Positions 1-64,000 of a stretch of 64,000 nucleotides of DNA are shown one piece after another. The notes below the pieces were generated by a model, which was given only the letters and a program-made list of their open reading frames with translations, was not told the origin of the DNA and did no database searches. The stretch is from positions 1,846-65,845 of the forward strand of contig DAIUCM010000004.1 in the NCBI GenBank assembly GCA_036846145.1, written 5' to 3'. The position numbers were made by a program, and so were the translations under genes. The stretch comes from Bacteroidota bacterium. Lineage in GTDB: Bacteria; Bacteroidota; Bacteroidia; CAILMK01. Within the stretch, counting starts at the first letter, position 1. Each line of letters opens with the position of its first letter.

Positions 1-120
1 CTGGGCCAGTGCCGTACTTGCTCCATGAGTGCTATGACTATGAAAGCGGGCATTGAAGATGCGATTCGAAAAGCGGTTCCTGAGATTAGGTCGGTAGAAT
101 CTGTTACTGATTTGAATTAG
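1..120 (+). CDS. NifU/Nfu-like Fe-S cluster protein, C-terminal fragment. The 5' end is cut by the window edge.
   Basis: The frame-1 translation LGQCRTCSMSAMTMKAGIEDAIRKAVPEIRSVESVTDLN* carries the CxxC and (T/S)LKAGIE pattern typical of the NifU C-terminal domain. The stop is TAG at 118-120. Confidence 0.55.
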   Translation: MGQCRTCSMSAMTMKAGIEDAIRKAVPEIRSVESVTDLN

Positions 121-145
121 TGAAAAATAAAGCATAATTAATAAG

Positions 146-180
146 AGGCTGCCCATAAAACCTGAGGCAGCCTTTTTTTA
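146..180 (+). terminator. Rho-independent terminator for the NifU-like gene
   Basis: An 8-bp GC stem (aggctgcc / ggcagcct) is followed by a T7 run. Confidence 0.7.
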
Positions 181-604
181 TGGCACCGCTCATATTGTGA
201 AAATGATTAATTCATCATTCTCCTCATTTATATTTTTACAAATTCCTTACTTCATTTCCTTTATAATTTATTAACAACTCCATATTTCAGTTCATAATAA
301 GTGCATATTTTGTAATGCTTAATTTTTAATTCCTGTTATTGCCATATGAATAACCAAAAATGGTTGCATTGCAGGGTAAAAGCTCCTACACTTTTAATAA
401 ACCCATATATACATATATTAAAAAATGCTTTGCCTACGATAAAAATGCAGGCAACCAAAGTATAAAAAAATCAGTCTTGTTAAAAATATTATAAAGTTGA
501 TGATACGAGTTAAACAAGTTTCAGCAACGAAAGCCATATAGCAACTGGCTGAAAAATACTTTGGTATAAGAAATTTAAGATAAACTGGTTAAGTACATTT
601 AGGT

Positions 605-646
605 AAGCGGGCTGCATTATATTTTGCGGCCCGCTTTTTATTTTTC
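605..646 (+). terminator. Plus-strand hairpin with a T-run. It may end an ORF-less transcript that starts near 432.
   Basis: The stem aagcgggctgc / gcggcccgctt is followed by ttttatttttc. No T-tail exists on the minus strand. The hairpin overlaps the App1-like stop codon. Confidence 0.45.
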
Positions 647-1864
647 ATCTATTGGCTTGTCTTTAGCGTCTTCTATAGATCTTGTAACGTCTTCAGCTAC
701 TTTATGCGGAGCTTGTTTTTTAATATTATCGGTTTCTTTGGAATTGTCAACCATTTTGGCAACTTCAATTTCCGGCATCTGGCTGGCATTTATATATCCG
801 CTTTGTATGGCATGTTCGGCCGCTTTCACCGTGTTTTCTATCAATACCATTGGCGTATTGCCGTGCTGTAGCTTTTCGGCTATATCAACCACTACTTTGG
901 CGCGGTCGGGCAGCATTACATCTCTTATATAAGCGGCTAAAATCCTGTCAGGGAAATTCTGTATAACTTCGTGGTAAATTACAGGATCCTGTTGGCCGCT
1001 GTCGCCAATAAGTATAAATTTAAGATTGGGATAGGTATTTAAAATACGCTCAATTTCTGTGTATTTATGCGCTTTGTGGTTTTTCGCAAAAAGCCTGTCG
1101 CGGGTAGTGCCAGTATCACGAAGTAACAATGGGCCATGCGGAATATTATGTACAGCGAGGAAATCTATCAAAAAATCATACAGGTTCCAGGGCGAAGATG
1201 ATACATAAAACAGCGGGTTCAGGCCTTTCCCGTCGGCTCCAAGCTGCAGCGCTTTGTAAAATGCCGATACACCTTCGAACGGAACCCTGCTTCTTGAGTT
1301 TTTGAGAAATACGGTTTTTGCCATTTTCACCCGGTTGGTGGCAAACGATTCTATAACTGTATCGTCAATATCGCTTATAACGCCAAATTCGGCCTGCTTT
1401 GGCGGCACAAAAATAAGCGCCACCGTTTTTACCTTGTTTTTCATAGGTATTGGCGATTCTAACAATTCTATCTCCGCCTCAAACCAATGCCTGTCTTCGG
1501 GGAAAGGCTTTTCAGGTTTAATATCGAAATAAAAATAGCCTTCATCATCCGATACGGTTTCATACTTTTTTCCATCGAAGAGAATAGATAATCTGGCGCC
1601 GGCAACCTCATCGCTTTCGAAGCGTTTGTACATGTTTACAATATTGTCCCAAACGGTATCGCTGTCATCGCTTTTGGTAATGCCTTTATCTTCCATTACA
1701 CGGCCGCGCACATGTATTTCACTATCGGAACCGTATGACCTGTAAGCGCAAACCTGCACCGGGTCAAAAAGGTTAAAACGCTTTTTAAACCTGAATTTAA
1801 GTTTATCTATAAAATCATCGGCATCGTTAACAATACCTGTTATTGTTTTTTTCAGCCCGTTCAT
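638..1864 (-). CDS. App1-family phosphatidate-phosphatase-like protein (HAD-like, DUF2183-type)
   Basis: A 408-aa ORF with the HAD-like DxDxT motif ISDIDDTV. Length and layout match bacterial App1-family proteins. Confidence 0.55.
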   Translation of the reverse strand: MNGLKKTITGIVNDADDFIDKLKFRFKKRFNLFDPVQVCAYRSYGSDSEIHVRGRVMEDKGITKSDDSDTVWDNIVNMYKRFESDEVAGARLSILFDGKKYETVSDDEGYFYFDIKPEKPFPEDRHWFEAEIELLESPIPMKNKVKTVALIFVPPKQAEFGVISDIDDTVIESFATNRVKMAKTVFLKNSRSRVPFEGVSAFYKALQLGADGKGLNPLFYVSSSPWNLYDFLIDFLAVHNIPHGPLLLRDTGTTRDRLFAKNHKAHKYTEIERILNTYPNLKFILIGDSGQQDPVIYHEVIQNFPDRILAAYIRDVMLPDRAKVVVDIAEKLQHGNTPMVLIENTVKAAEHAIQSGYINASQMPEIEVAKMVDNSKETDNIKKQAPHKVAEDVTRSIEDAKDKPIDEK

Positions 1865-2060
1865 TTTGCTTTTTTATTCTGAAAGCTATAAAATGAATTT
1901 GCCTCATAATGTTTAACGGCACTGCATGTGGGGGAATTTTTTTTCAATTAAAAATTAAAAATGCCGCGACGCGGAAATCAATTACAAATTTTGAATTAAT
2001 GCCGTTTGGTTAAGGATTTTTCAAAAGTATTGGTAAATTCAATATATGTGTTTCCAAATC

Positions 2061-2290
2061 ACTTTTTGCCCTCCATTGCCGGGCAGGCTATCCCGATGCA
2101 TCGGGACAAAAGTTCAGGGATGTAAATTATAAGCCAAAAACAGCTTTAAAGCATATTCCACCCTAACCCGTACCAAATTTAATTTGAAAATTTGAAAACT
2201 GGGAGATTTATGGATCGCGAAGCACTGGTTCCTGATAATTGATAAGCTATTTTCTTAACGATTATAATTTAAGGCCGTTCTAACGCTTTG
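2061..2290. repeat. Mosaic intergenic element, copy A. It is homologous to 63159-63495.
   Basis: It shares three modules with copy B: ttgccgggc(a/t)ggc, tgtaaattataag..aaaaacagctttaaagcatat..caccc.aacccg.acc, and tattttcttaacg.ttataatttaaggcc. Confidence 0.7.
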
Positions 2291-2507
2291 CAGTTCTTTT
2301 TACTTTTATCAAAATTAATATAAATTATTAATATCTGATTTCTAATTATTTACGTTGCACCAAGCCCTGAATGGGCGAACTATATCAGCATGGGGCAAAG
2401 CCCTATGTATAAAACGTCCTTACCTAAACGACATTGAATTAAAAATTACGAATAACTAATACAACGATACAAAGCAACCTTCCAAGTTCACTACCTTCAT
2501 GCATATA

Positions 2508-4073
2508 TCAGTTGCCGGAAAAATAGTTATTGTATTTTTCCAGATCTTCGGCGGTACGGGCATCGGCCAGGTTCCAGCTCTGCCAGCGGGCCGATTGCCA
2601 GTTCAGTATAAAATACATGCTTCTTGAATCGAGCATCTGCCTGAACTCTTCAATATCAGTACGGTAAGCCCATGGTCGCGGTAACGATTTCTGCGCATTC
2701 ATCTGCCGTTCAACATCGCTAATCCTGCTATAAAGCAAGGGTAAGGTGTTGTCGTCAAGCTCATAATAAAAATCGGTATCAATGCCCGCGGTATTCCAGT
2801 GGTTGAGGTTGTAATTAACAATAAGCACATCCCATTGTACCGCGCTGAAAAGTACAAGCACTGTGTAGGCAGCCCAGGTGTTTGTTCGCCATAGAAAATA
2901 ATCGCTGCGTTTTTGCTTTATTTTAATAAACAGTGTTGCCAGGCCAATTAATGTAAGCAGCAAAAAAATCATTACACCAATACGTTTATACGCAAGGCCA
3001 TGAAACTGTATATAATGCCAGTTGCGTAAAAACACCGAAAATGTTAAAACCATATTTTGAAGGATCCATATATGAGCCAGCCGTATAATTATTTTATTGC
3101 CTTTGTAAAAATTAAGATTAGCGCGGAAAAAATACAGTAAAATGCCTATGGATAATAAAATACTTAAAATTAGCAGGTAAGTGCCTTCATGTACAAACTG
3201 CTTAAGGTTAAAGTTATGCGGCATGTTAAAGCCAAGCCATATCCAGCTGATATCTATACAGTTAACAACCAGCAGCAGTAAATTTACCAGTATAAGCAGC
3301 CAGGTGGCCGTACGCGCTTCATTTTTTAAGGCTACAGGATTGCGCTCGGGTAAAGTATAATATGGCGAGCGCAGTATTTTTGGCAGCCTTTGCTGTTTTC
3401 GTGCTAAAAATTCGCTTTCAGTGGCTTCTGCTTTAAATAACGAGCGGCTGAAACGGTAAAATAATACAGCAGTTAAAATTATTAAACCAAGCAACAAAAA
3501 GAAAAAATATGGTAAAGAAATGAATGAGAACATCCACTCGAAAAAGATGAAAATATTACTGGTGAACATGCTTGCCATTTTTCCGAAAACAGGGTTCGCA
3601 ATGGAGTATATCATGTAAAAAATAAAGAAGATTAAGAAAGGAATAAGCCCTCTGCGTACAAATCTCCACAAGGGCGAAATGTGCTGTGTATTGCCTGGCA
3701 GATGCTGTAATTTATCGAGCCAAACTACCGGTACCTGTGTAAAACTATACAGCGTTTGTAAAATTATGGAAGGAATATATTGTGAGCGGTAGATATGGAT
3801 AAAGCCCGTACAAATAAAAAACGAAAGGAAAACCATAAAGCCGTTTAAGCCAGTATGGTTCACTGTAAAAAATATTGCTGTAAAAACCGTACACGCGGCG
3901 GTAAAAATGGCTGGGTTTGAACGCCTTGCCCTTGGATTTAGATAAAAATTAACTGCCAGTAACAGCACTGTGAATGCAGACAGGTTTATGCCAAGCTTGT
4001 GCTGCCAGAAAAGATAGCTGTAAATAAGCAGGCAAATGGGCAGAAGAATATTTTTAACAGATAAATGTTTCAT
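2508..4073 (-). CDS. Polytopic inner-membrane protein (DUF4173/DUF4153-like)
   Basis: A 521-aa ORF with more than 10 predicted hydrophobic helices. Coding potential is strong and it resembles Bacteroidota DUF membrane proteins. Confidence 0.5.
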   Translation of the reverse strand: MKHLSVKNILLPICLLIYSYLFWQHKLGINLSAFTVLLLAVNFYLNPRARRSNPAIFTAACTVFTAIFFTVNHTGLNGFMVFLSFFICTGFIHIYRSQYIPSIILQTLYSFTQVPVVWLDKLQHLPGNTQHISPLWRFVRRGLIPFLIFFIFYMIYSIANPVFGKMASMFTSNIFIFFEWMFSFISLPYFFFLLLGLIILTAVLFYRFSRSLFKAEATESEFLARKQQRLPKILRSPYYTLPERNPVALKNEARTATWLLILVNLLLLVVNCIDISWIWLGFNMPHNFNLKQFVHEGTYLLILSILLSIGILLYFFRANLNFYKGNKIIIRLAHIWILQNMVLTFSVFLRNWHYIQFHGLAYKRIGVMIFLLLTLIGLATLFIKIKQKRSDYFLWRTNTWAAYTVLVLFSAVQWDVLIVNYNLNHWNTAGIDTDFYYELDDNTLPLLYSRISDVERQMNAQKSLPRPWAYRTDIEEFRQMLDSRSMYFILNWQSARWQSWNLADARTAEDLEKYNNYFSGN

Positions 4074-4243
4074 ACTTTGTGATTATATTATGCGCCAACG
4101 GTGTTTCTTATGATTTTCTTACAGGATATTTTATTGTGTAAAGGCCCGTAATTTTTTTTCTTTAAAAAGCTGGCTTTGTGGATTTTATTTTGATTAAGAA
4201 ATATTTTATGTAAGTATTTTTTGTGAGGCTTATATATGGAAAA

Positions 4244-4711
4244 TTATGGCTCATGGATAATAACATCAGCATCCGGCTGATGTATGCTGCTTTCTACAAT
4301 ATCTTTTGCGAAGATTAAGGTAACCGGTATGGCCATAAGCAAATGCGCGGAAACCATTTTAAGCAACAATAAATATGTGTTTACCAATTGATACTTACCT
4401 GATGTTGATACGATAAGCGCAAAAAGTACCAGTAACACGAATATGGGGATGGAAACAGCCAGGTAAATATTTTTCACCCGTGCAGAACGTTTAAGCACTG
4501 AAACGTACCGCAGGTTGAAAAATGTTAAAAGCAGCGCCGGTAATGAAAGAAAACTGCCTAAGATGAAATAAAGTAAGAAAGCGGTGCCGGTATCTGTATT
4601 TTTATTAGGCAGAGCTATTTGCTGCAAACCAAGCATTACAGCCAGCATTGAGCCGGTGAAATTTGTTACAAGCCATATTACGAATGATCTTATTGTTATT
4701 AACATGTTCAT
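4244..4711 (-). CDS. Small membrane protein, hypothetical
   Basis: A 155-aa ORF with 4 hydrophobic segments, co-directional with the upstream membrane gene. Confidence 0.5.
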   Translation of the reverse strand: MNMLITIRSFVIWLVTNFTGSMLAVMLGLQQIALPNKNTDTGTAFLLYFILGSFLSLPALLLTFFNLRYVSVLKRSARVKNIYLAVSIPIFVLLVLFALIVSTSGKYQLVNTYLLLLKMVSAHLLMAIPVTLIFAKDIVESSIHQPDADVIIHEP

Positions 4712-5054
4712 AATTAAATAGATATTGTTTTTTAAATTTTGAAGGTAAATTTTTTAGTAATGCCGGGTTTTGTTATCAATTTCATCTTTTATTTAAATGA
4801 TCCTGAAAAATGTTTAATGTTTGAAAGAACTTTGAGTTTCAAAGTAAAAATGCAAAAAAATAGCGTCCATATGATATTTCTTTTTAAGCTTTTGATTTTA
4901 TTATTATTCATTTTATAAGTAATTTTTAGGATGAATTTAGTTTAAATCATTTTACAGTACCCAATTACTGTAAAAAGCTTATCTGCATTATTGGCTCCTC
5001 TATTTTCCAGTAATCAATCCACAATACTTTTATCTCAATACTTGGTTAAAAAAA

Positions 5055-5354
5055 TCAATCTCTTGCTTTCAGCAGTTTCTCCAGCGCGTTAAGGTGCTCA
5101 TTAAAAGCTTTTTTTCCAACTGCGGTTACAGCATAGGTTGTATTGGGCTTTTTACCAATAAACTGTTTTTTCACCTGTATATATTCAGCTTTTTCAAGCG
5201 CGGTAATATGGCTTGCGAGGTTGCCGTCAGTAATATCCAGCATTTCCTTCAAAGCCGAAAACTCAACCCAGTCATTTACCATTAGTATGCTCATTACACC
5301 AAGCCTTATCCTGCTTTCGAACGCCTTATTTAGCTGAGATATATATTCTTTCAT
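5055..5354 (-). CDS. Winged-helix transcriptional regulator (HTH_34-like)
   Basis: A 99-aa ORF with the wHTH pattern ESRIRLGVMSIL...GNLASHITALEKAEYI. Its ATGA start overlaps the upstream gene. Confidence 0.6.
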   Translation of the reverse strand: MKEYISQLNKAFESRIRLGVMSILMVNDWVEFSALKEMLDITDGNLASHITALEKAEYIQVKKQFIGKKPNTTYAVTAVGKKAFNEHLNALEKLLKARD

Positions 5355-5989
5355 TTCTCGTATTTAGTGTAGAGCAAAATACCATAAATTATGTGCAGCA
5401 CGCCAAAGCCAATTGCCCAGAAGAGTAAGCCGTAGCCTAATAAAAACGCGGCAATTAAACCCAGGGCAATTTCGCATAAGCCCAGGGCACGTATGTCATC
5501 ATAAGTATATTTGCTTGCGTTCAACAAAGCCAGCCCGTAAAATATCAGTGTTACCGGGGCCACAAAACCAACTGCGCCATGGTATAGCAATATTATGCAG
5601 AAAATACCGCCTGCAACCAAAGGTATAAAAAGGTTTGCGAGCAGTCGCCTGGCCGTGCCATCCCATAACGCGTAACCATTTTTACGGGCTTTACGGGCAG
5701 AAAAGTAAAATGCAGCGAGTAATGATGCCGCCAGTACAAGTATGGCATCTGTAAAGAAAAATATATAAAATGATGGCTGTAAACGCCCGTTTAGTTCTCT
5801 TTCAATATTGTATTCATGCGCAATGGAGAAATCCATATCGAGGTACCAAAAAGCAACCGCAGCGCCAATGAGTGCAAAAAGGCCGATAAAAATACCCGAA
5901 AAGCCGCTGAGCGATAAAAACCTCGATGAGCGTTCCATCATCTGCCTGATCTGGCTCAGGTCCTGTAAATGTTGTTCTGTGCCCTGCAT
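5351..5989 (-). CDS. Membrane protein, hypothetical, co-transcribed with the wHTH regulator
   Basis: A 212-aa ORF with 5 TM helices and a 4-bp overlap with the regulator gene. Confidence 0.6.
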   Translation of the reverse strand: MQGTEQHLQDLSQIRQMMERSSRFLSLSGFSGIFIGLFALIGAAVAFWYLDMDFSIAHEYNIERELNGRLQPSFYIFFFTDAILVLAASLLAAFYFSARKARKNGYALWDGTARRLLANLFIPLVAGGIFCIILLYHGAVGFVAPVTLIFYGLALLNASKYTYDDIRALGLCEIALGLIAAFLLGYGLLFWAIGFGVLHIIYGILLYTKYEK

Positions 5990-6071
5990 ATATAAACTAT
6001 AGTAAAAGTACTTTGAAATACAAAGTAAATTATAAGTTTGTTCAGTTCCAAATATTTCCGGTTAAAAAAAA

Positions 6072-6692
6072 TTATTTATTTATAATGGCCGATAAAAAAG
6101 ATAGTGCTAAGATACCTGTGCCGGCGCCAATCCACACCTGGCCTGCTTTCTTACGTTTTGCCTGGCGAATATAACCGTCGTAATAATCGTGGTTATTCGT
6201 TAGCGTAACATCGGGTAAGTTAAGGTTGTGCTGTTTTGGCGGCGTTAATGAAATGGCTGTTGCTGTAATAATGCCTGCCGGCGGAAACAGCAATGTGCTA
6301 ATAAAGCCTGCCATAAACGGCCCGTTGGCTTTATAATTATTCTTGGCATCGATCTGGCCTTGCAGGTACATATCCTTTGCAGATAATCTGCCTTCCGCAC
6401 CCGGTTTTGAACGCCAGTTATTATGGTTGTTATCATCTGGCTTTTCTGCTTTTTCTGTTTTAAATACTTCTTTGGTGCCATTTGCATATTTAATCATAAA
6501 AACATCTTCCTTTAAAACAGTAATCACAGGCCCATCGGGGTTATTATGGTACTTAAACTTAATTTCTTCGGGTAAAATTTCAAGTACTTTGGCTTCTATT
6601 TCGGCGCCATCTTTTTTAATTACTACATCCTGCGCAGCACTGTTTAAAGCCATACCCAGCAACAAGCCAAGCACTATAATTATATTCTTCAT
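6072..6692 (-). CDS. Secreted or lipoprotein-like hypothetical protein
   Basis: A 206-aa ORF with the signal peptide MKNIIIVLGLLLGMALNSAAQ. Confidence 0.55.
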   Translation of the reverse strand: MKNIIIVLGLLLGMALNSAAQDVVIKKDGAEIEAKVLEILPEEIKFKYHNNPDGPVITVLKEDVFMIKYANGTKEVFKTEKAEKPDDNNHNNWRSKPGAEGRLSAKDMYLQGQIDAKNNYKANGPFMAGFISTLLFPPAGIITATAISLTPPKQHNLNLPDVTLTNNHDYYDGYIRQAKRKKAGQVWIGAGTGILALSFLSAIINK

Positions 6693-6940
6693 AAATGAAA
6701 ATTTATATTGCCAAAAGTAGTGAAATTATGTACAATCATTCGCAAAGCTGTTAATTTAATATAAGTATCTGGACGAAAATGTTGTGCATTGGATTACAGA
6801 AAGAAAACAAAACGCAAACTGCTTTAAATTATATTGCTGGATCAACTTAAGCAGTGCAATTTGATTTTAACTAAATCCGTCATCATACTTACAATGGCGA
6901 ATCTGCATGTAAGAATTAATGTCAAAATAGAATGAGTATT

Positions 6941-7045
6941 GCGCATTTGAAAAGTGTGCTGTGAACCACAGGACACAGAGCTTCGAAGCATTACTCCCTG
7001 GTTCGTGGTACACAAACCAGCATTTTTTACGCATTTTTAAGGCTG
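6941..7045. repeat. Roughly 100-nt dispersed repeat, candidate sRNA, copy A. Copy B is at 56068-56170.
   Basis: About 85% identity between copies over about 100 nt. One substitution pair is compensatory: ACCAC...GTGGT in A against GCCAC...GTGGC in B. Confidence 0.6.
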
Positions 7046-7423
7046 TTTTGATTTAGCGAAGTCAATGTCGTTTAGTTGTGGAAATTTTTTTATTGGAGGT
7101 CTGTGCGCCACAAGCCTCGGAGCAGTGATTTTAGAATTCCACTAAAATTTAGATCATCTTAAAATTCTAAATTTATAACATATTAAACGATTAAATTTTA
7201 AGTCGGAGCTCCCTGTGCTGTTACTCACAGCCCGGAATTTGTAGGGAAACTACCTTAACTAGATGACATTGATAGCGCAGTAAAATTTTTTTATTGTCGG
7301 AGCTGAATTCCTATCCTTATTTAGGCGAGCTGACTGAAGGTTAATTAGGTTTATTAAGCAAATTTTACTGTCAGGCACTTACTTAATTTAACTTGAGCTC
7401 GCGAATTAATTACTTGATTATCG

Positions 7424-7557
7424 ATAAGTATTAGGACAAAAGTATTGGGTATTGAGTACTGAGAATAATACAGAAGATTAAATGGTTGTTTATTAACTAT
7501 TTACAGCTGATACCAAAGTGCAATTTAATTAAAACTAAATTTGTCCTAATACTTATA
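7424..7557. repeat. MITE-like unit bounded by a 17-bp perfect inverted repeat
   Basis: ataagtattaggacaaa and tttgtcctaatacttat flank a roughly 97-bp AT-rich core directly beside the stop of the MBL gene. Confidence 0.5.
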
Positions 7558-7568
7558 AGTAATTAATT

Positions 7569-8606
7569 TTACCACCATTCATCAGCAGGATGGTATTCAT
7601 TTAAAATAATCTGCTCACCTATTCTGGGCGTTGTTACCTGCAAATTCATCGCTACGGCATTCTTCTTTAATTGTTCAACCGGCTCATTCCAGTGGTGCGA
7701 TGATAATTTGAATTTCCCCCAATGTACTGGAAAAAGCACTTTTGCATTAAGGTCTGTAGCAGCCATTGCCGTTTCATGAGGCATCATATGTATAAAAGGC
7801 CAGTATTTATTATATTGGCCACATTCTAAAATTGCCAGGTCAAAAGGTCCGTATTTTTTTCCTGCGCTGGCAAAATGATCACCATAACCGGAATCTCCAC
7901 CTATGTAAATATTGGCATCATTCGTTTTCAAAATAAAACCCGCCCATAACGACTTGTTTCTGCTGGTTAAATTTCTGCCCGAAAAATGCCTTGCCGGTAC
8001 TACGGTTATATTTATTCTTTCCGAAAAAGTAAAATCCTCAAACCAGTCAAGCTCAATGCTTTTCTCGGATGAAACGCCCCAGTACGCAAGGTGTGCGCCA
8101 ACGCCTAAGGGAGTAATATATTGCGCTGGCTTATTGCTTAACTTTTTGATGGTTCTGTAATCCAGGTGGTCGTAATGATCGTGCGTAAGCAATACAATAT
8201 TAATGTCAGGCATATCATCAACTCCATATATAGCAGTGCCGGAAAATGCTTTGGTGCCTGCCCATTGTACCGGCGAAACCCTGCTGCTGAAAACCGGATC
8301 TACCAGAATATTAATACCTGCCGTTTGTACAAGGTATGATGAATGCCCGAACCAGGTGATTACAGTTTTATCTTTTTTTATAACATTTAAGTTGCTTTTA
8401 ATTACCGGCATAGGTTTATCAGGCACAGAATCGCCTTTCTTAAAAATAAAATCATACATTATTCTCAGCATGTTCGCATCATCGGCCATCATTGGAGTAG
8501 GCTGCCGGTTGTGGAATTCTCCATTTTTAAAATTAGGTGATTTCTTAATACGAGTTAATCTTTCTCCTGTGGGTAAAGCGCCTAATGCAGGTAAACCAAA
8601 ATTCAT
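7569..8606 (-). CDS. MBL-fold metallo-hydrolase
   Basis: A 345-aa ORF with LTHDHYDHLDY, which is the HxHxDH motif. Confidence 0.85.
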   Translation of the reverse strand: MNFGLPALGALPTGERLTRIKKSPNFKNGEFHNRQPTPMMADDANMLRIMYDFIFKKGDSVPDKPMPVIKSNLNVIKKDKTVITWFGHSSYLVQTAGINILVDPVFSSRVSPVQWAGTKAFSGTAIYGVDDMPDINIVLLTHDHYDHLDYRTIKKLSNKPAQYITPLGVGAHLAYWGVSSEKSIELDWFEDFTFSERINITVVPARHFSGRNLTSRNKSLWAGFILKTNDANIYIGGDSGYGDHFASAGKKYGPFDLAILECGQYNKYWPFIHMMPHETAMAATDLNAKVLFPVHWGKFKLSSHHWNEPVEQLKKNAVAMNLQVTTPRIGEQIILNEYHPADEWW

Positions 8607-8694
8607 AAAATGTATTTAAATAGCAGCACAATATTACAACACAGGTGTATTTTGGTTGTAATAATAAAATTAAAGCGGCTGTATATAAACACCG

Positions 8695-8721
8695 AAGTAT
8701 TTTTACATGCTACAATATATG
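8695..8721 (+). promoter_or_regulatory. Half-copy of the dyad motif (AAGTATTTTT-N10-ATATATG), 34 nt upstream of the 8755 start
   Basis: Matches the recurrent motif family. Confidence 0.35.
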
Positions 8722-8754
8722 CAGGCGGGATATTTTTTTTAACCGGTAATTTTT

Positions 8755-9216
8755 ATGTACACACGCGAAGAAGCATCCCGATTAAGGCAAGCATTCTGGA
8801 CCACTTTCGGGCAATATATGTCGCCCGTTTTATCGGCGGAAGGCACCAAGGTAAACTGGCTTAATTATAAAACAGGCGTTAAAGGTGTATTTTTTCGCAT
8901 GCAGGCCGATAATAAAATGGCCTATATTGCTATTGAGCTTTCGCATAAGGATGTTGATATACAGGAATTATTCTTTGACCAGTTTACAGAGCTTAAACCC
9001 GTTTTGCACAATTATTTGAGGGAGGAATGGGTATGGAGCCTAAATATTACAGATGAACACGGAAAAACAGTAAGCCGCATTTTTACTGAACTGCAAAATG
9101 TAAATGTTTTTAACCAGGCCTGCTGGCCACAGCTAATTTCTTTCTTTAAGCCAAGAATTATTGCGCTCGATAACTTTTGGGCGGATGCGAAGTATAGTTT
9201 CGATGCGTTGAAATAA
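8755..9216 (+). CDS. DUF4268-like protein
   Basis: A 153-aa ORF starting MYTREEASRLRQAFWTTFGQYM, the conserved N-terminus of a small Bacteroidota DUF family. Confidence 0.55.
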   Translation: MYTREEASRLRQAFWTTFGQYMSPVLSAEGTKVNWLNYKTGVKGVFFRMQADNKMAYIAIELSHKDVDIQELFFDQFTELKPVLHNYLREEWVWSLNITDEHGKTVSRIFTELQNVNVFNQACWPQLISFFKPRIIALDNFWADAKYSFDALK

Positions 9217-9359
9217 CCGGTAACCGGCTATAAGTTACAACACTATAAACCCTTAAAATTCTTAAAAATTCTTATTTTATTTGACTGTTAAATTAATTTG
9301 CCGTAAATTGTCTTATATTTACACGCAAAATACTTGCAATAAAACAGAACATTATAAAA

Positions 9360-10274
9360 ATGAAAAAACAAATCTCAAAATTGCTTTTAGGCTGTGCGCT
9401 TATTGCGTTCAGTATAGGTTCCTGTACAAAAGATAACGGCACACCACCGGATAATAAACCCGATATTAAAGATACAACACCAAAAGAGCCGGCATTCCTT
9501 GCAGACTCAACGCCTAAAACCCGTGTTGCTGTACTTGAAGATTTTACCGGCGTTCGCTGCCAGTATTGTCCTGATGGCCATGATAGGGCAAAAGCAATTG
9601 AGGCAGATTATGGCGACAGGTTTATCACTATTGCTAACCACAGTGGCGGATATGCGGCGCCACAAACAGGCTGGAATAACTTTACTACCAAATATGGTGA
9701 AGCTATTGACAGGCAGGCCGCACCGCTTGGTTACCCGGCCGGCACAATTAACAGGCTGGTATTTGAGGATTACCTGCAAACAAGCGGAACATATGTATCT
9801 AAAATGGCCATGAATCGTAACAACTGGCGAGCTGCGGCAGAAGAGGCAATGGGCATGCCTGCACCGGTAAATCTTGGCGCAAAGGCTATTTTTGATGAGG
9901 CTACCCGCAAGCTTACTGTAAGAGTAGATATTTACTATACTGCGGACGAGACTGTAGCCAACAATTTGAATGTAGCTATTTTACAGGATAATTTATTATC
10001 AAGGCAAAGCAATACAAATGGCATTAACAGAGATTACCCACAACATAATGTTTTACGCGATTATCTGACCGGCCAGTGGGGCGAGGTAATTACTGAAGCA
10101 AAAACAAAAGGCGCTAAAATCACAAAAACTTATGTTTATGATGTTCCTGCCGATTATAATGGTACAGGCCCATCTGGCGGTGGCGCTGTTGTAATTGACG
10201 ATCTTAAAGTTGTAGCTTTTGTAGCGCGTGGCAGAAAAGATATTACCAACGCTGTTGAAGTTGATGTAAAATAA
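9360..10274 (+). CDS. Lipoprotein, Omp28-related-like, with a CxxC motif
   Basis: A 304-aa ORF with a lipobox (GSC) and the motif RCQYCPDGH. Confidence 0.45.
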   Translation: MKKQISKLLLGCALIAFSIGSCTKDNGTPPDNKPDIKDTTPKEPAFLADSTPKTRVAVLEDFTGVRCQYCPDGHDRAKAIEADYGDRFITIANHSGGYAAPQTGWNNFTTKYGEAIDRQAAPLGYPAGTINRLVFEDYLQTSGTYVSKMAMNRNNWRAAAEEAMGMPAPVNLGAKAIFDEATRKLTVRVDIYYTADETVANNLNVAILQDNLLSRQSNTNGINRDYPQHNVLRDYLTGQWGEVITEAKTKGAKITKTYVYDVPADYNGTGPSGGGAVVIDDLKVVAFVARGRKDITNAVEVDVK

Positions 10275-10305
10275 AAAGCATCATAATCTGCAATTATGCA
10301 GTTAA

Positions 10306-10345
10306 AAAAAGTCTCGCTTGTAACAAACAAGCGGGACTTTTTTTA
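10306..10345. terminator. Bidirectional rho-independent terminator
   Basis: The stem gtctcgcttgt / acaagcgggac has an A-run before it and a T-run after it. Confidence 0.7.
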
Positions 10346-10372
10346 TTTATAATGAGTATTGGTTTCTTATAT

Positions 10373-10738
10373 TTAATTACCTCTCTCCTGCTGCTGCTGC
10401 AATTTTTTTGCCCGTACCTTACTACGTTGAATTGCGTAAAATGAAGTTGAAACCGCTATGATGAATGGAACAGAAAGTAAGGCAACGTTGGTCCAGCCAT
10501 TATTAACATCATGCAAATACAAGCCGGTTTTATTCGAAGAAAAAAGTATGCTGATAAATGTAAGTATGGCCAGGCAAACGGTAAAAGAAATGATTACAGG
10601 AATAAACTTAACCTGTATAAAACTTTTATTCCTTGTAAAAATATATAAAAGTAATAATGCAAAAAATGCCGATGCCAGGCTGTAAGAAACAGGTATTAGC
10701 ATCATCTTTATATTTAAAGCATCAAGTAAAATAAGCAT
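10373..10738 (-). CDS. Small membrane protein, hypothetical
   Basis: A 121-aa ORF with 3 hydrophobic helices. Confidence 0.45.
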   Translation of the reverse strand: MLILLDALNIKMMLIPVSYSLASAFFALLLLYIFTRNKSFIQVKFIPVIISFTVCLAILTFISILFSSNKTGLYLHDVNNGWTNVALLSVPFIIAVSTSFYAIQRSKVRAKKLQQQQERGN

Positions 10739-10850
10739 AACTTTTTATAAATTTTTATGTAAACAGCAAAGTAAAAATATTAAACCCAAAATATTATTTT
10801 TTTTGCTTTTAATAAAATTTTCAATAGCTTAGCTTACTGAATTTTACAAT

Positions 10851-11288
10851 ATGAAATACACAAACCAAATTGAAATTAACCAGCCAATTGAAAAAGTTAT
10901 TGCACTGTTTGATGATCCCGAAAACATGAAACATTGGCAAAGTGGTTTTATCAGTCTCGAGAACATAAGCGGTACACCGGGTGAGCCAGGCGCAAAATCA
11001 AAACTTAAGTATAAAATAGGGAAGCGCGAAATTGAAATGATAGAAACCATTATGGTTCGCAATTTACCGCATGAATTTAGTGGCACCTATGAGGCAGCTG
11101 GCGTTTATAACATTGTAAAGAACTACTTCAGCCCTATTGATAACAACAAAACCAAATACGTTAGCGAGCAGGAATTCAGGTTTAAAGGAATGATGAAAAT
11201 TATAGCCTTGCTGATGCCCGGCGCCTTCAGGAAACAAACGGTAAAACTTATGCGGGATTTTAAGAATTTCGCCGAAAGCAAGCAATAA
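10851..11288 (+). CDS. SRPBCC (START/Bet v1/AHSA1-like) family protein
   Basis: A 145-aa ORF whose sequence is typical of polyketide cyclase or activator-of-Hsp90 ATPase homologs. Confidence 0.7.
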   Translation: MKYTNQIEINQPIEKVIALFDDPENMKHWQSGFISLENISGTPGEPGAKSKLKYKIGKREIEMIETIMVRNLPHEFSGTYEAAGVYNIVKNYFSPIDNNKTKYVSEQEFRFKGMMKIIALLMPGAFRKQTVKLMRDFKNFAESKQ

Positions 11289-11304
11289 ATATTTACATAT
11301 ATAC

Positions 11305-11673
11305 ATGCGCGAAAAAGTACCTTATAATATAAACCTCGATGTAAAATTCGGGCATCATGAGCTGATAGATATTGCCCCGATTGTAACCGAAAACCAGCCA
11401 TGGTTCAACCAAACCTTAACACAGGTAAACGAAAGTGTGGTACGGATTGGAATAATTGAAGGCGATTTCCACTGGCATAAGCACGATAATGACGATGAGT
11501 TTTTCTTTGTGCTTGAAGGTACGCTTTTTATTGATTTGGAAGATAAAACCATAACGCTTGGCCCGCACCAGGGAACAACCATAAGCAAAGGTGTAATGCA
11601 CAGGCCGCGCGCACCAAAAAAAGTAGTTATGCTAATGGTTGAAACAAGTGAAATTAAACCAACCGGCGACTGA
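11305..11673 (+). CDS. Cupin-domain protein
   Basis: A 122-aa ORF with GDFHWHKH...FFFVLEG...HRP, a two-His cupin motif. Confidence 0.7.
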   Translation: MREKVPYNINLDVKFGHHELIDIAPIVTENQPWFNQTLTQVNESVVRIGIIEGDFHWHKHDNDDEFFFVLEGTLFIDLEDKTITLGPHQGTTISKGVMHRPRAPKKVVMLMVETSEIKPTGD

Positions 11674-11794
11674 TAATCGTTAAATTTGTAAAGTTCTCAT
11701 CCTTCATTTTAAAGTTCCACAATCATAAATTTTGCAGGCACGATTTGTGCTTTTGACATTAGTGTTGTAACAAATATTTTGAGGAGATGGGAAG

Positions 11795-12970
11795 ATGGGA
11801 CAATTTGACAAACCACAGCCTGGGGAGCATAGCGCATTCCAGGACTTTGAAAAAGATATACAGCGTTTTATGCAGCGCTGGGATTTGCCTGGTGTATCGC
11901 TTGCATTAGCGAAGGATGGAGAAATCCGATATAAAAAAGCTTTTGGTAAGGCGCATTCGGATATTGACATAAAAACAGATAACGTTTTTAGGATTGCGAG
12001 CCTTTCCAAACCCATAACGGCGCTTGCTATTATGGTTTTGGCGGAGCAGGGAAAGCTGAAATTAGATGATTTTGTATTTGGTGAAGAAGGCATCTTAAAT
12101 ACATCACAATACAAAAACATTGCAGATGAGCGTATTAAAAAAATAACGGTTAAGCATTTATTACAGCACCGTGGAGGCTGGGACAGAGATAAAAGCCCTT
12201 ACCGCGACCCGATGTTCCACGCCAAAGCAATTGGTAAAATACTGGGCTTCACAAAAAAGGCAAATCCTGAGAATATTATTAGTTTTATGCTAACCAAAAA
12301 GCTTGAGTTTATGCCCGGCAGCCAGTTTGCTTACTCCAACCTGGGCTATAATATACTTGGCAGAATTGTAGAAAAAGTATCGGGCTTTGGTTACGAAACC
12401 TTTGTGCGAAAACACATTTTAGCGCCGCTTGATATTACAGATGTAAAACTTGGCAGAAGCTGGTTTGCTGAAAAACACAATGAGGAAGTTTGGTATTATG
12501 CCGGCAAGGATAAGCTTTGGCTGCCAAACGATAAAAAATCAAGGAAAGAATTAAAAACCAGGCTTAGTTTCCGAAAGTTTAAAATGGAAGTGCTTGATGC
12601 CGGCTGCGGATGGGTTGCTTCGGCAGAATCGCTGGCTAAAATACTGATGGCGATTCATCCGGATACTACAGAAAACCGCATTTTAAAGCCAGAAACCACC
12701 AGGCTTATACAACAGGCTGCTGTTTTGAACAGGAACTACGGCCTTGGCTGGTTTATTCATTCCGACCTGAGCTGGAGTCATCATGGTTGTTTACCTGGTT
12801 CATCTGCTATGATGCAAATGAATACAAACGGTTATTCATGGGTAATTTTGTTTAACAGCTGGCCCGACAACAATAATTTTTTGCCTGCCCTGGAAGAAAA
12901 AATGGCCAAAGCATTAAAAGAGCTGAAAATTAATATCGATAATACAAAAAGCACAAAAATGGCTGCGTAA
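11795..12970 (+). CDS. Serine hydrolase (class C beta-lactamase/PBP family)
   Basis: A 391-aa ORF with the SxxK motif ASLSKPITA in a beta-lactamase-like fold. Confidence 0.85.
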   Translation: MGQFDKPQPGEHSAFQDFEKDIQRFMQRWDLPGVSLALAKDGEIRYKKAFGKAHSDIDIKTDNVFRIASLSKPITALAIMVLAEQGKLKLDDFVFGEEGILNTSQYKNIADERIKKITVKHLLQHRGGWDRDKSPYRDPMFHAKAIGKILGFTKKANPENIISFMLTKKLEFMPGSQFAYSNLGYNILGRIVEKVSGFGYETFVRKHILAPLDITDVKLGRSWFAEKHNEEVWYYAGKDKLWLPNDKKSRKELKTRLSFRKFKMEVLDAGCGWVASAESLAKILMAIHPDTTENRILKPETTRLIQQAAVLNRNYGLGWFIHSDLSWSHHGCLPGSSAMMQMNTNGYSWVILFNSWPDNNNFLPALEEKMAKALKELKINIDNTKSTKMAA

Positions 12971-12975
12971 CTTTA

Positions 12976-13013
12976 TATGGAGAGGCGTTGAAATTTACGT
13001 CTCTCCATTTTTT
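12976..13013. terminator. Bidirectional terminator between the convergent hydrolase and mpl genes
   Basis: The stem atggagag / tctccat is followed by tttttaac. Confidence 0.65.
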
Positions 13014-14358
13014 AACTCAACAGCTTTTTCACATCCATGCCGCCAAAGTTGCCAGATGACATCAGGAGCAAGACATTATCAGCGGAAATATAATTCATCA
13101 GTTCTTTTTCCAGTTTCTCAGCGGAATCTACAAAAATCAAATCTTCCCTTGAAAATGCTTCACATAACTGCTGGTGCGTGTATTCCGATCCGCCCTTTGC
13201 TGCAACAGCCTGTTTATCAATATAAACAATCGCAACATCGGCCGGCTCCAATGTGCCTGCATACAGATAAATAAAAGATGAATTTAACGAACTGAAAGTA
13301 TGAAGTTCTACCATGGCAACCAGTTTTTTACCTGTAAATTGCTCACGAACGGCAAGCGTACTGGCTTTTACTTTACTGGGCGCGTGCGCAAAATCTCTGT
13401 AAACGGTTATGCCTTTCCGGTTCGGTACAGCTTCCATGCGTTTTCCGGCGCCTTTAAAATCAGCTACGTAATTCCAGAATTGCTCCCGGGGTATTTTTAG
13501 CAATGCACATATATGCTGCGCAACAGCAAGATTCTGCAGATTATGCTTGCCGAACACCGATAAGGCGATTTTTTCAGTACCGTTACTTACTATAGATTGC
13601 CCGTTAAATATCTGGTAGTTTGGTAAATTTGCCGGTTCAACTCTTAAATGCCTTGCATGCACATCTACAAGGCTTTTAACATCCTTATCAGTGGCTGGAT
13701 ACACAAGCTCCGCACCGTTTTCCATGCTTTGCAGCAGCAGCTCAAACTGTTTTAAATATTCATCATAAGTAGGGAAAACATTTATATGATCCCAGGCTAC
13801 GCCGTTGATAACAGCAATCTGCGGTTTATACCAGAGGAATTTCGGTTTACGGTCAATTGGCGAAGAAAGATATTCATCACCTTCTATAATAATTAAAGGA
13901 GCATTTTCCGAAAGTTTTACACTGTCTTCAAACCCTGGAATAGTAGAACCCACGGCATAATCAAAATCCAAACCCGCTTTAGCCAGCACATGCATAATCA
14001 TACTGGTTACTGTGGTTTTTCCATGGCTGCCCGCAATTACAACACGTTGTTTGTCTTTACTTTGTTCATAAATAAATTCCGGGAAACTTACTGTTTTTAT
14101 ATTGCGTAAACGTGCTTCTTCCAGTTCAGGATTATCGGGTTTTGCATGCATCCCCAGTATAACAAGATCAAGGTCACCGGAAATTCTGCTCCTGTCCCAG
14201 CCCATTTTATCAGGCAATAAACCATTTTTATCAAGCCGGCTATATGCAGGTTCGTAAATTACATCATCCGAACCGGTAATTTCATAACCTTTTTTATGTA
14301 AAGCAATGGCAAGATTATGCATTATGCTTCCGCCTATGGCAATTAAGTGAATTTTCAT
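13012..14358 (-). CDS. mpl: UDP-N-acetylmuramate:L-alanyl-gamma-D-glutamyl-meso-DAP ligase (a Mur ligase, Mpl)
   Basis: The N-terminus MKIHLIAIGGSIMHNLAIALHKKGYEITGSDD and the P-loop GSHGKTT. I take the start at the internal ATG at 14358. Confidence 0.85.
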   Translation of the reverse strand: MKIHLIAIGGSIMHNLAIALHKKGYEITGSDDVIYEPAYSRLDKNGLLPDKMGWDRSRISGDLDLVILGMHAKPDNPELEEARLRNIKTVSFPEFIYEQSKDKQRVVIAGSHGKTTVTSMIMHVLAKAGLDFDYAVGSTIPGFEDSVKLSENAPLIIIEGDEYLSSPIDRKPKFLWYKPQIAVINGVAWDHINVFPTYDEYLKQFELLLQSMENGAELVYPATDKDVKSLVDVHARHLRVEPANLPNYQIFNGQSIVSNGTEKIALSVFGKHNLQNLAVAQHICALLKIPREQFWNYVADFKGAGKRMEAVPNRKGITVYRDFAHAPSKVKASTLAVREQFTGKKLVAMVELHTFSSLNSSFIYLYAGTLEPADVAIVYIDKQAVAAKGGSEYTHQQLCEAFSREDLIFVDSAEKLEKELMNYISADNVLLLMSSGNFGGMDVKKLLS

Positions 14359-14406
14359 TTCCTTTGCGTTGTTGCAATATTTGTACAATATTACGTTTAG
14401 ATATTT

Positions 14407-14868
14407 ATGTTACGAAACCTCAGCTTGCTACTATTTTTTACGGTTTTATTATTTACAGGTTGTGTAAAGGATAATACCCAGGCGAATAATCCTGTGCCTT
14501 ATGTTACCGTAAACCGCGATTTGAATATTGATAACCCGCAGTTTATAAAGCTGAACCAGCCGGGCGGTTTCGTTTATCTTGATGGTGAAGGTTTTCGAGG
14601 GATTGTTGTAATTCGCGATTACAGCGACCAGTTTTTAGCGTTTGACAGGGCATGCACGTATCATCCCGATGCTGCCTGCGCGCAATTAATTATGGATAAA
14701 AGCGGGCTGAATTTACTTTGCGGCAAGTTTGAAGGAACTGATTTTAAAGCCTGCTGCGAATCTAAATTTTCAACCAATGGAAGCGTAAACAACGGGCCGG
14801 CAACGTTTCCTTTAAGGCAGTATCATGTTACAAAATCAGGCTCTTTATTATCTGTCAGGAACTTTTAA
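14407..14868 (+). CDS. Cys-rich lipoprotein, hypothetical
   Basis: A 153-aa ORF with lipobox FTGC and a cluster of 7 Cys. Confidence 0.55.
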   Translation: MLRNLSLLLFFTVLLFTGCVKDNTQANNPVPYVTVNRDLNIDNPQFIKLNQPGGFVYLDGEGFRGIVVIRDYSDQFLAFDRACTYHPDAACAQLIMDKSGLNLLCGKFEGTDFKACCESKFSTNGSVNNGPATFPLRQYHVTKSGSLLSVRNF

Positions 14869-15977
14869 TCTTGTGCCGTAAATTCACGCTCCTTCCACTC
14901 CACTTTTTGCGTAATTAGCGAGTACGCTAAAATAAAGGGATTTATAATAAAAAGATAGATCTCAAACACAGGCAGCCAGAATAAACCTGTCCTCACCTGC
15001 AGCCTTTGCGAAATAGTGCGAATAAATAAGCCATCTGCAAGGCATTTTGCGGCAAGTATATATATGGCAGGCTGCCAGTTAAAAATGAAAAGCGCAACAA
15101 TTGCCGGCAAAAAACCTGCATAAACACCAAACAAAATCCAGATGTAAAAAGGCTGTTTTTTTCCACCCTGGAACCATCTTTTCCGCTGCTTAAGCAAATC
15201 AATAATAGTATTTAACGGTTTTTGAAAACTCAGATTTTCAGCGCTTAATATATGTTTGTGTATGTAACCTTTTTTGGCAAATTCATTCATCAGCTGAATA
15301 TCTTCCGTAACGGAAAAAGTTAAATTTTCATAGCCACCTGTGTCAAAATATTTATCTGCCTTAAAAGCCATATTATTTCCCATGGCGGTGATGGGTTTTA
15401 TGGCATCAATAGTATTAAATAAGCCCATCAGGTAAAGCCATTCCAGGTATTGCATTTTAGTAAAGATTGGATTTCCAGGTTTACTTAAAGTTGTTCCGCT
15501 GGTCATATATACATCTCCCGAATAATGCTTTAAGTGCGATTGTAGCCAGTTCCTGGGAACCTGCATATCGGAATCTGTTATAAAGAAATATTCGCCTTTT
15601 GCTCCCATTGCGAGCTGCGCTAAAACATTGGCTTTTCCTTTGGCAGATCCTACATTTTTGGTAATATTTATTAACTGAAAACTGGACATGTTTTTGATGA
15701 AATCTGCTACAATTTCTCCAGTTCTATCTGTTGAATTATCATTGCCAATCAACACTTCAAATTTATCATCTGGATAATTAAGGTTTGCTAAACTTTTCAG
15801 GCAATCAAGAATATTTTCTTCCTCATTCCTGGCAGCAACTAAAATGGAAACAAAAGGTAATTCCGCTTGATTTTCCATATATCTATCAACCGAAAAATGC
15901 TTTCGGTTTAGATGAATAATGCAAAATACCAAAACAGCGAGATGCAGCAGGAGCATTGTGAGCAAAACCAAGATCAT
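14865..15977 (-). CDS. Family-2 glycosyltransferase of the processive type (QxxRW)
   Basis: A 370-aa ORF with the DxD motif ITDSDM and QRKRWFQG, plus C-terminal TM helices. It overlaps the deacetylase gene by 4 bp. Confidence 0.85.
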   Translation of the reverse strand: MILVLLTMLLLHLAVLVFCIIHLNRKHFSVDRYMENQAELPFVSILVAARNEEENILDCLKSLANLNYPDDKFEVLIGNDNSTDRTGEIVADFIKNMSSFQLINITKNVGSAKGKANVLAQLAMGAKGEYFFITDSDMQVPRNWLQSHLKHYSGDVYMTSGTTLSKPGNPIFTKMQYLEWLYLMGLFNTIDAIKPITAMGNNMAFKADKYFDTGGYENLTFSVTEDIQLMNEFAKKGYIHKHILSAENLSFQKPLNTIIDLLKQRKRWFQGGKKQPFYIWILFGVYAGFLPAIVALFIFNWQPAIYILAAKCLADGLFIRTISQRLQVRTGLFWLPVFEIYLFIINPFILAYSLITQKVEWKEREFTAQD

Positions 15978-16591
15978 AAGGTGTGGAATTTATAACCTTG
16001 AGAATGATAATATTCCAGGAATTCTGGCAACAGGATTTCTATATTTTTTCTTGCTTTCTCGTTATCGTGAAAAACGATGATGGAACCAGGTTTTGTGTGC
16101 TTTACAATATTTCTCCAGGCAGTTTCTGCATCTAAATGCTTATCAAAATCATACGTCAAAACGCTCCACATGATTATTTTGTAACCTTGCTGCAAAACTA
16201 TTTTCGCTTGCGATGATCTCAGTTTCCCATAAGGCGGGCGAAACAGTTTTGTCTGATAGAATTCTGAAGCATTTTTTACATCATCTATATATGGTAATGT
16301 TTCGGTTTTAAATCCGTTGAGATGCGAAAAAGTATGGTTACCAATTTTGTGCCCGAGCGATTCGATTTGCTTTAATTTATCGGGGAATTTTTGCATGTTT
16401 CCGCCAACGCAAAAAAACGTAGCTTTGGCCTGATATTTATCAAGTTCCGTTAAAATGTAATCAGTTAAATTTGCGGTTGGGCCATCATCAAAAGTAAGAT
16501 AAATTATTTTTTCCCGTGAATTTGTACGTACGCGCCAAACCCTTCGCGGAAAAACTGCATCTACCCAAACCGGAACGTAAAACCACTTCAA
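15974..16591 (-). CDS. Polysaccharide deacetylase (NodB homology domain)
   Basis: A 205-aa ORF with LTFDDGP and the His motif GNHTFSH. Confidence 0.85.
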   Translation of the reverse strand: MKWFYVPVWVDAVFPRRVWRVRTNSREKIIYLTFDDGPTANLTDYILTELDKYQAKATFFCVGGNMQKFPDKLKQIESLGHKIGNHTFSHLNGFKTETLPYIDDVKNASEFYQTKLFRPPYGKLRSSQAKIVLQQGYKIIMWSVLTYDFDKHLDAETAWRNIVKHTKPGSIIVFHDNEKARKNIEILLPEFLEYYHSQGYKFHTL

Positions 16592-16693
16592 AATAAACCG
16601 GATAATTTTAAAATATTTGAACTTTACAAGGAGGCCAATTTCATGGCACTTAATTTGAAATTACGCATTTTAAACACATCAACACGAAAAACT

Positions 16694-17284
16694 ATGATAC
16701 GCAAATTTATCGCAACGAATTTAATGATTTTAACGCTCGTAATAAGCTCTTGTACGCAAGGCCGCAGAGTTGAGCGCATAGACCCAAACCGCCAGACCGA
16801 CCTCAGCGGACGCTGGAACGATACGGACGCTAAAATGGTAGCTGAAGAAATGACAAAAGATATGACAGCGCGCGCCTGGAGAGAGAATTTTCAGCGAGAA
16901 AAAGACCGTAAGCCTGTGATAATTATTGGCCTGGTGAAAAACAAAACCAGCGAGCATATAGATGAAGAAGTTTTCATAAAAAACATGGAGCGCGAGTTCA
17001 TCAACCAGGGAACAATCCGTATTGTACAGGGCGGCGAATTCCGTGAAAAATTACGCGATGAACGTGCCGACCAGCAAAAATATGCTTCTATGGACAGCCA
17101 GAAAAAATGGGGAAAAGAGCTTGGCGCTGATTTTATGCTTACCGGCGTAATGACTTCTATTACAGATCAATACGGTAAAGAAAAAACCACTTTCTACCAG
17201 GTAAACCTTGAGCTGAGCGACCTGGAAACGAATGAAAAGGTTTACATTGGCGAGAAAAAGATCAAGAAATATATTGCGAATTAA
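16694..17284 (+). CDS. LpoB-like lipoprotein (penicillin-binding protein activator-like, COG3417-type)
   Basis: A lipobox (SSC) follows MIRKFIATNLMILTLVIS. The core PVIIIGLVKNKTSEHIDEEVFIKNME resembles LpoB-family proteins. Confidence 0.45.
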   Translation: MIRKFIATNLMILTLVISSCTQGRRVERIDPNRQTDLSGRWNDTDAKMVAEEMTKDMTARAWRENFQREKDRKPVIIIGLVKNKTSEHIDEEVFIKNMEREFINQGTIRIVQGGEFREKLRDERADQQKYASMDSQKKWGKELGADFMLTGVMTSITDQYGKEKTTFYQVNLELSDLETNEKVYIGEKKIKKYIAN

Positions 17285-17457
17285 CCCCTAGGAATCCTCC
17301 TCAAGAGGAGGGCTTTACGGGCAACGGTTGTTGTAAAATATTGCTTCGAAACTCCAGAGAGTTGACAATTTTCAAAGTTGTCAACTCTATCATCCATTGA
17401 AATTCTAAACTAAATATACAGATGCTCGTAAAGTATTCTCCTTTGGGGAAGATTTAG

Positions 17458-18099
17458 ATGAGGTTTTATTTACCAACCATTGAAAACGAACTTATGAATA
17501 CAAATATTCGGAAACTTGTCATTGCGTTTATCTTTATTATTTCATTTGTTTGTATCTCAGACGTATTCAGTTTAAACAAGTCAGAAAATAAAGCTATCGG
17601 TTTAAATTCTACTAATAAAAATACCAGATGTCCTTCATTGAAATTTATAACATTTATTGATTCACTTAAGACAAAGCTTCGACCAACCTGCATTATAGAT
17701 TCACTTAATATTCCAGCCGATAAAAGTGAGTTTTTTAAATGTCAAGGTACGTATACAATATTGGAGAAACATAGTAAGAATATCAAATGTGTTTATCAAT
17801 ATAAGTTTAAAAACAATCGCCTGCCGAATAAATTTGTAATTGAAGAATGGTTACTTATCAATCCAAAAGCTGCCCGGCAACTAAGTATAGATGCAAATAA
17901 AAGTATATGGAATTTTCATGAAGCTTCTTTTTGTGGAGATGGAAAATATTACCAGAGTTTTTTTGTAAAAGATAACAAGTTTTACACTATAATCTCACGC
18001 GATGTTGAGCATTCAAAAGAAGGAACTTTTCATCTCATTTTTAAATCTTTACAAAATCATATGGGATTTAAAGAACCAGTTAAACCAAAATCAAAGTAG
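17458..18099 (+). CDS. AT-rich secreted Cys-containing hypothetical protein. The start may be the internal ATG at 17494.
   Basis: A 213-aa ORF with a signal-like segment. Local GC is about 30%, clearly below its flanks. Confidence 0.45.
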   Translation: MRFYLPTIENELMNTNIRKLVIAFIFIISFVCISDVFSLNKSENKAIGLNSTNKNTRCPSLKFITFIDSLKTKLRPTCIIDSLNIPADKSEFFKCQGTYTILEKHSKNIKCVYQYKFKNNRLPNKFVIEEWLLINPKAARQLSIDANKSIWNFHEASFCGDGKYYQSFFVKDNKFYTIISRDVEHSKEGTFHLIFKSLQNHMGFKEPVKPKSK

Positions 18100-18142
18100 C
18101 AGTTTTCAATTATTCAATTTTGCAATTCTCATATATCAAACC

Positions 18143-19561
18143 ATGAAAAAATACTTCCTCATAATCTGCATTTTAGGGTTTGTGCTGCTGCAAAGCTGCA
18201 TGACGTATTATGCGCGGAACAGGAAGTTCAACGAATTTTTTCAGCAGGGAAATATTGCGCAGGCGGAAGATATTATTTCGAAAGACAAAAAATCGCCGAA
18301 GAAAAACAGCCGTTTGCTGTATTTTCTCAACCGTGGTGTTGTGGCGCAGATGCTGGGAAAATACGATGAAAGCAACAAGCATTTCGATACGGCGCTGGTG
18401 ATTTCTGAAACCATCAAAAAAAATTACCTGGTAGATGCGGCGAGTTTCCTCACCAACCCGAACATTACGCCATACAAAGGCGAGGATTTCGAGCTGCTGA
18501 TGGTGCATTATTACAAGGCTTTCAACTACTTATATTTACGGAAATACGATGCCGCTTTGGTGGAATGCCGCCAGATGAACCTGAAACTGCAGGCTTTGAG
18601 CGATAAATACACCAAAGATAACCGTTATAAACGCGATGCATTTGTGCACAACCTGATGGGTATAATTTACGATGCGGATGGCGATTACAACAACGCTTTT
18701 ATTGCATACCGGAACGCACTTGAAATCTACGAAAATGATTATTCGAAACTGTACAATGTAAATGTTCCGGAGCAGTTAAAGCATGATATTATACGTTCTG
18801 CAAAACTTACCGGTTTCCATAGTGAAGCTGATTTTTACGAGCGGAAATTCAACCTGAAATACAAGCCGGATGATCTGACAAAAGGTGAACTTATATTTTT
18901 CTGGATGAATGGTTTAGGGCCGGTAAAAGATGAATGGAGTATTAATTTTATTGTACAGAAACCCGGCAACAACCTGGTAATTTTTCACAATGCCGATCTT
19001 GGAATTTCTTTCCCGTTTTACCATGAATATAATAATGAAGACAAGACTTCCGGTTTTTCACAGCTTGAGTTTGTTCGCGTAGTTTTGCCGCGCTACCTGG
19101 AAAGGCCTCCGGTTTATACATCAGCGGAGTTAAAAGCAAATGGCAACACGCAGAAACTGCAATTGGGGCAAAACATCAGTAAAATTGCTTACCAGAGTTT
19201 GCAGGACCGCATGACGCGTGAATTAAGCCAGAGCCTTTTACGACTGGCATTAAAAAAAGCAGCAGAATATTCGGCGAGGCAGCAAAACCAGAATGCAGGC
19301 GCAGCAGTTGGCTTGCTTAATTTTATTACCGAGCAGGCCGATACCAGAAACTGGCAAACACTTCCCCACTCTATTTATTACAGCCGCATGCAATTGCCTG
19401 AAGGCGAGCAAACTGTAGAGCTGAATATGTATGGCGTACAGGGTAAAAATTCAACGCAAAGTTTTACTTATAATATAAATAAAGGCAGAAAAACATTTCA
19501 CAGTTTCCATTCGCTGGCTGCACAGCCTGCTACGCTTTTCGGGCCGAATGCGTTGCGGTAA
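18143..19561 (+). CDS. TPR-like lipoprotein (COG3014-like)
   Basis: A lipobox (QSC) follows MKKYFLIICILGFVLL. The protein is helical and TPR-like, about 470 aa. I trimmed the start from the ORF-track position. Confidence 0.6.
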   Translation: MKKYFLIICILGFVLLQSCMTYYARNRKFNEFFQQGNIAQAEDIISKDKKSPKKNSRLLYFLNRGVVAQMLGKYDESNKHFDTALVISETIKKNYLVDAASFLTNPNITPYKGEDFELLMVHYYKAFNYLYLRKYDAALVECRQMNLKLQALSDKYTKDNRYKRDAFVHNLMGIIYDADGDYNNAFIAYRNALEIYENDYSKLYNVNVPEQLKHDIIRSAKLTGFHSEADFYERKFNLKYKPDDLTKGELIFFWMNGLGPVKDEWSINFIVQKPGNNLVIFHNADLGISFPFYHEYNNEDKTSGFSQLEFVRVVLPRYLERPPVYTSAELKANGNTQKLQLGQNISKIAYQSLQDRMTRELSQSLLRLALKKAAEYSARQQNQNAGAAVGLLNFITEQADTRNWQTLPHSIYYSRMQLPEGEQTVELNMYGVQGKNSTQSFTYNINKGRKTFHSFHSLAAQPATLFGPNALR

Positions 19562-19670
19562 GCTTTTGCATAAGCTTTTAAAATCTAAAGCTGGAAAGGT
19601 TTCCGGTCTTTAAATATATAAATTGTTATGTGGTAAAATAGTTTATAAATTGCAAATTCATATTATTAAA

Positions 19671-20534
19671 ATGGCAAGACAAAAAAGACATCTAGGTTTA
19701 CCGCAAGTAAATGATCTTTTTAAACCAGTCCTTCAGGCATTAATTAAATTAGGCGGCTCTGGAAATATTGAAGAAATGAATGAACAGGTTTATGAGATAA
19801 TCAATATTCCTGAAGAGCTATTGAATTTACCGCATGGCGATGACGGACGAACAGAAATTGAATATCGGCTTGCATGGGCGAGAACTTTTCTAAAAAAATA
19901 TGGACTTATAAATAATTCGGCAAGAAGTGTTTGGGCCTTGACCAAATCAAATATTAATTTAAATGAAATCGATCCAGTTCTTATTGATAAAACGGTTAGA
20001 AAATCTGCCAGAGTTACACAGGTAGATAACAAAATACCTATAAAGCATGATATAGAAACTGAGGTTGAAGTTGCAGACTGGAAGGATCAATTATTGGATA
20101 AATTATATAATATTTCTCCTAGCTCATTTGAACGGCTTGCGCAACGACTCTTGCGAGAAAGCGGATTTATACAAGTTGAGGTAACTGGAAAAACTGGTGA
20201 TGGCGGCATTGATGGAAAAGGAATAGTCAGGATTAATGGATTTCTAAGTTTTCATGTAATCTTTCAATGTAAAAGGTATAAAAGCTCAGTAAGCCCAAGT
20301 CAGATTAGAGATTTTAGGGGAGCAATGCAAGGAAGAGCTGACAAAGGTTTATTTATAACAACAGGAACATTTACACGGGAAGCAACAAAAGAAGCAACCC
20401 GAGATGGCGCACCGCCAATAGATTTAATTGATGGTGAATTATTATGTGAAAAGCTGAAAGAGTTGAAATTAGGAATTGAAATTGAATTAGTTGAGAATGT
20501 AACAATCAGAACAGATTGGTTTGATCAGCTTTAA
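19671..20534 (+). CDS. mrr: Mrr-family type IV (modification-dependent) restriction endonuclease
   Basis: An N-terminal Mrr_N wHTH plus the catalytic core GDGGIDGKGIV...FQCKRY. The gene is AT-rich. Confidence 0.8.
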   Translation: MARQKRHLGLPQVNDLFKPVLQALIKLGGSGNIEEMNEQVYEIINIPEELLNLPHGDDGRTEIEYRLAWARTFLKKYGLINNSARSVWALTKSNINLNEIDPVLIDKTVRKSARVTQVDNKIPIKHDIETEVEVADWKDQLLDKLYNISPSSFERLAQRLLRESGFIQVEVTGKTGDGGIDGKGIVRINGFLSFHVIFQCKRYKSSVSPSQIRDFRGAMQGRADKGLFITTGTFTREATKEATRDGAPPIDLIDGELLCEKLKELKLGIEIELVENVTIRTDWFDQL

Positions 20535-20582
20535 TTTTAAGAATTTCCATATTTAACTTCGTCAAAAATACTTTAAACCTGA

Positions 20583-20620
20583 AACAAAAAAGCCGCTCCG
20601 AAATTTTCGGAGCGGCTTGT
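20583..20620. terminator. Bidirectional terminator between the convergent Mrr and YceI genes
   Basis: The stem gccgctccgaaa / tttcggagcggc has flanking A and T runs. Confidence 0.7.
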
Positions 20621-20646
20621 CCATATATGCTTATCGCTAAAAATGC

Positions 20647-21372
20647 TTAGTGTCCGTGACCTTCGTGGCTTTCGCCGCCAGCTGTATTACCGCCATCTTG
20701 CTTATTCGCTACCAGGTCAATATCTAAAGTAATATCGTTGCTGATGATTTTATTACCGGCCAGGTTTTTAAAGAAGCTTTCGGAATCGTAGCGAACATCA
20801 AACTTGCTGCGGTCAATTATTACGCGCGCTTTAGCTGTTGCTTTATCGTCCTTCACTTCAATTTTTGCCGGGAAGCCGATATTCTGCGTTTTATCTTTAA
20901 TTGTTAAATTACCTTCAACCCAGGTATTATTATCGTTTATTGATGAATCTTTTACAGAAGTAATTTCAAATTTAGAAGTCGGGTATTTCGCAACATCAAA
21001 AAAATCAGGGCTCTTTAAGTGGCCAACCAGTTTAGATTGTTTCTGGTCCTGCCCTTTCAGGTCCAGGCTGTTAACGCTGTTCATATCCATTACAAAAGTT
21101 CCGCCGGTAATTCTGTTTCCGGCAACCATAATATCACTTTCCTTCAGGTTTACGGTTCCGTTGTGCGAATCGCCGATATCAATTTTCTTGTGCCCTTCCC
21201 ATTTGAATGAACTTGCATTGGTATCAACAACATAGGCAACGGCTTCGGTACTGCTTTGCTCAACAGATTTTGCATCGGTAATTTGCGCTTCTGTTCCGCT
21301 TTTTGGGCCATTATCGCAAGCTGTAAGCGAAAGTGTTGCAATAGCTAAGGCCGATAAAAATACTTTTTTCAT
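20647..21372 (-). CDS. YceI-family lipoprotein (polyisoprenoid-binding-like)
   Basis: A 241-aa ORF with lipobox LTAC and a YceI-like beta-barrel sequence. Confidence 0.75.
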   Translation of the reverse strand: MKKVFLSALAIATLSLTACDNGPKSGTEAQITDAKSVEQSSTEAVAYVVDTNASSFKWEGHKKIDIGDSHNGTVNLKESDIMVAGNRITGGTFVMDMNSVNSLDLKGQDQKQSKLVGHLKSPDFFDVAKYPTSKFEITSVKDSSINDNNTWVEGNLTIKDKTQNIGFPAKIEVKDDKATAKARVIIDRSKFDVRYDSESFFKNLAGNKIISNDITLDIDLVANKQDGGNTAGGESHEGHGH

Positions 21373-21435
21373 TAGTTAGTCTTTTTATTTGATAATATTA
21401 TTTGTTGCAACAAATATAATACAATTCTCGCATTT

Positions 21436-21942
21436 TTAACCCAAAAATACACTTTCTTCAGCGTCCAGCTTTACACTTACATGTTCCTGCAAAGTGGTAG
21501 CCAGCTCCATACCAATATAAGTTGGCTGTATAGGAAAGTGTAAATGGTTGCGGTGAATCAGCACCAGGCATTGCAGTTTCTTGGCGTTTGCTGTTAGAAA
21601 AGGTACTGCTGCGTAGGCCAGCGTTTTGCCGGTATAAAGCACGTCATCACAAAGTATTACGGCTTTGTTTTGCAGGTTTTGTATGGAAGGTTGCAGCGAA
21701 ATAGTATCAGCGTGTAAATTTTCTTTATCTAAAACCACTTTACTCAGCTCCAGCGAAAACGGCGAAATTTCTTTCAGTTTTTCATAAACTTTCTGCGCCA
21801 GCAAAAAGCCGCGTTCCGCAATGCCGCATATCAAAAGCTGCTCTTCATCGAAGTTATTCTCGTATATCTGGTATGCCAGGCGGTTTATTTTCTGGCTGAT
21901 CTGCGTTGCATCTAAAATTAAAGTAGGCTGTGTAATCGACAT
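21436..21942 (-). CDS. Phosphoribosyltransferase-family protein
   Basis: A 168-aa ORF with the PRPP-binding motif VILCDDVLYTGKT. Confidence 0.75.
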   Translation of the reverse strand: MSITQPTLILDATQISQKINRLAYQIYENNFDEEQLLICGIAERGFLLAQKVYEKLKEISPFSLELSKVVLDKENLHADTISLQPSIQNLQNKAVILCDDVLYTGKTLAYAAVPFLTANAKKLQCLVLIHRNHLHFPIQPTYIGMELATTLQEHVSVKLDAEESVFLG

Positions 21943-22023
21943 AATTGTGCAAATTTATACGAAGTGTTTGCAAATATTACCAAAAAATCATAATTTTGCA
22001 GCTTATTAACGCATTGAAGAAAA

Positions 22024-22269
22024 ATGAAACAGGAAATCCATCCTAAAACATACAGACTGGTTGTTTTCAGAGACATGACAAACAACCATGAGTTTTTGGT
22101 ACGTTCATGTGTAAACACAAGAGACACAACCACTTTCGAAGGGCAGGAATATCCTTTATTTAAATTGGATATCAGTAATTCATCCCACCCTTTCTTCACC
22201 GGTAAAAAAGTATTTCTGGATACTGCAGGCCGCGTAGAGAAATTCATGAAAAAATACCAGAAGAAGTAA
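22024..22269 (+). CDS. rpmE: 50S ribosomal protein L31, type B
   Basis: An 81-aa ORF starting MKQEIHPKTYRLVVFRDMTNNHEFLVRS with no CxxC. Confidence 0.9.
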   Translation: MKQEIHPKTYRLVVFRDMTNNHEFLVRSCVNTRDTTTFEGQEYPLFKLDISNSSHPFFTGKKVFLDTAGRVEKFMKKYQKK

Positions 22270-22297
22270 ATTTCTACTACTTCTTTCTTATAATGTA

Positions 22298-22327
22298 AGC
22301 CCCGTTAGTTAATTTCGGGGCTTTGTT
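22298..22327 (+). terminator. rpmE terminator
   Basis: The stem gccccg / cggggc is followed by tttgtt. Confidence 0.7.
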
Positions 22328-22337
22328 ATGTTATACT

Positions 22338-23537
22338 ATGTCTGAAAATATAATACTTTGGGATTATACTTCCCATAAAGCGCTGCTGCCCTTTACATTT
22401 ACCCGTCCGGCTGCCCTTATCCGCTGCGGAATTTTAACCATTGCAGAAAAATATTCGCACTATTTTAAAAGTGAGGTTTCATTTTTTACTGAAGAATACC
22501 TGCAAAGAAAATTCACCCTTAGCATACATAAAGGTTCAAACCTTTTAATTAACGCTACTATTTTGCCCGATGATAATTTCATCAATGCCTGTAATAACCT
22601 TGCAGCCGGTGAAGTGCTTATGCAGGATGATGTTTTCCTGGCCGGGAAATTAAGCGCTGATGAAATTTCGCATATAGCAGGTTCGGAAAAAATACCTTCC
22701 GCCAAGCAACGAAATTATAATGAAAGCATTTCTGCCATTAACCATATATGGGATATTTTCTCCCGTAACGACCAGGAATTGCGTAAAGATTTCGCATTGC
22801 TGACAAAGGGAAGAAAATCTCAGCCGATACACGAGAGCAATTATGTAAAAAATGCTGAAAATATATTTTTAGAGGAAGGCGCCAAAGTAGAAAACGCAAG
22901 CCTGAATGCATCTGACGGACCAATTTATTTGGCTGCAGATGCTGAAATTATGGAAGGCAGCCTTGTTCGCGGCCCGTTTAGTCTGGGCGAACATTCGCAA
23001 CTGAAACTTGGCGCAAAGATATACGGCGCTACAACCATTGGCCCGCATTGTAAGGTTGGCGGCGAGGTAAACAACAGCGTGTTTTTCGGCTATGCCAATA
23101 AAGCGCACGATGGTTTTGTAGGTAACGCTGTAATTGGCGAATGGTGTAATTTAGGCGCGGACAGCAACAATTCAAACCTTAAAAACAATTACGAAGAAGT
23201 AAAAGTGTGGAGCTATGAGAAAAATGGCTTCGCACGCACAGGATTGCAATTTGCCGGCTTGTTTATGGGCGATCATAGCAAATGCGGCATCAATACCATG
23301 TTTAATACAGGAACGGTTGTCGGCGTAAGCGCGAATATTTTCGGCGGCGGTTTTCCACGCAATTTCATTCCTTCTTTCAGCTGGGGCGGCTCTTCCGGCT
23401 TTACAACTTACCAGCTGAATAAAGCTTTGGATACGGCGCAAAAAGTTTTCGAAAGGCGTAAAATACAGCTCAGCGAAGTTGATACTGCCATACTGAATCA
23501 TATCTTTGAAGAAACGAAACAGCACAGAAACTTTTAG
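22338..23537 (+). CDS. Putative sugar nucleotidyltransferase, GlmU-like, with left-handed beta-helix repeats
   Basis: A nucleotidyltransferase-like N-half is followed by C-terminal hexapeptide repeats (GATTIGPHCKVGGEV...). I take the start at the ATG at 22338. Confidence 0.6.
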   Translation: MSENIILWDYTSHKALLPFTFTRPAALIRCGILTIAEKYSHYFKSEVSFFTEEYLQRKFTLSIHKGSNLLINATILPDDNFINACNNLAAGEVLMQDDVFLAGKLSADEISHIAGSEKIPSAKQRNYNESISAINHIWDIFSRNDQELRKDFALLTKGRKSQPIHESNYVKNAENIFLEEGAKVENASLNASDGPIYLAADAEIMEGSLVRGPFSLGEHSQLKLGAKIYGATTIGPHCKVGGEVNNSVFFGYANKAHDGFVGNAVIGEWCNLGADSNNSNLKNNYEEVKVWSYEKNGFARTGLQFAGLFMGDHSKCGINTMFNTGTVVGVSANIFGGGFPRNFIPSFSWGGSSGFTTYQLNKALDTAQKVFERRKIQLSEVDTAILNHIFEETKQHRNF

Positions 23538-23585
23538 TCAATTACGAATTAATAATTACCAATTACGAATGTTGCTTCGCCAATA

Positions 23586-23631
23586 TTCATTCAATCTTAC
23601 ATTCATTCAATCATACATTCATTCAATACAA
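23586..23631. repeat. A 16-bp tandem repeat in three copies, abutting the tpiA start codon
   Basis: attcattcaatcttac, attcattcaatcatac and attcattcaataca are followed by ACATG. Confidence 0.8.
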
Positions 23632-23632
23632 C

Positions 23633-24394
23633 ATGCGAAACAAGATTATTGCCGGTAACTGGAAGATGTACAATACTTTACAGGACGCAACAAAATTAGT
23701 GAACGATCTTATTATCGAACTGCAGGATTTCGATACAGGAACAAACAGAGCCATTATCATTCCGCCATATTTATATTTAAGAGATCTTAGCGAATCGTTA
23801 AGCCGTAATCCTGATATTTACCTGGGCGCGCAAAACTGCCATTTCGAGAAAGAAGGCGCTTTTACGGGTGAAGTTTCCGCTAAAATGCTGGCGAGTGTTG
23901 GTGTACAATATGTAGTGCTTGGCCACTCGGAAAGAAGAGAATATTTCCAGGAAGACAACGCTATGCTGGCGAAGAAAATAAACGCGGTACTGGCAGAAAA
24001 CCTTATCCCGATTTATTGCTGCGGCGAAACGCTTGAACAGCGCGAAAAGAACAAACATTTTGATGTAATCCAGCAGCAAATTGAAGAAGGTTTGTTTCAC
24101 CTGGACGCCGATGAAATTAAAACTGTAATTGTTGCATATGAGCCGGTTTGGGCCATTGGTACTGGCAAAACCGCATCACCGGAGCAGGCACAGGAAATTC
24201 ATGCGCACATCCGCACGCTTTTCAGCAATAAATACGGGCAGGAAACTGCTGATAATTTACATATTTTATATGGCGGCAGCGTAAAGCCAAACAACGCAGC
24301 GGAACTTTTCGGCCAGCCCGATATTGATGGCGCACTGGTTGGCGGTGCCAGCTTAAAAGCCAGCGATTTTGCAGCCATCATTAAAAGCGCTTAA
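23633..24394 (+). CDS. tpiA: Triosephosphate isomerase
   Basis: IAGNWKM and GHSERR, at 253 aa. Confidence 0.93.
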   Translation: MRNKIIAGNWKMYNTLQDATKLVNDLIIELQDFDTGTNRAIIIPPYLYLRDLSESLSRNPDIYLGAQNCHFEKEGAFTGEVSAKMLASVGVQYVVLGHSERREYFQEDNAMLAKKINAVLAENLIPIYCCGETLEQREKNKHFDVIQQQIEEGLFHLDADEIKTVIVAYEPVWAIGTGKTASPEQAQEIHAHIRTLFSNKYGQETADNLHILYGGSVKPNNAAELFGQPDIDGALVGGASLKASDFAAIIKSA

Positions 24395-24397
24395 ACT

Positions 24398-25237
24398 TTG
24401 CAGGGAATAACTTATTTGGAAGCCGAATTCAGCTCGCCGCAGCAAGATGTATTTGAAATACTGATGGCCGAGTTGGCCGATATTGGCTTTGAGAGCTTTA
24501 CGGAAGAAGAAGATTCACTTAAAGCATTTATACAGAAAGATATATATGCAGAAGCCGACTTCAGCGAACTTTGCGACAGGCTTCTGCATAAATTCCCGTT
24601 CAGCTATAAGCTGCGCGAAATAGCGCCGCAGAACTGGAACGCCGTTTGGGAAAGCAATTTTCCGGATATTACGGTTGATGATAAAGTGCATGTTCGCGCA
24701 CAATTCCATGAGCCAAAGCCGGAGTATCCTATTGAAATAGTCATTCAGCCGAAAATGAGCTTCGGCACCGGCCACCATGCCACCACCTGGAGCGTAATGA
24801 AGCTGATGCTGGACATAGATTTCAGCCATAAAAAAGTTTTTGATTTTGGTACAGGAACCGGAATTCTGGCTATTTTAGCGCAAAAACTGGGCGCTACAGA
24901 AATATGGGCGGTAGATAATGATCCGCAATGCATAGAAAACTCTGAAGAAAACTTTGAGCTGAACGATACGCAGGAAATTAAGCTTGCTTTGGGCGATATT
25001 ACCGCTTTTCAAAATAATACTTACGATATAATAATCGGCAATATTACACGTAATGTTATATTAGCCTTTATTGGGCAAATTGCAACTAATTTAAAGCAGA
25101 ACGGTGTATTTATTGCAAGTGGATTTTATGAAAACGATCTCGCTGTAATTGAGGAAGCTGCCGCTGCGCTTTCGCTGAAATTAAAAACAATGCAAAGCCG
25201 CGATAACTGGTGCGCCGCTGTTTTTACAAAACTATAA
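24398..25237 (+). CDS. prmA: Ribosomal protein L11 methyltransferase
   Basis: A 279-aa ORF with the SAM motif FDFGTGTGILAI. The start is TTG. Confidence 0.8.
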   Translation: MQGITYLEAEFSSPQQDVFEILMAELADIGFESFTEEEDSLKAFIQKDIYAEADFSELCDRLLHKFPFSYKLREIAPQNWNAVWESNFPDITVDDKVHVRAQFHEPKPEYPIEIVIQPKMSFGTGHHATTWSVMKLMLDIDFSHKKVFDFGTGTGILAILAQKLGATEIWAVDNDPQCIENSEENFELNDTQEIKLALGDITAFQNNTYDIIIGNITRNVILAFIGQIATNLKQNGVFIASGFYENDLAVIEEAAAALSLKLKTMQSRDNWCAAVFTKL

Positions 25238-25245
25238 GACTATTT

Positions 25246-28200
25246 ATGATTAAAAGATTCAGCTATTTTTTGTTCGGCCTATATATACTTTTCTCACAAA
25301 ATGCTTTGGCGCAGAAAAAAGATTTCCCTTCAGATCCGAAAATGTTTATTCAGGAGCTGCAGAAATTCTTTAGTGAAGATAAGCGCCAGGAAAGCCAGGA
25401 TGCGATTAAGATATTTTCAGAAGCATGGAACAAGAATGCTTATACTGCCGATGAGCAGGCCGAAATTATTGCCATGGCCAATTACATGCAGCAGGCCAAA
25501 CTGCGTGTAAATACCGATTTTACGCCTTATGTTGACCTGCTGAACGCTTATAAAAGCAAAAAAATAAGCCTCGATAAACTTAAAAATTATCACGAGGTAG
25601 CAAAACAGCTGATTGATAAATCGAAAAAAGACCTGAAAGATTTTACCGCAACGGCCAATGCTTTATTTAATGACCAGGCACTTTATAAAACGGATGTAAA
25701 AACCTGGAAAATAAGCAGCGATAAATATACTTTCGCCTTTACTAATGAAGCAGTAGTAAACCTCAGCGGAACCGATTTGCAGTTGCTTACGCGTGAAGAT
25801 ACAATGGGCATATATGCAACTGCCGGAAAATACTTCCCCGCTTCGGAAAAATGGATCGGTACAGGTGGAAATGTTTACTGGACGCGTGTTGGCTTTGCTA
25901 AAGACCGTGCCTTTGCCAAACTGCGTAACTATAATCTGAATATGAAAAGCAGTGAATATACTGCCGATTCTGTTGATTTTTCCTTCCCAAAAGTATTTGC
26001 GAAACCCATTTTAGGCAAGCTTCAGGATAAAGCAACAACAGATTTTCTTGGCGCAAAAGCATCTTATCCTCGCTTTAAGAGTTACCAGGCAATATTCGAA
26101 ATAAAAAATATTTTTAATAATATAGATTACAAAGGTGGTTTTACCCTTGAAGGAAACCAGATTTTAGGTACAGGCGTGGATTCCGCCCGTGCGCAGATAA
26201 CCATTAAATACAATAACAAAATTGCTTTACGCGCGCTATCCAACGCTTTCGTTATCAACCCCGATAATATTGCCGCATCGAAAGCAGCCGTTGCGGTTTA
26301 CCTTGACAAAGATTCGGTATTCCACTCGCAGCTTGTATTCAACTACCAGGAAAAAACCCGCCGTTTAAGCCTTAGCCGCGATATTCAGGGCCTTTACGCC
26401 GCTCCTTTTTACAGCACTTATCACCAGCTCGAGTTCATTAGCGGTAACCTTATCTGGCCCATTGATGAAGCGCTCGTACAGTTTAAAACAATCAGTAACC
26501 CCGACCAGGCAAGTGAATTTAAGTCGGGCAGCTTTTTCCGCGAGGCCGAATATATACAGGCGCAGGGCTTGCTTTCCTATCATCCGCTCAAAAAAATTGC
26601 AGGTTTTATTGTAGGTCAGAAATCGCCGATTATTCCTGTAGAAGACCTTGCCAATTACCTGAATAATAAAGTTGAATATATCAACAACCTCCTGTTTCAG
26701 CTTGCAAACCAAGGCTATATATTTTATGATATGGAAGGCAAAAAGATCATTGTTAAAGATAAGCTTATACATTATGTTAACGCAGCTGAAAGCGGGGCCG
26801 ATTTTGATAATATAAAGTTCGAATCGGTTATTTCTGCCAGGCCAAACGCTACAATAAGTTTATTAAATAATGATTTTAAACTGGAAGGTGTGCCGAGAAT
26901 TATGATCTCAGACTCGCAAAGCACTTATTTTCAGCCAACGGAGCAAACAGTAATTATTAAGAAGAACCGCGATATGGTTTTCAGCGGGCAGGTGCACTCG
27001 GGCCGTTTTGATTTTTATGGCAAGGATTTTATTTTTAATTACACACAATTCAATGTAATCCTTAATAATATCGACTCTGTAAAATTCAAGTTCCCTGAAT
27101 ATGATAAGAACGGGAAAGTAATTGGCATGCGTACTATACAGAATTCTTTACAAAACGTTAACGGCTTTTTGTATATAGATAAGCATAGCAATAAATCGGG
27201 AAAGCAAATGCTGGAAGACTACCCTATTTTTGAGTGTAATAAGGAATCGTTTGTTTATTATGACCGTAAGTCGATTTTTAATGGCGTTTATGACAGGGAT
27301 AATTTCTATTATAAAGTAAATCCATTCACTATTAAAAACCTCGATAAATTTACTGCGGAAGGCCTTCGTTTCCCGGGCAGCTTTACATCGGCGGATATTA
27401 TCCCGGAGATTAAGAACGACCTTACTATACAGGAAGATTTTTCACTGGGTTTTATACAGGAATCGCCTGCTGCTGGTTATAATATGTATAAGGGCAAAGG
27501 CAAAGGAACAGGCGTGTTTATGCTCAGTAACAAAGGCTTCCGAAGCAAAGGAACAATTGATTACCTGGTGTCTAAAACCACATCGCAGGAGTTTATGCTT
27601 TTTCCGGATTCAATGAAATCAAAAAGCGATGAATTTAACATGCCGCAAATCGCGAACGGAAAATATCCTCCTGTATTAGGTAAAGGCATTGCCAACCTCT
27701 GGAAACCTTATAAAGACAGTATGTATGTTTACAAAGGCAAGGAGCCAATTTCTGTATATAACGGTAAAATAGATTTTAATGGTAGCTTGATCCTTACACC
27801 TGTTGAACTGGTAGGAACCGGTAACATGGCCTACCAGAATCTTAATTTAACATCCACCGCATTTGCTTTTTTACCCAATAACGTAAAAGCCAAAAGCAGC
27901 GATTTAAGTATAAAAGGCATAGAAACCGGCGGCAAAGCTGCGGTTAAGGCCGATGATATAAACGCGGATATTGATTTAACGAAGGACTTTGGAAAGTTTG
28001 CGGCTAACGTGGACACCAGTAAAGTACAGCTGCCATCCAACAGGTTCTCTACTACGCTAAACAGGTTTACGTACGATATTGGCAATAAAGAAGTTGCATT
28101 TGCCAAGCGCGAAAAACAATCCGCTGAAGACGCCTATTTTATTTCTGAAAATCCGGAACAGGCAGGCTTAAAGTTTGAATCTCAGCGCGCATCTTATAAA

Positions 28201-29658
28201 ATTGAAGCGCAGAATATTACCGCGCAGGATGTTCCTCATTTAAGAATCGCTGACTCCAGGATACAACCGGCCAACAATGAAATTAATATTGAAAAACAGG
28301 GAAATATTGGCACTTTAAAGAACGCGCAGATTATTACGAGCGATGAGCAGCAGCATCACCGTATATACAACGCAACCATTAATATTTTCAGCAAGAATAA
28401 ATTTACAGGTTTTGGAGAGTACGATTATGTTGACCGCACCAATAAAAAGTACAGGTTTACCTTTAATGATGTACGTACAACCGAAACAGGAAAAACAGTT
28501 GCCAAAGGTGTAGTTACCGATACAACAAACCTTTACTTATCGCCTGGCCTGCGTTATTCCGGCAATGTAAATCTTGAAAGCGCCCGTAAAGCGCTTGTTT
28601 TCGATGGTTATGTATTGGCGGAAAACAACAATAAACAACTTCGTACGGAATACATTAAGATTAACGATACGCTGGACCCTGCCAATGTAGTGCTCAATAT
28701 TTCCAGTGGTAAGGCAAAAGATGGTAAAGATCTGTTTACAGGCACGTTTATCGCTTCAGATTCTGCCCATATTTATAATTTATTGAACGGGCGGAAGAAG
28801 AACTTTAATGATGCGCCGGTATTTACAGCCAGCGGAAGCCTTTATTATGATGATAAGGCAGCGGAATTCCGTGTTGGCCCGGCAGCTAAGGTAAAACCTT
28901 TGGAAGAAGGCGCAATGGTAGAAGGTAATATGTTCCGTTACTCACCATCAAAGGATATTGTAAATACAGAAGGTGTATATGATTTTGGCGCAAGCTTAAA
29001 ACATGTTGAAATTGCAACAGCCGGAAAGTACACCTACAAATACTCCGACTCCAGCGATATGTTTGATGTTGTAATGATGGTTGATATTCCATTGAACGAA
29101 GAAGTAGCAAAGCTGATGGCGGACAGTATTATGGAGAATTCAGCTTTTGCAAATGATGTAGATAATACGCCGACAAGTATTCCGAACGCATTCGCCATGC
29201 TGGTTAAGGATAAAAAACAAAAAGAAAAAATAGTAAACGAACTATCATTAAACGGGTTTGTGCCATTTAACGATGCCATAAATAAAACCTTTGTATTTAC
29301 CAGGGTACAAATGTCGTTTAACGATACCAGCAACTCTTTTACATCGGTTGGCCCTCTTGGCCTTGCCAATACCAAAAAAGTAGCTGTAAACAAACAGGTT
29401 GGCGGTTTAATAGAGGTACGAAAAGGCGGCAGAACCGGCGATCGTTTTTACCTTTTGCTTGAATCAACCCCAGGCAGCTACCATTATTTTTATTACAATG
29501 ACGATATTCTATCATATCTTTCCTCAGATTTTACATTTACCGATAAGCTTGCGGCCACAGCAGCTAAAATGGAGAAAACAGTTAAGGGAGGTTTTCGTTA
29601 TAAATTAGCAACCGTGCGTGAAATTGGCAATTTGAAAAAGAAAGGAAGAAAGAAATAG
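25246..29658 (+). CDS. Very large secreted protein of unknown function, about 1470 aa
   Basis: The signal peptide is MIKRFSYFLFGLYILFSQNALAQ. Coding signal is uniform and beta-rich with no recognisable catalytic motif. The C-terminus is lysine-rich. Confidence 0.7.
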   Translation: MIKRFSYFLFGLYILFSQNALAQKKDFPSDPKMFIQELQKFFSEDKRQESQDAIKIFSEAWNKNAYTADEQAEIIAMANYMQQAKLRVNTDFTPYVDLLNAYKSKKISLDKLKNYHEVAKQLIDKSKKDLKDFTATANALFNDQALYKTDVKTWKISSDKYTFAFTNEAVVNLSGTDLQLLTREDTMGIYATAGKYFPASEKWIGTGGNVYWTRVGFAKDRAFAKLRNYNLNMKSSEYTADSVDFSFPKVFAKPILGKLQDKATTDFLGAKASYPRFKSYQAIFEIKNIFNNIDYKGGFTLEGNQILGTGVDSARAQITIKYNNKIALRALSNAFVINPDNIAASKAAVAVYLDKDSVFHSQLVFNYQEKTRRLSLSRDIQGLYAAPFYSTYHQLEFISGNLIWPIDEALVQFKTISNPDQASEFKSGSFFREAEYIQAQGLLSYHPLKKIAGFIVGQKSPIIPVEDLANYLNNKVEYINNLLFQLANQGYIFYDMEGKKIIVKDKLIHYVNAAESGADFDNIKFESVISARPNATISLLNNDFKLEGVPRIMISDSQSTYFQPTEQTVIIKKNRDMVFSGQVHSGRFDFYGKDFIFNYTQFNVILNNIDSVKFKFPEYDKNGKVIGMRTIQNSLQNVNGFLYIDKHSNKSGKQMLEDYPIFECNKESFVYYDRKSIFNGVYDRDNFYYKVNPFTIKNLDKFTAEGLRFPGSFTSADIIPEIKNDLTIQEDFSLGFIQESPAAGYNMYKGKGKGTGVFMLSNKGFRSKGTIDYLVSKTTSQEFMLFPDSMKSKSDEFNMPQIANGKYPPVLGKGIANLWKPYKDSMYVYKGKEPISVYNGKIDFNGSLILTPVELVGTGNMAYQNLNLTSTAFAFLPNNVKAKSSDLSIKGIETGGKAAVKADDINADIDLTKDFGKFAANVDTSKVQLPSNRFSTTLNRFTYDIGNKEVAFAKREKQSAEDAYFISENPEQAGLKFESQRASYKIEAQNITAQDVPHLRIADSRIQPANNEINIEKQGNIGTLKNAQIITSDEQQHHRIYNATINIFSKNKFTGFGEYDYVDRTNKKYRFTFNDVRTTETGKTVAKGVVTDTTNLYLSPGLRYSGNVNLESARKALVFDGYVLAENNNKQLRTEYIKINDTLDPANVVLNISSGKAKDGKDLFTGTFIASDSAHIYNLLNGRKKNFNDAPVFTASGSLYYDDKAAEFRVGPAAKVKPLEEGAMVEGNMFRYSPSKDIVNTEGVYDFGASLKHVEIATAGKYTYKYSDSSDMFDVVMMVDIPLNEEVAKLMADSIMENSAFANDVDNTPTSIPNAFAMLVKDKKQKEKIVNELSLNGFVPFNDAINKTFVFTRVQMSFNDTSNSFTSVGPLGLANTKKVAVNKQVGGLIEVRKGGRTGDRFYLLLESTPGSYHYFYYNDDILSYLSSDFTFTDKLAATAAKMEKTVKGGFRYKLATVREIGNLKKKGRKK

Positions 29659-29659
29659 A

Positions 29660-30277
29660 ATGAATGTAATTGAAATTGTTTTATTTGTGCTTTGCTTTTT
29701 GGCAGGTTCATTACCTTTCGCGGTATGGATCGGTAAACTATTGTATAACAAAGATGTAAGGCAATTCGGCAGTGGTAATCCGGGCGCTACAAATACATTA
29801 AGAACTTTAGGACCCACGCCGGCACTCATCGTTTTACTATTGGATATCGCCAAAGGTATGGCCGGTGTGCTTATTCCTTATTTTTTCTACGAGGGCAGTT
29901 TGCTTTTACATGAAGAAGCTATGGCACTTGGCGGTGGATTATCTGTACTGGGACATATTTTTTCCCCGTTCTTAGGTTTTAAAGGTGGAAAGGGCGTGGC
30001 TACTACTGTTGGGGTAATGATTGCACTGCATTCCGGAATTGTAATATTCGTAATATTGAGCTTTGCGTTGGTTTTAATGCTAACCAAGTTTGTTTCGCTC
30101 TCCTCAATTGTGGCATCGGTTGTTTACGCAGTTTTGGTTATCCTTTTCCGGCCGGAATCTCAATTTATTATTGGATTCGCTATTTTTGTTGCAGCATTGG
30201 TGATTTATAAACATAAAGCCAATATTAACAGACTTTTACATGGAGAGGAAAGCAAGCTTAGTTTCAGGAAATCGTAA
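29660..30277 (+). CDS. plsY: Glycerol-3-phosphate acyltransferase PlsY
   Basis: A 205-aa ORF with the GSGNPGATN motif. Confidence 0.9.
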   Translation: MNVIEIVLFVLCFLAGSLPFAVWIGKLLYNKDVRQFGSGNPGATNTLRTLGPTPALIVLLLDIAKGMAGVLIPYFFYEGSLLLHEEAMALGGGLSVLGHIFSPFLGFKGGKGVATTVGVMIALHSGIVIFVILSFALVLMLTKFVSLSSIVASVVYAVLVILFRPESQFIIGFAIFVAALVIYKHKANINRLLHGEESKLSFRKS

Positions 30278-30281
30278 ATTC

Positions 30282-30351
30282 CATATATAACAATAGCAAA
30301 AAATGCTTTAGGTAGAGATACTTAAAGCATTTTTTGTTAGTTGTATATATG
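30282..30351. repeat. Full dyad element: CATATAT-N9-AAAAAATGCTTTA-loop-TAAAGCATTTTTT-N8-TATATATG
   Basis: A near-perfect 70-bp dyad directly after the plsY stop. It is the prototype of a family that recurs in full or half form at 25 or more sites. Confidence 0.8.
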
Positions 30352-30671
30352 TGGATTTTTAATTTTCATTTATGGATATTTGCCTGCGCTAATTTAAACG
30401 CAGTGGAAATTAGTGCATACTCAGATTTCACACTCTCTGAGTGTACCATTTTAATACAAATTACAAATTAATAAACAGATAACCATTACCGAAGTGTATA
30501 TTTACAGCAGTGAAGCACAATATTGCAACAAAGAAATTATTGATTTGCATTAACAATTCAAATTATGGATTAATGAGCGTTTTTGAAAAGGTGCACTCTG
30601 AGAGTGCGGGTCATTTTAAGCACCAATCTCCGCTTGCGCTCAGATTGGCGCAAGCGAAAGGGTATTGGTTA

Positions 30672-30742
30672 CATATATAATTCAACATAAAAATGCTTGA
30701 GAAATTAATACTTAAAGTATTTTTTATAAGCAACCTATATGT
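30672..30742. repeat. Second full dyad element, a variant with AAAAATGCTTGAG...CTTAAAGTATTTTTT
   Basis: It has the same architecture as 30282-30351 and lies 320 bp away. Confidence 0.75.
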
Positions 30743-30804
30743 AAGTTAAGAACAATTCAGCTATGTTTTTGCTTTTGATTGGTAAAGAACCAAATTTACC
30801 AGCA

Positions 30805-31605
30805 ATGAAAAAATTCCTGATTTTCTCCGTATTATGCATCAGCATATTCAGCACTTGCTCCAAAGTACCAATTACCAACCGCAACCAGTTTACCGCATTG
30901 CCCGAGAGCCAGCTTATTGCCATGGCCTTACAGCAATACCAGGGTTTTATAGATTCAACCGGTGTTGTTAGCGGCACATCTCAGGCTGAAATGGTAAAAC
31001 GCGTTGGCCAGAAATTATCTGCAGCAACAGTGCAGTTCATGAATGAAAATAAAATGGGCGACCGTGTTGCCAATTTCAAATGGGAATATAACCTTGTACA
31101 AAGCAACGATGTAAACGCATGGTGTATGCCGGGCGGTAAGATTGTAATTTATACCGGTATTTTACCAATTACACAAACCGAGCAGGGCCTTGCCGTGGTT
31201 ATGGGCCACGAAATTGCGCATGCAGTTGCCCGCCATGGTAACGAACGCATGAGCCAGGGTTTGGCAGCGCAGCTTGGCGGTGTAGGTTTGGATATTGCTT
31301 TATCGCAGAAACCGGCCGCCACACGTAACCTGTTTAACCTGGCTTATGGCGTAACAGCAAATTATGGCGTACTATTGCCTTACAGTCGTTTACAGGAAAG
31401 TGAAGCTGATAAACTTGGCCTCATTTTTATGGCAATGGCCGGTTACGATCCTAACGAAGCAGTTCCTTTCTGGCAAAGAATGGCAGCAGCATCTGGCGGA
31501 GCAGCGCCTCCTGAATTTATGAGCACGCACCCAAGCAATGAACGCCGTATTAAAGATATTCAGAAATATCTTCCTACAGCAATGAAATATAAGAAATCTC
31601 AGTAG
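30805..31605 (+). CDS. M48-family zinc metallopeptidase lipoprotein
   Basis: HEIAH is the HExxH motif, and the lipobox STCS follows MKKFLIFSVLCISIF. Confidence 0.85.
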   Translation: MKKFLIFSVLCISIFSTCSKVPITNRNQFTALPESQLIAMALQQYQGFIDSTGVVSGTSQAEMVKRVGQKLSAATVQFMNENKMGDRVANFKWEYNLVQSNDVNAWCMPGGKIVIYTGILPITQTEQGLAVVMGHEIAHAVARHGNERMSQGLAAQLGGVGLDIALSQKPAATRNLFNLAYGVTANYGVLLPYSRLQESEADKLGLIFMAMAGYDPNEAVPFWQRMAAASGGAAPPEFMSTHPSNERRIKDIQKYLPTAMKYKKSQ

Positions 31606-31712
31606 CGGTTTGGCGTTGAGCGGTTTGCGATTGGCGATGTGAGATTTTCTGATAATTAAAAATCTTATATTTTGCCAGAATGTAATATATAATACAATTA
31701 AAAATGCTTTAA

Positions 31713-31753
31713 AGAAGAGTTGGCCAATTTCGAATGGGCCAACTCTTCTTTTT
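31713..31753 (+). terminator. Rho-independent terminator embedded in a dyad-motif copy
   Basis: AAAAATGCTTTAAAG, then the stem gaagagttggcc / ggccaactcttc, then T7, then GCATATATAGG. Confidence 0.75.
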
Positions 31754-32233
31754 TTGCATATATAGGATTCAATGTAGATTAGTTAAGGATGGAATAAATT
31801 CCATCCCTACAATATTTGATCGTCCATACTGGACTTGATTAACGCCACGAAACAAATACCGTAGGAATGATAAAATATTGTAGTAATGGATTTTAATCCG
31901 TTGAAAACAAGAATTTTCTTAACTAAACGACATTGATACAGGATCGCTGAAAATGCTTTATTCAACATATATGATATATGTACAAATAAGTATGGTTTGT
32001 ATTACAGGAAAATGAGATTTTCAGTTCGAAGCTTTGAGGTCAAGATGACTCGAATGACACTTTTCAAAACCACATGATTCATGACATATTGTTAATATTA
32101 TTCACATTCATTACTAAATTCATGAAAACAAGCCCGCAACAGATTTTATATATTCTCTCAAACCGCAAACCGCATGTCTCAGACCCCTAACCGCACGCCG
32201 CATCCAACAAAAAATTCATAACTTTGCCACTAT

Positions 32234-34930
32234 ATGCGTATAGGTATTTTTTTCGGAGGAAAATCACGTGAGCGGGAAATATCTTTTGCCGGCGGAAGAA
32301 CGGTTTATGATCTTTTGGATAAATCGCTGTTTACACCGGTGCCGATTTTTGTTGACAGCCTTGGCAACTTTATTGAGCTGGACTGGCAATATCTGTACAA
32401 GGGCAGCATCCGCGATTTTTATCCGCCTGTTTCTTCCTTGCAAACCACTAAATTACCTTTCCAGGTTTATATAGAAAGCTTAAACTTACCGGAGGAAGAT
32501 ATTGATAAGGCTATTGCGCAAGTAGGTAAAAAACGCAGCATAGCGGAAATTAAAACACTAATAGATTTTGCTTTTCTTGCGCTGCACGGGCCGTTTGGTG
32601 AAGACGGAAGCCTGCAGGGCTTGTTCGAGTTTTATAATATCCCATATTCCGGTTCCGGCATTTTACCATCTGCCATTGGCATAGATAAACGTGTGCAGAA
32701 AGAACTGATGCAAAGCATGAATTTGCAGGTTGCAAAAGCCATATATGTAACCCGTAAAAAATGGTTCGATTCGCAGGAAAACCGCAAAGATCTGTTTACC
32801 GAAGCGCAGCAAAACTTCAACTTGCCTGTAGTTATCAAATCATCTACACAAGGCTCCTCTATAGGAATTTCTATTTTGCGCAACTGGGATTTTGTAACGT
32901 TTGAATCCCAGATAAATGAAAGCTTCTTCCAAAAAACCATATTTGCGGCCGATTGGAAAAAACTTACCGCTGAAGAAGAAAAACGCAGGTTTGTACAGCA
33001 GGTTAGCGATATTTATGAAGGTTACGGTATTCCATTCCTGATCAATAATAAAACCTGGGTTTATCATCCGCAGCAATTATTCGATTTCCTTGACGATCAT
33101 TTCAACCAAAATAATGAGCCTGTAACACTTGAAAGTTACCAGGGCGAAAGAGCTGTTTTAATTGAGGAGTTTATAAAAGGCAAAGAATTCAGCTGCATAG
33201 TTGTGGAAGGCGAACATGGCGAAGCTATTGCCCTCCCTCCTACCGAGATCATAAAATCTACCGATATTTTCGATTATCGTTCCAAATATTTGCCGGGCAT
33301 TTCCAGGAAAGTTACTCCTATAGAATTACCGGAAGAGATTGTAAACCATATAAGTGCGGCTTGCGAGGAATTATATAAAAATCTGCATTTCAACGTTTAC
33401 GCGCGTATTGACGGGTTAATTACAGCCGATGGCAAGATTTACCTTAATGATCCGAATACCACTTCGGGAATGCTGCCATCATCTTTTTTCTTTCACCAGG
33501 CGGCTGAGATCGGCGTCTCGCCAAGCCAGTTTTTAACGTACATTATTTTTAAATCTTTCGAAAACCGCATAGCTTCATCGCCAAATCCGCACCAGGTCAT
33601 TCAAAGCTTTAAAACGCTGCAAAACAGCCTTACTTACAATGCGCAGCACAATGCAGGCAAACAAAAAGTAGGAGTAATTTTAGGCGGAATTTCTACCGAA
33701 AGACATATTTCCGTAGAGAGCGGCAGAAATGTTTACGAGAAATTATCGAGCAGCGGAAAATACGATGCTTCACCGGTTTTCCTCACCGGGAAAGATGGTG
33801 AAATAGAGTTTTATACTTTACCGTTAAATCTTTTACTGAAAGATAATGCCGATGATATTGCCGATAAAGCCAGGCATTTCCACATTTCGCCAATTACAGA
33901 AAAAATCATTGAAAAAGCGAGATATATTACGGAGAAATTTGCATCGAGCAACTATAATTTCTATCCAAAAAAGGTAACATTAGATGAACTGCAGCAAACG
34001 GTTGACAGTATTTTTATTGCATTGCATGGCAGGCCGGGCGAAGATGGAACGCTGCAGAAACTGCTCGAGGCGCGTGGAATGCCATACAACGGCTCCAGTT
34101 CCGATTCATCGTCGGTAACAATCAATAAATTTATTACCAACGAAAAGCTGAGAGAAAACGGATTTCTTATTCCGCAACATATATTGGTAACAAGGCAAAA
34201 ATGGCAGGCCAATAAAACCGCCATATTAGCTGAGATTGAAAAATACCTTCAGTTTCCCTGCATTGCAAAACCGGCCGATGACGGCTGCTCATCGGCAGTA
34301 AAGAAAATTAACAACCGTGCTGAATTTGAGGCTTTTGCAGAAGGTATGTTCCGCACACAGGAAGCACTTGATAAGGACATTTTACGCATTCTTGATCTGA
34401 AAGCGAGTGAAGAGTTTCCGCAGAAAGATTTCTTTGTTGTGGAAGAACTGGTAAGTCCCAAAGGCGCTAAGCATTTCCTGGAAATTACCGGCGGTATGCT
34501 TACCCGTAAAAACGGGCAGAACGAGGTAACTTACGAGATCTTCGAACCGAGTGAAGCATTGGCCCAAAAAGGCATATTATCGCTCGAGGAGAAATTCCTG
34601 GCCGGAGAAGGGCAGAATATAACGCCGGCAAGATTTTCGGCATTTACTGAAGAGAACAGCATGATTTCCGCAACTGTACGGAATACTTTAATGGAAGCCG
34701 CCAAAGTATTAAATATAGAAGGTTATTGCAGGATCGACGCTTTCGTAAGGATATATGATGCGAGGCATGTTGAGGTTATTTTTATTGAAGTGAACTCGCT
34801 GCCGGGCTTAACTCCCGCAACCTGTATTTTCCACCAGGCAGCTTTAAACGGCTACAAACCATTTGATTTTTTAGACCAGATTATACAATACGGAATTTCT
34901 AAAGTACAAGGCATTGAAGAAAATAATTGA
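32234..34930 (+). CDS. Tandem-duplicated D-alanine--D-alanine ligase-like protein with two Ddl N-domain plus ATP-grasp modules
   Basis: The 898-aa ORF shows a Ddl signature twice: MRIGIFFGGKSREREIS...LHGPFGEDGSLQ in the first half and KVGVILGGISTERHIS...LHGRPGEDGTLQ in the second. Confidence 0.8.
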   Translation: MRIGIFFGGKSREREISFAGGRTVYDLLDKSLFTPVPIFVDSLGNFIELDWQYLYKGSIRDFYPPVSSLQTTKLPFQVYIESLNLPEEDIDKAIAQVGKKRSIAEIKTLIDFAFLALHGPFGEDGSLQGLFEFYNIPYSGSGILPSAIGIDKRVQKELMQSMNLQVAKAIYVTRKKWFDSQENRKDLFTEAQQNFNLPVVIKSSTQGSSIGISILRNWDFVTFESQINESFFQKTIFAADWKKLTAEEEKRRFVQQVSDIYEGYGIPFLINNKTWVYHPQQLFDFLDDHFNQNNEPVTLESYQGERAVLIEEFIKGKEFSCIVVEGEHGEAIALPPTEIIKSTDIFDYRSKYLPGISRKVTPIELPEEIVNHISAACEELYKNLHFNVYARIDGLITADGKIYLNDPNTTSGMLPSSFFFHQAAEIGVSPSQFLTYIIFKSFENRIASSPNPHQVIQSFKTLQNSLTYNAQHNAGKQKVGVILGGISTERHISVESGRNVYEKLSSSGKYDASPVFLTGKDGEIEFYTLPLNLLLKDNADDIADKARHFHISPITEKIIEKARYITEKFASSNYNFYPKKVTLDELQQTVDSIFIALHGRPGEDGTLQKLLEARGMPYNGSSSDSSSVTINKFITNEKLRENGFLIPQHILVTRQKWQANKTAILAEIEKYLQFPCIAKPADDGCSSAVKKINNRAEFEAFAEGMFRTQEALDKDILRILDLKASEEFPQKDFFVVEELVSPKGAKHFLEITGGMLTRKNGQNEVTYEIFEPSEALAQKGILSLEEKFLAGEGQNITPARFSAFTEENSMISATVRNTLMEAAKVLNIEGYCRIDAFVRIYDARHVEVIFIEVNSLPGLTPATCIFHQAALNGYKPFDFLDQIIQYGISKVQGIEENN

Positions 34931-35678
34931 GCGTTTAAAAAGCAGGAACGTACTCATTAACCTGGGTTTGCTTCTGCTTGCGGTAATCATCATGTTCGTG
35001 GTATTAAGCTGGTTCTTAAAATGGTACACGCACCATGGCGAATCGTTAACCGTACCCGATTTCAGGGGCCGCAGCGTAGAAGATGTAGAGCAGATTTGTG
35101 AAGAAAAAGATCTGCGGTTTGAGATCCGCGACTCGGTTTACGCGCCGGACAAGCCCAAGCTGAGCGTAGTAGAGCAAAACCCGAAGCCAGGCTCTAAAGT
35201 AAAACGCAACCGCCGTATTTATATACTTATAAGTGCCGATAAAGCGCCAAAAGTTGCTGTGCCGGTATTAAAAGATGTACAGCTAAAACAAGCGGAACGT
35301 ATTATGGAAAGCTACGGATTTAAGCGCGGAGCAATATCTTACAAACCAGATATTGCCTTAAATGCTGTTCTGGAAATGCAGGTAAACGGCCAGCCGGTAG
35401 AAGCCGGAACATTACTGGATAAAGGCACTGTAATTGACCTTGTTTTGGGCGATGGCGGACAGAACCAGCCGGTAAAAATCCCTGACCTGACCGGTAATAC
35501 GCTTGATGAAGGATTATTTATTTTAAGAGGTAACTTTATTAACCTGGGCGCTGTTGTGTATGACGAAAGCGTTAAAGACAGCGCTAAGGCAATAATTTAC
35601 AAGCAGCGGCCGTTACCAGAAGGAGGTAAAACCATTTCGCAGGGCTCTGCAATAGATGTCTGGTTAAGGAATCCGTAA
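34914..35678 (+). CDS. PASTA-domain membrane protein
   Basis: An N-terminal TM helix is followed by three PASTA-like repeats (LTVPDFRG..., VPVLKDV..., KIPDLTGN...). It overlaps the ddl-like 3' end by 17 nt. Confidence 0.8.
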   Translation: MKKIIERLKSRNVLINLGLLLLAVIIMFVVLSWFLKWYTHHGESLTVPDFRGRSVEDVEQICEEKDLRFEIRDSVYAPDKPKLSVVEQNPKPGSKVKRNRRIYILISADKAPKVAVPVLKDVQLKQAERIMESYGFKRGAISYKPDIALNAVLEMQVNGQPVEAGTLLDKGTVIDLVLGDGGQNQPVKIPDLTGNTLDEGLFILRGNFINLGAVVYDESVKDSAKAIIYKQRPLPEGGKTISQGSAIDVWLRNP

Positions 35679-35710
35679 CATTTTTCAGCACTAAAAGCAT
35701 TTTTTACAGT

Positions 35711-37666
35711 ATGTATATATGTAAGCTCCGTTATATTTCTGCAACTATTGTATTTATTATATCATGCCTGGCAGCAACCGCGCAGGAATATGTTGTACCG
35801 TTAAAATATAATTCCTTATTAGATACATATATACAGGCTCCAAAAAATACTTCGGGCAAACCAGTAAGGCTTAGCAGACATGGCGAGCCGCATACGCAGT
35901 ATCTCCCGTTTTTCGATGATTTTTCGAATGGATTCCTGCACCCGAATGATACCCTTTGGCTGGACAGGAATGTGTACATCAGCAACACCATGGGTATTGA
36001 TCCGCCAAGCGTTGGCGTTGCCGTTTTTGATGGTATAAACGAATTTGGCAGGGCTTATAATCCGGGCGATCAGGGCACAGGCTCAGCAGGTACAGATACA
36101 CTTACAAGTACGTATATAGATCTTTCAGACTTCTCGCCGCTCGATACAACCATTTATCTCAGCTTTGCTTACCAGCCTGCAGGTCTGGGCGATGCTGGCG
36201 AGCCAACTGATTCGCTTATTCTGCAATTCCACCCGGATTCATTGCTGATAAACGGTGTTTGGGACGATTCCGCATGGGTAAATGTATGGTCGGTTCCGGG
36301 CAGTGCGTTTAAGCCTTTCCAGCATGTAATGATCCCCATCCGTAAACTTACATCACCAAACTATTTTCATAAGAAATTCCAGTTCAGGTTCGTAGCAAGA
36401 GGGCACCGTTCCGGGAATTTAGATAACTGGCTGCTGGATTATGTTTATGTAAACCGTGGCAGAACCAGGACAAATGTGGGAAATAATGTAATAGACCCAC
36501 AGATACAGGATGTGGCCAATTATAAAACATCGGGCAGTATTTTGAACGGTTATTACGCCATGACGATGAAACAATTTCTTGCGGGCGGAACAAACAGCCT
36601 TATCGGCGAAATCCCGATTCATGCTACAAACAACTCCAATGTTGTAAAAAATACAACCTACGGCTACAATATTGTTAATGCAGAAACCGGTCAGGAGCTG
36701 GCAACTTTTTTTGATTCGGAAGGCGACAACGTAAACCCGTTTGAGCACCGCAGTTTCGCGCTGATGAATATCTTATCGCCAAACAATATTCCTGGCCCAA
36801 AATCTACCTTGCTAATTAATACAGTTGTAGAAAGCGTGCCGGACCGTTTCCGCAGTAATGATACCGCAACACATAAGCAGGTTTTTGGCGATTACCTGGC
36901 ATATGATGACGGAACCGCAGAAGCAGGCTATGGCGTAAACAACGCGAATACCGGGAAAGTAGCCATTCGGTTTTCGCTTAATACACCCGATACATTGCAT
37001 GGCATTGCCATAAACTTTAACCAGTCCAATACCTATGTTGGAGGCCGTTTTGTGAACCTGGCTGTATGGCACAAACTTACACCGCCCGGGCAGATTGAAA
37101 AAGATGAACCAGCCGCGAGAATAACCTTTGTCAGGCCGGTTTATGAAAGAGTAAACGGCTACAGCTATTTCGAATTCGAAGAGCCTGTACCGGTTAAAGA
37201 TGAATTTTACATTGGCTGGGTGCAGAACCAGAATTTCAATCTTAATGTTGGCCTGGACAGGAACTACAATGAATTACCGGGTACAAAAGCTGATAATCTT
37301 TTCATCAGCTATGCGGGAAAATGGGAAGTTTCTAAAGTAGATGGCATACCGATGCTTAGGCCGTACATTGGCAGCAACCCGGTTTTTGTTGGAACAGAAA
37401 AACATCCGAAAACACAATTTAACATACTGGACGCCAACATTTATCCGAACCCTAACAACGGAGATTTCAACATACACTTACCAGAAAAAGGCAATTACGA
37501 AATCACTGTTTTTGATATAGCCGGTAAACCTGTATTACAAACATTGCAAACACGCATCAGCACCAGCTTATCATTACCGCAGGTTAAGGCAGGCTTATAC
37601 CTCGTTAAAATAACGGAAAAAAACAGCGGCAGGCAGGTTGTTAAACGCATTTCTGTACTAAAATAG
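35711..37666 (+). CDS. Secreted protein with a T9SS C-terminal sorting domain
   Basis: A signal peptide plus the C-terminus NIYPNPNNGDFNIHLP...KAGLYLVKI..., typical of a T9SS CTD. Confidence 0.75.
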   Translation: MYICKLRYISATIVFIISCLAATAQEYVVPLKYNSLLDTYIQAPKNTSGKPVRLSRHGEPHTQYLPFFDDFSNGFLHPNDTLWLDRNVYISNTMGIDPPSVGVAVFDGINEFGRAYNPGDQGTGSAGTDTLTSTYIDLSDFSPLDTTIYLSFAYQPAGLGDAGEPTDSLILQFHPDSLLINGVWDDSAWVNVWSVPGSAFKPFQHVMIPIRKLTSPNYFHKKFQFRFVARGHRSGNLDNWLLDYVYVNRGRTRTNVGNNVIDPQIQDVANYKTSGSILNGYYAMTMKQFLAGGTNSLIGEIPIHATNNSNVVKNTTYGYNIVNAETGQELATFFDSEGDNVNPFEHRSFALMNILSPNNIPGPKSTLLINTVVESVPDRFRSNDTATHKQVFGDYLAYDDGTAEAGYGVNNANTGKVAIRFSLNTPDTLHGIAINFNQSNTYVGGRFVNLAVWHKLTPPGQIEKDEPAARITFVRPVYERVNGYSYFEFEEPVPVKDEFYIGWVQNQNFNLNVGLDRNYNELPGTKADNLFISYAGKWEVSKVDGIPMLRPYIGSNPVFVGTEKHPKTQFNILDANIYPNPNNGDFNIHLPEKGNYEITVFDIAGKPVLQTLQTRISTSLSLPQVKAGLYLVKITEKNSGRQVVKRISVLK

Positions 37667-37782
37667 GCTGAAATTCGAATCCATTTTACGCATTGGCTTT
37701 ATAAATAAAGCTTCAGGTTTATACGTTTAACGTTGAAAAAGTGTAAATTGTAGTTATGTAACCTTCAATTTCCTTAAAACGT

Positions 37783-38259
37783 TTGCGTATGTGGCGAAAA
37801 TTCAACGGCGAAATTCTTAGTGAAAATATTCTCGATGAAGTAGAAAAAGCAATTATACGCGAAACAAGATCAGGCCATAAATTAAAAGTCTGCATTGGCT
37901 CCGATTCACAGGTTTACGGAAAACATACCGAGTTCGCAACAGTAATAGCTTTCATCAGGCAAAGTGCCGGTGGCTTTATGTTCATCTGGCAGGAGAACTC
38001 TACACAGAAAATGTCCATCAAGGAGCGCATGCTCTCCGAAGTTGCAAAATCTATAGATATAGCTTACCGCTTATGCCCTTTACTCGATAAATATAAGGTT
38101 GAGCTGGAAGTGCACGCCGATATCAATACTAATCCGCAGTTTAAATCAAACTCAGCGCTCAGCGAAGCTATGGGTTATATTTTAAGTATGGGATTTGTTT
38201 TCAAAGCCAAACCCGAAGCCTTTGCCAGCTCGTATTGCGCAAACAAGGTTGTAAATTGA
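37783..38259 (+). CDS. YkuK-like (DUF458-like, RNase H-like fold) protein
   Basis: A 158-aa ORF with the motif CIGSDSQ. Confidence 0.45.
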   Translation: MRMWRKFNGEILSENILDEVEKAIIRETRSGHKLKVCIGSDSQVYGKHTEFATVIAFIRQSAGGFMFIWQENSTQKMSIKERMLSEVAKSIDIAYRLCPLLDKYKVELEVHADINTNPQFKSNSALSEAMGYILSMGFVFKAKPEAFASSYCANKVVN

Positions 38260-38521
38260 AATTGCACGCCATATTTCCATATAGCTGTTATGCAAAAAAT
38301 GCTTTGTCAGCGTATTTAATTTTATTAAAACTTCAGCAGAATTTATAAAGCCAATATTCATTTCCTGATACAATAAACCGACCCATGTTTAAACAACTAT
38401 AATTTTTATAACTTGCTGATACACTTTGCCATTTTTTGTTTTATATTGCTGATGATTATGTTAGAAAACTGACCGCGGCACAAGTTGCCGGAACCCAAAC
38501 CATAAATAAACAAACCCACCC

Positions 38522-39385
38522 ATGAGGCAGCTGAAAATTGTTAAACAAATCACAAACCGCGAGCATAAATCGCTCGACAAGTATTTACAGGAAATTGGCA
38601 GTGTTGATATGGTAACTGCCGAAGAAGAAGTTGATCTTGCATTAAGAATAAGAGATGGCGACAGCATTGCGCTTGCAAGACTTGTTAATGCCAATCTGCG
38701 TTTTGTAGTTTCTGTAGCAAAACAGTATCAGAACCAGGGTTTGCCGCTTGGCGACCTGATAAACGAAGGTAATTTAGGGCTTATTAAAGCAGCCCAGCGA
38801 TTTGATGAAACCCGTGGATTCAAATTTATATCTTACGCGGTATGGTGGATTCGCCAGAGCATTTTACAATCGCTTGCAGAGCAGGCGCGTATGATAAGGT
38901 TGCCTTTGAACAGGATTGGCGCCTTATCCAAAATTAATAAAGCAGCATCTGTACTTGAACAGCGATATGAACGTGAACCATCAACCGCCGAAATTGCCGA
39001 ACTGCTGGAAATTACAGAAGACAGCGTACAGGAATATATGACTGTTTCAGCAAGGCATTTATCATTAGATGCGCCGGTTAATACGGAAGATGACAGCTCA
39101 TTATCTTCACTGCTTGAAAACACAGATGAACCAACACCGGATTCACCGCTATTAAGAGAATCTTTACAAAGCCAGATCGCGAATTCGTTAACTATATTAT
39201 CGGAAAAAGAACGTTGCGTGCTGAATTACTTCTTCGGCATAAATAATGTGAGGGAACATTCGCTGGAGGAAATAAGCTCGGCACTTGACCTTACAAGGGA
39301 AAGGGTACGACAGATCAAAGAAAACGCCATTCGCAAGCTGCGGAACTCATCGCGTACCAAGCAGCTGAAGCATTTTTTAGGATAG
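38522..39385 (+). CDS. rpoD: RNA polymerase primary sigma factor (sigma-70 family, Bacteroidota-type, 287 aa)
   Basis: Regions 2-4 are present, ending ERVRQIKENAIRKLR. Confidence 0.9.
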   Translation: MRQLKIVKQITNREHKSLDKYLQEIGSVDMVTAEEEVDLALRIRDGDSIALARLVNANLRFVVSVAKQYQNQGLPLGDLINEGNLGLIKAAQRFDETRGFKFISYAVWWIRQSILQSLAEQARMIRLPLNRIGALSKINKAASVLEQRYEREPSTAEIAELLEITEDSVQEYMTVSARHLSLDAPVNTEDDSSLSSLLENTDEPTPDSPLLRESLQSQIANSLTILSEKERCVLNYFFGINNVREHSLEEISSALDLTRERVRQIKENAIRKLRNSSRTKQLKHFLG

Positions 39386-39602
39386 CAGCATATACCAAAC
39401 AAACTTTTCAACCGGAAGGCCGCGCATTGTTTATGCAGCGGCTTTTTGCATATACAGGTTGGCTGAAAAATGCTTTGAAATAACCTGCATTATGACAATG
39501 TAAATTGAATCTTATAATTAATTTAAAAATATCTAATAGCACGTACATAGATAAAAAGTGGACTGATTACTTAAGCCGCTATTCAATAATCAAGAAATAA
39601 AT

Positions 39603-49787: not shown

Positions 49788-51083
49788 ATGAAAAAAAGCT
49801 ACATTGCAATTATTACACTGCTGTTGTTCTTCGGCTTAACTAACTGCAAGGACGATAAAAAAACATCCCGACAGGAATCCGATAATTCAACAACATCGGC
49901 GGCCGGTATGGGTGATGGCTTAATTAAAGTTGTAGCGCCCAATGGCGATACATTAGTAAAAGATGCTGATGGTGAAATAATAAGGACGATACTTAAAAAC
50001 GGGCAGGTAATTGAGGCACGGGAAACTGTTACTCCGTTTCAGCCCGAGATACCATATTACCTGAATGGCACGCTGGTTGATGGCGCCGGAGCCAATATTA
50101 TATTGGACAGGCTCAGCATTGGTAAAATGAAACCACTTTATACACAGTCTGTTAATAAAGAAGGATTGTTTGATTTTGAAGGTACCGTAAGTGAACCCCA
50201 GTTAATGCAATTCAGGCTGCCGGCAGGCAGTATTCATTTTGTGGTTAAGCCCGGCGATACCTTAAATTTCCAGATGCACCTGCAAAGTACTGAAAACTAC
50301 TCGGTTATAGGCAATGTGGAAAGCATGCAGCTGAAAGAAATGTACGAGATCCTTAATCGTGCCAATGAGAAAAAACATGCTTTTGATGAAAGGATAAAAG
50401 CGACCAATGACAAACAAATACTTAAACAGCTTTATATTTCCAAACCGGCGCATTACGCGGCAATTGATGAAATAAAATTCGCTGAGCTTAAAAAATTCAT
50501 CACAAAAATAGGCACCTCATTTACTGCATTGCTGGCGGCCATATATCTTAAGCCTGAAGCTAATATAGAATTTTTAGAGGAACTGGACAGAAAATTCGCC
50601 GGCCTTTATCCTACCAGTGAATACTACAAGGCGCTGCATGAAAAAGTATTGGTACATGCACCTATTGCGCTGGGTAAATTTGCACCGGAAATAATTTCAC
50701 AAACTACTGAAGGCGCAACTTTTAAGCTTTCCTCAACACGCGGAAAATATGTACTGGTAGATTTCTGGGCAAGCTGGTGCGGCCCATGCAGGCAGGAAAA
50801 TCCAAATGTTAAAAAGTTGTATGATAAATACAAGAACAAAGGATTTGAAATTGTAGGCGTTTCTTTCGATAAAGATCCTGTATTGTGGAAAAAAGCCATT
50901 GAAGAAGATAAGCTCAACTGGATTCATGTTTCAGACCTGCTTGAATTCCAATCAGCAGCAGCGCAAACATATATTATTACAGCAATACCAAGCACTTTTT
51001 TACTGGATAAGGAAGGAAGGATCATTGCTAAAAACCTTCGTGGCCGCGATCTGGAACGCAAACTGGCTGAAGTAATTAAGTAG
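49788..51083 (+). CDS. TlpA-like thiol-disulfide oxidoreductase lipoprotein with an N-terminal DUF4369-like region
   Basis: Lipobox LTNC and a WCGPC thioredoxin motif. Confidence 0.8.
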   Translation: MKKSYIAIITLLLFFGLTNCKDDKKTSRQESDNSTTSAAGMGDGLIKVVAPNGDTLVKDADGEIIRTILKNGQVIEARETVTPFQPEIPYYLNGTLVDGAGANIILDRLSIGKMKPLYTQSVNKEGLFDFEGTVSEPQLMQFRLPAGSIHFVVKPGDTLNFQMHLQSTENYSVIGNVESMQLKEMYEILNRANEKKHAFDERIKATNDKQILKQLYISKPAHYAAIDEIKFAELKKFITKIGTSFTALLAAIYLKPEANIEFLEELDRKFAGLYPTSEYYKALHEKVLVHAPIALGKFAPEIISQTTEGATFKLSSTRGKYVLVDFWASWCGPCRQENPNVKKLYDKYKNKGFEIVGVSFDKDPVLWKKAIEEDKLNWIHVSDLLEFQSAAAQTYIITAIPSTFLLDKEGRIIAKNLRGRDLERKLAEVIK

Positions 51084-51158
51084 CTGTTTGCGGTTGCGGT
51101 TTGCGGTATGCGTATTGGTTTTATTAATTATCAAATCAAAAATTAAATTCTATACTTT

Positions 51159-51187
51159 ACATATATAATATGTTCAAAAAATGCTTT
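51159..51187 (+). promoter_or_regulatory. Half-dyad motif upstream of the rluA-family gene, flanked by inverted gcggtttgcgg repeats
   Basis: CATATATA-N8-AAAAAATGCTTTG. Confidence 0.35.
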
Positions 51188-51248
51188 GAAATTATATTAT
51201 AACACATAATGCAACCCGAAAACCGTTAACCGCAAACCGCCAAAGCTA

Positions 51249-51971
51249 ATGAAATACCCGCGCATACAGGATATAATACTTTATGAAGATGAAAACATTA
51301 TTGCGCTGAATAAGCCTGCGCAGGTAACTACAGAAGCCGAGAATGCTCCGGATGCGCTGAGCCTCTCCGATATGGCAAAAAGATACAATGCCGATATACG
51401 CATTGTGCACCGACTGGACAGGGAAACATCGGGCGTAATTATTGGCGCCAAAAATGATGAATGGTACCGGTATTTTTCTATGGCATTTGAACGAAGGAAA
51501 GTACGTAAGGAATATCACGCACTGGTTGCAGGGGTTTGGAAGCTGGAAGATAAAGCCATTGAATTGCCGCTAAGTAAAAAAGGCTCATATAAAGCGGTGG
51601 TTGACCACAGGGAAGGTAAACGTGCCATAACCATTGTAAATACTGCCGAAAACTTTAAGGATTACACATTATTACGATGCGAACCAGTTACGGGCAGGTT
51701 TCACCAGATCCGTGTTCACCTGGCATCTATACGCTGCCCTATTATTGGCGATGCGCTGTATGGCGGAAAACCTTTCTTCCTCTCCGATGTAAAGCGTAAA
51801 TTTAAGAAAAACGATAAAGAAGATGAGCAGCCTGTAATGGGCAGAACCGCGCTGCATGCAGCTGCACTGCATTTTGAATATCCGGAAGGAACAGAAAAAT
51901 CGGTAGTTGCCCCATATCCCAAGGATCTTGAAATTAGTTTAAAGCTGTTGAGGAAGTTCAGCACAATGTAG
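51249..51971 (+). CDS. RluA-family pseudouridine synthase
   Basis: HRLDRETSGVII is the catalytic Asp motif. Confidence 0.85.
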   Translation: MKYPRIQDIILYEDENIIALNKPAQVTTEAENAPDALSLSDMAKRYNADIRIVHRLDRETSGVIIGAKNDEWYRYFSMAFERRKVRKEYHALVAGVWKLEDKAIELPLSKKGSYKAVVDHREGKRAITIVNTAENFKDYTLLRCEPVTGRFHQIRVHLASIRCPIIGDALYGGKPFFLSDVKRKFKKNDKEDEQPVMGRTALHAAALHFEYPEGTEKSVVAPYPKDLEISLKLLRKFSTM

Positions 51972-52053
51972 GTTGGATATAAATCGCTGATATCTAATAT
52001 TCTTATTTCTTATACTATTTCCGTTTATTGCAATTCTGTATTTCAGTCTTTAG

Positions 52054-52126
52054 GGCACCTCTAAAAACCTCAATCTCTGCGTTGTGCTTTTCTGCACGCC
52101 TTGATCTTAAGGTTTTTAGAGGCGCC
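52054..52126. repeat. A 16-bp inverted repeat with a 41-nt spacer
   Basis: ggcacctctaaaaacc and ggtttttagaggcgcc, with one mismatch. Confidence 0.55.
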
Positions 52127-52429
52127 ATTTATATTAAACCTGCTAAAAATACTTTGTAAGAAAAATTTTTATTTTTAAAAACCCTTCATCAACATTAATA
52201 TTTTTTAATATTAGTTTCAGTTTTCACCAGTATAAATCTTCTGCATATTATAGCCACCCAAGGGCCATTAATTTTTATGTAAAATATAAATGGTTATATC
52301 GCGGGCTATGGTGTTGTTTGCCTAAATACGTATTTATTAAAACACATTAAAGTATTTATTTCGGAATGTATATATGGCTGAATACTAAACCGGGCAATAC
52401 TGCGTTGAAGCCTTTAAAACCATAAGTCC

Positions 52430-53305
52430 ATGAAAGCAAAAGCCTTATATGCCATTGTGATAATTTTAACGATCAGCTTCGCCGGATTTACACCCGATAA
52501 GCAGCTGCACACAATAGAAAGCGCCCTGAAGGATGGGAACATAAGCTGTACGTATAAAGTTAACACGGAAAGCCCGCATTATGTAAGGCCCATACTGCTA
52601 ACTGTAAAGAACAGGAAAAACACCGCGCTCGCCGTTAAAATAGAGCCAGGCCAGCAATTTCACCCGGATGATGAAAATTACCAGAACCTTATTGTAACGC
52701 GTGAAAGCACTATTGCCTTGCGGCCAAATGAGCAAAAAACCGTAGAAGTTTACGCAATGTGCACCGAAGCCGGCGATAAGGCTCCAAGTGATGAAATTGC
52801 CTATAAATTAGCACCTTTGGCGCAGGGCAACCTTAAAAAAACAGCTGAATATATTTCTAAATCGGGCAGTTTTAATATTACCGGCCAGCAAGCCATGTGG
52901 GCTGTAAGCAGTAACCGCGATATTGAAGAAATAATGGGCCCGGACACAGCTGAAACCCGCAGCCTGCAACGCTTTATCGCAAAATTAACCGGCAAGAAAA
53001 TTCCGGTCCAGAATTCGGCGGCAAACTATGCAACAAATTATTACGCGCCACCAAAACCGGAAGTGAGCTATTATGGCAATTTTGGTATGAAAATTAGCAA
53101 ACCTGCAGCGTTAACTATCGCATTGTTTAACGAAAACAATGTTGTGCAGCGTGAGCTATATGCAAACCCGGCCGTACCCAAAGGCGATCATACTTTTAAA
53201 TATGCTTTCGATAATTCGGTTTATACCGATGAATATTACACCATTAAAATTATTGTGGATGGCGACATAAAATTCAAGCGCAGGATTAAGATGAGTGTAG
53301 ATTAG
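52430..53305 (+). CDS. Secreted hypothetical protein
   Basis: A 291-aa ORF with an N-terminal signal or TM segment. Confidence 0.55.
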   Translation: MKAKALYAIVIILTISFAGFTPDKQLHTIESALKDGNISCTYKVNTESPHYVRPILLTVKNRKNTALAVKIEPGQQFHPDDENYQNLIVTRESTIALRPNEQKTVEVYAMCTEAGDKAPSDEIAYKLAPLAQGNLKKTAEYISKSGSFNITGQQAMWAVSSNRDIEEIMGPDTAETRSLQRFIAKLTGKKIPVQNSAANYATNYYAPPKPEVSYYGNFGMKISKPAALTIALFNENNVVQRELYANPAVPKGDHTFKYAFDNSVYTDEYYTIKIIVDGDIKFKRRIKMSVD

Positions 53306-53428
53306 CTTCACAGTATTTTCCACATACAACCCAAACCAGAATTTATTTGAATGCCTGGGACTTATTAAATGCCAAACCATTGGTTACTTGTTAACGGATA
53401 AGAGATTGATGATAAGTGATTACTGAAT

Positions 53429-53463
53429 AAAAGCATTTTTGACGATAGATAGCTATATATAGG
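53429..53463 (+). promoter_or_regulatory. Half-dyad motif AAAAGCATTTTTG-N12-TATATATAGG, 90 nt upstream of ffh
   Basis: Recurrent motif family. Confidence 0.35.
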
Positions 53464-53552
53464 AAATGGCTTTGAATTTTGTATTGATAATTAATCATTG
53501 ATAATTGAGCATTGCGCCGTAATTTTGCAAGGATAGTAAAAGCTGTAATAAG

Positions 53553-54884
53553 ATGTTTGAAAATTTATCGGACAAGATTGAAGGTGCGTTTAAGAAGCTG
53601 AAAGGCGAAGGCCGCATTACCGAGATAAACATGGCGGAAACGCTGAAAGATATTCGCCGGGCGCTGGTTGATGCTGACGTTAACTATAAAATTGCCAAAA
53701 CTTTTACCGACGAAGTAAAGCAGAAAGCCATTGGCGCTGAGGTTATTAAGAGCGTAAATCCTGGCCAGCAGCTTGTTAAGATCATGAACGATGAACTTGT
53801 GCAGCTAATGGGCGGTACAAAATCTGACCTGAATCTCAGCGGAAGCCCAAGCATTATTCTTATGAGTGGTTTGCAGGGTTCGGGAAAAACTACTTTCTCT
53901 GCAAAACTGGCCAATTATTTAAAAGGTAAAGGCAAGAAACCAATGCTTGTTGCGGCAGACGTTTATAGGCCGGCGGCAATTAACCAGCTGAAGGTTTTAG
54001 GTGAGCAATTAGGCGTTGAAGTTTATAACGAGCCAGAAAATAAAAACCCGGTTTCTATCGCGCAAAACGCTATTGCACATGCCAAGCAGAGCGGGAAAAA
54101 TGTAGTAATTATAGATACTGCTGGCCGATTATCTGTAGATGAACAGATGATGAACGAAATCGCCGAGCTGAAAGCGCAAACCAAACCGCATGAGATCCTT
54201 TTCGTAGTGGATGCTATGACCGGCCAGGATGCTGTAAACACTGCTAAAGTATTTAACGATCGTCTTGATTTTAACGGTGTTGTATTGACTAAATTAGATG
54301 GTGATACACGCGGCGGTGCTGCATTATCAATTATGAGCGTGGTAAGCAAGCCGATAAAATTTGTTGGTGTCGGCGAGAAGATGGATGCGCTGGATGTTTT
54401 CTACCCGGATCGTATGGCGCAGCGTATTCTGGGTATGGGCGATATCGTTTCCTTCGTAGAGAAAGCACAAGCTGCTATTGATGAGCAGGAAGCAGAGCGT
54501 TTGCAGAAAAAACTCCGCAAAAGCCAGTTCGATTTCGAAGATTTTCTTGGCCAGCTGAAGCAGATAAAGAAAATGGGTAACGTGAAGGATTTGATGGCCA
54601 TGATTCCCGGCGTTGGAAAAGCTGTGAAAGATATGGAATTTGATGAATCGGCCTTCAAACACACCGAAGCCATTATCTTAAGCATGACGCCAAGAGAACG
54701 TAAAAATCCTGATATTTTAGATGCCAAACGTAAGCAGCGAATTGCAAATGGCAGCGGCACAACTATTCAGCAGGTAAACCAGCTAATTACGCAGTTATTC
54801 GAAATGCGTAAAATGATGAAATTGATGAATAAAATGCAAATGAGCGGCCGTGGCATGAAAGGAATGCCCTTTATGAAAAAGTAA
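53553..54884 (+). CDS. ffh: Signal recognition particle protein Ffh
   Basis: GLQGSGKTT, DTAGR and a methionine-rich M domain. Confidence 0.95.
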   Translation: MFENLSDKIEGAFKKLKGEGRITEINMAETLKDIRRALVDADVNYKIAKTFTDEVKQKAIGAEVIKSVNPGQQLVKIMNDELVQLMGGTKSDLNLSGSPSIILMSGLQGSGKTTFSAKLANYLKGKGKKPMLVAADVYRPAAINQLKVLGEQLGVEVYNEPENKNPVSIAQNAIAHAKQSGKNVVIIDTAGRLSVDEQMMNEIAELKAQTKPHEILFVVDAMTGQDAVNTAKVFNDRLDFNGVVLTKLDGDTRGGAALSIMSVVSKPIKFVGVGEKMDALDVFYPDRMAQRILGMGDIVSFVEKAQAAIDEQEAERLQKKLRKSQFDFEDFLGQLKQIKKMGNVKDLMAMIPGVGKAVKDMEFDESAFKHTEAIILSMTPRERKNPDILDAKRKQRIANGSGTTIQQVNQLITQLFEMRKMMKLMNKMQMSGRGMKGMPFMKK

Positions 54885-54910
54885 AGCATTTTCTGCAATA
54901 AACATATATG

Positions 54911-54940
54911 GAATGCCCTTTTTACAGGGCATTTTTTATT
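54911..54940 (+). terminator. ffh terminator, immediately preceded by a half-dyad motif that includes the TAA stop
   Basis: The stem aatgccct / agggcatt is followed by T6. Confidence 0.7.
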
Positions 54941-55010
54941 TCCATTTAAGTAAGCGGTAAATATCCCATCATTTACATCCATTCTTTATATTTGCTGCTT
55001 TAATTAAGAT

Positions 55011-55643
55011 ATGAAAAACAGATTAATATTAATTTCATTCGCGCTTTTTGCAGCCGTTTTTATGTTCAGCTGTAAAAGCCAAAAGGAAACAGCGGTTTCT
55101 GCCAATGATGTTAAAGAAGATGGCCTTTACGCAGAGATAACCACAAACAAAGGTATTATACTGCTGAAGCTGGAGCATGAAAAAACGCCTTTAACAGTTG
55201 CAAATTTCGCAGGCCTGGCTGAAGGTAAAATAAAAAACACCGCAAAGGAAGAAGGTAAGCCTTATTATGACGGGATCAAATTTCACCGCGTTATACCTAA
55301 TTTCATGATCCAGGGCGGCGATCCGCAAGGCTCTGGCATGGGCGGGCCTGGCTACTCTTTCCGCGATGAGTTTGTGGCGGATCTGAAGCACAGCGGACCG
55401 GGAATATTATCAATGGCCAATGCCGGCCCCGGAACCAACGGCAGCCAGTTCTTCATCACGCATAAAGAAACGCCATGGCTGGATGGTAAGCACACTGTTT
55501 TTGGGCATGTTGTTAAAGGTCAGGATGTTGTAAATGCCATTGTACAGGGTGATGTAATGCAAAGCGTTAAAATAATTCGCAAAGGCAGGGCATTAAAAAA
55601 GTACGATCCGGCTAAGATCTTTAACGAGAAAAAAAGCCAATAA
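55011..55643 (+). CDS. Cyclophilin-type peptidyl-prolyl cis-trans isomerase lipoprotein
   Basis: [14 protein letters not shown] and lipobox FSCK. Confidence 0.9.
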
Positions 55644-55830
55644 TTACATTTAATAACGTGAGCTCTGGCATTAATTGTTTTATTTTCAGCAATTTAATTC
55701 CAGTATTACATATATCCCTTAGTCGAAAAATGCCCCGAGGTATCGGGATATATTACTTTAAACCTTGATTTGAATTGGACGCACAAATTCAGTACATGGG
55801 TTTGTTCTGCGAAGTTTTAAACTTCGCATA

Positions 55831-55864
55831 TTTTAACTGGTAGTTTGCAAACTACCAGTTAAAA
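55831..55864. promoter_or_regulatory. A 34-bp perfect palindrome, candidate operator or protein-binding site
   Basis: ttttaactggtagtttgcaaactaccagttaaaa. The adjacent gcgaagttttaaacttcgc is a near-palindrome. Confidence 0.5.
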
Positions 55865-55974
55865 TAATCTTAGCAAAAATGCTATGATTAGCAGTAATAC
55901 TATCTGATTAATTCCCAAGTTCACATCTTAATAGCAAAACAAAGCATTTTTTGCACTCCCTATATATGGGCGTT

Positions 55975-56041
55975 TAACATAATACGAGAAAACCGCATTT
56001 GCAAAGCTGCAAGTGCGGTTTTCTCGTATTATGTTATTTTC
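55975..56041 (+). terminator. Hairpin with a 22-bp perfect stem followed by a T-rich tract
   Basis: aacataatacgagaaaaccgca / tgcggttttctcgtattatgtt with a 17-nt loop, then attttc. Confidence 0.5.
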
Positions 56042-56067
56042 AAAAATTATAAAATATAGAATAAACA

Positions 56068-56170
56068 GTGCGCATTTGAAAGTGTTTTTGAGCCACAGGC
56101 CACGGAGCTTCGAAACAATACTCCTTGGTTTCGTGGCACACAAACCTGCATTATTTACGCATATTTCATT
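56068..56170. repeat. Roughly 100-nt dispersed repeat, candidate sRNA, copy B
   Basis: See 6941-7045. Confidence 0.6.
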
Positions 56171-56181
56171 TTATATTGGTA

Positions 56182-57711
56182 TTAAATCAGAGGTTTACCT
56201 GTCATTTCTGCAGGCTGTTCAATACCCATAAGCTGTAAAATAGTTGGCGCTACATCTGCTAATCTGCCTTCGTTTAAGTGTACTGATTCTCCACCGTTTA
56301 ATAAAACACAAGGTACAAGGTTGGTAGTGTGCGCGGTATTTGGCGTTCCATCGGCATTTACCATAAAATCGGCATTACCATGGTCGGCAATAATCAGTAC
56401 GGCATAATCATTCTCAAGGCAGGCGTTTACAACCTTCTCTGTACATTTATCAATGGTTTCCAGGGCTTTAACAACAGCATCAAAAACGCCCGTGTGGCCA
56501 ACCATGTCCGGGTTCGCAAAATTCAGTACAATTAAATCGTTCGCTTTGCTATTAATTTCATTTACAACAGCTTCTGTAATTTCATTGGCGCTCATTTCCG
56601 GCTGCAGATCATAAGTGGGCACTTTCGGCGATGGAACCATAATTCTTTTTTCGCCATGGAATTCGGTTTCCCGCCCGCCGGAAAAGAAAAAGGTTACGTG
56701 CGGATATTTTTCAGTTTCTGCAATGCGTAGCTGCGTTTTGCCGGCTGCTTCTACCACTTCGCCAAGCGTTTTTTGCAGATTCTGTTCTTCAAAAAGTATT
56801 TTTACATCTTTATACGTCTGGTCGTATTGCGTCATGGTAATGTAATGCAGTTTTAAGGCACGCATACCAAACTCGGGGAAATCCTGCTGGCACAGGGCCT
56901 GTGTTAGCTGCCGGCCTCTGTCCGTACGGAAGTTGAAGAACAACACAACATCGCCATCTCCAATTGTAGCAAGCGGTTTATCATCATCATCCGTTATAAC
57001 TACAGGTTTTATAAACTCATCGGTAATATTGTTTTCGTACGAATTTCTGATCGCTTCCTGCGGGCTCTTATATTTTTCACCTGCGCCATGTACCAGTAAA
57101 TCATAAGCCAGTTTTACACGTTCCCAGCGTTTATCGCGGTCCATTGCATAATAACGGCCAATTACAGATGCAATTTTACCAGTGGTTTGCGTCAAAGCAT
57201 TTTCCAGCTGGCTTATATATGTAATCCCGCTTTTCGGATCCGTATCGCGGCCATCTGTAAACGCATGTATATAAAGGTTTTGTACATTTTTCCGCTTGGC
57301 AATAGCGCAAAGTTCCTTCACATGTTCCAGGCTGGCATGCACGCCGCCATCGCTAACCAGGCCAAGTAAATGTATTTTTTTATTGTTTGCAGAAGCGTAT
57401 TCAAACGCCTCGTTTAAAACAGGATGCGTATCCAGAATATTATCTTCAAAAGCCTTATTGATCAGCGCGAGCTGCTGGTAAACAACTCTTCCGGCGCCAA
57501 TATTCAAATGCCCGACTTCGGAGTTTCCCATCTGGCCTTTTGGCAAGCCAACATTTTCGCCGCTGGTTTTTAAAGTAGTATGCGGATATTTATTGAAAAG
57601 GCCTTTTATGAATGGCACATTTGCACGAGCAATAGCATTAACCTGCGGGTTTTCTTCGCCAATTCCCCAGCCATCTAAAATCAATAAAGCAACCTGTTTA
57701 TTTTTTTTCAT
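56182..57711 (-). CDS. gpmI: 2,3-bisphosphoglycerate-independent phosphoglycerate mutase
   Basis: A 509-aa ORF starting MKKNKQVALLILDGWGIG. Confidence 0.95.
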   Translation of the reverse strand: MKKNKQVALLILDGWGIGEENPQVNAIARANVPFIKGLFNKYPHTTLKTSGENVGLPKGQMGNSEVGHLNIGAGRVVYQQLALINKAFEDNILDTHPVLNEAFEYASANNKKIHLLGLVSDGGVHASLEHVKELCAIAKRKNVQNLYIHAFTDGRDTDPKSGITYISQLENALTQTTGKIASVIGRYYAMDRDKRWERVKLAYDLLVHGAGEKYKSPQEAIRNSYENNITDEFIKPVVITDDDDKPLATIGDGDVVLFFNFRTDRGRQLTQALCQQDFPEFGMRALKLHYITMTQYDQTYKDVKILFEEQNLQKTLGEVVEAAGKTQLRIAETEKYPHVTFFFSGGRETEFHGEKRIMVPSPKVPTYDLQPEMSANEITEAVVNEINSKANDLIVLNFANPDMVGHTGVFDAVVKALETIDKCTEKVVNACLENDYAVLIIADHGNADFMVNADGTPNTAHTTNLVPCVLLNGGESVHLNEGRLADVAPTILQLMGIEQPAEMTGKPLI

Positions 57712-57834
57712 ATTGCAAAGATAATTATTTGAGCCGCAAACATATTTTTGCTTTTAGGTTTAAAATTGTAAATTGGCTTGCGTAAAGCACGTGGCATAGT
57801 TTTAGCTCCGCTTTTCTGCAAACTAAAGAGAGAA

Positions 57835-58227
57835 ATGAAAGACCTGAGAAAAATTGGTGTGTTGATTTTTGCCTTCTGCATATTTTCCATTGCAGCAAAG
57901 GCAGATATTTTTGATGAGGTGGCGATGGCGATACGATCAGGAAACGCAAATGCGGTAAGTAAATATTTTGCATCGAGCATTGAGCTAAAAACACTCGATA
58001 AATCGAGCGTTTACAGTAAAAACCAGGCTGAGCTTGTACTCAAAGAGTTTTTTAACAGCCATGGCCCGAGGAATTTCAGCATTATTCACCGTGGCTCATC
58101 GGCAAAAGGCGCGCGTTACGCCATTGGCAGCATGGAGGCCGGGCAAGGCAGTTTCCGCGTATATTTATATATTACCGAGGCCGGCGGACAACTTTTGATA
58201 CAGGAACTGAGTTTTGAAAAAGAATAA
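57835..58227 (+). CDS. DUF4783-like secreted protein
   Basis: About 130 aa with a signal peptide, sitting upstream of nadC. Confidence 0.4.
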   Translation: MKDLRKIGVLIFAFCIFSIAAKADIFDEVAMAIRSGNANAVSKYFASSIELKTLDKSSVYSKNQAELVLKEFFNSHGPRNFSIIHRGSSAKGARYAIGSMEAGQGSFRVYLYITEAGGQLLIQELSFEKE

Positions 58228-58261
58228 TTACATATAATAGTTATAGAAAAATACCTTTACA

Positions 58262-59128
58262 TTGATAGCGCAAAAACTGGCAAACCTGCAACCCGAGTTA
58301 GATAATTTTATTAAAAACGCACTGCATGAAGATGTACGCGACGGCGACCATTCATCATTGGCCTGCATACTGCCTGATGCGCGCAGTAAAGCACGCCTTT
58401 TTATAAAGGACAATGGTATTTTGGCAGGCATGGATTTAGCCGAATATATTTTTGCGCACATTGCACCAGCAACCGTATTTACACGCTTTTTGAATGATGG
58501 CGATGCCATAAAAAAGGGCGATATTGCTTTTGAGGTTGAAGGCGAAATACAAAATATATTGATGCTGGAAAGGCTGGTGCTGAACTGTATGCAGCGCATG
58601 AGCGGAATTGCCACGCAAACGCATGAAATGGCATCTAAAATTGCCGACCTGCCTACAAAACTGCTCGATACACGCAAAACTACGCCTGGCATAAGATTCC
58701 TGGAGAAATGGGCGGTACGGATTGGCGGCGGCGTAAACCACAGGTTTGGATTATTTGATATGATCATGCTGAAGGACAACCATGTAGATGGCGCCGGCGG
58801 CATTGAAAAAGCTATAGAAGCAACAAAAAAATATCTTTCCGAAAAAAGCCTCGACCTTAAAATTGAGGTTGAAACCCGTAATTTAGAAGAAGTTGAGCAG
58901 GTTTTACAAGCTGGTGGCGTAGATCGTATTATGCTGGATAATTTTGATATTCCTACTCTGAAACAGGCAGTAGAATTAATTGGCGAAAACTATGAAACAG
59001 AAGCCAGCGGCGGAATAACCATAGATACTCTGCGTGATTATGCTTTAACCGGCGTGGATTTTATTTCTTCCAGCGCTATGACGCACTCTGTCCGCAGCCT
59101 CGACCTCAGCCTGAAACTGGTGAAGTAA
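58262..59128 (+). CDS. nadC: Nicotinate-nucleotide pyrophosphorylase (quinolinate phosphoribosyltransferase)
   Basis: A 288-aa ORF with the conserved core LLDTRKTTPG...MLDNF. Confidence 0.9.
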   Translation: MIAQKLANLQPELDNFIKNALHEDVRDGDHSSLACILPDARSKARLFIKDNGILAGMDLAEYIFAHIAPATVFTRFLNDGDAIKKGDIAFEVEGEIQNILMLERLVLNCMQRMSGIATQTHEMASKIADLPTKLLDTRKTTPGIRFLEKWAVRIGGGVNHRFGLFDMIMLKDNHVDGAGGIEKAIEATKKYLSEKSLDLKIEVETRNLEEVEQVLQAGGVDRIMLDNFDIPTLKQAVELIGENYETEASGGITIDTLRDYALTGVDFISSSAMTHSVRSLDLSLKLVK

Positions 59129-59221
59129 AAAATCTTAGCAGGTAAACTTCTCTGAGAGAAAGTACCTTGATGAAGTAATCGCAAAGTATTTTTTTGACCA
59201 ACGCTATATGCGGGCCAGCAA

Positions 59222-60154
59222 TTACGCCAGCGCCTGCATTAATTTTTCATAGAGTTTAATGGTAGTTTCAAGGTCGGACTTTAAAATTTTTTCCCTTGCC
59301 GAATGCATATTATCGCAAGGAACGCCAACAAAGCACCAGTCGATTGAGTACGGCACTTTCTGAATTTCATTCCCGTCTGAGCCGCCGCAATCTTCAACCT
59401 CTATCTGGAAAGGCATATTATTTTCCTGCGCAACTTTAATAATGTCAAGCACAAAATCTCTGCGGGGAATTGCCGCGTCACGTAAAGAGATCACCGTTCC
59501 ATCACCCATTATAATGCCTTCACTTATCCAGGTAATATCCGATATCAACGCCTTTTTCACGCCGAATTCATCATGTACAAACCTTGCCATATGCGCAGCC
59601 GATCCGCCCTGGTGCTCTTCCCAGCAGGTAAAAACGAGCATACCATTTTCCAGTGTTTCAGCTACTTTTAAAGCATTGTAAATTCCAATCCGGTTATCCA
59701 GGTAGCAGGAATAAATATGGTCATTATCTTCAGTATAATTATATTTATAAACCAGCTCAGTTCCCCTGTGCCATATTTTCGCTGATTCATAGCTCCAGGC
59801 AGCATCGCCATGCTCATCTTCTTCTTTTTTCAGGATCACTTCGGCTTCATTCCCGGTTAAAAATTCCTTTCCAACCAAAACATCGCCATTTTCACCGGCC
59901 GGGCTGCCAATCTCAATTAAAGTATTATTGTATTTGGCCATATATGCAACGGTATCCATATGCGCGAAAATTGCGGTACGCGGTACGCCGAAACTCACCG
60001 CCAGGCAATTCTGAAACTCCTGGCCATAATGAAGCGCAGGCTTTACTTTGAACAAATTCTCATTCTTAACTATATAATTAATAAGAAAATCGCGCATGGG
60101 CAACTCGTTACCCGATGGCGATTGTATTTGTAAAAGATCCTTTAAAAGCTGCAT
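59222..60154 (-). CDS. M42-family peptidase-like protein
   Basis: IFAHMDTV, DNRIG and EEHQGGSAAH are M42-like metal-ligand motifs. I take the start at the internal ATG. Confidence 0.5.
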   Translation of the reverse strand: MQLLKDLLQIQSPSGNELPMRDFLINYIVKNENLFKVKPALHYGQEFQNCLAVSFGVPRTAIFAHMDTVAYMAKYNNTLIEIGSPAGENGDVLVGKEFLTGNEAEVILKKEEDEHGDAAWSYESAKIWHRGTELVYKYNYTEDNDHIYSCYLDNRIGIYNALKVAETLENGMLVFTCWEEHQGGSAAHMARFVHDEFGVKKALISDITWISEGIIMGDGTVISLRDAAIPRRDFVLDIIKVAQENNMPFQIEVEDCGGSDGNEIQKVPYSIDWCFVGVPCDNMHSAREKILKSDLETTIKLYEKLMQALA

Positions 60155-60296
60155 AAACGGTTTTGAAGCGGTAAAAATACAATGCACTAAACATTAATAA
60201 AAAATTAGTGTTGATATATTTGGATTACACTGCAATTTTTATTATATTTGTGGATTACTATTCGCCAAAGTAGTAGCCAAAACCAACAAATACTGT

Positions 60297-64000: not shown

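What the first reader, a model, noticed from the sequence alone, without database searches (positions are those of the whole stretch)
2061..2290. Shared 250-350 bp mosaic non-coding element upstream of two lipid-metabolism genes (App1-like phosphatase and AcpH)
The regions 2061-2290 and 63159-63495 share three ordered conserved modules: ttgccgggc.ggc; tgtaaattataag..aaaaacagctttaaagcatat..caccc.aacccg.acc; and tattttcttaacg.ttataatttaaggcc. The middles vary. Each lies in the same orientation 100-200 nt upstream of a minus-strand gene start, the App1-family phosphatidate phosphatase-like gene and the acyl-carrier-protein phosphodiesterase-like gene. Both of those genes act on lipid or acyl-carrier intermediates. 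Smaller modules recur elsewhere: ctaaacgacattga at 2426, 7061 (reverse complement) and 31922, and a variant of the third module at 7182-7200. This is either a co-regulatory leader, such as a riboswitch or long 5' UTR element for membrane-lipid homeostasis genes, or a dispersed mosaic repeat.
Basis: partly seen in the sequence, partly recalled or inferred. Interest (0 to 1): 0.55.

Follow-up and report, generated by a model that had tools for sequence, protein, structure and literature searches.

The report
Two-copy mosaic intergenic foldback repeat
Two long gaps between genes in this Bacteroidia genome carry copies of the same patchwork non-coding repeat, whose core can fold back on itself, and it looks like a lineage-specific dispersed repeat rather than a conserved switch for lipid genes.

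Summary
Window 2063-2290 and 63164-63498 share three ordered, co-oriented modules: M1 (26 nt, 88%), M2 (70 nt, 89%, E 3e-18) and M3 (47 nt, 85%). The spacers between them and the flanks are not homologous. New anatomy: M2 and M3 are imperfect inverted repeats of each other. The core M2-interior-M3 is therefore a 185-230 bp foldback unit, strong in copy B (arm z 9.6, fold z -4.2) and decayed in copy A (arm z 1.8, fold z about 0). M1 is a separate GC-rich hairpin.

The element is absent from the orthologous intergenic regions of every relative recovered (62-80% protein identity). Those relatives keep only about 50 nt directly upstream of the APP1 gene. The element matches no Rfam family. Its 18-nt core has no true match in the genome, metagenome or viral collections. 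A terminator-like hairpin lies between copy B and its gene. A second assembly diverges within 3 nt of the outer edge of M2.

The same window holds several other short repeat families.

Best reading (about 0.5): a lineage-restricted, MITE/BOX-like mosaic intergenic repeat. A riboswitch or leader for lipid genes is not supported. The gene-class link rests on two genes, one only distantly AcpH-like. Interest is low.

The parts
2063..2088 (.). Copy A, module M1: GC-rich hairpin module (TTTTTGCCCTCCATTGCCGGGCAGGC)
   Evidence: 88.5% over 26 nt to 63164-63189. The pattern occurs twice in the window against 0 expected. By eye, the outermost hairpin pair is A-T in copy A and G-C in copy B.
2089..2106 (.). 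Copy A, M1-M2 spacer. Contains a 16-nt perfect palindrome, TCCCGATGCATCGGGA (2091-2106). Not homologous to the spacer in B.
   Evidence: Self inverted match 2091-2106. Spacer comparison z 0.12.
2107..2174 (.). Copy A, module M2. It is the left arm of the foldback unit (TAAATTATAAG..AAAAACAGCTT) plus conserved inner and outer flanks. It contains the palindrome GCTTTAAAGC.
   Evidence: 88.6% over 70 nt to 63267-63336, E 3e-18. Arm-to-arm alignment.
2175..2243 (.). Copy A, variable interior of the foldback unit. About 40 nt shorter than in B, and lacking the inner part of the right arm.
   Evidence: No similarity to the B interior (z -0.75). Alignment gap.
2244..2290 (.). Copy A, module M3: right arm of the foldback unit (..AAGCTATTTTCTTAACGATTATAATTTAAGGCC..)
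   Evidence: 85% over 47 nt to 63452-63498, E 5e-9. Pairs with M2 in the minimum-energy fold. The arm similarity is weak (z 1.8).
63164..63189 (.). Copy B, module M1: hairpin GTTGCCGGGCTGGCAAC with upstream TTTTTGCCCTTC
   Evidence: Flagged as a plus-strand terminator-like hairpin, 63176-63192.
63190..63266 (.). Copy B, M1-M2 spacer (77 nt, against 18 nt in A). Contains the hairpin CCCCGAAGGG (UUCG loop on the minus strand). Not homologous to the spacer in A.
   Evidence: z 0.12.
63267..63336 (.). Copy B, module M2: left arm of the foldback unit
   Evidence: The Logan contig L107 diverges from the window at 63269/63270, within 3 nt of the outer end of this module.
63337..63451 (.). Copy B, variable interior. 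It has an internal stem, GCAACCCG/CGGGTTGC. It also holds one copy of the abundant bipartite motif (63420-63446) and the inner part of the right arm (ATATGCTTTAAA).
   Evidence: Reverse-strand hit of the M2 core at 63442-63462.
63452..63498 (.). Copy B, module M3: right arm of the foldback unit
   Evidence: The arm alignment GGCTGTAAATTATAAG-GCTA--AAAACAGCTTTAAAGCATAT against the reverse complement of the right arm spans 43 columns, z 9.6, with 0 of 1000 shuffles reaching it. Unit fold z -4.22.
63065..63099 (-). Terminator-like hairpin (14-pair stem plus U-rich tail). It lies between copy B and the GTG start (63054) of the AcpH-like gene. It is context, not part of the repeat.
2022..2029 (-). 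Canonical Bacteroidetes -7 box, TACTTTTG, 34 nt downstream of M1 on the minus strand. The counterpart in B is TACTTTTT at 63131-63124, 33 nt from M1. Possibly an outward-facing promoter associated with M1.
   Evidence: The positional agreement was seen by eye, and function is untested.

Best explanation
The two regions are copies of a lineage-restricted, non-coding, modular dispersed repeat. Its core (M2-interior-M3, about 185 bp in A and 230 bp in B) is a foldback unit with long imperfect inverted-repeat arms and a freely variable interior. It is accompanied, on the side nearer the downstream gene, by a GC-rich hairpin module (M1) at a variable distance.

Inferred: the element arrived at both loci by transposition in trans (MITE-like) or by recombination between repeat copies (BOX/BIME-like). 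It did not arise through selection for control of the neighbouring genes. Copy B is near-intact. Copy A is a decayed copy that has lost about 40 nt of its right arm.

Also inferred: any effect on expression is a by-product. If the element is read through from the upstream gene, it would form a long RNA hairpin that could pause or terminate transcription or be cut by RNase III. The M1 side may carry an outward-facing promoter-like box.

Shown: the homology, the inverted-repeat architecture, the absence from relatives, the lack of coding potential, and the lack of any Rfam match. Mobility and the RNA-level consequences are inferred.
For: - Three modules are 85-89% identical, while the spacers and flanks are unrelated. 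That is a true mosaic, not uniform decay of a duplicated segment.
- M2 and M3 are inverted repeats of each other. In B the arms align over 43 columns with z 9.6. In A they are weak, z 1.8.
- B folds far better than shuffles on both strands (z -4.2 and -3.4). A does not (z about 0). So structure is not maintained in both copies.
- The element is absent from orthologous sites:
  - The DUF4153-APP1 intergenic region of the 80%-identity relative (L037-L039) shares only about 50 nt next to the APP1 start.
  - L040/L041 have other genes at that position.
  - The TM2/AcpH-like/LytB locus of L105/L106 and the TyrRS/AcpH-like locus of L102-L104 show no similarity.
  - nhmmer module profiles find nothing in about 110 kb of relatives' DNA.
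- There is no conserved reading frame. 1-nt indels shift the frame inside M2.
- A second assembly of the same population, L107, is 100% identical over 7.4 kb. It switches to unrelated sequence within 3 nt of the outer boundary of M2.
- The same window holds other short dispersed repeat families in its long intergenic regions. A relative carries its own 59-nt-arm foldback element in an intergenic region.
- This fits a genome whose spacers collect such elements.
Against: - Only two copies are known.
- The rest of the source genome could not be searched. The public scans needed an exact 18-mer, so diverged copies would be missed.
- No target-site duplication could be defined.
- No transposase or recombinase was found among 36 window proteins scanned.
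- M1 lies outside the inverted repeat, yet keeps its order and orientation in both copies.
- Sharp 85-90% blocks next to unrelated spacers could also mean selection on the modules.
- Both copies have the same orientation relative to the downstream gene. Both are followed at the same offset by a -7-like box.
- Two mismatches conserved in the long stem would be G-U pairs on the minus strand only, and M1 shows one compensatory pair. Both were read by eye, and both hint weakly at RNA.
- The variant in L107 is not a clean empty site.
Confidence: 0.5

Rival explanations
1. Species-specific cis-regulatory leader (riboswitch or attenuator) on the minus strand. Transcription would start just upstream of M3. 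The M3/M2 stem and M1 hairpins would sense a signal and control the hairpin-plus-U-run that precedes each gene. This would co-regulate the APP1-like phosphatase and the AcpH-like/LytB genes.
For: - Both copies have the same orientation upstream of minus-strand genes.
- A perfect -7 box, TAATTTTG (2317-2310), lies about 20 nt upstream of M3 in A. A one-mismatch box with TTG at 22 nt lies at 63495-63488 in B.
- A strong terminator-like hairpin lies between copy B and its gene.
- In B, the GGCAAC of M1 could pair either with its own GUUGCC or with the GGUUGCC arm of that terminator (by eye).
- The distance from M3 to the gene start is similar in both copies: 426 and 444 nt.
- APP1_cat is confirmed, and the second family is distantly ACP_PD-like.
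Against: - The element is not present at the orthologous loci of any relative.
- No Rfam match.
- The fold of copy A equals shuffled sequence.
- Differences in the stem break pairs without compensation.
- The terminators are not homologous. The one in A is too weak for the scan.
- APP1 keeps its own conserved proximal region with a -7-like box downstream of the element.
- The gene theme is post hoc, with n = 2.
Confidence: 0.1
2. Two paralogous small-RNA genes (sibling sRNAs). They would be transcribed independently on the minus strand and end at the downstream hairpins. The 22-nt identical core of M2 would serve as a seed or protein-binding region.
For: - Copy B sits between a possible terminator of the TM2 gene (A-run/GCATGC/T-run at about 63540-63565, by eye) and the hairpin at 63099-63065.
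- Conserved blocks are separated by variable loops.
- The minus-strand fold of B has z -4.15.
- Two G-U-compatible mismatches occur on the minus strand only (by eye).
Against: - No promoter or terminator is shared at equivalent positions within the homologous part.
- The flanks up to the terminators are not homologous.
- Copy A is not structured.
- At 230-450 nt it would be unusually long.
- No homologue occurs in relatives or in Rfam.
Confidence: 0.12
3. Invertible DNA switch (inverton). The M2 and M3 arms would be recombinase sites flanking a 150-200 bp segment that flips, giving phase-variable expression of the downstream genes, as in Bacteroides invertible promoters.
For: - The inverted-repeat cores, TAAATTATAAG and CTTATAATTTA, lie 149 bp (A) and 197 bp (B) apart including the arms. 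That is the usual size range.
- The arms are conserved between loci while the interiors differ.
- Both copies are located upstream of genes.
- A -7 box, TAAATTTG, lies inside the interior of A, facing the gene.
- An assembly discontinuity occurs at the left arm of B.
Against: - The L107 junction lies outside the inverted-repeat core and does not match an inverted interior.
- The independent contig L036 has copy A in the same orientation.
- No promoter is shared between the two interiors.
- No recombinase was found in the window.
- The conserved modules extend well beyond typical recombinase sites.
- The arms in A are degenerate.
Confidence: 0.06
4. Non-mobile relic. An old local duplication or gene-conversion tract between two intergenic regions, later broken up by indels, with no function and no further copies.
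For: - Only two copies were found.
- Copy A shows deletions relative to B.
- No transposase and no target-site duplication were found.
Against: - The loci are 61 kb apart, and none of the flanking sequence or genes is duplicated.
- Blocks of about 90% identity abut completely unrelated spacers. Indels alone explain that poorly.
- The L107 variant points to another arrangement or copy.
Confidence: 0.12

Closest known systems
BOX elements of Streptococcus pneumoniae (boxA-boxB-boxC modular repeats; from my own knowledge)
   Same: - Non-coding, intergenic and modular.
- The end modules are mutually complementary and form a long stem-loop.
- The middle varies between copies.
- No transposase of its own.
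- Can alter expression of neighbouring genes as a side effect.
   Different: - No sequence relation, and a different phylum.
- BOX has more than 100 copies per genome, whereas only two copies are known here.
- The middle of BOX is a repeated boxB unit, not unrelated sequence.
- An extra hairpin module (M1) lies outside the stem here.
Bacterial MITEs: Correia/NEMIS elements of Neisseria, ERIC/IRU of enterobacteria, and the Porphyromonas gingivalis MITEs such as BrickBuilt (PMC4596501) as Bacteroidota examples
   Same: - Size of 100-400 bp.
- Inverted-repeat arms and an intergenic location.
- Lineage-restricted.
- Foldback RNA when co-transcribed.
- Some carry outward promoters.
   Different: - No target-site duplication, partner IS, or high copy number could be shown.
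- The arms are long and imperfect.
- In copy A the arms are barely above chance.
REP/BIME mosaics of E. coli and the GTAG/CGTC-tagged REPs (PMC3733652)
   Same: - Clusters of short GC-rich hairpins combined with other motifs in a mosaic.
- Located in intergenic regions between co-directional genes.
- M1 and the spacer hairpins resemble REP-type palindromes in an AT-rich background.
   Different: - No GTAG or CGTC tag on M1.
- No RAYT gene was seen.
- The main unit here is a 200-bp foldback, not a 35-nt palindrome.
Riboswitches and structured 5' leaders (Rfam families)
   Same: - Upstream of genes and in the same orientation.
- A hairpin plus U-run lies between the element and the gene in copy B.
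   Different: - No conservation at orthologous loci.
- No family match.
- No maintained fold in copy A.
- No compensatory changes in the main stem.
Bacteroides invertible promoters (invertons; from my own knowledge)
   Same: - Inverted repeats conserved between loci.
- The repeats flank a variable segment of 150-200 bp upstream of genes.
   Different: - No evidence of both orientations.
- No shared internal promoter.
- No recombinase nearby.
- The conserved blocks are much larger than recombinase core sites.

Membership tests
MITE (miniature inverted-repeat transposable element) | Small (under about 600 bp) and non-coding | tested here: met
   228 and 335 nt. There is no conserved frame, because 1-nt indels inside M2 shift the frame.
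MITE (miniature inverted-repeat transposable element) | Terminal inverted repeats | tested here: inconclusive
   B: arms align over 43 columns, z 9.6. A: 28 columns, z 1.8. M1 lies outside the arms.
MITE (miniature inverted-repeat transposable element) | Target-site duplication flanking the element | tested here: inconclusive
   No convincing direct repeat was seen at the ends of homology by eye. No empty site is available: the relatives' intergenic regions cannot be aligned, and L107 is not a clean empty site.
MITE (miniature inverted-repeat transposable element) | Many dispersed copies in the genome | not testable with these tools
   Two copies in 64 kb. The other contigs of the source MAG could not be reached. 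The L107 variant hints at another copy or allele.
MITE (miniature inverted-repeat transposable element) | Partner insertion sequence with matching ends | tested here: not met
   No transposase or recombinase domain in 36 window proteins. No match in plasmids, phages or viral contigs. The rest of the genome is untested.
Riboswitch / cis-regulatory leader | Conserved upstream of orthologous genes in related genomes | tested here: not met
   Absent upstream of APP1 in L037-L041 and upstream of the AcpH-like gene in L102-L106.
Riboswitch / cis-regulatory leader | Common secondary structure supported by stability and covariation | tested here: not met
   Copy A z about 0. Stem differences between the copies are one-sided. 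Two sequences give no statistical power.
Riboswitch / cis-regulatory leader | Lies within the 5' UTR of the regulated mRNA | not testable with these tools
   No transcript data. Indirect evidence: a terminator-like hairpin between B and its gene, and a conserved proximal region with a -7-like box between A and the APP1 gene.
Any Rfam family | Covariance-model score at or above the gathering threshold | tested here: not met
   0 hits in the window at gathering threshold. Only chance-level hits over the element in E-value mode.
Inverton (invertible promoter) | Both orientations present in the population | not testable with these tools
L036 shows copy A in the same orientation. The L107 tip does not match an inverted interior.
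Inverton (invertible promoter) | Promoter inside the invertible segment | tested here: inconclusive
   A has TAAATTTG at 2181-2174. B has only one-mismatch boxes. Nothing is shared between the copies.

The most novel reading that the evidence does not exclude
The element is a young, species-specific regulatory device. It would be either an attenuator-type structured leader or a phase-variable (invertible) switch. It would have been recruited in front of two membrane-lipid/isoprenoid-related transcription units (the APP1-like phosphatidate phosphatase, and the AcpH-like plus LytB/IspH genes), so that they respond together. The conserved M1, M2 and M3 blocks would be the functional sites.
Probability: 0.08. 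Interest if true: 0.6.

Novelty: new member of a known kind. Interest (0 to 1): 0.22.

Why it matters
If the best reading holds, this is one more lineage-specific intergenic repeat family. Its practical value is threefold. It marks a place where assemblies of this uncultured Bacteroidia lineage break or vary. It warns annotators not to read a riboswitch into sequence shared upstream of two genes. It is also an example of repeat-laden intergenic regions in Bacteroidota, where few MITE-like elements have been described. Only if the minority reading were true would it bear on how membrane-lipid genes are co-regulated.

Tried and rejected
- **Public DNA scans.** Exact 18-mer scans for AACAGCTTTAAAGCATAT gave 35 hits in genome contigs and 60 in metagenome contigs. 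All are single chance matches or Clostridia sigma-factor coding sequence, and none shares flanking similarity.
- **Mobile-element collections.** Viral scans with M1, M2 and M3 patterns gave 0 hits. Distant blastn against plasmids and phages gave none.
- **Rfam.** Gathering mode and E-value mode gave nothing on the element.
- **Coding hypothesis.** The relative's 88-aa ORF has no remnant in the window. The six-frame ORFs are not conserved between the copies.
- **Extended homology.** Tests into the flanks, the spacers and the interior were all at chance.
- **Further copies.** Module HMMs run with nhmmer on the window plus about 110 kb from relatives found no further copies. The proposed M3 variant at 7182-7200 is not significant.
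- **Two-sequence RNAalifold.** Uninformative.
- **GTTGCC..GGCAAC hairpin family.** None found in the window.
- **Other side of locus B.** The last protein search, with the partial TM2 protein, found nothing at E 1e-20. The 107-aa ORF is not on record. The contig on the far side of locus B could therefore not be examined.
- **Abundant AAAGCATTTTT..TATATATG motif as the housekeeping promoter.** Rejected. Canonical TAnnTTTG boxes are seen separately, and the motif also fills convergent intergenic regions.

Full report
**Setting.** The window is ordinary chromosome from an uncultured Bacteroidia lineage.
- The APP1-like protein is identical to one on a 68.9-kb NCBI/ENA/Logan contig.
- Its nearest relative is 80% identical and labelled 'MAG: Bacteroidia bacterium'.
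- Thirty-six proteins scanned with Pfam are housekeeping or envelope proteins: GatB, an RpoD-type sigma factor, a Mur ligase, LytB, glycosyltransferases and the like. None is a transposase or recombinase.
- Canonical Bacteroidetes -7 boxes (TAnnTTTG) sit 15-40 nt before many start codons.

- Intergenic region A (1865-2507) lies between the APP1-like gene 638-1864(-) and a DUF4153 gene 2508-4073(-).
- Intergenic region B (63055-63636) lies between a distantly AcpH-like gene and a TM2-domain gene, both on the minus strand.
- The two regions share three modules in the same order and orientation:
  - M1: 2063-2088 / 63164-63189, 88% over 26 nt.
  - M2: 2107-2174 / 63267-63336, 89% over 70 nt, E 3e-18.
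  - M3: 2244-2290 / 63452-63498, 85% over 47 nt, E 5e-9.
- Each pattern occurs exactly twice in the forward orientation, against about 0 in shuffles.
- The M1-M2 spacer (18 vs 77 nt), the interior between M2 and M3 (69 vs 115 nt) and both outer flanks are no more alike than shuffled sequence. The element is therefore a true mosaic.
- The recurring 14-mer CTAAACGACATTGA is confirmed.
- The suggested M3 variant at 7182-7200 is not significant.

- The left part of M2 and M3 are inverted repeats of each other.
- In B, GGCTGTAAATTATAAG-GCTA--AAAACAGCTTTAAAGCATAT aligns with the reverse complement of the right arm over 43 columns. The z-score is 9.6, and 0 of 1000 shuffles reach it.
- In A, only TAAATTATAA plus AAAA-AGCTT survive (z 1.8). 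The M2 core also hits 63442-63462 on the reverse strand.
- The core is thus a foldback unit of about 185 bp (A) or 230 bp (B), with conserved arms and a variable interior. M1, a GC-rich hairpin, lies outside it.
- B folds much better than shuffles on both strands (z -4.15 and -3.42 for the whole element; -4.22 for the unit).
- A does not (z 0.07, -0.29, -0.16). A lacks about 40 nt that form the inner right arm in B.
- Read by eye, the few differences between the copies in the long stem are one-sided and break pairs in one copy or the other.
- Two mismatches common to both copies would be G-U on the minus strand only.
- The outermost pair of the M1 hairpin is A-T in A and G-C in B.
- With two sequences, none of this amounts to covariation support.
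- No reading frame is conserved, because 1-nt indels shift the frame within M2.

**Is it a conserved leader?**
- In the closest relative (three MAGs plus a Logan contig, APP1 80% identical), the DUF4153-APP1 interval is about 330 nt.
- That interval aligns with the window only over the roughly 50 nt next to the APP1 start codon. This stretch includes a near-consensus -7 box, TAGCTTTC. The element is absent.
- In a 63% relative, other genes occupy the interval.
- For locus B, L105/L106 (65% identity) keep the TM2 / AcpH-like / LytB order with a 387-nt spacer that shows no similarity.
- L102-L104 (62% identity) have a 150-nt spacer next to a tyrosyl-tRNA synthetase gene.
- Module profiles find nothing in about 110 kb from these relatives.
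- Rfam gives no hit on the element at either threshold.
- The 18-nt core has only chance matches in 596 Gb of species-representative genomes and in the metagenome collection. It has none in viral contigs, plasmids or phages.
- A 14-pair hairpin with a U-rich tail (63099-63065, minus strand) lies between copy B and its gene, 11 nt before the probable GTG start.
- In A, a weak hairpin and T-runs (about 1975-1950, by eye) and the conserved proximal region lie between the element and the APP1 gene.
- These facts argue against a riboswitch or shared 5' UTR element.

**The gene-class argument is weak.**
- APP1_cat is solid (E 1e-51).
- The second protein matches no Pfam or NCBIfam model itself.
- Nine of 13 family members reach PF04336 at E<=0.01, and no solved structure is hit.
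- Two genes grouped after the fact carry little statistical weight.

**Evidence for a repeat with more than one arrangement.**
- Logan contig L036 (run SRR3961739) covers window 405-4960, including all of copy A, at 100% identity.
- L107, from the same run, matches window 63269-55840 at 100% identity. Its first 25 nt (TTTTGTATTCGTGAATGCTTCGCAA) are unrelated to the window.
- The switch point, 63269/63270, is within 3 nt of the outer end of the A/B homology in M2.
- The tip resembles a nearby segment of the spacer in B (TTGTATTCGTGA + hairpin).
- It matches neither an inverted interior nor the right flank of M3. So it is neither a simple inversion nor a precise excision.
- It shows that reads exist in which B's M1-plus-spacer adjoins something other than M2. 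That is either an allele or another locus.
- I could not obtain the contig on the TM2 side.

**Context.** The long intergenic regions of this window, about 10 kb in all, are full of other short repeats.
- An Acido-Lenti-1-like double hairpin lies at 2363-2407(-), inside region A, with 33.6 bits against a gathering score of 37. A second copy lies at 48018-48059.
- A 113-nt pair lies at 6927-7038 / 56056-56166.
- A 66-nt pair lies at 46624 / 48088.
- The CTTAACTAAACGACATTGA module recurs.
- A bipartite motif, AAAGCATTTTT-N-TATATATG, has 47 hits against 2.2 expected.
- A relative carries its own foldback element with 59-nt arms in an intergenic region.
- The finding is therefore one instance of a general habit of this lineage.

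**Verdict.**
- Most likely (about 0.5), this is a lineage-restricted MITE/BOX-like mosaic repeat. B is a fairly intact copy and A a decayed one. Any regulatory effect is incidental: hairpin formation on read-through, or possibly an outward -7 box 33-34 nt beyond M1 in both copies.
- The rivals are sibling sRNAs (0.12), a non-mobile duplication relic (0.12), a species-specific leader or attenuator (0.10), and an inverton (0.06).
- The main limits are that only two copies exist, there are no transcript data, and there was no access to the rest of the genome or to reads.

Noticed in passing
whole window, e.g. 30282-30351, 35695-35721, 43159-43197, 46740-46778, 63420-63446; also L037, L038, L102, L105: A bipartite motif, AAAGCATTTTT(CRGC)-N~7-(T)ATATATG, gives 47 hits in 64 kb against 2.2 expected.
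- 28 hits lie in the 16% of the window that is intergenic.
- It occurs in both orientations, including in convergent intergenic regions.
- It is sometimes found as inverted pairs 4-100 nt apart.
- It occurs at about 6 per 10 kb in relatives at 62-80% protein identity. It is absent from the 63% relative L040 and from unrelated taxa.
- It is distinct from the canonical TAnnTTTG promoter box.
- In density and distribution it resembles uptake-signal or REP-like sequences. Its function is unknown.
   Followed up: partly
window 2363-2407 (-) and 48018-48059: A double GC hairpin matches Rfam Acido-Lenti-1 (RF01687) just below threshold: 33.6 bits against 37, E 7e-4 for the whole window. A second copy is 79% identical over 42 nt, with identical stems and different loops and linker. 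Its orientation relative to the flanking genes differs between the two copies. A bioRxiv preprint (10.64898/2026.02.09.704811) reports Acido-Lenti-1 annotations in Tannerella.
   Followed up: partly
window 6927-7038 and 56056-56166 (+): A second two-copy non-coding repeat, 83% identical over 113 nt. It ends in a hairpin plus T-run on the plus strand, so it is a candidate small RNA or another dispersed repeat.
   Followed up: partly
window 46624-46689 and 48088-48153: A 66-nt repeat, 89% identical. It consists of the bipartite motif (reverse orientation) followed by three TTGGCTAATT units. It lies upstream of the plus-strand genes at 46781 and 48164 (GatB).
   Followed up: no
window 2419-2437, 7062-7075 (-), 7254-7272, 31918-31936: The short module CTTAACTAAACGACATTGA recurs in three long intergenic regions: three exact copies of the 14-mer core against 0.04 expected, plus one variant. 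It shares ATTTTCTTAAC with M3 at 31912.
   Followed up: partly
L107:1-25 vs window 63270-63294: The Logan contig from run SRR3961739 is identical to the window for 7.4 kb. It begins with 25 nt that are not found anywhere in the window, and the junction lies at the outer edge of M2. This is an unexplained structural variant or a second locus.
   Followed up: partly
window 55829-55866 and 55975-56036: A perfect 38-nt palindrome and a 62-nt, 97%-complementary hairpin lie in one 538-nt convergent intergenic region. The Logan contig L107 ends inside the palindrome.
   Followed up: no
L105:2200-2414: A relative carries a foldback element with 59-nt arms (95% complementary) 97 nt apart. It lies in the RuvB-QueG intergenic region and is directly followed by a copy of the bipartite motif.
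   Followed up: no
window 47528-47817: Sequence after the ORF 46781-47527 still looks coding to my eye, resembling a Fic/DOC-like C-terminus. That would suggest a frameshift, a split gene, or a miscalled stop. It was seen only by reading and has not been checked.
   Followed up: no

What the first reader, a model, noticed from the sequence alone, without database searches (positions are those of the whole stretch)
6941..7045. Roughly 100-nt repeated element with a compensatory base change, a candidate sRNA or structured repeat family
The copies at 6941-7045 and 56068-56170 are about 85% identical and in the same orientation. One paired substitution preserves complementarity: ACCAC...GTGGT in copy A becomes GCCAC...GTGGC in copy B. 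That pattern is what is expected of a conserved RNA helix. Both copies sit in unusually long ORF-free intergenic regions. Copy B follows a 22-bp-stem hairpin with a T-tract at 55975-56041. Both end in T-rich ...TTTACGCATTTTT.
Basis: seen in the sequence. Interest (0 to 1): 0.6.

Follow-up and report, generated by a model that had tools for sequence, protein, structure and literature searches.

The report
Small palindromic mobile-element repeat, not sRNA
The two ~100-nt look-alike sequences are real, but they are most likely the cores of small non-coding mobile DNA insertions (foldback MITEs) found only in this uncultured hot-spring bacterium, so the finding is fairly ordinary and gives no real evidence for a conserved regulatory RNA.

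Summary
Copies A (6924-7045) and B (56053-56170) are 83% identical, and there is a third, decayed copy C (32090-31962, minus strand). The sRNA reading is not supported.

- **The compensatory pair is weak evidence.** The single A-U/G-C change is strand-symmetric. Copy C breaks that helix. A change of this kind appears in 44-46% of random-mutation simulations.
- **No known or conserved RNA.** Rfam has no match, and no canonical Bacteroidota promoter precedes any copy.
- **Restricted to this genome.** No copy occurs in ~114 kb from relatives or in the genome, metagenome and viral pattern scans.
- **Insertions.** At two conserved sites (M48-ddl spacer, gpmI 3' end) relatives lack the element.
- **MITE anatomy.** A and B are imperfect palindromes centred on TTCGAA. 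Their arms are co-linear with the arms of an adjacent MITE that has ~19-bp inverted termini and 8-bp target duplications.

Best explanation: cores of ~150-bp foldback MITEs (confidence ~0.68). B sits between the gpmI stop codon and its terminator, so it is probably co-transcribed passively.

Separately, a clade-specific 27-nt motif, AAGCATTTTT-N9-TATATATG, occurs ~0.6 times per kb, including inside genes. It is more intriguing than the finding itself.

The parts
6916..7055 (+). Left terminus TTAATGTC at 6916. Left arm contains GCTGTGAACCACAGGACACAGAGC. Centre is GCTTCGAAGC. Right arm contains CTCCCTGGTTCGTGGTACACAAACC. Right terminus is GATTTA, about 7050-7055.
   Evidence: 83% identity to B. 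(self-reverse-complement z=2.6, 8/500 shuffles). (arms co-linear with MITE-A; the terminus lies 42 nt before GCTGTGA, versus 41 nt in MITE-A).
56034..56185 (+). Left terminus TTATTTTCAA overlaps the last 3 nt of the upstream hairpin. The right terminus ...GGTATTAA overlaps the gpmI stop codon (56182-56184).
   Evidence: (palindrome z=3.4, 3/500). (B_right_rc TTAATACCAATATAAAATGAAATATGCG aligns with A_left TTAATGTCAAAATAGAATGAGTATTGCG). (gpmI ends ...TGKPLI* here, versus ...SLIN*...SLIIKD* and ...SLLG* in relatives).
31958..32098 (-). Element C, a decayed third copy (~60% identical to A/B). It keeps TTTGAAAAGTGT, AGCTTCGAA, ACAAACC and TTATTT. It has lost the palindromic arms and the 3' hairpin. 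Its right terminus abuts a 27-nt motif.
   Evidence: nhmmer. (no palindromy, z=-0.5). (3' hairpin only -1.2 kcal/mol). (absent from the orthologous M48-ddl spacer of three relatives).
7062..7272 (+). MITE-A, a 211-bp foldback MITE inserted exactly at the right end of element A. TIRs are TCAATGTCGTTTAGTT and AACTAGATGACATTGA. The 8-bp target duplication is TAGCGAAG (7054-7061) / TAGCGCAG (7273-7280). Its interior arms are homologous to the arms of elements A and B.
   Evidence: TIR and TSD. (interior versus B z=3.6, 1/300; versus A z=3.0, 5/300). (arm HMM trained on A/B only hits 7094-7123, E=0.003).
31769..31936 (-). MITE-C, a 168-bp MITE with the same TIR (TCAATGTCGTTTAGTTAAG / CTTAACTAATCTACATTGA). 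The 8-bp duplication is ATCCTGTA (31944-31937) / ATCCTATA (31768-31761). It is inserted in the spacer of a 27-nt motif. Its interior is unrelated to MITE-A.
   Evidence: excising it together with one duplication copy restores CATATATA-GGATCGCTG-AAAATGCTTT, matching the motif present at that site in relatives.
1997..2437 (+). Probable third member of the TIR family (TTAATGCCGTTTGGTTAAGG ... CCTTACCTAAACGACATTGA), 441 bp, with no clear target duplication.
   Evidence: TIR search and sequence.
55975..56036 (.). The 20-22-bp-stem hairpin that precedes B. Read in the gpmI direction, the order is stop codon, element B, hairpin, reverse-orientation 27-nt motif. This is the same hairpin-then-motif order seen directly after the gpmI stop in relative L062. 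It is a terminator, not part of the element.
   Evidence: terminator-like call on + strand. (comparison with L061, L062 and L063).
55942..55968 (+). Copy of the clade-specific 27-nt motif (AAGCATTTTTTGCACTCCCTATATATG) next to the hairpin. It is context, not part of the element.

Best explanation
The repeated ~105-nt sequence is the central part of a ~150-bp non-autonomous foldback transposon (MITE).

Anatomy. Each copy has two imperfectly complementary arms around a TTCGAA centre. The termini resemble T(C/T)AATGTC. These are the termini of a MITE family whose younger members (7062-7272 and 31769-31936) still have ~19-bp terminal inverted repeats and 8-bp target-site duplications.

Inferred mechanism. 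A transposase encoded elsewhere in the genome (not in this window) recognises the termini and moved the elements into intergenic DNA of this lineage only. Copies A, B and C are older and decayed, so their own target duplications are no longer visible. The ACCAC/GTGGT 'helix' is simply the two arms of the palindrome.

Consequence. The elements have no demonstrated function. B lies between the gpmI stop codon and its terminator, so it is probably carried passively in the gpmI 3' UTR, where it could form a long hairpin.

Shown: the repeat family, palindromy, absence from relatives, insertion at two conserved sites, and TIR plus TSD on the neighbouring members. Inferred: homology of A/B/C to that MITE family (moderate statistics), mobilisation in trans, and lack of function.
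For: 1. A and B are significantly self-complementary around TTCGAA (z=2.6 and 3.4). The two strands fold equally well.
2. Both arms of A, of B and of MITE-A share one architecture: terminus, ~33 nt, GGT-yTGTG-nGCCAC-R-..CC..GGAGC, centre.
3. TTAATGTC lies 42 nt before GCTGTGA in A. TCAATGTC lies 41 nt before GCTGTGA in MITE-A.
4. An HMM built from A/B arms alone hits MITE-A's left arm (E=0.003). Local alignments of A and B to the MITE-A interior beat shuffles (1/300 and 5/300).
5. MITE-A and MITE-C have TIRs and 8-bp duplications. Excising MITE-C restores an intact 27-nt motif also present in relatives.
6. Synteny M48->ddl is conserved, but the spacer is 628 nt here versus 336, 266 and 187 nt in relatives, which lack C.
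7. Relatives have a terminator within ~25 nt of the gpmI stop. The window has ~135 extra nt (element B) there, and gpmI is 1-3 residues shorter.
8. No copy and no TIR occurs in ~114 kb from relatives at 64-84% amino-acid identity. Genome, metagenome and viral pattern scans gave only chance hits.
9. MITE-A inserted exactly at A's terminus, and MITE-C lies 57 nt from C's ACAAACC block. This fits repeat-into-repeat nesting.
Against: - No target-site duplication is recognisable for A, B or C themselves.
- Their termini match the family TIR only partly (TTAATGTC, TTATTTTC, TTAATACC, TAAATC).
- The HMM link to MITE-A is modest: one arm at E=0.003, the other not found at E<1.
- MITE-C shares only the TIR, not the interior.
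- No autonomous transposase with these termini was found. About 35 ORFs scanned in the window are all housekeeping.
- Only three copies are available, so copy number in the genome is unknown.
- A and B do carry a terminator-like hairpin plus U-run on the + strand (A: -8.7 kcal/mol followed by CAUUUUUU). An sRNA gene would also have this feature.
Confidence: 0.68

Rival explanations
1. A young, lineage-specific family of small RNA genes. Each copy would be transcribed on the strand the reader chose, from its own promoter just upstream of GCGCATTTG, and would end at the 3' hairpin plus U-run. The ACCAC/GUGGU helix would be part of the functional fold.
For: - On the + strand, A and B end in a terminator-like hairpin: CUGGUUCGUGGUACACAAACCAG followed by CAUUUUUU at -8.7 kcal/mol, and -5.7 kcal/mol for B.
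- All three copies converge on the downstream gene, as free-standing genes could.
- Single-copy folds are somewhat better than shuffles (z -2.2 and -3.6).
- There is one A-U/G-C double change.
Against: - The double change is expected in ~45% of random mutants and fits both strands.
- Copy C breaks the helix and lacks the terminator.
- The minus strand folds as well or better.
- There is no Rfam hit.
- No TAnnTTTG-type promoter is near any copy, although this organism does use that box, for example upstream of the 206-aa gene and of ddl. Sigma-70-like hits do not exceed shuffles.
- It is absent from relatives, including orthologous sites.
- B's homology runs into the gpmI stop codon.
Confidence: 0.12
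2. An exapted cis-acting RNA or DNA module. The palindromic insert would act in the transcripts of flanking genes as a 3'-UTR stabiliser, an extra or bidirectional terminator, or an RNase target. This is reported for ERIC, Correia, BOX and RUP elements (from my own knowledge of those families).
For: - B sits between the gpmI stop codon and the terminator hairpin, so it should be co-transcribed.
- All copies lie next to terminator hairpins or 27-nt motifs.
- The long imperfect hairpin folds at about -32 kcal/mol on either strand.
Against: - Nothing shows selection. C has decayed, and A and B differ at 15 of ~100 positions plus 3 indels, with changes in the arms.
- The contexts of A, B and C differ.
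- No expression data are available.
Confidence: 0.12
3. Plain segmental duplication of intergenic DNA, or shared promoter/operator regions, without any mobile-element mechanism.
For: No target duplications are visible for A, B or C. The copy number seen is low, at 3 in 64 kb.
Against: - The flanks are unrelated.
- The copies are discrete units with palindromic symmetry and MITE-like termini.
- They appear as insertions at conserved sites.
- They lie on either strand relative to neighbouring genes and in a convergent intergenic region, which does not fit an operator role.
Confidence: 0.05

Closest known systems
Bacterial MITEs / foldback non-autonomous transposons (for example Correia/NEMIS of Neisseria, RUP of Streptococcus pneumoniae, and the Porphyromonas gingivalis and Cardinium MITEs listed)
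   Same: - Size of 100-450 bp with no coding capacity.
- Inverted-repeat termini and an intergenic location.
- Lineage-restricted distribution and insertion polymorphism against relatives.
- Nesting next to one another.
- Target duplications on the younger members.
- Insertion at gene 3' ends, so that they are co-transcribed.
   Different: - No parent IS or transposase has been identified.
- A, B and C lack visible target duplications and have degraded termini.
- The sequence is unrelated to any plasmid or phage record and to pattern scans of public genomes.
- The 8-bp duplication and the TCAATGTCGTTTAGTT terminus could not be assigned to a named IS family here.
ERIC / BOX-type imperfect-palindrome intergenic repeats
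   Same: An imperfect palindrome of ~100-130 bp around a central core. It is transcribed with neighbouring genes, able to form a long RNA hairpin, and fits both strands.
   Different: Those families are widespread within their host groups and present in many copies. Here only three decayed copies are seen, in a single uncultured lineage, and they are linked to a TIR/TSD-bearing MITE family.
Rho-independent-terminated trans-acting sRNA genes
   Same: About 100 nt, intergenic, with a 3' stem-loop plus U-run in A and B.
   Different: No promoter, no conservation in relatives, no strand asymmetry, no supported covariation and no Rfam family.

Membership tests
MITE (miniature inverted-repeat transposable element) | Terminal inverted repeats | tested here: met
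   MITE-A and MITE-C have 16-19-bp TIRs, TCAATGTCGTTTAGTT(AAG). For A and B the termini are degenerate versions (TTAATGTC / TTATTTTC / TTAATACC / TAAATC), and the two ends of each element align as inverted repeats. This is weaker for A, B and C than for the neighbouring MITEs.
MITE (miniature inverted-repeat transposable element) | Target-site duplication flanking the insertion | tested here: inconclusive
   8-bp duplications (7 of 8 identical) flank MITE-A (TAGCGAAG/TAGCGCAG) and MITE-C (ATCCTGTA/ATCCTATA). None is recognisable for elements A, B or C themselves.
MITE (miniature inverted-repeat transposable element) | Small, non-coding, multiple dispersed copies | tested here: met
   Three copies of ~140-150 bp plus three related TIR-bearing elements lie in 64 kb. 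No small ORF is conserved: the 55-aa minus-strand ORF in A is interrupted in B (M-R-K-stop), and 1-nt indels separate the copies.
MITE (miniature inverted-repeat transposable element) | Presence/absence polymorphism at orthologous sites (empty sites) | tested here: met
   The M48-ddl spacer is 628 nt here versus 336, 266 and 187 nt in relatives, which lack C and MITE-C. The gpmI 3' flank in relatives has no B. A's site could not be tested.
MITE (miniature inverted-repeat transposable element) | A related autonomous IS with the same termini encoding the transposase | tested here: not met
   No transposase was found among ~35 ORFs scanned in the window, and the TIR occurs only at the MITEs.
Structured small RNA family (Rfam-type) | Match to a curated covariance model | tested here: not met
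   There are 0 matches at gathering score in the whole window. The best permissive hit on the element is 19 bits against a cut-off of 39, an unstructured fungal snoRNA model.
Structured small RNA family (Rfam-type) | Covariation supporting a common fold across members | tested here: not met
   Between A and B there is one both-sides change in 19-23 predicted pairs. The null frequency is 0.44-0.46 per strand. Copy C breaks 3 of 5 pairs of the claimed helix. Only 3 sequences are available, so power is low.
Structured small RNA family (Rfam-type) | Conservation in related genomes | tested here: not met
   No hit occurs in ~114 kb from four related genomes and Chryseolinea soli. Genome, metagenome and viral pattern scans returned only chance matches.
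Structured small RNA family (Rfam-type) | Own promoter and terminator; detectable transcript | tested here: inconclusive
   A and B have a terminator-like 3' hairpin plus U-run on the + strand, but C does not. No TTG-N17-23-TAnnTTTG or TAnnTTTG box lies near any copy, and sigma-70-type matches do not exceed shuffles. Expression cannot be tested with these tools.
Diversity-generating retroelement template/variable repeat pair | Differences confined to adenines of one copy; one copy at the 3' end of a target gene; nearby reverse transcriptase | tested here: not met
   The 15 substitutions are mixed (6 transitions, 9 transversions, in all directions) and there are 3 indels. Both copies are non-coding, and no reverse transcriptase was found among the ORFs scanned.

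The most novel reading that the evidence does not exclude
The palindromic inserts could be domesticated. They might be transcribed (B as part of the gpmI 3' UTR; A and C from unrecognised promoters) and act as hairpin RNAs that set mRNA 3' ends or stability, or as a young MITE-derived sRNA family. A related possibility is that this MITE family specifically targets the clade-specific 27-nt motif and terminator landscape. MITE-C sits exactly in a motif spacer, C abuts a motif, and B abuts a terminator next to a motif. That would link a mobile element to a genome-wide signal of unknown function.
Probability: 0.1. Interest if true: 0.45.

Novelty: new member of a known kind. Interest (0 to 1): 0.2.

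Why it matters
As an sRNA candidate it matters little, because the evidence offered for a conserved helix does not survive testing.

As a MITE family it is a routine addition to the mobile-element catalogue of an uncultured Bacteroidota lineage from a hot spring. It still has three practical uses:
- It explains why this genome has unusually long ORF-free spacers, which are stacks of small repeats.
- It shows one insertion that redefines the stop codon of an essential glycolytic gene.
- It is a concrete warning that a single 'compensatory' change between two copies of a palindromic repeat is not evidence for an RNA.

The more valuable by-product is the 27-nt bipartite motif. It occurs about once per gene, inside and outside genes, and only in this narrow clade. 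It deserves its own investigation.

Tried and rejected
- **Rfam.** The whole window at gathering score and both intergenic regions at E<=10 gave nothing credible.
- **Genome pattern scan.** The 5'-half blocks (TTTGAAA..GTGT..AGCTTCGAA) gave 17 hits in unrelated taxa, and I had estimated about 20 chance matches. All scored 3-11 bits against the element HMM.
- **Metagenome and viral pattern scans.** The 3'-half blocks gave 40 and 1 hits, in which only the fixed pattern positions agree.
- **Orthologous loci through flanking proteins.** No copies were found.
- **Small-ORF or type I toxin idea.** Rejected because no ORF is conserved between A and B and 1-nt indels separate them.
- **DGR template/variable repeat.** Rejected because the substitutions are not adenine-specific.
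- **Riboswitch or 5' leader.** On the other strand, B is followed only by a terminator.
- **Long hairpins after A and C as part of one large ncRNA.** I first read them this way because the folds are strong (z -4.9 and -6.4) and A's + strand is 17 kcal/mol more stable. I rejected this once TIRs, 8-bp duplications and the restored empty site showed they are separate MITE insertions.
- **27-nt motif as a promoter that could drive B.** Rejected. It occurs in both orientations, in convergent spacers and inside genes, and the organism uses the canonical TAnnTTTG box.
- **tRNA genes as promoter landmarks.** None are present in the window or the relatives' loci.
- **Plasmid and phage similarity.** None.
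- **Literature.** String searches for the motif found nothing relevant.

Full report
**Observation**

The two copies exist as described. A (6924-7045) and B (56053-56170) align in the same orientation at about 83% identity with three 1-2-nt indels (BLAST E ~1e-24). The paired substitution ACCAC...GTGGT versus GCCAC...GTGGC is present. Both copies end in TTTACGCAT(T/A)TTT. Both lie in long ORF-free spacers of 876 nt and 538 nt. B is preceded by a 20-22-bp hairpin. An HMM built from A and B found a third, decayed copy C on the minus strand at 32090-31962 (E=7e-4). C shares TTTGAAAAGTGT, AGCTTCGAA, ACAAACC and TTATTT.

**Is it a structured RNA?**

- Rfam gives no match at gathering score anywhere in the window, and nothing credible at permissive thresholds.
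- The A+B consensus fold contains exactly one pair changed on both sides, A-U to G-C. This change fits either strand. The minus-strand consensus is actually more stable (-21.4 versus -10.9 kcal/mol).
- Single-sequence folds are about equal on the two strands.
- Adding C breaks three of the five pairs of the claimed helix.
- I simulated the null. Copy A was given 15 random substitutions with the observed transition/transversion mix. At least one 'compensatory' pair then appeared in the alifold consensus in 46% (+) and 44% (-) of 1000 trials. The central argument of the finding therefore carries essentially no weight.
- No Bacteroidota-type promoter (TTG-N17-23-TAnnTTTG, or the -7 box alone) lies near any copy. 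The same scan does find such boxes in front of the neighbouring 206-aa gene and ddl. The consensus itself is from my own knowledge of the phylum.

**Distribution**

The flanking proteins show that the window comes from a 68.9-kb MAG contig of an uncultured Bacteroidota lineage. Its nearest relatives have 81-84% amino-acid identity, and one is labelled 'Sphingobacteriales bacterium'. Identical proteins occur in Logan contigs of run SRR3961739. That run accession is listed in a paper on hot springs in Central India (PMC5214690).

Pattern scans of 185,579 species genomes, of JGI metagenomes and of viral contigs, using blocks conserved in all three copies, returned only chance matches. About 114 kb fetched from four relatives and Chryseolinea soli contains no copy.

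**Insertions at conserved sites**

- Copy C: the gene order M48 peptidase then ddl is conserved. The spacer is 628 nt here versus 336, 266 and 187 nt in three relatives. The relatives keep the terminator hairpin and flanking motifs but lack C and the hairpin module next to it.
- Copy B: relatives have a terminator within about 25 nt of the gpmI stop codon. In L062 the order is hairpin then reverse-orientation 27-nt motif. The window has that same hairpin-plus-motif arrangement, but with about 135 extra nt (element B) between the stop codon and the hairpin. Its gpmI ends 1-3 residues early, at a TAA that lies inside the element's terminal TTAAT.

**What the neighbouring hairpins are**

The long, very stable hairpins after A (7062-7272) and C (31936-31769) folded impressively (z -4.9 and -6.4). 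At first they looked like part of a larger RNA. They are MITEs. They share a 16-19-bp terminal inverted repeat, TCAATGTCGTTTAGTT(AAG). Each is flanked by an 8-bp duplication, TAGCGAAG/TAGCGCAG at A and ATCCTGTA/ATCCTATA at C. Excising the one at C restores an intact 27-nt motif found at the same place in relatives. A probable third member lies at 1997-2437.

**What the element itself is**

- A and B are imperfect palindromes centred on GCTTCGAAGC (self-reverse-complement z=2.6 and 3.4). C has lost this symmetry.
- The interior of MITE-A contains, in inverted orientation, segments homologous to both halves of the element (1/300 and 5/300 shuffles).
- I aligned all the half-elements: both arms of A, both arms of B and both arms of MITE-A. 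They share one architecture: terminus T(C/T)AAT..C, about 33 nt, GGT-yTGTG-nGCCAC-R-..CC..GGAGC, then the centre.
- TTAATGTC lies 42 nt before GCTGTGA in A. TCAATGTC lies 41 nt before the homologous GCTGTGA in MITE-A.
- An HMM trained only on the four A and B arms hits MITE-A's left arm (E=0.003) and nothing in the relatives.

The 'helix' is simply its two arms.

Weak points:
- A, B and C show no target duplications.
- Their termini are degraded.
- The statistical link to MITE-A is moderate.
- No transposase partner is in the window.

**Mechanism and rivals**

- Most likely (about 0.68): trans-mobilised, now decaying MITE insertions with no demonstrated function. B is probably carried passively in the gpmI 3' UTR.
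- sRNA gene family (about 0.12). This is kept alive mainly by a terminator-like hairpin plus U-run at the + strand 3' end of A (-8.7 kcal/mol) and B (-5.7 kcal/mol).
- Exapted cis-acting hairpin in flanking transcripts, as reported for ERIC, Correia and RUP (about 0.12).
- Plain duplication (about 0.05).

**Side finding**

A 27-nt bipartite motif, cAAAGCATTTTT-N9-TATATATGg, has 41 strict matches in the window against 0 in shuffles.
- Density: 0.5-0.9 per kb in the three relatives at 81-84% identity, but zero in a 73% relative, in Chryseolinea soli and in 399 kb of unrelated loci.
- Location: both orientations, inside genes (sense and antisense), at stop codons and next to terminators.
- Conservation: it sits at orthologous positions between genomes, including an identical 27-mer inside prmA.
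- It is not the housekeeping promoter.
- Its density and distribution recall uptake sequences or other genome-wide architectural words. It was not resolved here.

**Verdict**

The sRNA interpretation is not supported. The element is a new member of a known kind (MITE or foldback repeat) in an uncultured lineage. Interest is low (0.2).

Noticed in passing
window-wide, e.g. 55942-55968(+), 54884-54910(+), 57195-57221(+, inside gpmI), 24522-24548(+), 30282-30308(-)/30325-30351(+); also L061, L062, L063, L064, L066, L067: A hyper-abundant 27-nt bipartite motif, cAAAGCATTTTT-N9-TATATATGg, with fixed spacing. It has 41 strict hits in 64 kb versus 0 in shuffles (~0.64 per kb, about one per gene). It occurs in both orientations, inside conserved coding regions, overlapping stop or start codons, and next to terminator hairpins (strong hairpin downstream in 13 of 72 cases versus 3 of 72 upstream). 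Positions are conserved at orthologous sites in the closest relative. It is restricted to the clade at >=81% amino-acid identity, with 0 hits in a 73% relative, in Chryseolinea soli and in 399 kb of unrelated loci. It is not the canonical TAnnTTTG promoter. Its density and pattern resemble uptake sequences (USS/DUS) or another genome-wide architectural signal..
   Followed up: partly
window 56182-56185 and gpmI 56182-57711(-): The terminal TTAAT of element B appears to supply the TAA stop codon of gpmI. The protein ends ...TGKPLI*, 1-3 residues shorter than in three relatives. A mobile-element insertion seems to have redefined the 3' end of an essential gene.
   Followed up: partly
window 6853-6894 vs 7517-7558; 7404-7440 vs 7540-7568: A 42-nt direct repeat (81% identical) brackets the whole ORF-free region that contains A and MITE-A. 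A further ~17-bp inverted repeat (AAGTATTAGGACAAA / TTTGTCCTAATACTT) encloses about 7411-7556. This suggests yet another small repeat or insertion in the same spacer.
   Followed up: no
window 2107-2290 vs 63267-63498; 2362-2403 vs 48018-48059; 46624-46689 vs 48088-48153: Other dispersed intergenic repeat families, 79-94% identical. One contains tandem TTGGCTAATT units, and part lies inside the putative 441-bp MITE at 1997-2437.
   Followed up: no
window 31610-31650 and 32150-32205; L064 ~9900-9990; L066 ~1040-1110: Clusters of CAAACCGC / CCGC repeats lie upstream of the ddl promoter and are conserved in relatives. Their reverse complement (GCGGTTTG, twice) follows the M48 stop in the window. 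This may be a regulatory or pairing element for the 898-aa ddl-family gene, which carries two Ddl modules.
   Followed up: no
window 55829-55866 and 55808-55828: A perfect 38-nt palindrome and an adjacent 21-nt hairpin lie downstream of the cyclophilin gene. The Logan contig L018 ends at about window position 55840, inside this palindrome.
   Followed up: no
window 19623-20534(+): An Mrr-type restriction endonuclease gene (Mrr_N plus Mrr_cat) lies among housekeeping genes.
   Followed up: no

What the first reader, a model, noticed from the sequence alone, without database searches (positions are those of the whole stretch)
30282..30351. Pervasive dyad-symmetric intergenic element (CATATAT-N9-AAAAAATGCTTTA / TAAAGCATTTTTT-N9-ATATATG)
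A near-perfect 70-bp dyad sits directly after the plsY stop, and a second full copy lies at 30672-30742. Half-copies or variants in either orientation occur at 25 or more further intergenic sites. Examples: 404-431, 8695-8721, 31684-31764, 35693-35721, 38278-38307, 43169-43197, 46624-46652, 46750-46778, 47883-47913, 48088-48116, 51159-51187, 52349-52377, 53429-53463, 54884-54912, 55709-55736, 55940-55969 and 60743-60771. They lie upstream of plus-strand genes in both orientations, at convergent gene ends, and fused to GC-rich terminator stems, as in 31713-31753 and after the ffh stop. Spacing does not fit a sigma-70 -35/-10 pair or the Bacteroidota -33 TTTG/-7 TAnnTTTG promoter. It behaves like a REP/BIME-like palindromic unit specific to this lineage. 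That is a dispersed element family that could act as a terminator, an mRNA stabiliser, a binding site for a nucleoid or regulatory protein, or a miniature mobile element.
Basis: seen in the sequence. Interest (0 to 1): 0.7.

Follow-up and report, generated by a model that had tools for sequence, protein, structure and literature searches.

The report
Uptake-signal-like bipartite DNA word
A 28-base two-part DNA word (CCATATAT, ten free bases, AAAAATGCTTT) occurs about once per kilobase, on both strands and even inside conserved genes, in one uncultured Sphingobacteriales-like lineage, a pattern otherwise known only from the DNA-uptake sequences of Haemophilus and Neisseria relatives.

Summary
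The unit is not the 70-bp dyad. It is an asymmetric bipartite word, cCATATATa-N9/10-AAAAATGCTTTr, with fixed spacing and an unconserved spacer. The window holds 54 copies against 0.3 expected by chance, 31 on + and 23 on -.

Thirty-three copies are intergenic (2.9/kb). Twenty-one lie inside real genes (0.4/kb), in all three frames and both orientations. In iPGM, AlaRS and a Mur ligase they align without gaps to homologues, so they arose by substitution, not insertion.

The dyads are two convergent units at a fixed 41-42 nt offset. Orientation relative to genes is random (tandem intergenic 27 forward, 23 reverse; 16 copies in convergent gaps), which argues strongly against a promoter.

The same word saturates related metagenomic genomes. 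It is absent from the six nearest AlaRS relatives and essentially absent (3 weak hits) from 1.3 Mb of other Bacteroidota.

It meets every shared USS/DUS property I could compute except even spacing, which was inconclusive. It fails the REP/BIME and MITE criteria, and the clade has a separate REPIN/RAYT-like element.

Best reading (0.4): an uptake-signal-like recognition word whose inverted pairs double as terminators. Function is inferred, not shown.

The parts
30279..30312 (+). motif copy, left arm of dyad 1, 2 nt after plsY stop
   Evidence: PWM 38.0 bits; dyad arms 85% complementary; hairpin -38.9 kcal/mol
30321..30354 (-). motif copy, right arm of dyad 1 (convergent, 42-nt offset)
   Evidence: PWM 33.3
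30669..30702 (+). motif copy, left arm of dyad 2
   Evidence: PWM 28.8
30711..30744 (-). motif copy, right arm of dyad 2 (42-nt offset), 20 nt before M48 peptidase gene
   Evidence: PWM 26.1
401..434 (+). motif copy, intergenic
   Evidence: PWM 35.0
532..565 (+). motif copy, intergenic, 40 nt before terminator hairpin 605-636
   Evidence: PWM 27.4
2499..2532 (+). motif copy overlapping 3' end of DUF4153 gene (-)
   Evidence: PWM 17.8
3044..3077 (-). weak motif copy inside DUF4153 gene, sense
   Evidence: PWM 16.3
4208..4241 (-). motif copy, intergenic
   Evidence: PWM 26.1
5984..6017 (+). motif copy at 5' edge of gene 5351-5989 (-), pointing away from it
   Evidence: PWM 18.5
8222..8255 (+). 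motif copy inside Lactamase_B_2 gene, antisense, within the Pfam domain
   Evidence: PWM 36.5
8691..8724 (-). motif copy, divergent intergenic region
   Evidence: PWM 19.5
11293..11326 (+). motif copy at boundary between genes 10851-11288 and 11305-11673
   Evidence: PWM 21.0
13485..13518 (-). weak motif copy inside Mur ligase gene, sense
   Evidence: PWM 13.5
14216..14249 (-). motif copy inside Mur ligase gene (aa 48-58), sense, gap-free against PDB MurC/Mpl
   Evidence: PWM 24.6
15036..15069 (-). motif copy inside GT2 glycosyltransferase gene, sense
   Evidence: PWM 28.8
15501..15534 (+). motif copy inside GT2 gene, antisense, within the domain
   Evidence: PWM 29.6
15873..15906 (+). motif copy inside GT2 gene, antisense
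   Evidence: PWM 37.4
16263..16296 (-). motif copy inside polysaccharide deacetylase gene (aa 100-110, within the domain), sense
   Evidence: PWM 30.3
18127..18160 (+). motif copy in 5' part of TPR ORF (may lie upstream of the true start)
   Evidence: PWM 18.0
20548..20574 (+). variant copy (27-nt spacing) between Mrr gene stop and terminator hairpin
20619..20652 (+). motif copy abutting terminator 20590-20618 in a convergent gap; orthologous copy conserved in L131
   Evidence: PWM 31.5; alignment
22668..22701 (+). motif copy inside NTP_transf_4 gene, sense; convergent pair with the next copy (52-nt offset)
   Evidence: PWM 22.8
22720..22753 (-). motif copy inside NTP_transf_4 gene, antisense
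   Evidence: PWM 27.7
24518..24551 (-). motif copy inside PrmA gene, antisense
   Evidence: PWM 28.5
25277..25310 (+). motif copy near 5' end of 1482-aa ORF, sense
   Evidence: PWM 29.1
25806..25839 (+). motif copy inside 1482-aa ORF, sense
   Evidence: PWM 22.2
31684..31710 (+). variant copy (27-nt spacing) directly before terminator hairpin 31711-31755
32737..32770 (+). motif copy inside D-Ala-D-Ala ligase-like gene, sense; box 2 overlaps a 6-aa indel against a distant PDB homologue
   Evidence: PWM 22.8
35691..35724 (-). motif copy, 13 nt after PASTA-domain gene stop
   Evidence: PWM 35.8
35823..35856 (+). motif copy in 5' part of T9SS-cargo ORF
   Evidence: PWM 28.7
38275..38308 (+). motif copy, 16 nt after stop of gene 37783-38259, 215 nt before the sigma-70-family gene
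   Evidence: PWM 35.3
39364..39397 (-). weak copy overlapping the 3' end of the sigma-factor gene
   Evidence: PWM 12.5
39446..39479 (+). motif copy, convergent intergenic gap
   Evidence: PWM 34.3
39644..39677 (-). motif copy between stop of T9SS-cargo gene and terminator 39638-39606; orthologue in L227
   Evidence: PWM 17.9
42816..42849 (+). motif copy, divergent region; destroyed by a 9-nt deletion in L227
   Evidence: PWM 27.4
43166..43199 (+). best-scoring copy, 133 nt upstream of alaS; boxes conserved in L227 within otherwise unalignable DNA
   Evidence: PWM 40.4
44743..44776 (+). weak copy inside alaS, sense; conserved in L227
   Evidence: PWM 16.9
44952..44985 (-). motif copy inside alaS, antisense (aa 542-552), gap-free against 21 Bacteroidota AlaRS, in their most variable stretch
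   Evidence: PWM 35.6
46621..46654 (+). motif copy, 15 nt after stop of gene 46019-46606; part of a 66-bp block duplicated at 48085
   Evidence: PWM 30.3
46747..46780 (+). motif copy ending 3 nt before the ATG of the wHTH gene
   Evidence: PWM 29.2
47880..47913 (+). motif copy, intergenic
   Evidence: PWM 35.9
48085..48118 (+). motif copy 48 nt upstream of gatB; orthologue in L227
   Evidence: PWM 29.4
49647..49680 (+). weak copy 20 nt after gatB stop; identical in L227
   Evidence: PWM 12.1
51157..51190 (+). motif copy upstream of pseudouridine synthase gene; weaker orthologue in L227
   Evidence: PWM 33.8
52346..52379 (-). motif copy, tandem intergenic, reverse to both flanking genes
   Evidence: PWM 27.2
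53427..53460 (-). weak copy upstream of ffh, reverse orientation
   Evidence: PWM 13.1
54880..54913 (-). motif copy overlapping ffh stop, abutting terminator hairpin 54910-54935
   Evidence: PWM 35.2
55706..55739 (+). motif copy, convergent gap after cyclophilin gene
   Evidence: PWM 22.7
55938..55971 (-). motif copy, convergent gap, 12 nt from bidirectional terminator 55983-56028
   Evidence: PWM 34.5
57191..57224 (-). motif copy inside iPGM gene, sense; encodes ITYISQLENALT, gap-free against PDB 2ify/1ejj
   Evidence: PWM 33.4
59180..59213 (-). motif copy, convergent gap
   Evidence: PWM 28.8
59916..59949 (-). motif copy inside M42 peptidase gene, sense
   Evidence: PWM 19.6
60740..60773 (+). 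motif copy, convergent gap, overlapping 3' end of the GSHPx gene
   Evidence: PWM 32.3
62665..62698 (+). motif copy inside ORF 62389-63090 (-), antisense
   Evidence: PWM 33.5
63416..63449 (-). motif copy, intergenic; orthologue conserved in L193
   Evidence: PWM 24.6

Best explanation
The element is a clade-specific recognition word for a sequence-specific DNA-binding machinery. The word is cCATATATa, then 9-10 free bases, then AAAAATGCTTTr, with box centres about two helical turns apart.

Shown:
- Copies are not spread by transposition. Each arises and decays in place by point substitution or small indels, in non-coding DNA and inside genes.
- The consensus stays very sharp while the spacer drifts.
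- Density is about 0.8 per kb in at least three distinct related genomes.

Inferred: this is the genomic footprint of a DNA-uptake signal of the USS/DUS type. A surface DNA receptor would take up fragments carrying the word preferentially, and recombination of that DNA would drive the word to saturation. It would accumulate where it is tolerated: after stop codons, in long intergenic regions and in variable protein segments.

Two convergent copies at a fixed 41-42 nt offset form an A-tract/hairpin/T-tract. This probably serves as a bidirectional terminator, as inverted uptake-sequence pairs are thought to do.
For: Abundance and sharpness:
- 54 copies in 64 kb against 0.3 expected.
- About 27 bits of information against about 11 bits needed for that frequency.
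- Mismatch spectrum over 18 specified positions, for 0, 1, 2 and 3 mismatches: 10, 16, 18 and 7 observed against 0, 0, 0.05 and 0.65 expected. This is an unusually strong consensus.

Strand and orientation:
- No significant strand bias: 31:23, p = 0.34.
- No orientation rule in tandem intergenic regions: 27 forward, 23 reverse, p = 0.67.
- 16 copies lie in convergent gaps and 14 in divergent regions.

Coding copies:
- 21 of 54 are inside genes, most with Pfam support, in all three frames and both orientations.
- Copies in iPGM, AlaRS and a Mur ligase align gap-free to homologues, in variable segments.

Intergenic density is 7.3-fold higher than coding density, similar to what I recall for the neisserial DUS (the comparison is my own knowledge).

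Pairs: convergent pairs at 41-42 nt occur three times. Divergent pairs sharing the CATATATG box occur three times. Dyad 1 folds at -38.9 kcal/mol.

Phylogeny:
- The same consensus occurs at 0.75/kb in the syntenic relative L227 (82-90% nt identity in its best-conserved genes).
- It also occurs in 41 contigs of metagenome Ga0157371, one of which is 72% nt identical to the window over an orthologous stretch.
- It is absent from the six nearest AlaRS relatives (78 kb, 0 copies). 1.31 Mb of other Bacteroidota holds 3 copies.

Conservation and turnover: some orthologous copies are conserved in otherwise unalignable DNA, and others are gained or lost between close relatives.

These are the shared USS/DUS properties listed in PMC1626085. 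That paper uses the same gap test.
Against:
- I found no published uptake specificity for any Bacteroidota.
- None of the roughly 53 window ORFs scanned against Pfam matched a competence family. A 64-kb sample says little either way.
- Coding copies are 2:1 sense over antisense (31:16, p = 0.04). Drive alone does not predict this.
- Many copies touch terminator hairpins or stop codons. That could point to a transcription-unit boundary function instead.
- Conservation of orthologous copies fits site-by-site selection for an intracellular binding protein equally well.
- Spacing is only weakly more even than random (CV 0.81 against 0.97, p = 0.09).
- One of four gap tests (Ddl) shows a 6-aa indel under box 2, though against a distant homologue.
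Confidence: 0.4

Rival explanations
1. Dense array of high-affinity sites for an abundant, clade-specific intracellular DNA-binding protein. Candidates include a nucleoid organiser, a transcription-unit insulator or roadblock, or a chromosome-maintenance factor. Each site would be kept by selection for that function rather than by uptake bias.
For: - Two boxes about two helical turns apart, with a free spacer, look like a two-domain or dimeric protein footprint.
- Intergenic enrichment is 7-fold.
- Copies often sit between a stop codon and a terminator hairpin, or flank hairpins.
- Same-orientation arrays at 90-130 bp occur in long intergenic regions.
- Orthologous copies stand out as footprints in unalignable DNA.
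Against: - About 27 bits against about 11 bits needed is far more specificity than regulatory or architectural sites normally carry, and the consensus is sharper than point-mutation-derived binding sites usually are (argument as in PMC1626085).
- It is hard to see why about 40% of sites would be placed in enzyme-coding sequence in any frame.
- No positional rule relative to starts or stops was found.
Confidence: 0.3
2. Promoter of a clade-specific or alternative sigma factor, with box 1 as the -35 analogue and box 2 as the -10/-7 analogue. Forward copies upstream of genes would drive mRNAs and the rest would drive antisense or spurious transcripts.
For: - Box geometry is compatible with sigma-70-family spacing.
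- In the window about 18 forward copies lie 3-275 nt upstream of same-strand genes, by manual tally.
- The roughly 12 genes with a forward copy upstream have no exact TAnnTTTG within 100 nt, and vice versa.
Against: - Clade-wide, orientation in tandem intergenic regions is 27 forward to 23 reverse.
- 16 copies are in convergent gaps and 47 are inside genes.
- Distances to start codons are broad for both orientations.
- alaS has its own perfectly conserved 52-75 nt block next to the ATG, separate from the motif.
- ffh, PPIase and pgm carry standard -33/-7 promoters.
- About 27 bits is far above a housekeeping promoter.
- Neither orientation of the word matches TTGACA/TATAAT or TTTG/TAnnTTTG (read directly from the consensus).
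Confidence: 0.07
3. REP/BIME-like or MITE-like mobile repeat. A palindromic unit would be copied around the genome by a transposase such as a RAYT.
For: - It is a dispersed, lineage-specific, mostly intergenic family.
- Two full dyads exist.
- A Y1-transposase (RAYT-like) gene exists in the close relative L227.
- A 66-bp block containing the motif is duplicated around a 1.4-kb insertion.
Against: - The single unit is not a palindrome.
- The spacer has about 0 bits, so copies do not share descent by copying.
- 21 of 54 copies are intragenic in all frames. Three of the four tested are gap-free against homologues.
- Gain and loss between close relatives occurs by substitutions and small indels, not by presence or absence of a 28-70 bp block.
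- The Y1 transposase is flanked by a different 120-bp triple-hairpin repeat.
Confidence: 0.04
4. RNA-level element: a 3'-UTR terminator or stabiliser module that acts in the transcript.
For: - Dyads fold strongly.
- Many copies lie between a stop codon and a terminator hairpin, so they would be transcribed.
Against: - Single units have no internal complementarity.
- Both orientations occur after genes.
- Antisense and in-frame coding copies cannot act as 3'-UTR modules.
- There is no Rfam match.
Confidence: 0.05

Closest known systems
Uptake signal sequence (USS) of Pasteurellaceae (AAGTGCGGT core plus two phased AT-rich segments, about 29-32 bp)
   Same: - Density about 1 per kb.
- Both strands equally.
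- Preferentially non-coding, but many coding copies that are not insertions.
- Very strong consensus.
- Extended multi-segment motif of about 30 bp with A/T tracts.
- Close inverted pairs.
- Shared by relatives and restricted to a lineage.
(Properties as listed in PMC1626085; tested.)
   Different: - The sequence is unrelated.
- The host is Bacteroidota, not Gammaproteobacteria.
- It has two equally strong boxes instead of one core plus weak flanks.
- A lower coding share: 39% here against 65% in H. influenzae.
- Uptake bias and a receptor are untested.
DNA uptake sequence (DUS) of Neisseriaceae (GCCGTCTGAA, 10-12 bp)
   Same: - About 1 per kb.
- Strong consensus.
- Strong intergenic preference.
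- Frequent inverted pairs behind genes that resemble terminators.
- Lineage-restricted.
(PMC1626085, plus my own knowledge.)
   Different: DUS is a single short word without flanking motifs. This element is 28 nt and bipartite. The DUS receptor ComP is known, and nothing comparable is known here.
REP/BIME and REPIN-RAYT systems
   Same: A dispersed, lineage-specific repeat with strong intergenic enrichment, pairs in inverted orientation, and positions after genes.
   Different: REP units are hairpin-forming, strictly extragenic and copied as whole units by a RAYT. This unit is asymmetric, has a free spacer, and occurs in genes by substitution. The clade's RAYT-like gene is flanked by another repeat.
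HIP1 (GCGATCGC) of cyanobacteria (from my own knowledge)
   Same: An over-represented DNA word present in coding and non-coding DNA. It is maintained at the DNA level, is lineage-specific, and has no settled function.
   Different: HIP1 is an 8-bp palindrome linked to methyltransferases. This element is a 28-nt non-palindromic bipartite word.
Bacteroidota sigma-A promoter (-33 TTTG / -7 TAnnTTTG) (from my own knowledge)
   Same: Two boxes with a spacer. Box 2 often ends in TTTG. Many copies lie upstream of genes.
   Different: The sequence does not match and orientation relative to genes is random. Copies also occur in convergent gaps and inside genes. Standard -33/-7 matches occur separately.

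Membership tests
USS/DUS-type uptake sequence | About one copy per kb (thousands per genome) | tested here: met
   0.84/kb in the window (54 in 64 kb) and 0.75/kb in L227 (17 in 22.7 kb). A whole-genome count was not available.
USS/DUS-type uptake sequence | No significant orientation bias | tested here: met
   31:23 on the two strands, p = 0.34. Tandem intergenic 27 forward to 23 reverse, p = 0.67. Caveats: coding copies are 31 sense to 16 antisense, p = 0.04, and the pooled clade strand count is 103:76, p = 0.052.
USS/DUS-type uptake sequence | Preferentially non-coding, but many copies in coding DNA | tested here: met
   2.9/kb intergenic against 0.40/kb coding. 21 of 54 copies lie inside genes.
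USS/DUS-type uptake sequence | Coding copies arose by point mutation, not insertion (gap analysis) | tested here: met
   iPGM, AlaRS (21 homologues) and a Mur ligase are gap-free across the motif. The Ddl copy overlaps a 6-aa indel against a distant homologue and is inconclusive.
USS/DUS-type uptake sequence | Unusually strong consensus (perfect and near-perfect copies dominate) | tested here: met
   Copies with 0, 1, 2 and 3 mismatches over 18 positions: 10, 16, 18 and 7. About 27 bits of information against 11 bits needed.
USS/DUS-type uptake sequence | [quoted passage not shown] | tested here: met
   Three convergent pairs at 41-42 nt, one at 52 nt, and three divergent pairs at 20 nt.
USS/DUS-type uptake sequence | Over-represented in relatives and lineage-restricted | tested here: met
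   Present in L227, the Ga0157371 contigs, L219, L153, L152 and L193. Absent from the six nearest AlaRS relatives; 1.3 Mb of other Bacteroidota holds only 3 hits.
USS/DUS-type uptake sequence | Spacing more regular than random | tested here: inconclusive
   CV 0.81 against 0.97 for random placement, p = 0.09.
USS/DUS-type uptake sequence | Competent cells preferentially take up DNA carrying the word | not testable with these tools
   Needs a cultured clade member and uptake competition assays.
USS/DUS-type uptake sequence | Genome encodes DNA-uptake machinery and a sequence-specific receptor | not tested
   Only 64 kb plus fragments are in hand. None of the roughly 53 window ORFs scanned against Pfam matched a competence family, which is uninformative.
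REP/BIME (REPIN) | The unit is an imperfect palindrome that forms a hairpin | tested here: not met
   The boxes CATATAT and AAAAATGCTTT are not complementary. Only two-copy dyads fold.
REP/BIME (REPIN) | Extragenic | tested here: not met
   21 of 54 copies lie inside genes, most of them Pfam-supported.
REP/BIME (REPIN) | Copies share the whole unit sequence (spread by copying), with a cognate RAYT flanked by the repeat | tested here: not met
   The spacer carries about 0 bits. The Y1_Tnp gene in L227 is flanked by a different 120-bp repeat.
MITE | Terminal inverted repeats, target-site duplication, and presence/absence of the whole element between relatives | tested here: not met
   Differences between orthologous sites are substitutions or small indels inside the unit. 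Three of the four coding copies tested are gap-free; the fourth was inconclusive.
Bacteroidota sigma-A promoter | -33 TTTG and -7 TAnnTTTG, oriented towards a downstream gene at a bounded distance | tested here: not met
   There is no sequence match. Orientation is 27:23, with 16 copies in convergent gaps and broad distances to start codons. Standard promoters are found separately.
Intrinsic terminator | G+C-rich hairpin followed by a U run | tested here: inconclusive
   A single unit has no hairpin. Dyad 1 folds at -38.9 kcal/mol and is called terminator-like, but its stem is A/T-rich. Dyad 2 folds at only -13.9 kcal/mol.

The most novel reading that the evidence does not exclude
This is the first DNA-uptake signal sequence outside the Proteobacteria. 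An uncultured Sphingobacteriales-like clade would be naturally transformable, with a receptor that reads a 28-bp bipartite word, and biased uptake plus recombination would have written about 3,000 copies into its genome, including into housekeeping genes.
Probability: 0.3. Interest if true: 0.9.

Novelty: new variant of a known kind. Interest (0 to 1): 0.75.

Why it matters
As far as I know (PMC1626085 as of 2006; four literature searches here found nothing further), genome-saturating uptake words are known from only two proteobacterial families. How they arise, by molecular drive or by selection, is still debated.

An independent, sequence-unrelated case in Bacteroidota would provide a third natural replicate with young turnover visible between close relatives. 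It would predict natural transformation with self-preference in an uncultured soil or water lineage. It would also give a precise bait for finding the receptor.

If the word instead marks sites of an intracellular protein, a 27-bit motif embedded once per kb in coding and non-coding DNA would still be an unusual kind of chromosome-wide signal.

In practice, the word is a sharp marker for assigning metagenomic contigs to this clade.

Tried and rejected
- Promoter reading. I tallied orientation and distance to genes in the window and then clade-wide. It is rejected because orientation is random and many copies lie in convergent gaps or inside genes.
- An apparent mutual exclusion between forward copies and exact TAnnTTTG matches in the window did not survive as evidence once clade-wide orientation was counted.
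- Mobile-element reading. Rejected by the gap analysis, the free spacer, and the separate REPIN/RAYT-like element.
- Known RNA families. Rfam at gathering threshold on the whole window and at E-value threshold on 30250-30800 gave only noise. There are no tRNAs.
- Protein motif reading. Rejected because copies use all frames and both strands.
- Replichore-polar signal (KOPS- or Chi-like). There are no runs of one orientation along the window.
- Viral contigs. 19 single exact matches and no contig with more than one copy, consistent with chance hits.
- GTDB representative genomes through GatB. The best hit is only 57-59% identical and none carries the motif.
- The six nearest AlaRS relatives were fetched hoping for clade members. 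None has the motif. Three of them were also checked for any comparably abundant 9-mer, and none has one.
- Literature. Searches for the sequence and for uptake sequences in Bacteroidota found nothing relevant.
- Sigma-factor gene in the window. A comparison with PDB sigma factors gave no handle on promoter specificity.
Full report
**1. The observation**

The sequence at 30282-30351 is a near-perfect dyad placed 2-5 nt after the stop of a gene whose product matches PF02660, glycerol-3-phosphate acyltransferase PlsY.
- Its arms are 33 nt and 85% complementary.
- As RNA it folds at -38.9 kcal/mol, z = -10.7.
- A second dyad at 30672-30742 is 70% identical to the first, essentially only in the boxes, and folds weakly at -13.9 kcal/mol.

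The 12-mer core with up to 2 mismatches occurs 79 times against 37.7 expected. Aligning those hits showed that a CATATAT box sits at a fixed distance upstream of AAAAATGCTTT.
- Requiring both boxes with at most 1 mismatch each gives 35 copies at one spacing. That is 28 nt from the C of CATATAT to the last T of GCTTT. Only three copies are 27-nt variants.
- A weight matrix over 34 nt finds 54 copies above 12 bits against 0.3 expected, and 42 above 20 bits against 0.
- Information is confined to positions 0-8 and 18-29. The spacer and flanks are near zero.

So the repeating unit is an asymmetric bipartite word. The dyads are two convergent units.

**2. Where the copies lie**

The window is 82% ORF by a longest-ORF call.
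- Thirty-three copies are intergenic or at gene edges (2.9/kb). Twenty-one are fully inside ORFs (0.40/kb). The enrichment is 7.3-fold.
- Most host ORFs are real genes with Pfam matches (two have none), and where the position was checked the motif lies inside the matched domain. They include Lactamase_B_2, a Mur ligase, a GT2 glycosyltransferase, a polysaccharide deacetylase, NTP_transf_4, PrmA, Ddl, AlaRS, iPGM and an M42 peptidase.
- Coding copies use all three frames in both orientations: sense 4/6/4 and antisense 2/1/4. This is therefore a DNA-level word, not a peptide motif.
- The strand split is 31:23, p = 0.34.

**3. Insertion or substitution**

- In iPGM the copy encodes ITYISQLENALT and aligns without a gap to the solved enzymes 2ify and 1ejj.
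- In AlaRS the antisense copy covers TKHFSAEVDME. It aligns without a gap to 21 Bacteroidota AlaRS sequences and occupies their most variable stretch.
- The Mur ligase copy is also gap-free.
- A weaker Ddl copy overlaps a 6-residue indel against a distant homologue, which is inconclusive.

At least three coding copies were therefore written in by substitution. This is the test Redfield and colleagues used to show that USSs are not insertions (PMC1626085).

**4. Not a promoter**

In the window alone, forward copies upstream of same-strand genes are common (manual tally). Genes with such a copy lack an exact TAnnTTTG, which briefly kept a promoter reading alive.

With all clade sequence pooled (167 copies of at least 15 bits), the picture is different:
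- Tandem intergenic regions hold 27 forward and 23 reverse copies, p = 0.67.
- Convergent gaps hold 16 copies and divergent regions 14.
- Genes hold 47 copies.
- Distances to start codons are broad for both orientations.

Other points against a promoter:
- alaS has its own perfectly conserved 52-75 nt block next to the ATG, separate from the motif 133 nt upstream.
- ffh, the cyclophilin gene and pgm have standard -33/-7-type matches.
- The word carries about 27 bits where about 11 bits would suffice for its frequency.

**5. Not a REP, BIME or MITE**

- The single unit cannot fold on itself and its spacer is free.
- Many copies are intragenic.
- Differences between orthologous sites in close relatives are substitutions or small indels inside the unit, not presence or absence of a block.
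- The close relative L227 encodes a Y1 transposase (PF01797, RAYT-like). It is flanked by three copies of a different repeat of about 120 bp made of three hairpins, and one copy of that repeat lies at window 31788-31917. The clade therefore has a REPIN/RAYT-like system, and the motif is not part of it.

**6. Phylogenetic distribution**

The organism is a Bacteroidota, as shown by T9SS sorting domains. Its AlaRS cluster mates are named 'Sphingobacteriales bacterium' or 'Bacteroidia bacterium'. The nearest named genus is Solitalea, at 62% AlaRS identity.

Where the word is absent:
- Eighty GatB loci from GTDB representatives (1.31 Mb) hold 3 weak hits.
- The six nearest AlaRS relatives (63-69% aa identity, 78 kb) hold none.

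Where the word is present:
- An exact-pattern scan of metagenome contigs returned many contigs with several copies.
- Forty-one contigs of Ga0157371 carry 89 copies in 71 kb with the same consensus. Thirty-five of those copies were not selected by the search pattern.
- One of these contigs (L131) is 72% nt identical to window 20699-21979, so it comes from a distinct species.
- L227, from a 434-kb ENA contig, is syntenic with the window (alaS 90% and the gatB region 82% nt identity). It carries 17 copies in 22.7 kb.

Orthologous copies are conserved at several sites. Examples are the alaS antisense copy (33/34 identical), 20619+ against L131, 63416- against L193, and 43166+ as an island in unalignable DNA. 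Other copies are gained or lost: 42816+ is destroyed in L227, and L227 9717+ is absent from the window.

Viral contigs gave only single exact matches, consistent with chance.

**7. Consensus strength and pairs**

Over 18 specified positions, the window has 10, 16, 18 and 7 copies with 0, 1, 2 and 3 mismatches. The expected counts are 0, 0, 0.05 and 0.65.

Close pairs come in set geometries:
- Convergent pairs at 41-42 nt occur three times. One of these is the L227 dyad, which fills a 77-bp convergent gap.
- One convergent pair at 52 nt lies inside a gene.
- Divergent pairs at 20 nt, sharing the palindromic CATATATG box, occur three times.
- Same-orientation arrays at 90-150 nt occur in long intergenic regions, with unrelated sequence between the units.

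Several strong terminator hairpins have a copy within 40 nt, on either side and in either orientation.

**8. Interpretation**

PMC1626085 lists these shared properties of USS and DUS:
- about one copy per kb;
- no orientation bias;
- somewhat regular spacing;
- close inverted pairs;
- a non-coding preference with many coding copies;
- presence in relatives;
- an unusually strong consensus;
- origin by mutation rather than insertion.

All of these are met here except regular spacing, which is inconclusive (CV 0.81 against 0.97, p = 0.09).

I know of no other process that writes a motif of more than 25 bits into enzyme-coding DNA at 0.4/kb by substitution. The two options are biased uptake plus recombination, or site-by-site selection for a chromosome-wide protein signal. 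I therefore rank the uptake-signal reading first (0.4) and a dense array of sites for an abundant intracellular protein second (0.3). Promoter, mobile-element and RNA-element readings are each at or below 0.07.

What is shown: the anatomy, the statistics, origin by substitution, lineage restriction, and turnover. What is inferred: the uptake function and the terminator role of the dyads.

Points that do not fit neatly are the 2:1 sense bias of coding copies (p = 0.04) and the frequent contact with terminator hairpins.

**9. Novelty**

Literature searches for the sequence and for uptake sequences in Bacteroidota found nothing relevant. The behaviour is that of a known kind of element (USS/DUS), but with an unrelated, bipartite word in a new phylum and with its function unproven. 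I therefore rate it a new variant of a known kind and of high interest.

Noticed in passing
window 30352-30671: A 320-nt segment with no ORF longer than 56 aa lies between the two dyads. It folds into one long imperfect hairpin (-88.9 kcal/mol, z = -4.75) with 24-nt arms at 30431-30454 and 30583-30606. It has no Rfam match and no second copy in any sequence fetched.
   Followed up: partly
window 46621-46690 and 48085-48155; insertion 46690-48084: A block of about 66 bp is duplicated. It consists of one motif copy followed by three ATTGGCTAATT units. The two blocks flank a 1.4-kb segment absent from the syntenic relative L227. That segment carries a winged-helix (Penicillinase_R-like) ORF and, in another frame, a Fic-type motif (PFADGNKRTAR). 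This looks like a frameshifted wHTH-Fic gene inserted between direct repeats.
   Followed up: partly
window 31788-31917; L227 19263-19372, 19936-20067, 20114-20231: A repeat of about 120 bp made of three hairpins, unrelated to the motif. In L227 three copies flank a 153-aa Y1 transposase gene (PF01797) at 19385-19846, like a REPIN/RAYT system. Two of these copies are each directly preceded by a motif copy.
   Followed up: partly
window 43255-43329 (upstream of alaS): The last 52-75 nt before the alaS ATG are identical between the window and L227, while the rest of the intergenic region is unalignable. This is probably the real promoter and leader.
   Followed up: partly
window 63230-63320: This block is strongly conserved with contig L193 (MWVZ01004578.1) upstream of the hypothetical gene 62389-63090 (-). 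It includes AAATATGCTTTAAAGC and could be a regulatory element or small RNA.
   Followed up: no
window 31605-31640, 32161-32173, 51087-51113, 51215-51240: Short runs of GCGGTTT / AAACCGC units sit at gene boundaries, G-rich after stops and C-rich before starts. They are partly conserved in L227 and form a second small dispersed motif.
   Followed up: no
window and clade loci, coding copies: Coding copies of the motif are twice as often in the sense orientation as in the antisense orientation (31:16, p = 0.04). Intergenic copies show no such bias. This is unexplained.
   Followed up: partly
window 32234-34930: An 898-aa protein with D-Ala-D-Ala ligase N- and C-terminal domains matched in several stretches, apparently a fused or duplicated Ddl.
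   Followed up: no
window 19623-20534: An Mrr-type (type IV) restriction endonuclease gene, followed by a motif-terminator-motif arrangement.
   Followed up: no
window 47828-47860: A short tandem-like run, GGTTGTAAAGTTGCAAGGTTGTAAGGTTGC, lies just upstream of motif copy 47880.
   Followed up: no

What the first reader, a model, noticed from the sequence alone, without database searches (positions are those of the whole stretch)
30282..30742. Two full dyad elements bracket a 320-bp structured, ORF-free segment between plsY and an M48 peptidase gene
The interior (30352-30671) contains two related 6-bp-stem palindromes, acactctctgagtgt and gcactctgagagtgc. It also holds a 9-bp GC hairpin (cgcttgcgc-tcagattg-gcgcaagcg) and no ORF of 60 aa or longer. 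The layout of flanking element, structured core, flanking element resembles either a MITE-like composite insertion or a small RNA gene insulated by terminator-like palindromes.
Basis: seen in the sequence. Interest (0 to 1): 0.6.

Follow-up and report, generated by a model that had tools for sequence, protein, structure and literature searches.

The report
Foldback cassette between uptake-sequence-like terminator dyads
The two "dyads" are inverted pairs of a 28-base motif that this uncultured Bacteroidia clade carries about once per 1.4 kb, in genes and spacers alike, much as DNA uptake sequences are distributed in Neisseria and Haemophilus; the 320 bases between them are a non-coding foldback insert that close relatives lack.

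Summary
Both dyads, both 15-nt palindromes, the 9-bp GC hairpin and the lack of any ORF of 60 aa or more are all at the stated coordinates.

Three things were missed:
1. Each dyad arm is one copy of a bipartite motif, CATATAT-N11-AAAATGCTTT. It occurs 45 times in the window against 0.6 expected. 26 copies are intergenic and 19 lie inside real genes. It is kept at orthologous sites in relatives and is absent from sister lineages and other phyla.
2. Dyad 1 is plsY's intrinsic terminator and is conserved in relatives. Dyad 2 and the core are missing from relatives.
3. The whole 460-bp segment is a decayed palindrome. Its arms hold an 81-nt two-hairpin module. A second copy, 89% identical, sits at an unrelated locus in another genome of the clade, again between two dyads.

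Best reading: a low-copy, MITE-like non-coding cassette lodged at a terminator built from uptake-sequence-like repeats. An sRNA gene is not excluded, but there is no promoter and no Rfam match. The uptake function of the motif is inferred, not shown.

The parts
29660..30277 (+). plsY (glycerol-3-phosphate acyltransferase), the upstream gene
   Evidence: PF02660; a 100% identical protein is in public assemblies
30282..30351 (.). Dyad 1: a head-to-head pair of the 28-bp motif (30282-30309 +, 30324-30351 -). It is plsY's bidirectional intrinsic terminator; the stem-loop core is 30294-30339, followed by TTTTTTG.
   Evidence: It is conserved directly after plsY in L082 10636-10704 and L084 2486-2555. 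G.U pairs favour the plsY sense strand: -39.5 against -26.1 kcal/mol.
30352..30378 (.). Linker. TTTCATTTATGGA resembles the sequence that follows dyad A in L088.
30379..30460 (+). Module L, an 81-nt two-hairpin module. hp1 is 30386-30395 with 30407-30416; hp2 is 30430-30435 with 30439-30444; it ends in ACCATTTTAATAC.
   Evidence: 89% identical to L088 6056-6126. Covariance model R1 scores 96 bits.
30461..30577 (.). AT-rich centre of the palindrome. It has no copy in L088 and holds only short ORFs, the longest contained one being 31 aa on the - strand.
30578..30658 (-). Module R, an inverted and more diverged copy of the module. hp2 is 30593-30607. hp1 is 30620-30629 with 30642-30651.
   Evidence: (91.5 bits)
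30672..30741 (.). Dyad 2: a degenerate head-to-head motif pair (30672-30699 +, 30714-30741 -). Relatives have nothing matching it.
30750..30804 (+). Conserved block just upstream of M48. It probably holds the M48 promoter, which has only an imperfect -7-like box.
   Evidence: It can be aligned with L082 10849-10904 and L084 2669-2725
30805..31605 (+). M48 family peptidase gene. The conserved start is MKKF.
   Evidence: PF01435, E = 2e-36; orthologues

Best explanation
Shown: dyad 1 is the intrinsic, bidirectional terminator of plsY. It is conserved in related genomes. It consists of two inverted copies of a clade-specific 28-bp bipartite motif, CATATAT-N11-AAAATGCTTT.

Shown: that motif occurs about once per 1.4 kb on both strands, in spacers and inside housekeeping genes. 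Inside genes, the clade's proteins differ from sister-lineage proteins at those sites, and in one case carry an extra codon, which produces the motif.

Inferred: the motif behaves like the DNA uptake sequences of Neisseriaceae and Pasteurellaceae, which also pair up to form terminators. The likeliest function is biased uptake or recombination of self DNA.

Shown: the next ~390 bp (core plus dyad 2) are specific to this lineage and non-coding. They form a foldback cassette: two inverted 81-nt two-hairpin modules around an AT-rich centre, ending in a second, degenerate dyad. A homologous dyad-module-dyad composite sits at an unrelated locus in another genome of the clade.

Inferred: the cassette is a low-copy, non-autonomous mobile unit. 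It either entered by recombination at the resident dyad, with dyads serving as portable homology, or it transposed like a MITE.

Inferred: because the module hairpins are kept by compensatory changes, they are probably read as folded single strands, DNA or RNA. Any effect on the host is probably limited to shielding the M48 promoter from read-through.
For: Motif abundance and specificity
- 45 sites in 64 kb against 0.6 in Markov-1 simulations.
- The gap is fixed: 17 of 24 exact AAAATGCTTT have CATATA at the 11-nt gap, and none at any other gap from 6 to 16.
- 26 sites are intergenic and 19 are inside Pfam-supported genes such as AlaRS, iPGM, a GT2 glycosyltransferase, PrmA and a Mur ligase.
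- Density is 0.87 per kb in relatives L082, L084 and L088. It is 0.02 per kb in syntenic sister lineages L085-L087 and 0.008 per kb in 849 kb from other phyla.
- All of IMG/VR holds only 43 exact matches, each alone on its contig.

Motif conservation
- At 11 orthologous sites, motif positions are 97.9% identical. Spacers are 67% and flanks 61% identical.
- At coding sites the clade shows amino-acid replacements and one added codon relative to outgroups.

Not the normal promoter
- Canonical TAnnTTTG boxes sit 5-50 nt upstream of many genes, so this motif is not the housekeeping promoter.

Dyad 1 as terminator
-; conserved in relatives.

Cassette
- Absent from relatives.
- Palindrome at 72% identity.
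- Second copy in L088 between two dyads.
- 16 hairpin pairs, 100% paired in all copies, 3 compensatory changes and no disruption.

Literature parallel
- Known uptake sequences occur in genes and spacers, constrain amino acids and, as inverted pairs, lie mostly in terminators (bioRxiv 10.1101/2025.10.24.684340).
Against: - No experiment or competence gene links the motif to uptake. None of the ~50 window genes is a com, dprA or pilus gene.
- The roughly 7-fold intergenic enrichment would also fit a DNA-binding regulator or a nucleoid protein.
- Only three module copies are known, at two loci. Model R1 finds no more in 97 kb of clade DNA.
- There is no target-site duplication, no clear element end and no partner transposase.
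- The two dyads are only 70% identical, so any recombination at the dyad is old.
- The left arm is closer to L088 (89%) than to the right arm (70-76%). A simple one-step history does not explain this.
- The conservation test uses sites chosen as motif hits in both genomes, which inflates the contrast.
Confidence: 0.55

Rival explanations
1. The core encodes one or two small RNAs: module L on the + strand and module R on the - strand, converging. The flanking dyads insulate and terminate them.
For: - Both hairpins are intact in all three copies, with 3 compensatory double changes and no broken pair.
- A G.U pair in hp1 is kept in all copies and fits only the modelled strand.
- hp2 is followed by ACCWUUUYAA.
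- The L088 copy lies between convergent gene ends, so it is not a 5' leader.
- Strong terminator dyads lie on both sides at both loci.
Against: - No Rfam match even at E = 10.
- No exact TAnnTTTG box in the core and no shared upstream promoter-like sequence in the three copies.
- Fold z-scores are modest: -4.2, -3.2 and -1.2.
- Module R prefers a different hairpin.
- The covariation rests on one diverged copy; 22 of 500 shuffles do as well.
- Relatives lack it at this locus.
Confidence: 0.2
2. The segment is a local accident: an inverted duplication of the plsY terminator plus the DNA downstream of it, now decaying, with no mobility and no function.
For: The whole of 30279-30745 is one imperfect palindrome. 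The dyad pair (70%) and the inner arms (70%) are about equally diverged, as a single event would give. The plsY-M48 spacer is also hypervariable among relatives.
Against: A homologous dyad-module-dyad composite exists at an unrelated locus in another genome, and it is closer to the left arm (89%) than the two arms are to each other. The hairpins in the diverged arm were kept by compensatory changes rather than lost.
Confidence: 0.1
3. The 28-bp motif is the binding site of an abundant DNA-binding protein, such as a nucleoid-associated protein, a global regulator or a termination or topology factor. It would then have nothing to do with DNA uptake, and the dyads would be two such sites.
For: - The two conserved blocks lie about two helical turns apart across a free 11-nt spacer, as expected for a two-domain or dimeric protein.
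- Density is about 7 times higher in spacers than in genes.
- Many copies lie at gene 3' ends next to ordinary GC-rich terminators.
Against: - The 19 sites inside housekeeping genes, on both strands, reshape the protein sequence. No known regulator or nucleoid protein has been described with such an effect.
- Sites occur in convergent, tandem and divergent spacers, at no fixed distance from gene starts.
- 17 nearly invariant bases are far more specific than typical nucleoid-protein sites.
Confidence: 0.3
4. The palindromes ACACTC-N3-GAGTGT and GCACTC-N3-GAGTGC are operators through which a dimeric regulator controls the M48 peptidase gene.
For: They are two 15-bp perfect palindromes, 163 bp apart, upstream of M48.
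Against: Relatives keep the same M48 gene and the conserved ~55-nt upstream block, yet lack the palindromes. The L088 copy lies between convergent gene ends.
Confidence: 0.05

Closest known systems
DNA uptake sequences (DUS of Neisseriaceae, USS of Pasteurellaceae; 'DUES')
   Same: Density is about one per kb. Copies lie on both strands, in genes and in spacers. Intragenic copies impose amino acids. Intergenic inverted pairs form terminators directly after genes. The motif is restricted to one lineage and kept at orthologous sites. The USS also has several parts spaced by helical turns (own knowledge).
   Different: There is no sequence similarity. This motif is bipartite (7 + 10 bases across a free 11-nt gap) and AT-rich. 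The host is an uncultured Bacteroidia clade. Uptake bias, a receptor and competence are all untested. The share of copies in spacers is higher (58%).
MITEs, e.g. Correia elements of Neisseria or BrickBuilt of Porphyromonas gingivalis
   Same: Non-coding, a few hundred bp, with long inverted arms and a foldback structure. It sits in a spacer next to a gene end, is absent from relatives at the same site, and has a second copy at another locus.
   Different: Only two loci are known. No target-site duplication, sharp terminus or partner IS was found. The element is bracketed by copies of a host-wide repeat rather than ending in its own short terminal repeats.
REP / BIME elements with RAYT transposases
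   Same: Hairpin-forming repeats at gene 3' ends, often in inverted pairs, with stems kept by compensatory changes.
   Different: The 28-bp motif is not itself a palindrome, and 42% of its copies lie inside genes. REPs are extragenic. No RAYT gene was seen.
HIP1 (highly iterated palindrome) of cyanobacteria
   Same: A lineage-specific motif that is hyper-abundant in both coding and non-coding DNA, with no settled function.
   Different: HIP1 is an 8-bp palindrome. This motif is 28 bp, asymmetric and bipartite.
Neisserial 'minimal mobile elements' (variable cassettes between conserved genes, exchanged by transformation and homologous recombination; own knowledge)
   Same: A conserved gene pair (plsY, M48) holds different, unrelated spacer contents in different relatives.
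   Different: Those cassettes usually carry genes. This one carries none, and no exchange has been demonstrated.

Membership tests
DNA uptake sequences (DUS/USS) | One short motif at hundreds to thousands of copies per genome (about one per kb), far above chance | tested here: met
   45 in 64 kb against 0.6 expected. 0.87 per kb in 33 kb from three related contigs. Only 97 kb of the clade could be examined, not a whole genome.
DNA uptake sequences (DUS/USS) | Present on both strands, in spacers and within genes, where it constrains the protein | tested here: met
   26 on the + strand and 19 on the - strand. 19 lie inside Pfam-supported genes. Amino-acid replacements and a codon insertion relative to outgroups.
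DNA uptake sequences (DUS/USS) | Intergenic copies often form inverted pairs that act as terminators | tested here: met
   Dyad 1 begins 5 nt after the plsY stop, has a hairpin plus a U-tract, and is conserved in L082 and L084. Termination itself was not measured.
DNA uptake sequences (DUS/USS) | Shared by related species and absent outside the lineage | tested here: met
DNA uptake sequences (DUS/USS) | DNA carrying the motif is taken up preferentially by competent cells, and a receptor and competence genes exist | not testable with these tools
   The organism is uncultured and only one contig is held. The window has no com, dprA or pilus genes, which says little for 64 kb.
MITE | Short non-coding element with terminal inverted repeats | tested here: met
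   77-nt arms at 70% identity. The whole segment is palindromic at 72%. No ORF of 60 aa or more.
MITE | Target-site duplication at sharp ends | tested here: inconclusive
   Symmetry fades gradually into the dyads, and no duplicated flank was recognisable.
MITE | Several dispersed copies, with filled and empty sites | tested here: inconclusive
   One further locus (L088) among 241 million metagenome records when searched by exact pattern. None in 97 kb of clade DNA by covariance model. Relatives lack it at plsY-M48, but their spacers are not a precise empty site.
MITE | A related autonomous element with the same ends | not tested
   No genome of the clade was available to search.
Intrinsic (Rho-independent) terminator (dyad 1) | Stable stem-loop followed by a U-tract just downstream of a gene | tested here: met
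   -39.5 kcal/mol, GAGA loop, then UUUUUUG, beginning 5 nt after the stop codon. Wobble pairs favour the sense strand.
Any Rfam RNA family | Score at or above the family's gathering threshold | tested here: not met
   No match in the window at gathering thresholds. Only sub-threshold hits to unrelated families (miRNA, snoRNA, miscellaneous bacterial sRNAs) at 30100-30900 and over the L088 copy.
REP/BIME | The unit is an imperfect palindrome confined to extragenic DNA | tested here: not met
   The 28-bp unit is not self-complementary, and 19 of 45 copies are intragenic.
Bacteroidota sigma-A promoter (-33 TTG / -7 TAnnTTTG) | TAnnTTTG box a short distance upstream of a gene, pointing towards it | tested here: not met
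   The motif has no such box. Its copies occur in convergent spacers, in genes and in both orientations. True boxes are found separately, 5-50 nt before starts.

The most novel reading that the evidence does not exclude
CATATAT-N11-AAAATGCTTT is a third, independently evolved family of DNA uptake sequences and the first outside Proteobacteria. It is bipartite and is recognised by an unknown receptor in an uncultured Bacteroidia clade. Its inverted pairs serve as terminators and as portable homology that lets small non-coding cassettes, such as this foldback element, move between loci by transformation and recombination.
Probability: 0.3. Interest if true: 0.85.

Novelty: new variant of a known kind. 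Interest (0 to 1): 0.62.

Why it matters
According to the literature found here, sequence-specific DNA uptake is known from only two proteobacterial families. A motif with the same genomic footprint in an uncultured Bacteroidia clade has several uses:

- It gives a testable candidate for self-DNA recognition in a phylum where none is known.
- It gives a 28-bp bait for finding the protein that reads it.
- It gives a cheap marker for binning or tracking this clade in metagenomes.

It also matters for annotation. These dyads are terminators, not mobile-element ends. Motif copies inside genes reshape protein sequences. The foldback cassette shows how such repeats can bracket small non-coding inserts, and may help them move.

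Tried and rejected
- Rfam over the whole window, then permissive scans of 30100-30900 and of the L088 copy: nothing credible.
- tRNA and tmRNA: none.
- Genome-contig scan with PlsY: wasted.
- Motif as the housekeeping promoter: rejected. Normal TAnnTTTG boxes exist elsewhere, and motif copies lie in genes, in convergent spacers and in both orientations.
- Motif as a translation start context: rejected. gatB does start at the ATG of a lone half-motif, but full motifs do not coincide with starts.
- Chi- or KOPS-like polar signal: unlikely. The motif is 28 bp long and the strand split is only 26:19.
- Motif copies arising by insertion of a mini-element: rejected for coding sites. These differ from outgroups by substitutions and a single codon.
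- Core as a protein gene: the frame that is open in module L is closed by a stop in L088.
- Core against plasmids, phages and viral contigs: no match.
- Covariance model of the module against 97 kb of clade DNA: no further copy.
- Literature search for the motif strings and for uptake sequences in Bacteroidetes: nothing relevant.

Full report
**Observation**

- Dyad 1 has 33-nt arms (30282-30314 and 30319-30351), 85% complementary, around a 4-nt loop.
- Dyad 2 (30672-30741) is a weaker copy: a 74-nt direct repeat of dyad 1 at 70% identity.
- The palindromes acactctctgagtgt (30430-30444) and gcactctgagagtgc (30593-30607) are present, as is the 9-bp GC hairpin (30631-30656).
- The longest ORF overlapping the interior is 56 aa.
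- Dyad 1 folds to -39.5 kcal/mol (z = -12.3). Dyad 2 folds to only -14 kcal/mol (z = -2.6).
- The interior folds better than shuffles on both strands, z = -4.75 and -5.5.
- None of this is chance. The 24-nt pattern shared by the two palindromes has 2 matches against 0.00 expected.

**What the dyad arms are**

Searching the arm sequence in the window showed that each arm is one copy of a bipartite motif, CATATAT-N11-AAAATGCTTT.
- Allowing 1 + 2 mismatches, there are 45 copies in 64 kb, against a mean of 0.6 in Markov-1 simulations.
- The gap is fixed. 17 of 24 exact AAAATGCTTT have CATATA at the 11-nt gap, and none at any other gap from 6 to 16.
- The 11 spacer bases carry almost no information.
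- AAAATGCTTT is the commonest 10-mer in the window.
- 26 copies are on the + strand and 19 on the - strand.
- 26 copies lie in spacers, which make up 16% of the sequence. 19 lie wholly inside genes.
- Pfam confirms those genes as ordinary housekeeping genes: AlaRS, iPGM, a GT2 glycosyltransferase, a polysaccharide deacetylase, a Mur ligase, PrmA and others.
- Spacer copies occur between convergent, tandem and divergent genes, at no fixed distance from starts.
- The genome has normal Bacteroidota -7 boxes (TAnnTTTG) 5-50 nt before many starts. The motif is therefore not the promoter.
- Only three head-to-head pairs exist: the two dyads and one pair inside a gene at 22671-22750. Most copies are single.

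**Organism and relatives**

- The PlsY protein is 100% identical to one on a 68.9-kb NCBI contig, and a Logan assembly is identical over the finding.
- The nearest relatives have PlsY 75-77% identical. One is annotated 'Bacteroidia bacterium'.
- T9SS sorting domains and the promoter type fit Bacteroidota.
- Contigs L082 and L084, and a JGI contig without DNA, keep the gene order large protein, plsY, M48, Ddl fusion.
- The motif is as dense in them: 17 in 20.6 kb and 4 in 4.8 kb.
- Syntenic sister lineages with PlsY 48-54% identical (L085-L087) have 1 weak hit in 52.5 kb.
- 849 kb from 80 genomes of other phyla have 7 hits.
- All of IMG/VR has 43 exact matches, each alone on its contig.

**Selection on the motif**

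- Of 15 window copies in the part that aligns with L082, 11 have a motif copy at the orthologous position.
- At those sites the 17 motif positions are 97.9% identical. Spacer positions are 67% and flanks 61% identical.
- That contrast is inflated, because the sites were chosen as hits in both genomes.
- At four coding sites, the clade's proteins differ from sister-lineage proteins in just the residues needed to spell the motif. In one gene an extra codon sets the spacing.
- The copies therefore arose by substitution under a DNA-level pressure, not by insertion of a small element.

**Dyad 1**

- Both relatives have a head-to-head motif pair directly after plsY. The motif blocks are identical and the spacers differ.
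- These fold to -33.4 and -32.2 kcal/mol.
- The stem is followed by UUUUUUG, and the simple terminator scan calls it.
- G.U pairs make the hairpin much stronger on the plsY sense strand: -39.5 against -26.1 kcal/mol.
- Dyad 1 is therefore plsY's terminator, built from two motif copies.

**The core and dyad 2**

- Relatives have neither. Between dyad 1 and a conserved ~55-nt block just upstream of the M48 start, they carry 112-143 nt of unrelated sequence.
- The plsY-to-M48 spacer is 485 nt here and 282, 252 and 99 nt in relatives. It is 49 nt in a sister lineage.
- The core has an internal 77-nt inverted repeat at 70% identity.
- The whole of 30279-30745 is an imperfect palindrome: 72% over 206 aligned positions, score 117 against 55 +/- 7.6 for shuffles.
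- A metagenome scan with the arm pattern found one other copy, L088 (MWWI01000493.1). That contig has 8 motif copies in 7.8 kb and no other similarity to the window.
- In L088 an 81-nt module, 89% identical to the left arm and 76% to the right arm, lies between convergent gene ends.
- It is again bracketed by two dyads of the same subtype, with the loop GGTAGAAATACTT.
- A truncated inverted copy of the module start follows it, and [dyad + 45 nt] forms a 116-nt direct repeat.
- The dyad-module-dyad composite is thus a repeated unit found at unrelated loci.

**The module**

- Its three copies share two hairpins, hp1 (10 bp) and hp2 (6 bp).
- All 48 pair cells are standard pairs. Three pairs changed on both sides in the diverged copy and none is broken.
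- 22 of 500 shuffles do as well, and the support comes from one diverged sequence, so this is a hint rather than proof.
- Covariance model R1 finds no further copy in 97 kb of clade DNA.
- Plasmids, phages and viral contigs give nothing.
- Rfam has no match.
- There is no exact -7 box in the core and no shared upstream promoter-like sequence.
- The single-module folds are modest, z = -4.2, -3.2 and -1.2.

**Interpretation**

- The motif's footprint matches that of DNA uptake sequences: density, both strands, genes and spacers, imposed amino acids, inverted pairs as terminators, and restriction to one lineage.
- A recent 177-genome survey describes exactly these properties for DUS and USS (bioRxiv 10.1101/2025.10.24.684340).
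- I found no report of such a motif in Bacteroidetes.
- Uptake itself is untested, and the window holds no competence genes. A high-specificity DNA-binding protein with another role remains a serious rival.
- The cassette is best read as a low-copy, MITE-like foldback element associated with dyads. It could have entered by recombination at the resident dyad or by transposition.
- A purely local inverted duplication is unlikely, because the left arm is closer to the L088 copy than to the right arm.
- An sRNA gene is possible but lacks a promoter and any known family.

**Verdict**

The main value of the finding is that it exposes the genome-wide motif.

Noticed in passing
window 46624-46700 and 48088-48160: Two ~75-nt repeats. 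Each is a motif copy followed by (T/C)ATTGGCTAATT..AATTGGCTAATTGGCTAATTAA, i.e. TTGGCTAA repeated three times. They lie upstream of a penicillinase-repressor-like gene and of gatB. Longer repeat subfamilies containing the motif therefore exist.
   Followed up: partly
window 48160-48171: gatB starts at the ATG inside a lone half-motif, GAAAATGCTTTC, with no CATATAT half upstream.
   Followed up: partly
window 22671-22750: A head-to-head motif pair lies inside the coding sequence of an NTP_transf_4 gene. Only the second copy is kept in L082, and the clade has an extra codon there relative to sister lineages.
   Followed up: partly
window 55829-55866 and 55975-56036: A perfect 19+19-nt palindrome and a 29-nt-arm hairpin (97% complementary) lie in the 538-nt spacer between the cyclophilin and iPGM genes. 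Their function is unknown.
   Followed up: no
L082 10808-10842; L084 2565-2590; window 31606-31645 and 51190-51248: Spacers in this clade hold short-period, low-complexity repeats: (TACTTCT)x5 before M48 in L082, GGAAGGTTGGATAGTTAGAAGGTT in L084, and GGTTTGCG-like runs in the window. They recall the intergenic heptamer repeats described in Beggiatoaceae, in a paper whose full text also mentions Bacteroidetes (PMC4679880; seen only as a search hit).
   Followed up: no
window 39661-42816 (-): A 1051-aa T9SS cargo protein with DUF5689, Calx-beta and a weak OB-fold nucleic-acid-binding match. A secreted nucleic-acid binder would be of interest if the motif is an uptake signal.
   Followed up: no
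window 32234-34930 (+): An 898-aa protein with two D-Ala-D-Ala ligase units fused in tandem. It is conserved in relatives (L082 12038-14722).
   Followed up: no
window 20647, 54884, 60770 (gene ends): In three genes the TAA stop codon is the start of the reverse-complement motif (TAAAGCATTTTT or TAAGCATTTTT). In two of these three cases (20647, 54884) a GC-rich terminator follows the motif.
   Followed up: partly
window 32219, 54987, 57716 and others: TAnnTTTG boxes lie only 5-20 nt before several start codons. This suggests many very short or leaderless mRNAs.
   Followed up: no
window 30461-30556 (-): A small hydrophobic ORF (31 aa from a TTG; 29 aa from its internal ATG, MQINNFFVAILCFTAVNIHFGNGYLFINL) sits at the centre of the palindrome. 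The shorter L088 element lacks it.
   Followed up: no
L088 5904-6019 and 6167-6282: A 116-nt direct repeat (89.7% identical) made of a dyad plus 45 nt flanks the module. This could be a tandem duplication or a trace of recombination at the dyads.
   Followed up: partly
L082 516-563: A tail-to-tail motif pair shares the self-complementary CATATATG as its centre. This is the opposite arrangement to the head-to-head dyads.
   Followed up: no

What the first reader, a model, noticed from the sequence alone, without database searches (positions are those of the whole stretch)
32234..35678. Single 898-aa polypeptide with two tandem D-Ala-D-Ala-ligase-like modules, overlapping a PASTA-domain gene
Canonical Ddl is about 300-370 aa. 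Here the Ddl N-terminal signature ((R/K)(I/V)G(I/V)xxGGxSxE(R/H)xIS ... LHGxxGEDGxLQ) and the ATP-grasp region each appear twice in one ORF. Both halves have diverged from each other. The 3' end overlaps by 17 nt a membrane protein with three PASTA repeats, which bind peptidoglycan stem peptides or beta-lactams. A fused double ATP-grasp ligase could make a different D-amino-acid dipeptide, or work as a catalytic plus regulatory pseudo-dimer. That is relevant to cell-wall precursor synthesis and antibiotic susceptibility. I do not recall this arrangement being characterised.
Basis: partly seen in the sequence, partly recalled or inferred. Interest (0 to 1): 0.55.

Follow-up and report, generated by a model that had tools for sequence, protein, structure and literature searches.

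The report
Fused double D-Ala-D-Ala ligase with PASTA partner

Summary
ORF 32234–34930 (+) encodes 898 aa with two complete Ddl modules (24% identical, E 7e-29). It overlaps by 17 nt a gene for a single-pass membrane protein with three PASTA repeats.

The arrangement is common. At least 578 species genomes of Cytophagales, Chitinophagales and Saprospiraceae carry the ~900-aa form, and a shorter 785–830-aa version is typical of Patescibacteria (CPR).

The two modules are distinct paralog types, always in the same order. Module 1 keeps the canonical catalytic set (S150, K215, Y216, R255, D257, N272, S281; E270→D). Module 2 keeps all ATP, Mg and catalytic residues, but its specificity triad is changed (S150→C, Y216→F, plus S281→T). 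These changes are present in every catalytically intact fused protein examined, in both phyla. Phe at position 216 is the known marker of depsipeptide-type ligases.

PASTA follows the gene in 52 of 76 loci. In Saprospiraceae the two are fused as Ddl-Ddl–TM–PASTA, and some of those orthologs have lost their catalytic residues.

Most likely this is the lineage's D-alanine-branch ligase, built as a single-chain hetero-pair and tethered to or regulated through PASTA. Two things are unresolved: module 2's product, and whether another ddl exists in the genome. I found no publication on it. It is a new variant of a known kind, of moderate interest.

The parts
32234..34930 (+). Tandem ddl gene, 898 aa: module 1, a helical linker, then module 2.
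   Evidence: The AF2 model has pLDDT 88.8 and pTM 0.89.
32234..33562 (+). Module 1 (aa 1 to ~443), a canonical Tyr-type Ddl. Key residues are E13, K152, K202, S208 (32855-57), K351, Y352 (33287-89), R391, D393, D406 (=E270->D, 33449-51), N408 and S417. Lineage-specific insertions are at aa 42-97 and 227-299.
   Evidence: Residue table over 118 homologs. Coordinates and insertions. Best PDB matches are DdlA and DdlB, E 1.6e-37.
33563..33652 (+). Inter-module segment (aa ~444-473), predicted helical (H430-448, H452-471).
   Evidence: Secondary structure. No DdlB counterpart.
33653..34927 (+). Module 2 (aa 474-898), a variant Ddl. Key residues are E489, K632, K679, C685 (=S150->C, 34286-88), E737, E750, K787, F788 (=Y216->F, 34595-97), R833, D835, E852, N854 and T863 (=S281->T). 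Insertions are at aa 522-577 and 704-725. The omega-loop (aa 782-792) has low pLDDT.
34914..35678 (+). Gene for a single-pass membrane protein: a ~12-aa cytoplasmic tail, a TM helix (aa 13-31) and three periplasmic PASTA repeats. It overlaps the ddl stop by 17 nt.
   Evidence: It follows the tandem ddl in 52 of 76 loci. It is fused in frame to the tandem Ddl in Saprospiraceae.
35711..37666 (+). 651-aa protein with a T9SS C-terminal sorting domain. It is the conserved third gene of the block; whether it shares the function is unknown.
   Evidence: It lies downstream of PASTA in most loci that have PASTA, in Marivirga, and after the fused gene in L082.

Best explanation
This is the lineage-typical D-alanine-branch ligase of this Bacteroidota group, built as a single chain from two ancient Ddl paralogs in a fixed order. 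Module 1 (N-half) is a canonical Tyr-type D-Ala-D-Ala ligase and supplies the dipeptide for UDP-MurNAc-pentapeptide. Module 2 (C-half) is also a catalytically competent ATP-grasp ligase, because all its ATP, Mg2+ and transition-state residues are kept. Its Glu-Ser-Tyr specificity triad, however, is changed to Glu-Cys-Phe and Ser281 to Thr, so its handling of the second substrate or its omega-loop closure must differ. The product is either D-Ala-D-Ala made with different kinetics or regulation, or D-Ala-D-X. Ddl enzymes normally work as homodimers, so the fusion most likely hard-wires a heterodimer; the model predicts one rigid unit. The gene is translationally coupled to a single-pass PASTA protein, which probably tethers the ligase to the membrane or links it to periplasmic peptidoglycan status. 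Shown: the architecture, the residue patterns, the distribution, the synteny and the fusions. Inferred: the activities of each module, the heterodimer-like packing and the PASTA coupling mechanism.
For: Both modules are under strong constraint. Across 118 ~900-aa homologs, module 1 always has S150, Y216, R255, D257, D270, N272 and S281, and module 2 always has C150, F216, R255, D257, E270, N272 and T281; E15 and K215 are kept in both modules in nearly all of them. The same signatures and the same order occur in every catalytically intact fused architecture in the representative library, in the catalytically intact Saprospiraceae fusions and in 115 of 115 Patescibacteria proteins. The E180 and E187 equivalents are present in module 2. 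The distribution covers at least 578 species genomes and 3,499 CPR-type proteins. In a CPR contig the tandem gene is followed 2 nt later by alanine racemase, the classic D-Ala-branch pairing. An unfused module-1/module-2 gene pair overlapping by 4 nt exists in L090-L092, which fits fusion of a heteromeric pair. The AF2 pTM of 0.89 over 898 aa implies a fixed inter-module arrangement. PASTA evidence: it lies directly downstream in 52 of 76 loci; there are in-frame Ddl-Ddl-linker-TM-PASTA fusions in the same synteny. Tyr versus Phe at 216 is an experimentally established specificity switch (PMC5996685, PMC3378904).
Against: No enzyme assay exists for any member. I could not scan a whole genome, so a separate canonical ddl in this organism is not excluded. 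Two observations show that another Ddl can coexist: some Saprospiraceae orthologs have lost the catalytic residues in both modules, and L090 has a canonical ddl right next to the unfused pair. 24 of 76 loci have no PASTA gene nearby, and CPR loci lack it, so PASTA is not required for function. The unfused PASTA protein has only ~12 cytoplasmic residues, which leaves little surface for direct contact.
Confidence: 0.6

Rival explanations
1. It is an accessory system, not the housekeeping enzyme. A canonical ddl elsewhere in the genome makes D-Ala-D-Ala, and the tandem protein with its PASTA partner is a specialised or regulatory module, for example for stress-responsive precursor supply or sensing.
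For: Orthologous Saprospiraceae and Haliscomenobacter fusions have lost the catalytic residues in both modules yet keep the full architecture and synteny. Those genomes must have another Ddl, so the scaffold has value beyond catalysis. L090-L092 have a canonical ddl directly upstream of the unfused module-1/module-2 pair.
Against: Module 1 keeps a complete canonical active site in essentially all of the several hundred active members examined. The tandem form persists in small CPR genomes next to alr. No second ddl was found in the 64-kb window or within +-10 kb in 81 loci.
Confidence: 0.22
2. Module 2 is a true depsipeptide (D-Ala-D-Lac) ligase, like the Phe-type Ddl of Leuconostoc and Lactobacillus. 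Part of the precursor pool would then end in D-Lac, giving intrinsic tolerance to glycopeptides.
For: Phe sits at the Tyr216 position in every catalytically intact fused protein examined, and this residue decides dipeptide versus depsipeptide activity in characterised enzymes (PMC5996685, PMC3378904). Ser150, a second triad member, is also lost.
Against: NCBIfam D-Ala-D-Lac models score far below their cut-offs (NF000206: 170 bits against 550). No vanH-like or vanX-like genes were seen beside the gene in the window or in the loci examined. Characterised Phe-type enzymes keep Ser150, whereas module 2 has Cys. Y216F DdlB still makes D-Ala-D-Ala. To my knowledge, D-Lac-ending precursors have not been reported for Bacteroidota.
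Confidence: 0.12
3. It is a simple redundant duplication. Both modules make D-Ala-D-Ala equivalently, and the residue differences have no functional meaning.
For: Both modules retain all residues for ATP binding, Mg2+ binding and acyl-phosphate chemistry.
Against: The C150/F216/T281 pattern of module 2 and the S150/Y216/D270 pattern of module 1 are conserved between Bacteroidota and Patescibacteria, and module 2 forms its own clade. Neutral differences would not be held fixed over such distances.
Confidence: 0.05
4. It is an artefact: two adjacent ddl genes joined by a sequencing or assembly frameshift.
For: Unfused adjacent pairs do exist in other organisms.
Against: An identical protein is on record, and thousands of independent full-length homologs share the architecture, including isolate genomes.
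Confidence: 0.01

Closest known systems
Canonical D-alanine--D-alanine ligase (E. coli DdlB, PDB 2DLN/1IOV; DdlA-type, PDB 3I12)
   Same: Both modules have the same fold and domain order. Module 1 has the canonical catalytic residues. The function is in the D-Ala branch of peptidoglycan precursor synthesis, with alr adjacent in CPR.
   Different: It is one 898-aa chain with two non-identical modules instead of a homodimer of ~306-370-aa subunits. Module 1 has E270->D and L282->F. Module 2 has S150->C, Y216->F and S281->T. Both modules have insertions after DdlB residues 41 and 168.
Phe-type depsipeptide ligases (Leuconostoc mesenteroides LmDdl2, PDB 1EHI; Lactobacillus Ddl) and the DdlB Y216F mutant (PDB 1IOW)
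   Same: Module 2 has Phe at the Tyr216 position, the experimentally established specificity switch (PMC5996685, PMC3378904).
   Different: Module 2 also replaces Ser150 with Cys. It is fused to a Tyr-type module. It is not closer in sequence to these enzymes than to ordinary Ddl. The organism is a diderm, and no D-Lac supply genes are seen nearby.
MurC-Ddl bifunctional fusion of Chlamydiae (NCBIfam NF011171)
   Same: A Ddl module is fused to another peptidoglycan-precursor ligase in one polypeptide. JGI automatically names many tandem proteins 'UDP-N-acetylmuramate--alanine ligase' for this reason.
   Different: There is no Mur ligase domain here; the partner is a second Ddl. NF011171 scores 190 bits against a cut-off of 1015.
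PASTA Ser/Thr kinases (PknB, PrkC, Stk1)
   Same: In the Saprospiraceae fusions the layout is the same: cytoplasmic enzyme, one TM helix, then extracytoplasmic PASTA repeats. PASTA repeats bind muropeptides, lipid II or beta-lactams in the characterised kinases and PBPs (established knowledge).
   Different: The cytoplasmic part is a ligase, not a kinase. NF033483 matches only the PASTA region, at 93 bits against a cut-off of 450. In the window the two parts are separate, overlapping genes.
Carbamoyl-phosphate synthetase large subunit (two tandem ATP-grasp modules)
   Same: An internal duplication of an ATP-grasp unit in one chain, where the two copies have diverged to do different chemical steps (established knowledge).
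   Different: It belongs to a different ATP-grasp family and pathway. Nothing is known about any coupling between the two sites here.

Membership tests
D-alanine--D-alanine ligase family (Ddl, EC 6.3.2.4) | Dala_Dala_lig_N plus Dala_Dala_lig_C (ATP-grasp) domain pair | tested here: met
   Present twice. Pfam gives E 6.9e-50 and 4.4e-56. Foldseek TM-scores normalised to the target are 0.76-0.89 against Ddl chains.
D-alanine--D-alanine ligase family (Ddl, EC 6.3.2.4) | Scores above curated NCBIfam thresholds | tested here: inconclusive
   The subfamily models pass (NF002378: 362 against 243; TIGR01205: 360 against 246; NF002528: 359 against 262), but the scores sum two modules. All equivalog models fail (for example NF002527: 287 against 310).
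D-alanine--D-alanine ligase family (Ddl, EC 6.3.2.4) | Catalytic and ATP/Mg residues: E15, K97, K144, E180, E187, K215, R255, D257, E270, N272 | tested here: met
   Module 1 has all of them, with E270 as Asp (conservative). Module 2 has all of them. The DdlB numbering was verified against 1IOV.
D-alanine--D-alanine ligase family (Ddl, EC 6.3.2.4) | Specificity triad E15-S150-Y216, and S281 for D-Ala2 | tested here: inconclusive
   Met in module 1 (E13, S208, Y352, S417). Not met in module 2 (E489, C685, F788, T863).
D-alanine--D-alanine ligase family (Ddl, EC 6.3.2.4) | ATP-dependent D-Ala + D-Ala ligation activity | not testable with these tools
   Needs an enzyme assay.
D-Ala-D-Lac (depsipeptide) ligases, VanA and LmDdl2 types | Phe (LAB type) or the VanA-type omega-loop His in place of Tyr216 | tested here: met
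   Module 2 has F788 at the Tyr216 position, as does every other catalytically intact fused protein examined. This applies only to module 2 and only to the LAB-type criterion.
D-Ala-D-Lac (depsipeptide) ligases, VanA and LmDdl2 types | Scores above the curated D_ala_D_lac models | tested here: not met
   NF000206 scores 170 bits against 550, and the VanA, VanD, VanF, VanI and VanO models are all far below their cut-offs.
D-Ala-D-Lac (depsipeptide) ligases, VanA and LmDdl2 types | Associated D-lactate supply and D-Ala-D-Ala removal genes (vanH, vanX or aad) | tested here: not met
   The neighbours are plsY, an M48 peptidase, the PASTA gene and a T9SS-tail protein. None were seen in the Marivirga, Saprospiraceae or CPR loci. 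Only flanking regions were examined, not whole genomes.
PASTA-domain Ser/Thr kinases (Stk1/PknB family) | Cytoplasmic Hanks-type kinase domain joined to TM and PASTA repeats | tested here: not met
   The 254-aa protein has no kinase domain. NF033483 aligns only to model positions 332-561 (the PASTA part), at 93 bits against 450.
MurC-Ddl bifunctional enzyme | Mur ligase domains N-terminal to Ddl | tested here: not met
   There are no Mur ligase Pfam hits. NF011171 scores 190 against 1015.

The most novel reading that the evidence does not exclude
The fused protein is a two-site ligase whose second site, conserved from Bacteroidota to Patescibacteria, makes a product other than D-Ala-D-Ala (D-Ala-D-Lac or another D-Ala-D-X). 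Its activity or location would be controlled from the periplasm through the PASTA partner. This would be a PASTA-coupled metabolic enzyme, comparable to PASTA kinases but acting directly on precursor supply. The catalytically dead Saprospiraceae orthologs would then be pure sensors or scaffolds.
Probability: 0.2. Interest if true: 0.8.

Novelty: new variant of a known kind. Interest (0 to 1): 0.55.

Why it matters
Ddl is an essential enzyme and an antibiotic target (D-cycloserine), and its 216-position residue sets glycopeptide susceptibility.

If whole orders of Bacteroidota and much of the candidate phyla radiation use a fused hetero-pair with a conserved Phe/Cys-type second active site, the textbook picture is incomplete for a large part of bacterial diversity. 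That picture is one homodimeric Ddl making one product.

The recurrent linkage and fusion to a PASTA membrane protein also suggests a direct route from periplasmic peptidoglycan status to cytoplasmic precursor synthesis, which has not been described.

All of this is directly testable by expressing a protein from a cultured Hymenobacter, Pontibacter or Marivirga strain.

Tried and rejected
- **Second ddl nearby.** I looked for one in the window (phmmer on six-frame ORFs) and within ±10 kb in 81 related loci. None was found, but this says nothing about the rest of the genome.
- **Whole-genome check.** I could not test whether tandem-bearing genomes also hold a canonical ddl.
- **Proteomics supplement.** The supplements of a Cytophaga/Sporocytophaga proteomics paper have no Ddl entries in the held files (one search was a syntax error).
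- **Pseudo-dimer geometry.** This could not be checked because the model coordinates are not exposed. Only pLDDT, pTM, secondary structure and Foldseek hits are available.
- **Promoter and terminator scan.** It found fewer sites than shuffled sequence, so it is uninformative.
- **Cluster look-ups.** Those for the compact and intermediate forms gave no organism names.
- **Literature.** Five searches found nothing on tandem Ddl or on a Bacteroidota PASTA–Ddl link.
- **Rejected: catalytic plus dead regulatory half.** Module 2 keeps every catalytic residue.
- **Rejected: assembly artefact.** The architecture recurs in thousands of independent sequences.
Full report

Yes. The window has an ATG-started ORF at 32234..34930 (+) of 898 aa. 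Pfam reports Dala_Dala_lig_N in two stretches and Dala_Dala_lig_C in four, and NCBIfam Ddl subfamily models pass their thresholds. Split at residue 473, the two halves align end to end at 24% identity, E 7e-29. Each half matches solved Ddl structures by sequence: the N-half at E 1.6e-37 and the C-half more weakly at E 2.4e-22.

The next ORF, 34914..35678 (+), encodes 254 aa with a predicted TM helix at residues 13-31 and three PASTA stretches. The ddl stop codon (TGA, 34928-34930) lies 17 nt after the PASTA TTG start (34914). The only later in-frame start falls inside the TM helix, so the overlap is real if TTG is the start. The window holds no other Ddl-like ORF.

**2. How common is it?**

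Very common. A protein search returned more than 100 full-length homologs of ~890-916 aa at 54-84% identity. Named examples come from Marivirga, Pontibacter, Hymenobacter, Chitinophagaceae and Cyclobacteriaceae. Isolates in the top 80 are all Cytophagales: Hymenobacter, Pontibacter, Adhaeribacter, Rhodocytophaga, Solirubrum, Marinoscillum and Marivirga. MAGs are labelled Chitinophagaceae, Saprospiraceae and Cytophagales.

The representative-library search with the N-half showed further grades of the same architecture:

| Architecture | Length |
|---|---|
| Short + short | 705-754 aa |
| Short N + long C | 785-830 aa |
| Long + long | ~900 aa |
| Tandem Ddl + PASTA | ~1200-1285 aa |

A profile of the shorter forms recovered 3,499 proteins at E ≤ 1e-30. 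The named ones are Patescibacteria: Peregrinibacteria, Nomurabacteria, Paceibacterota and Abawacabacteria. The fusion is therefore a lineage-typical form in two very distant bacterial groups.

**3. The two modules are different, conserved paralog types.**

I used E. coli DdlB numbering. My reference sequence is identical to PDB 1IOV/2DLN.

| DdlB position | Module 1 (N-half) | Module 2 (C-half) |
|---|---|---|
| E15 | E (one Gln in 118) | E |
| K97 | K | K |
| K144 | K (three Arg in 118) | K |
| S150 | S | **C** |
| S151 | S | S |
| G153 | G | **A** (A or G in other lineages) |
| K215 | K | K |
| Y216 | Y | **F** |
| R255 | R | R |
| D257 | D | D |
| E270 | **D** | E |
| N272 | N | N |
| S281 | S | **T** |
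| L282 | **F** | **C/V** |

- This pattern is invariant or nearly so across 118 ~900-aa homologs.
- With a cleaner alignment, module 2 also has the E180 and E187 equivalents (E737 and E750).
- The same two signatures, in the same order, occur in every catalytically intact fused architecture in the representative library, in the catalytically intact Saprospiraceae fusions and in 115 of 115 Patescibacteria proteins.
- In a simple NJ tree, module 2 forms one clade (57% bootstrap) that includes the Bacteroidota, CPR, unfused and stand-alone members. Module 1 is a paraphyletic grade around it, and DdlB and another canonical Ddl fall outside. The support is modest. The tree fits module 2 arising once from a module-1-like ancestor, but does not prove it.
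- Both halves of the window protein carry insertions at the same two places relative to DdlB: after residue 41 (aa 42-97 and 522-577) and after residue 168 (aa 227-299 and 704-725).

**4. Unfused and stand-alone relatives.**

In three metagenomic contigs of an unidentified organism (L090-L092), three ddl genes lie in a row:

- a canonical one (322 aa; S150, Y216, E270);
- a module-1 type (356 aa);
- a module-2 type (354 aa).

The last two overlap by 4 nt. A stand-alone module-2 gene (P0255) and a stand-alone module-1 gene (P0224) also exist. Module 2 is therefore a real enzyme lineage, not a decayed copy. The fusion most likely joined an adjacent, translationally coupled pair.

**5. The PASTA link.**

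Among 76 Bacteroidota loci with enough downstream sequence, 52 have the PASTA gene directly after the tandem ddl, usually followed by a ~600-670-aa protein with a T9SS sorting tail. The other 24 have no PASTA gene within the fetched flanks. Marivirga tractuosa has the same three-gene block.

In Saprospiraceae and Haliscomenobacter the two genes are fused in frame. The layout is tandem Ddl, a low-complexity linker of about 50-130 aa, one TM helix, then PASTA, for 1205-1285 aa in total. NCBI names these only "PASTA domain-containing protein". The fused gene sits in the same synteny, followed by a T9SS-tail protein. The topology is consistent throughout: a cytoplasmic ligase and periplasmic PASTA repeats.

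Most fusions keep both active-site signatures. A subset (P0196, P0273, P0274, P0276, P0296, P0297, P0259, P0264) has lost them in both modules while keeping full length, PASTA and the same neighbours (Reprolysin-T9SS, MatE, Rhodanese, SPOR). These are orthologous pseudoenzymes. Their genomes must have another Ddl, and the scaffold evidently has a use beyond catalysis.

**6. Structure.**

AlphaFold2 with a 55-sequence family alignment gave mean pLDDT 88.8 and pTM 0.89 for the whole 898 residues. That implies a defined relative position of the two modules. The only very low-confidence stretch is residues 782-792, the module-2 omega-loop, which is mobile in known Ddl enzymes. Foldseek hits are all Ddl, VanA, VanG and LmDdl2 chains, each covering one half. 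I could not inspect the coordinates, so the claim that the modules pack like a Ddl homodimer remains an inference.

**7. Mechanism.**

The Tyr216-Glu15-Ser150 hydrogen-bond triad is the established specificity element. Y216F in DdlB gives depsipeptide activity. Natural Phe-type enzymes of Leuconostoc and Lactobacillus make D-Ala-D-Lac, and Phe→Tyr reverses this (PMC3378904, PMC5996685).

- Module 1 therefore reads as a normal D-Ala-D-Ala ligase.
- Module 2 reads as an active ATP-grasp ligase whose second-substrate site or loop closure differs.
- In a Paceibacterota contig the tandem gene is followed 2 nt later by alanine racemase, which places the protein in the D-alanine branch of wall synthesis.

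My best reading (confidence about 0.6) is that this is the lineage's D-Ala-branch ligase, built as a single-chain hetero-pair and coupled genetically to a PASTA membrane protein that tethers or regulates it.

My sub-estimates are:

| Claim | Probability |
|---|---|
| Module 2 is catalytically active | ~0.75 |
| Module 2's main product differs from D-Ala-D-Ala | ~0.35 |
| The tandem gene is the main D-Ala-D-Ala source in this organism | ~0.7 |

**8. Rivals.**

- **Accessory system alongside a canonical ddl (0.22).** The dead orthologs and the L090 triple cluster support it. The fully canonical module 1 and retention in small CPR genomes argue against it.
- **True D-Ala-D-Lac ligase in module 2 (0.12).** Phe216 supports it. 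The failed D-Ala-D-Lac models, the missing vanH/vanX-like neighbours and the Cys at position 150 argue against it.
- **Neutral redundancy (0.05).** The cross-phylum invariance of the differences contradicts it.
- **Artefact (0.01).** Excluded by the thousands of independent homologs.

**9. Known or new?**

Databases annotate these proteins as "D-alanine--D-alanine ligase (family protein)", "hypothetical protein", "PASTA domain-containing protein" or, wrongly, "UDP-N-acetylmuramate--alanine ligase". Five full-text searches found no description of a double Ddl or of a Ddl-PASTA link. The held library lacks many subscription papers, so this is not proof of absence.

I file it as a new variant of a known kind. 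It is a clear member of the Ddl family, with an uncharacterised hetero-tandem design and PASTA coupling. The window's copy is an ordinary member of that large family.

**10. Verdict.**

Interest is 0.55. The lead is solid and testable, and it concerns an essential drug-target enzyme across major lineages. It rests on sequence inference only, and the key question of a second ddl in the genome is still open.

Noticed in passing
window 35711-37666 (+); also L001 13467-15392 and L082 11842-14388: A ~600-850-aa protein whose only recognisable domain is a T9SS C-terminal sorting signal. It lies directly downstream of the PASTA gene in most PASTA-bearing loci, from Cytophagales to Saprospiraceae, forming a three-gene block with ddl and PASTA. 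Its function is unknown.
   Followed up: partly
L084 10001-13618, L086/L087 10001-13648 (proteins P0297, P0273; also P0196, P0259, P0274, P0276, P0296, P0264): Saprospiraceae and Haliscomenobacter orthologs of the tandem-Ddl-TM-PASTA fusion have lost nearly all catalytic residues in both Ddl modules but keep full length and synteny. They appear to be pseudoenzymes retained for a non-catalytic role.
   Followed up: partly
L090 3680-6788 (same in L091 and L092): Three consecutive separate ddl genes in an unidentified organism: a canonical one, a module-1 type and a module-2 type. The last two overlap by 4 nt. They sit next to type IV pilin-like genes.
   Followed up: partly
L093 10001-13496: In a Paceibacterota (CPR) contig the tandem ddl is followed 2 nt later by alanine racemase. 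No PASTA gene is nearby.
   Followed up: partly
proteins P0421, P0427, P0432: Some CPR-type tandem Ddl proteins (~902-927 aa) carry an extra XRE/HTH_3 DNA-binding domain (PF01381). One is auto-named 'HigA family antidote'.
   Followed up: no
protein P0020: An 1111-aa relative of the window protein carries DUF559 (PF04480) and PF18741 endonuclease-like domains in addition to the Ddl modules. This may be a mobile or inserted domain.
   Followed up: no
L083 8001-10265 (protein P0184): A compact 754-aa tandem Ddl sits on a 1.1-Mb contig among ankyrin-repeat and WD40-repeat genes, which suggests an intracellular symbiont of the Bacteroidota. No PASTA gene is adjacent.
   Followed up: no
record titles (L028, L036, L042, L054, L062, L064): Contigs with a Bacteroidota-type tandem ddl are labelled Saccharibacteria, Bifidobacteriaceae, Synechococcus or Akkermansia in their MAG records. 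These are probably mislabelled bins or contamination.
   Followed up: no
window 25210-29658 (+): A 1482-aa ORF just upstream of plsY has an N-terminal signal-like segment and no match in NCBIfam. It was not scanned against Pfam.
   Followed up: no
window residues 42-97 / 522-577 and 227-299 / 704-725 of the 898-aa protein: Both Ddl modules carry insertions at the same two positions relative to DdlB (after residues 41 and 168). They are predicted to be mostly helical with high confidence, and the compact 705-754-aa forms are too short to contain them. Their role is unknown.
   Followed up: partly
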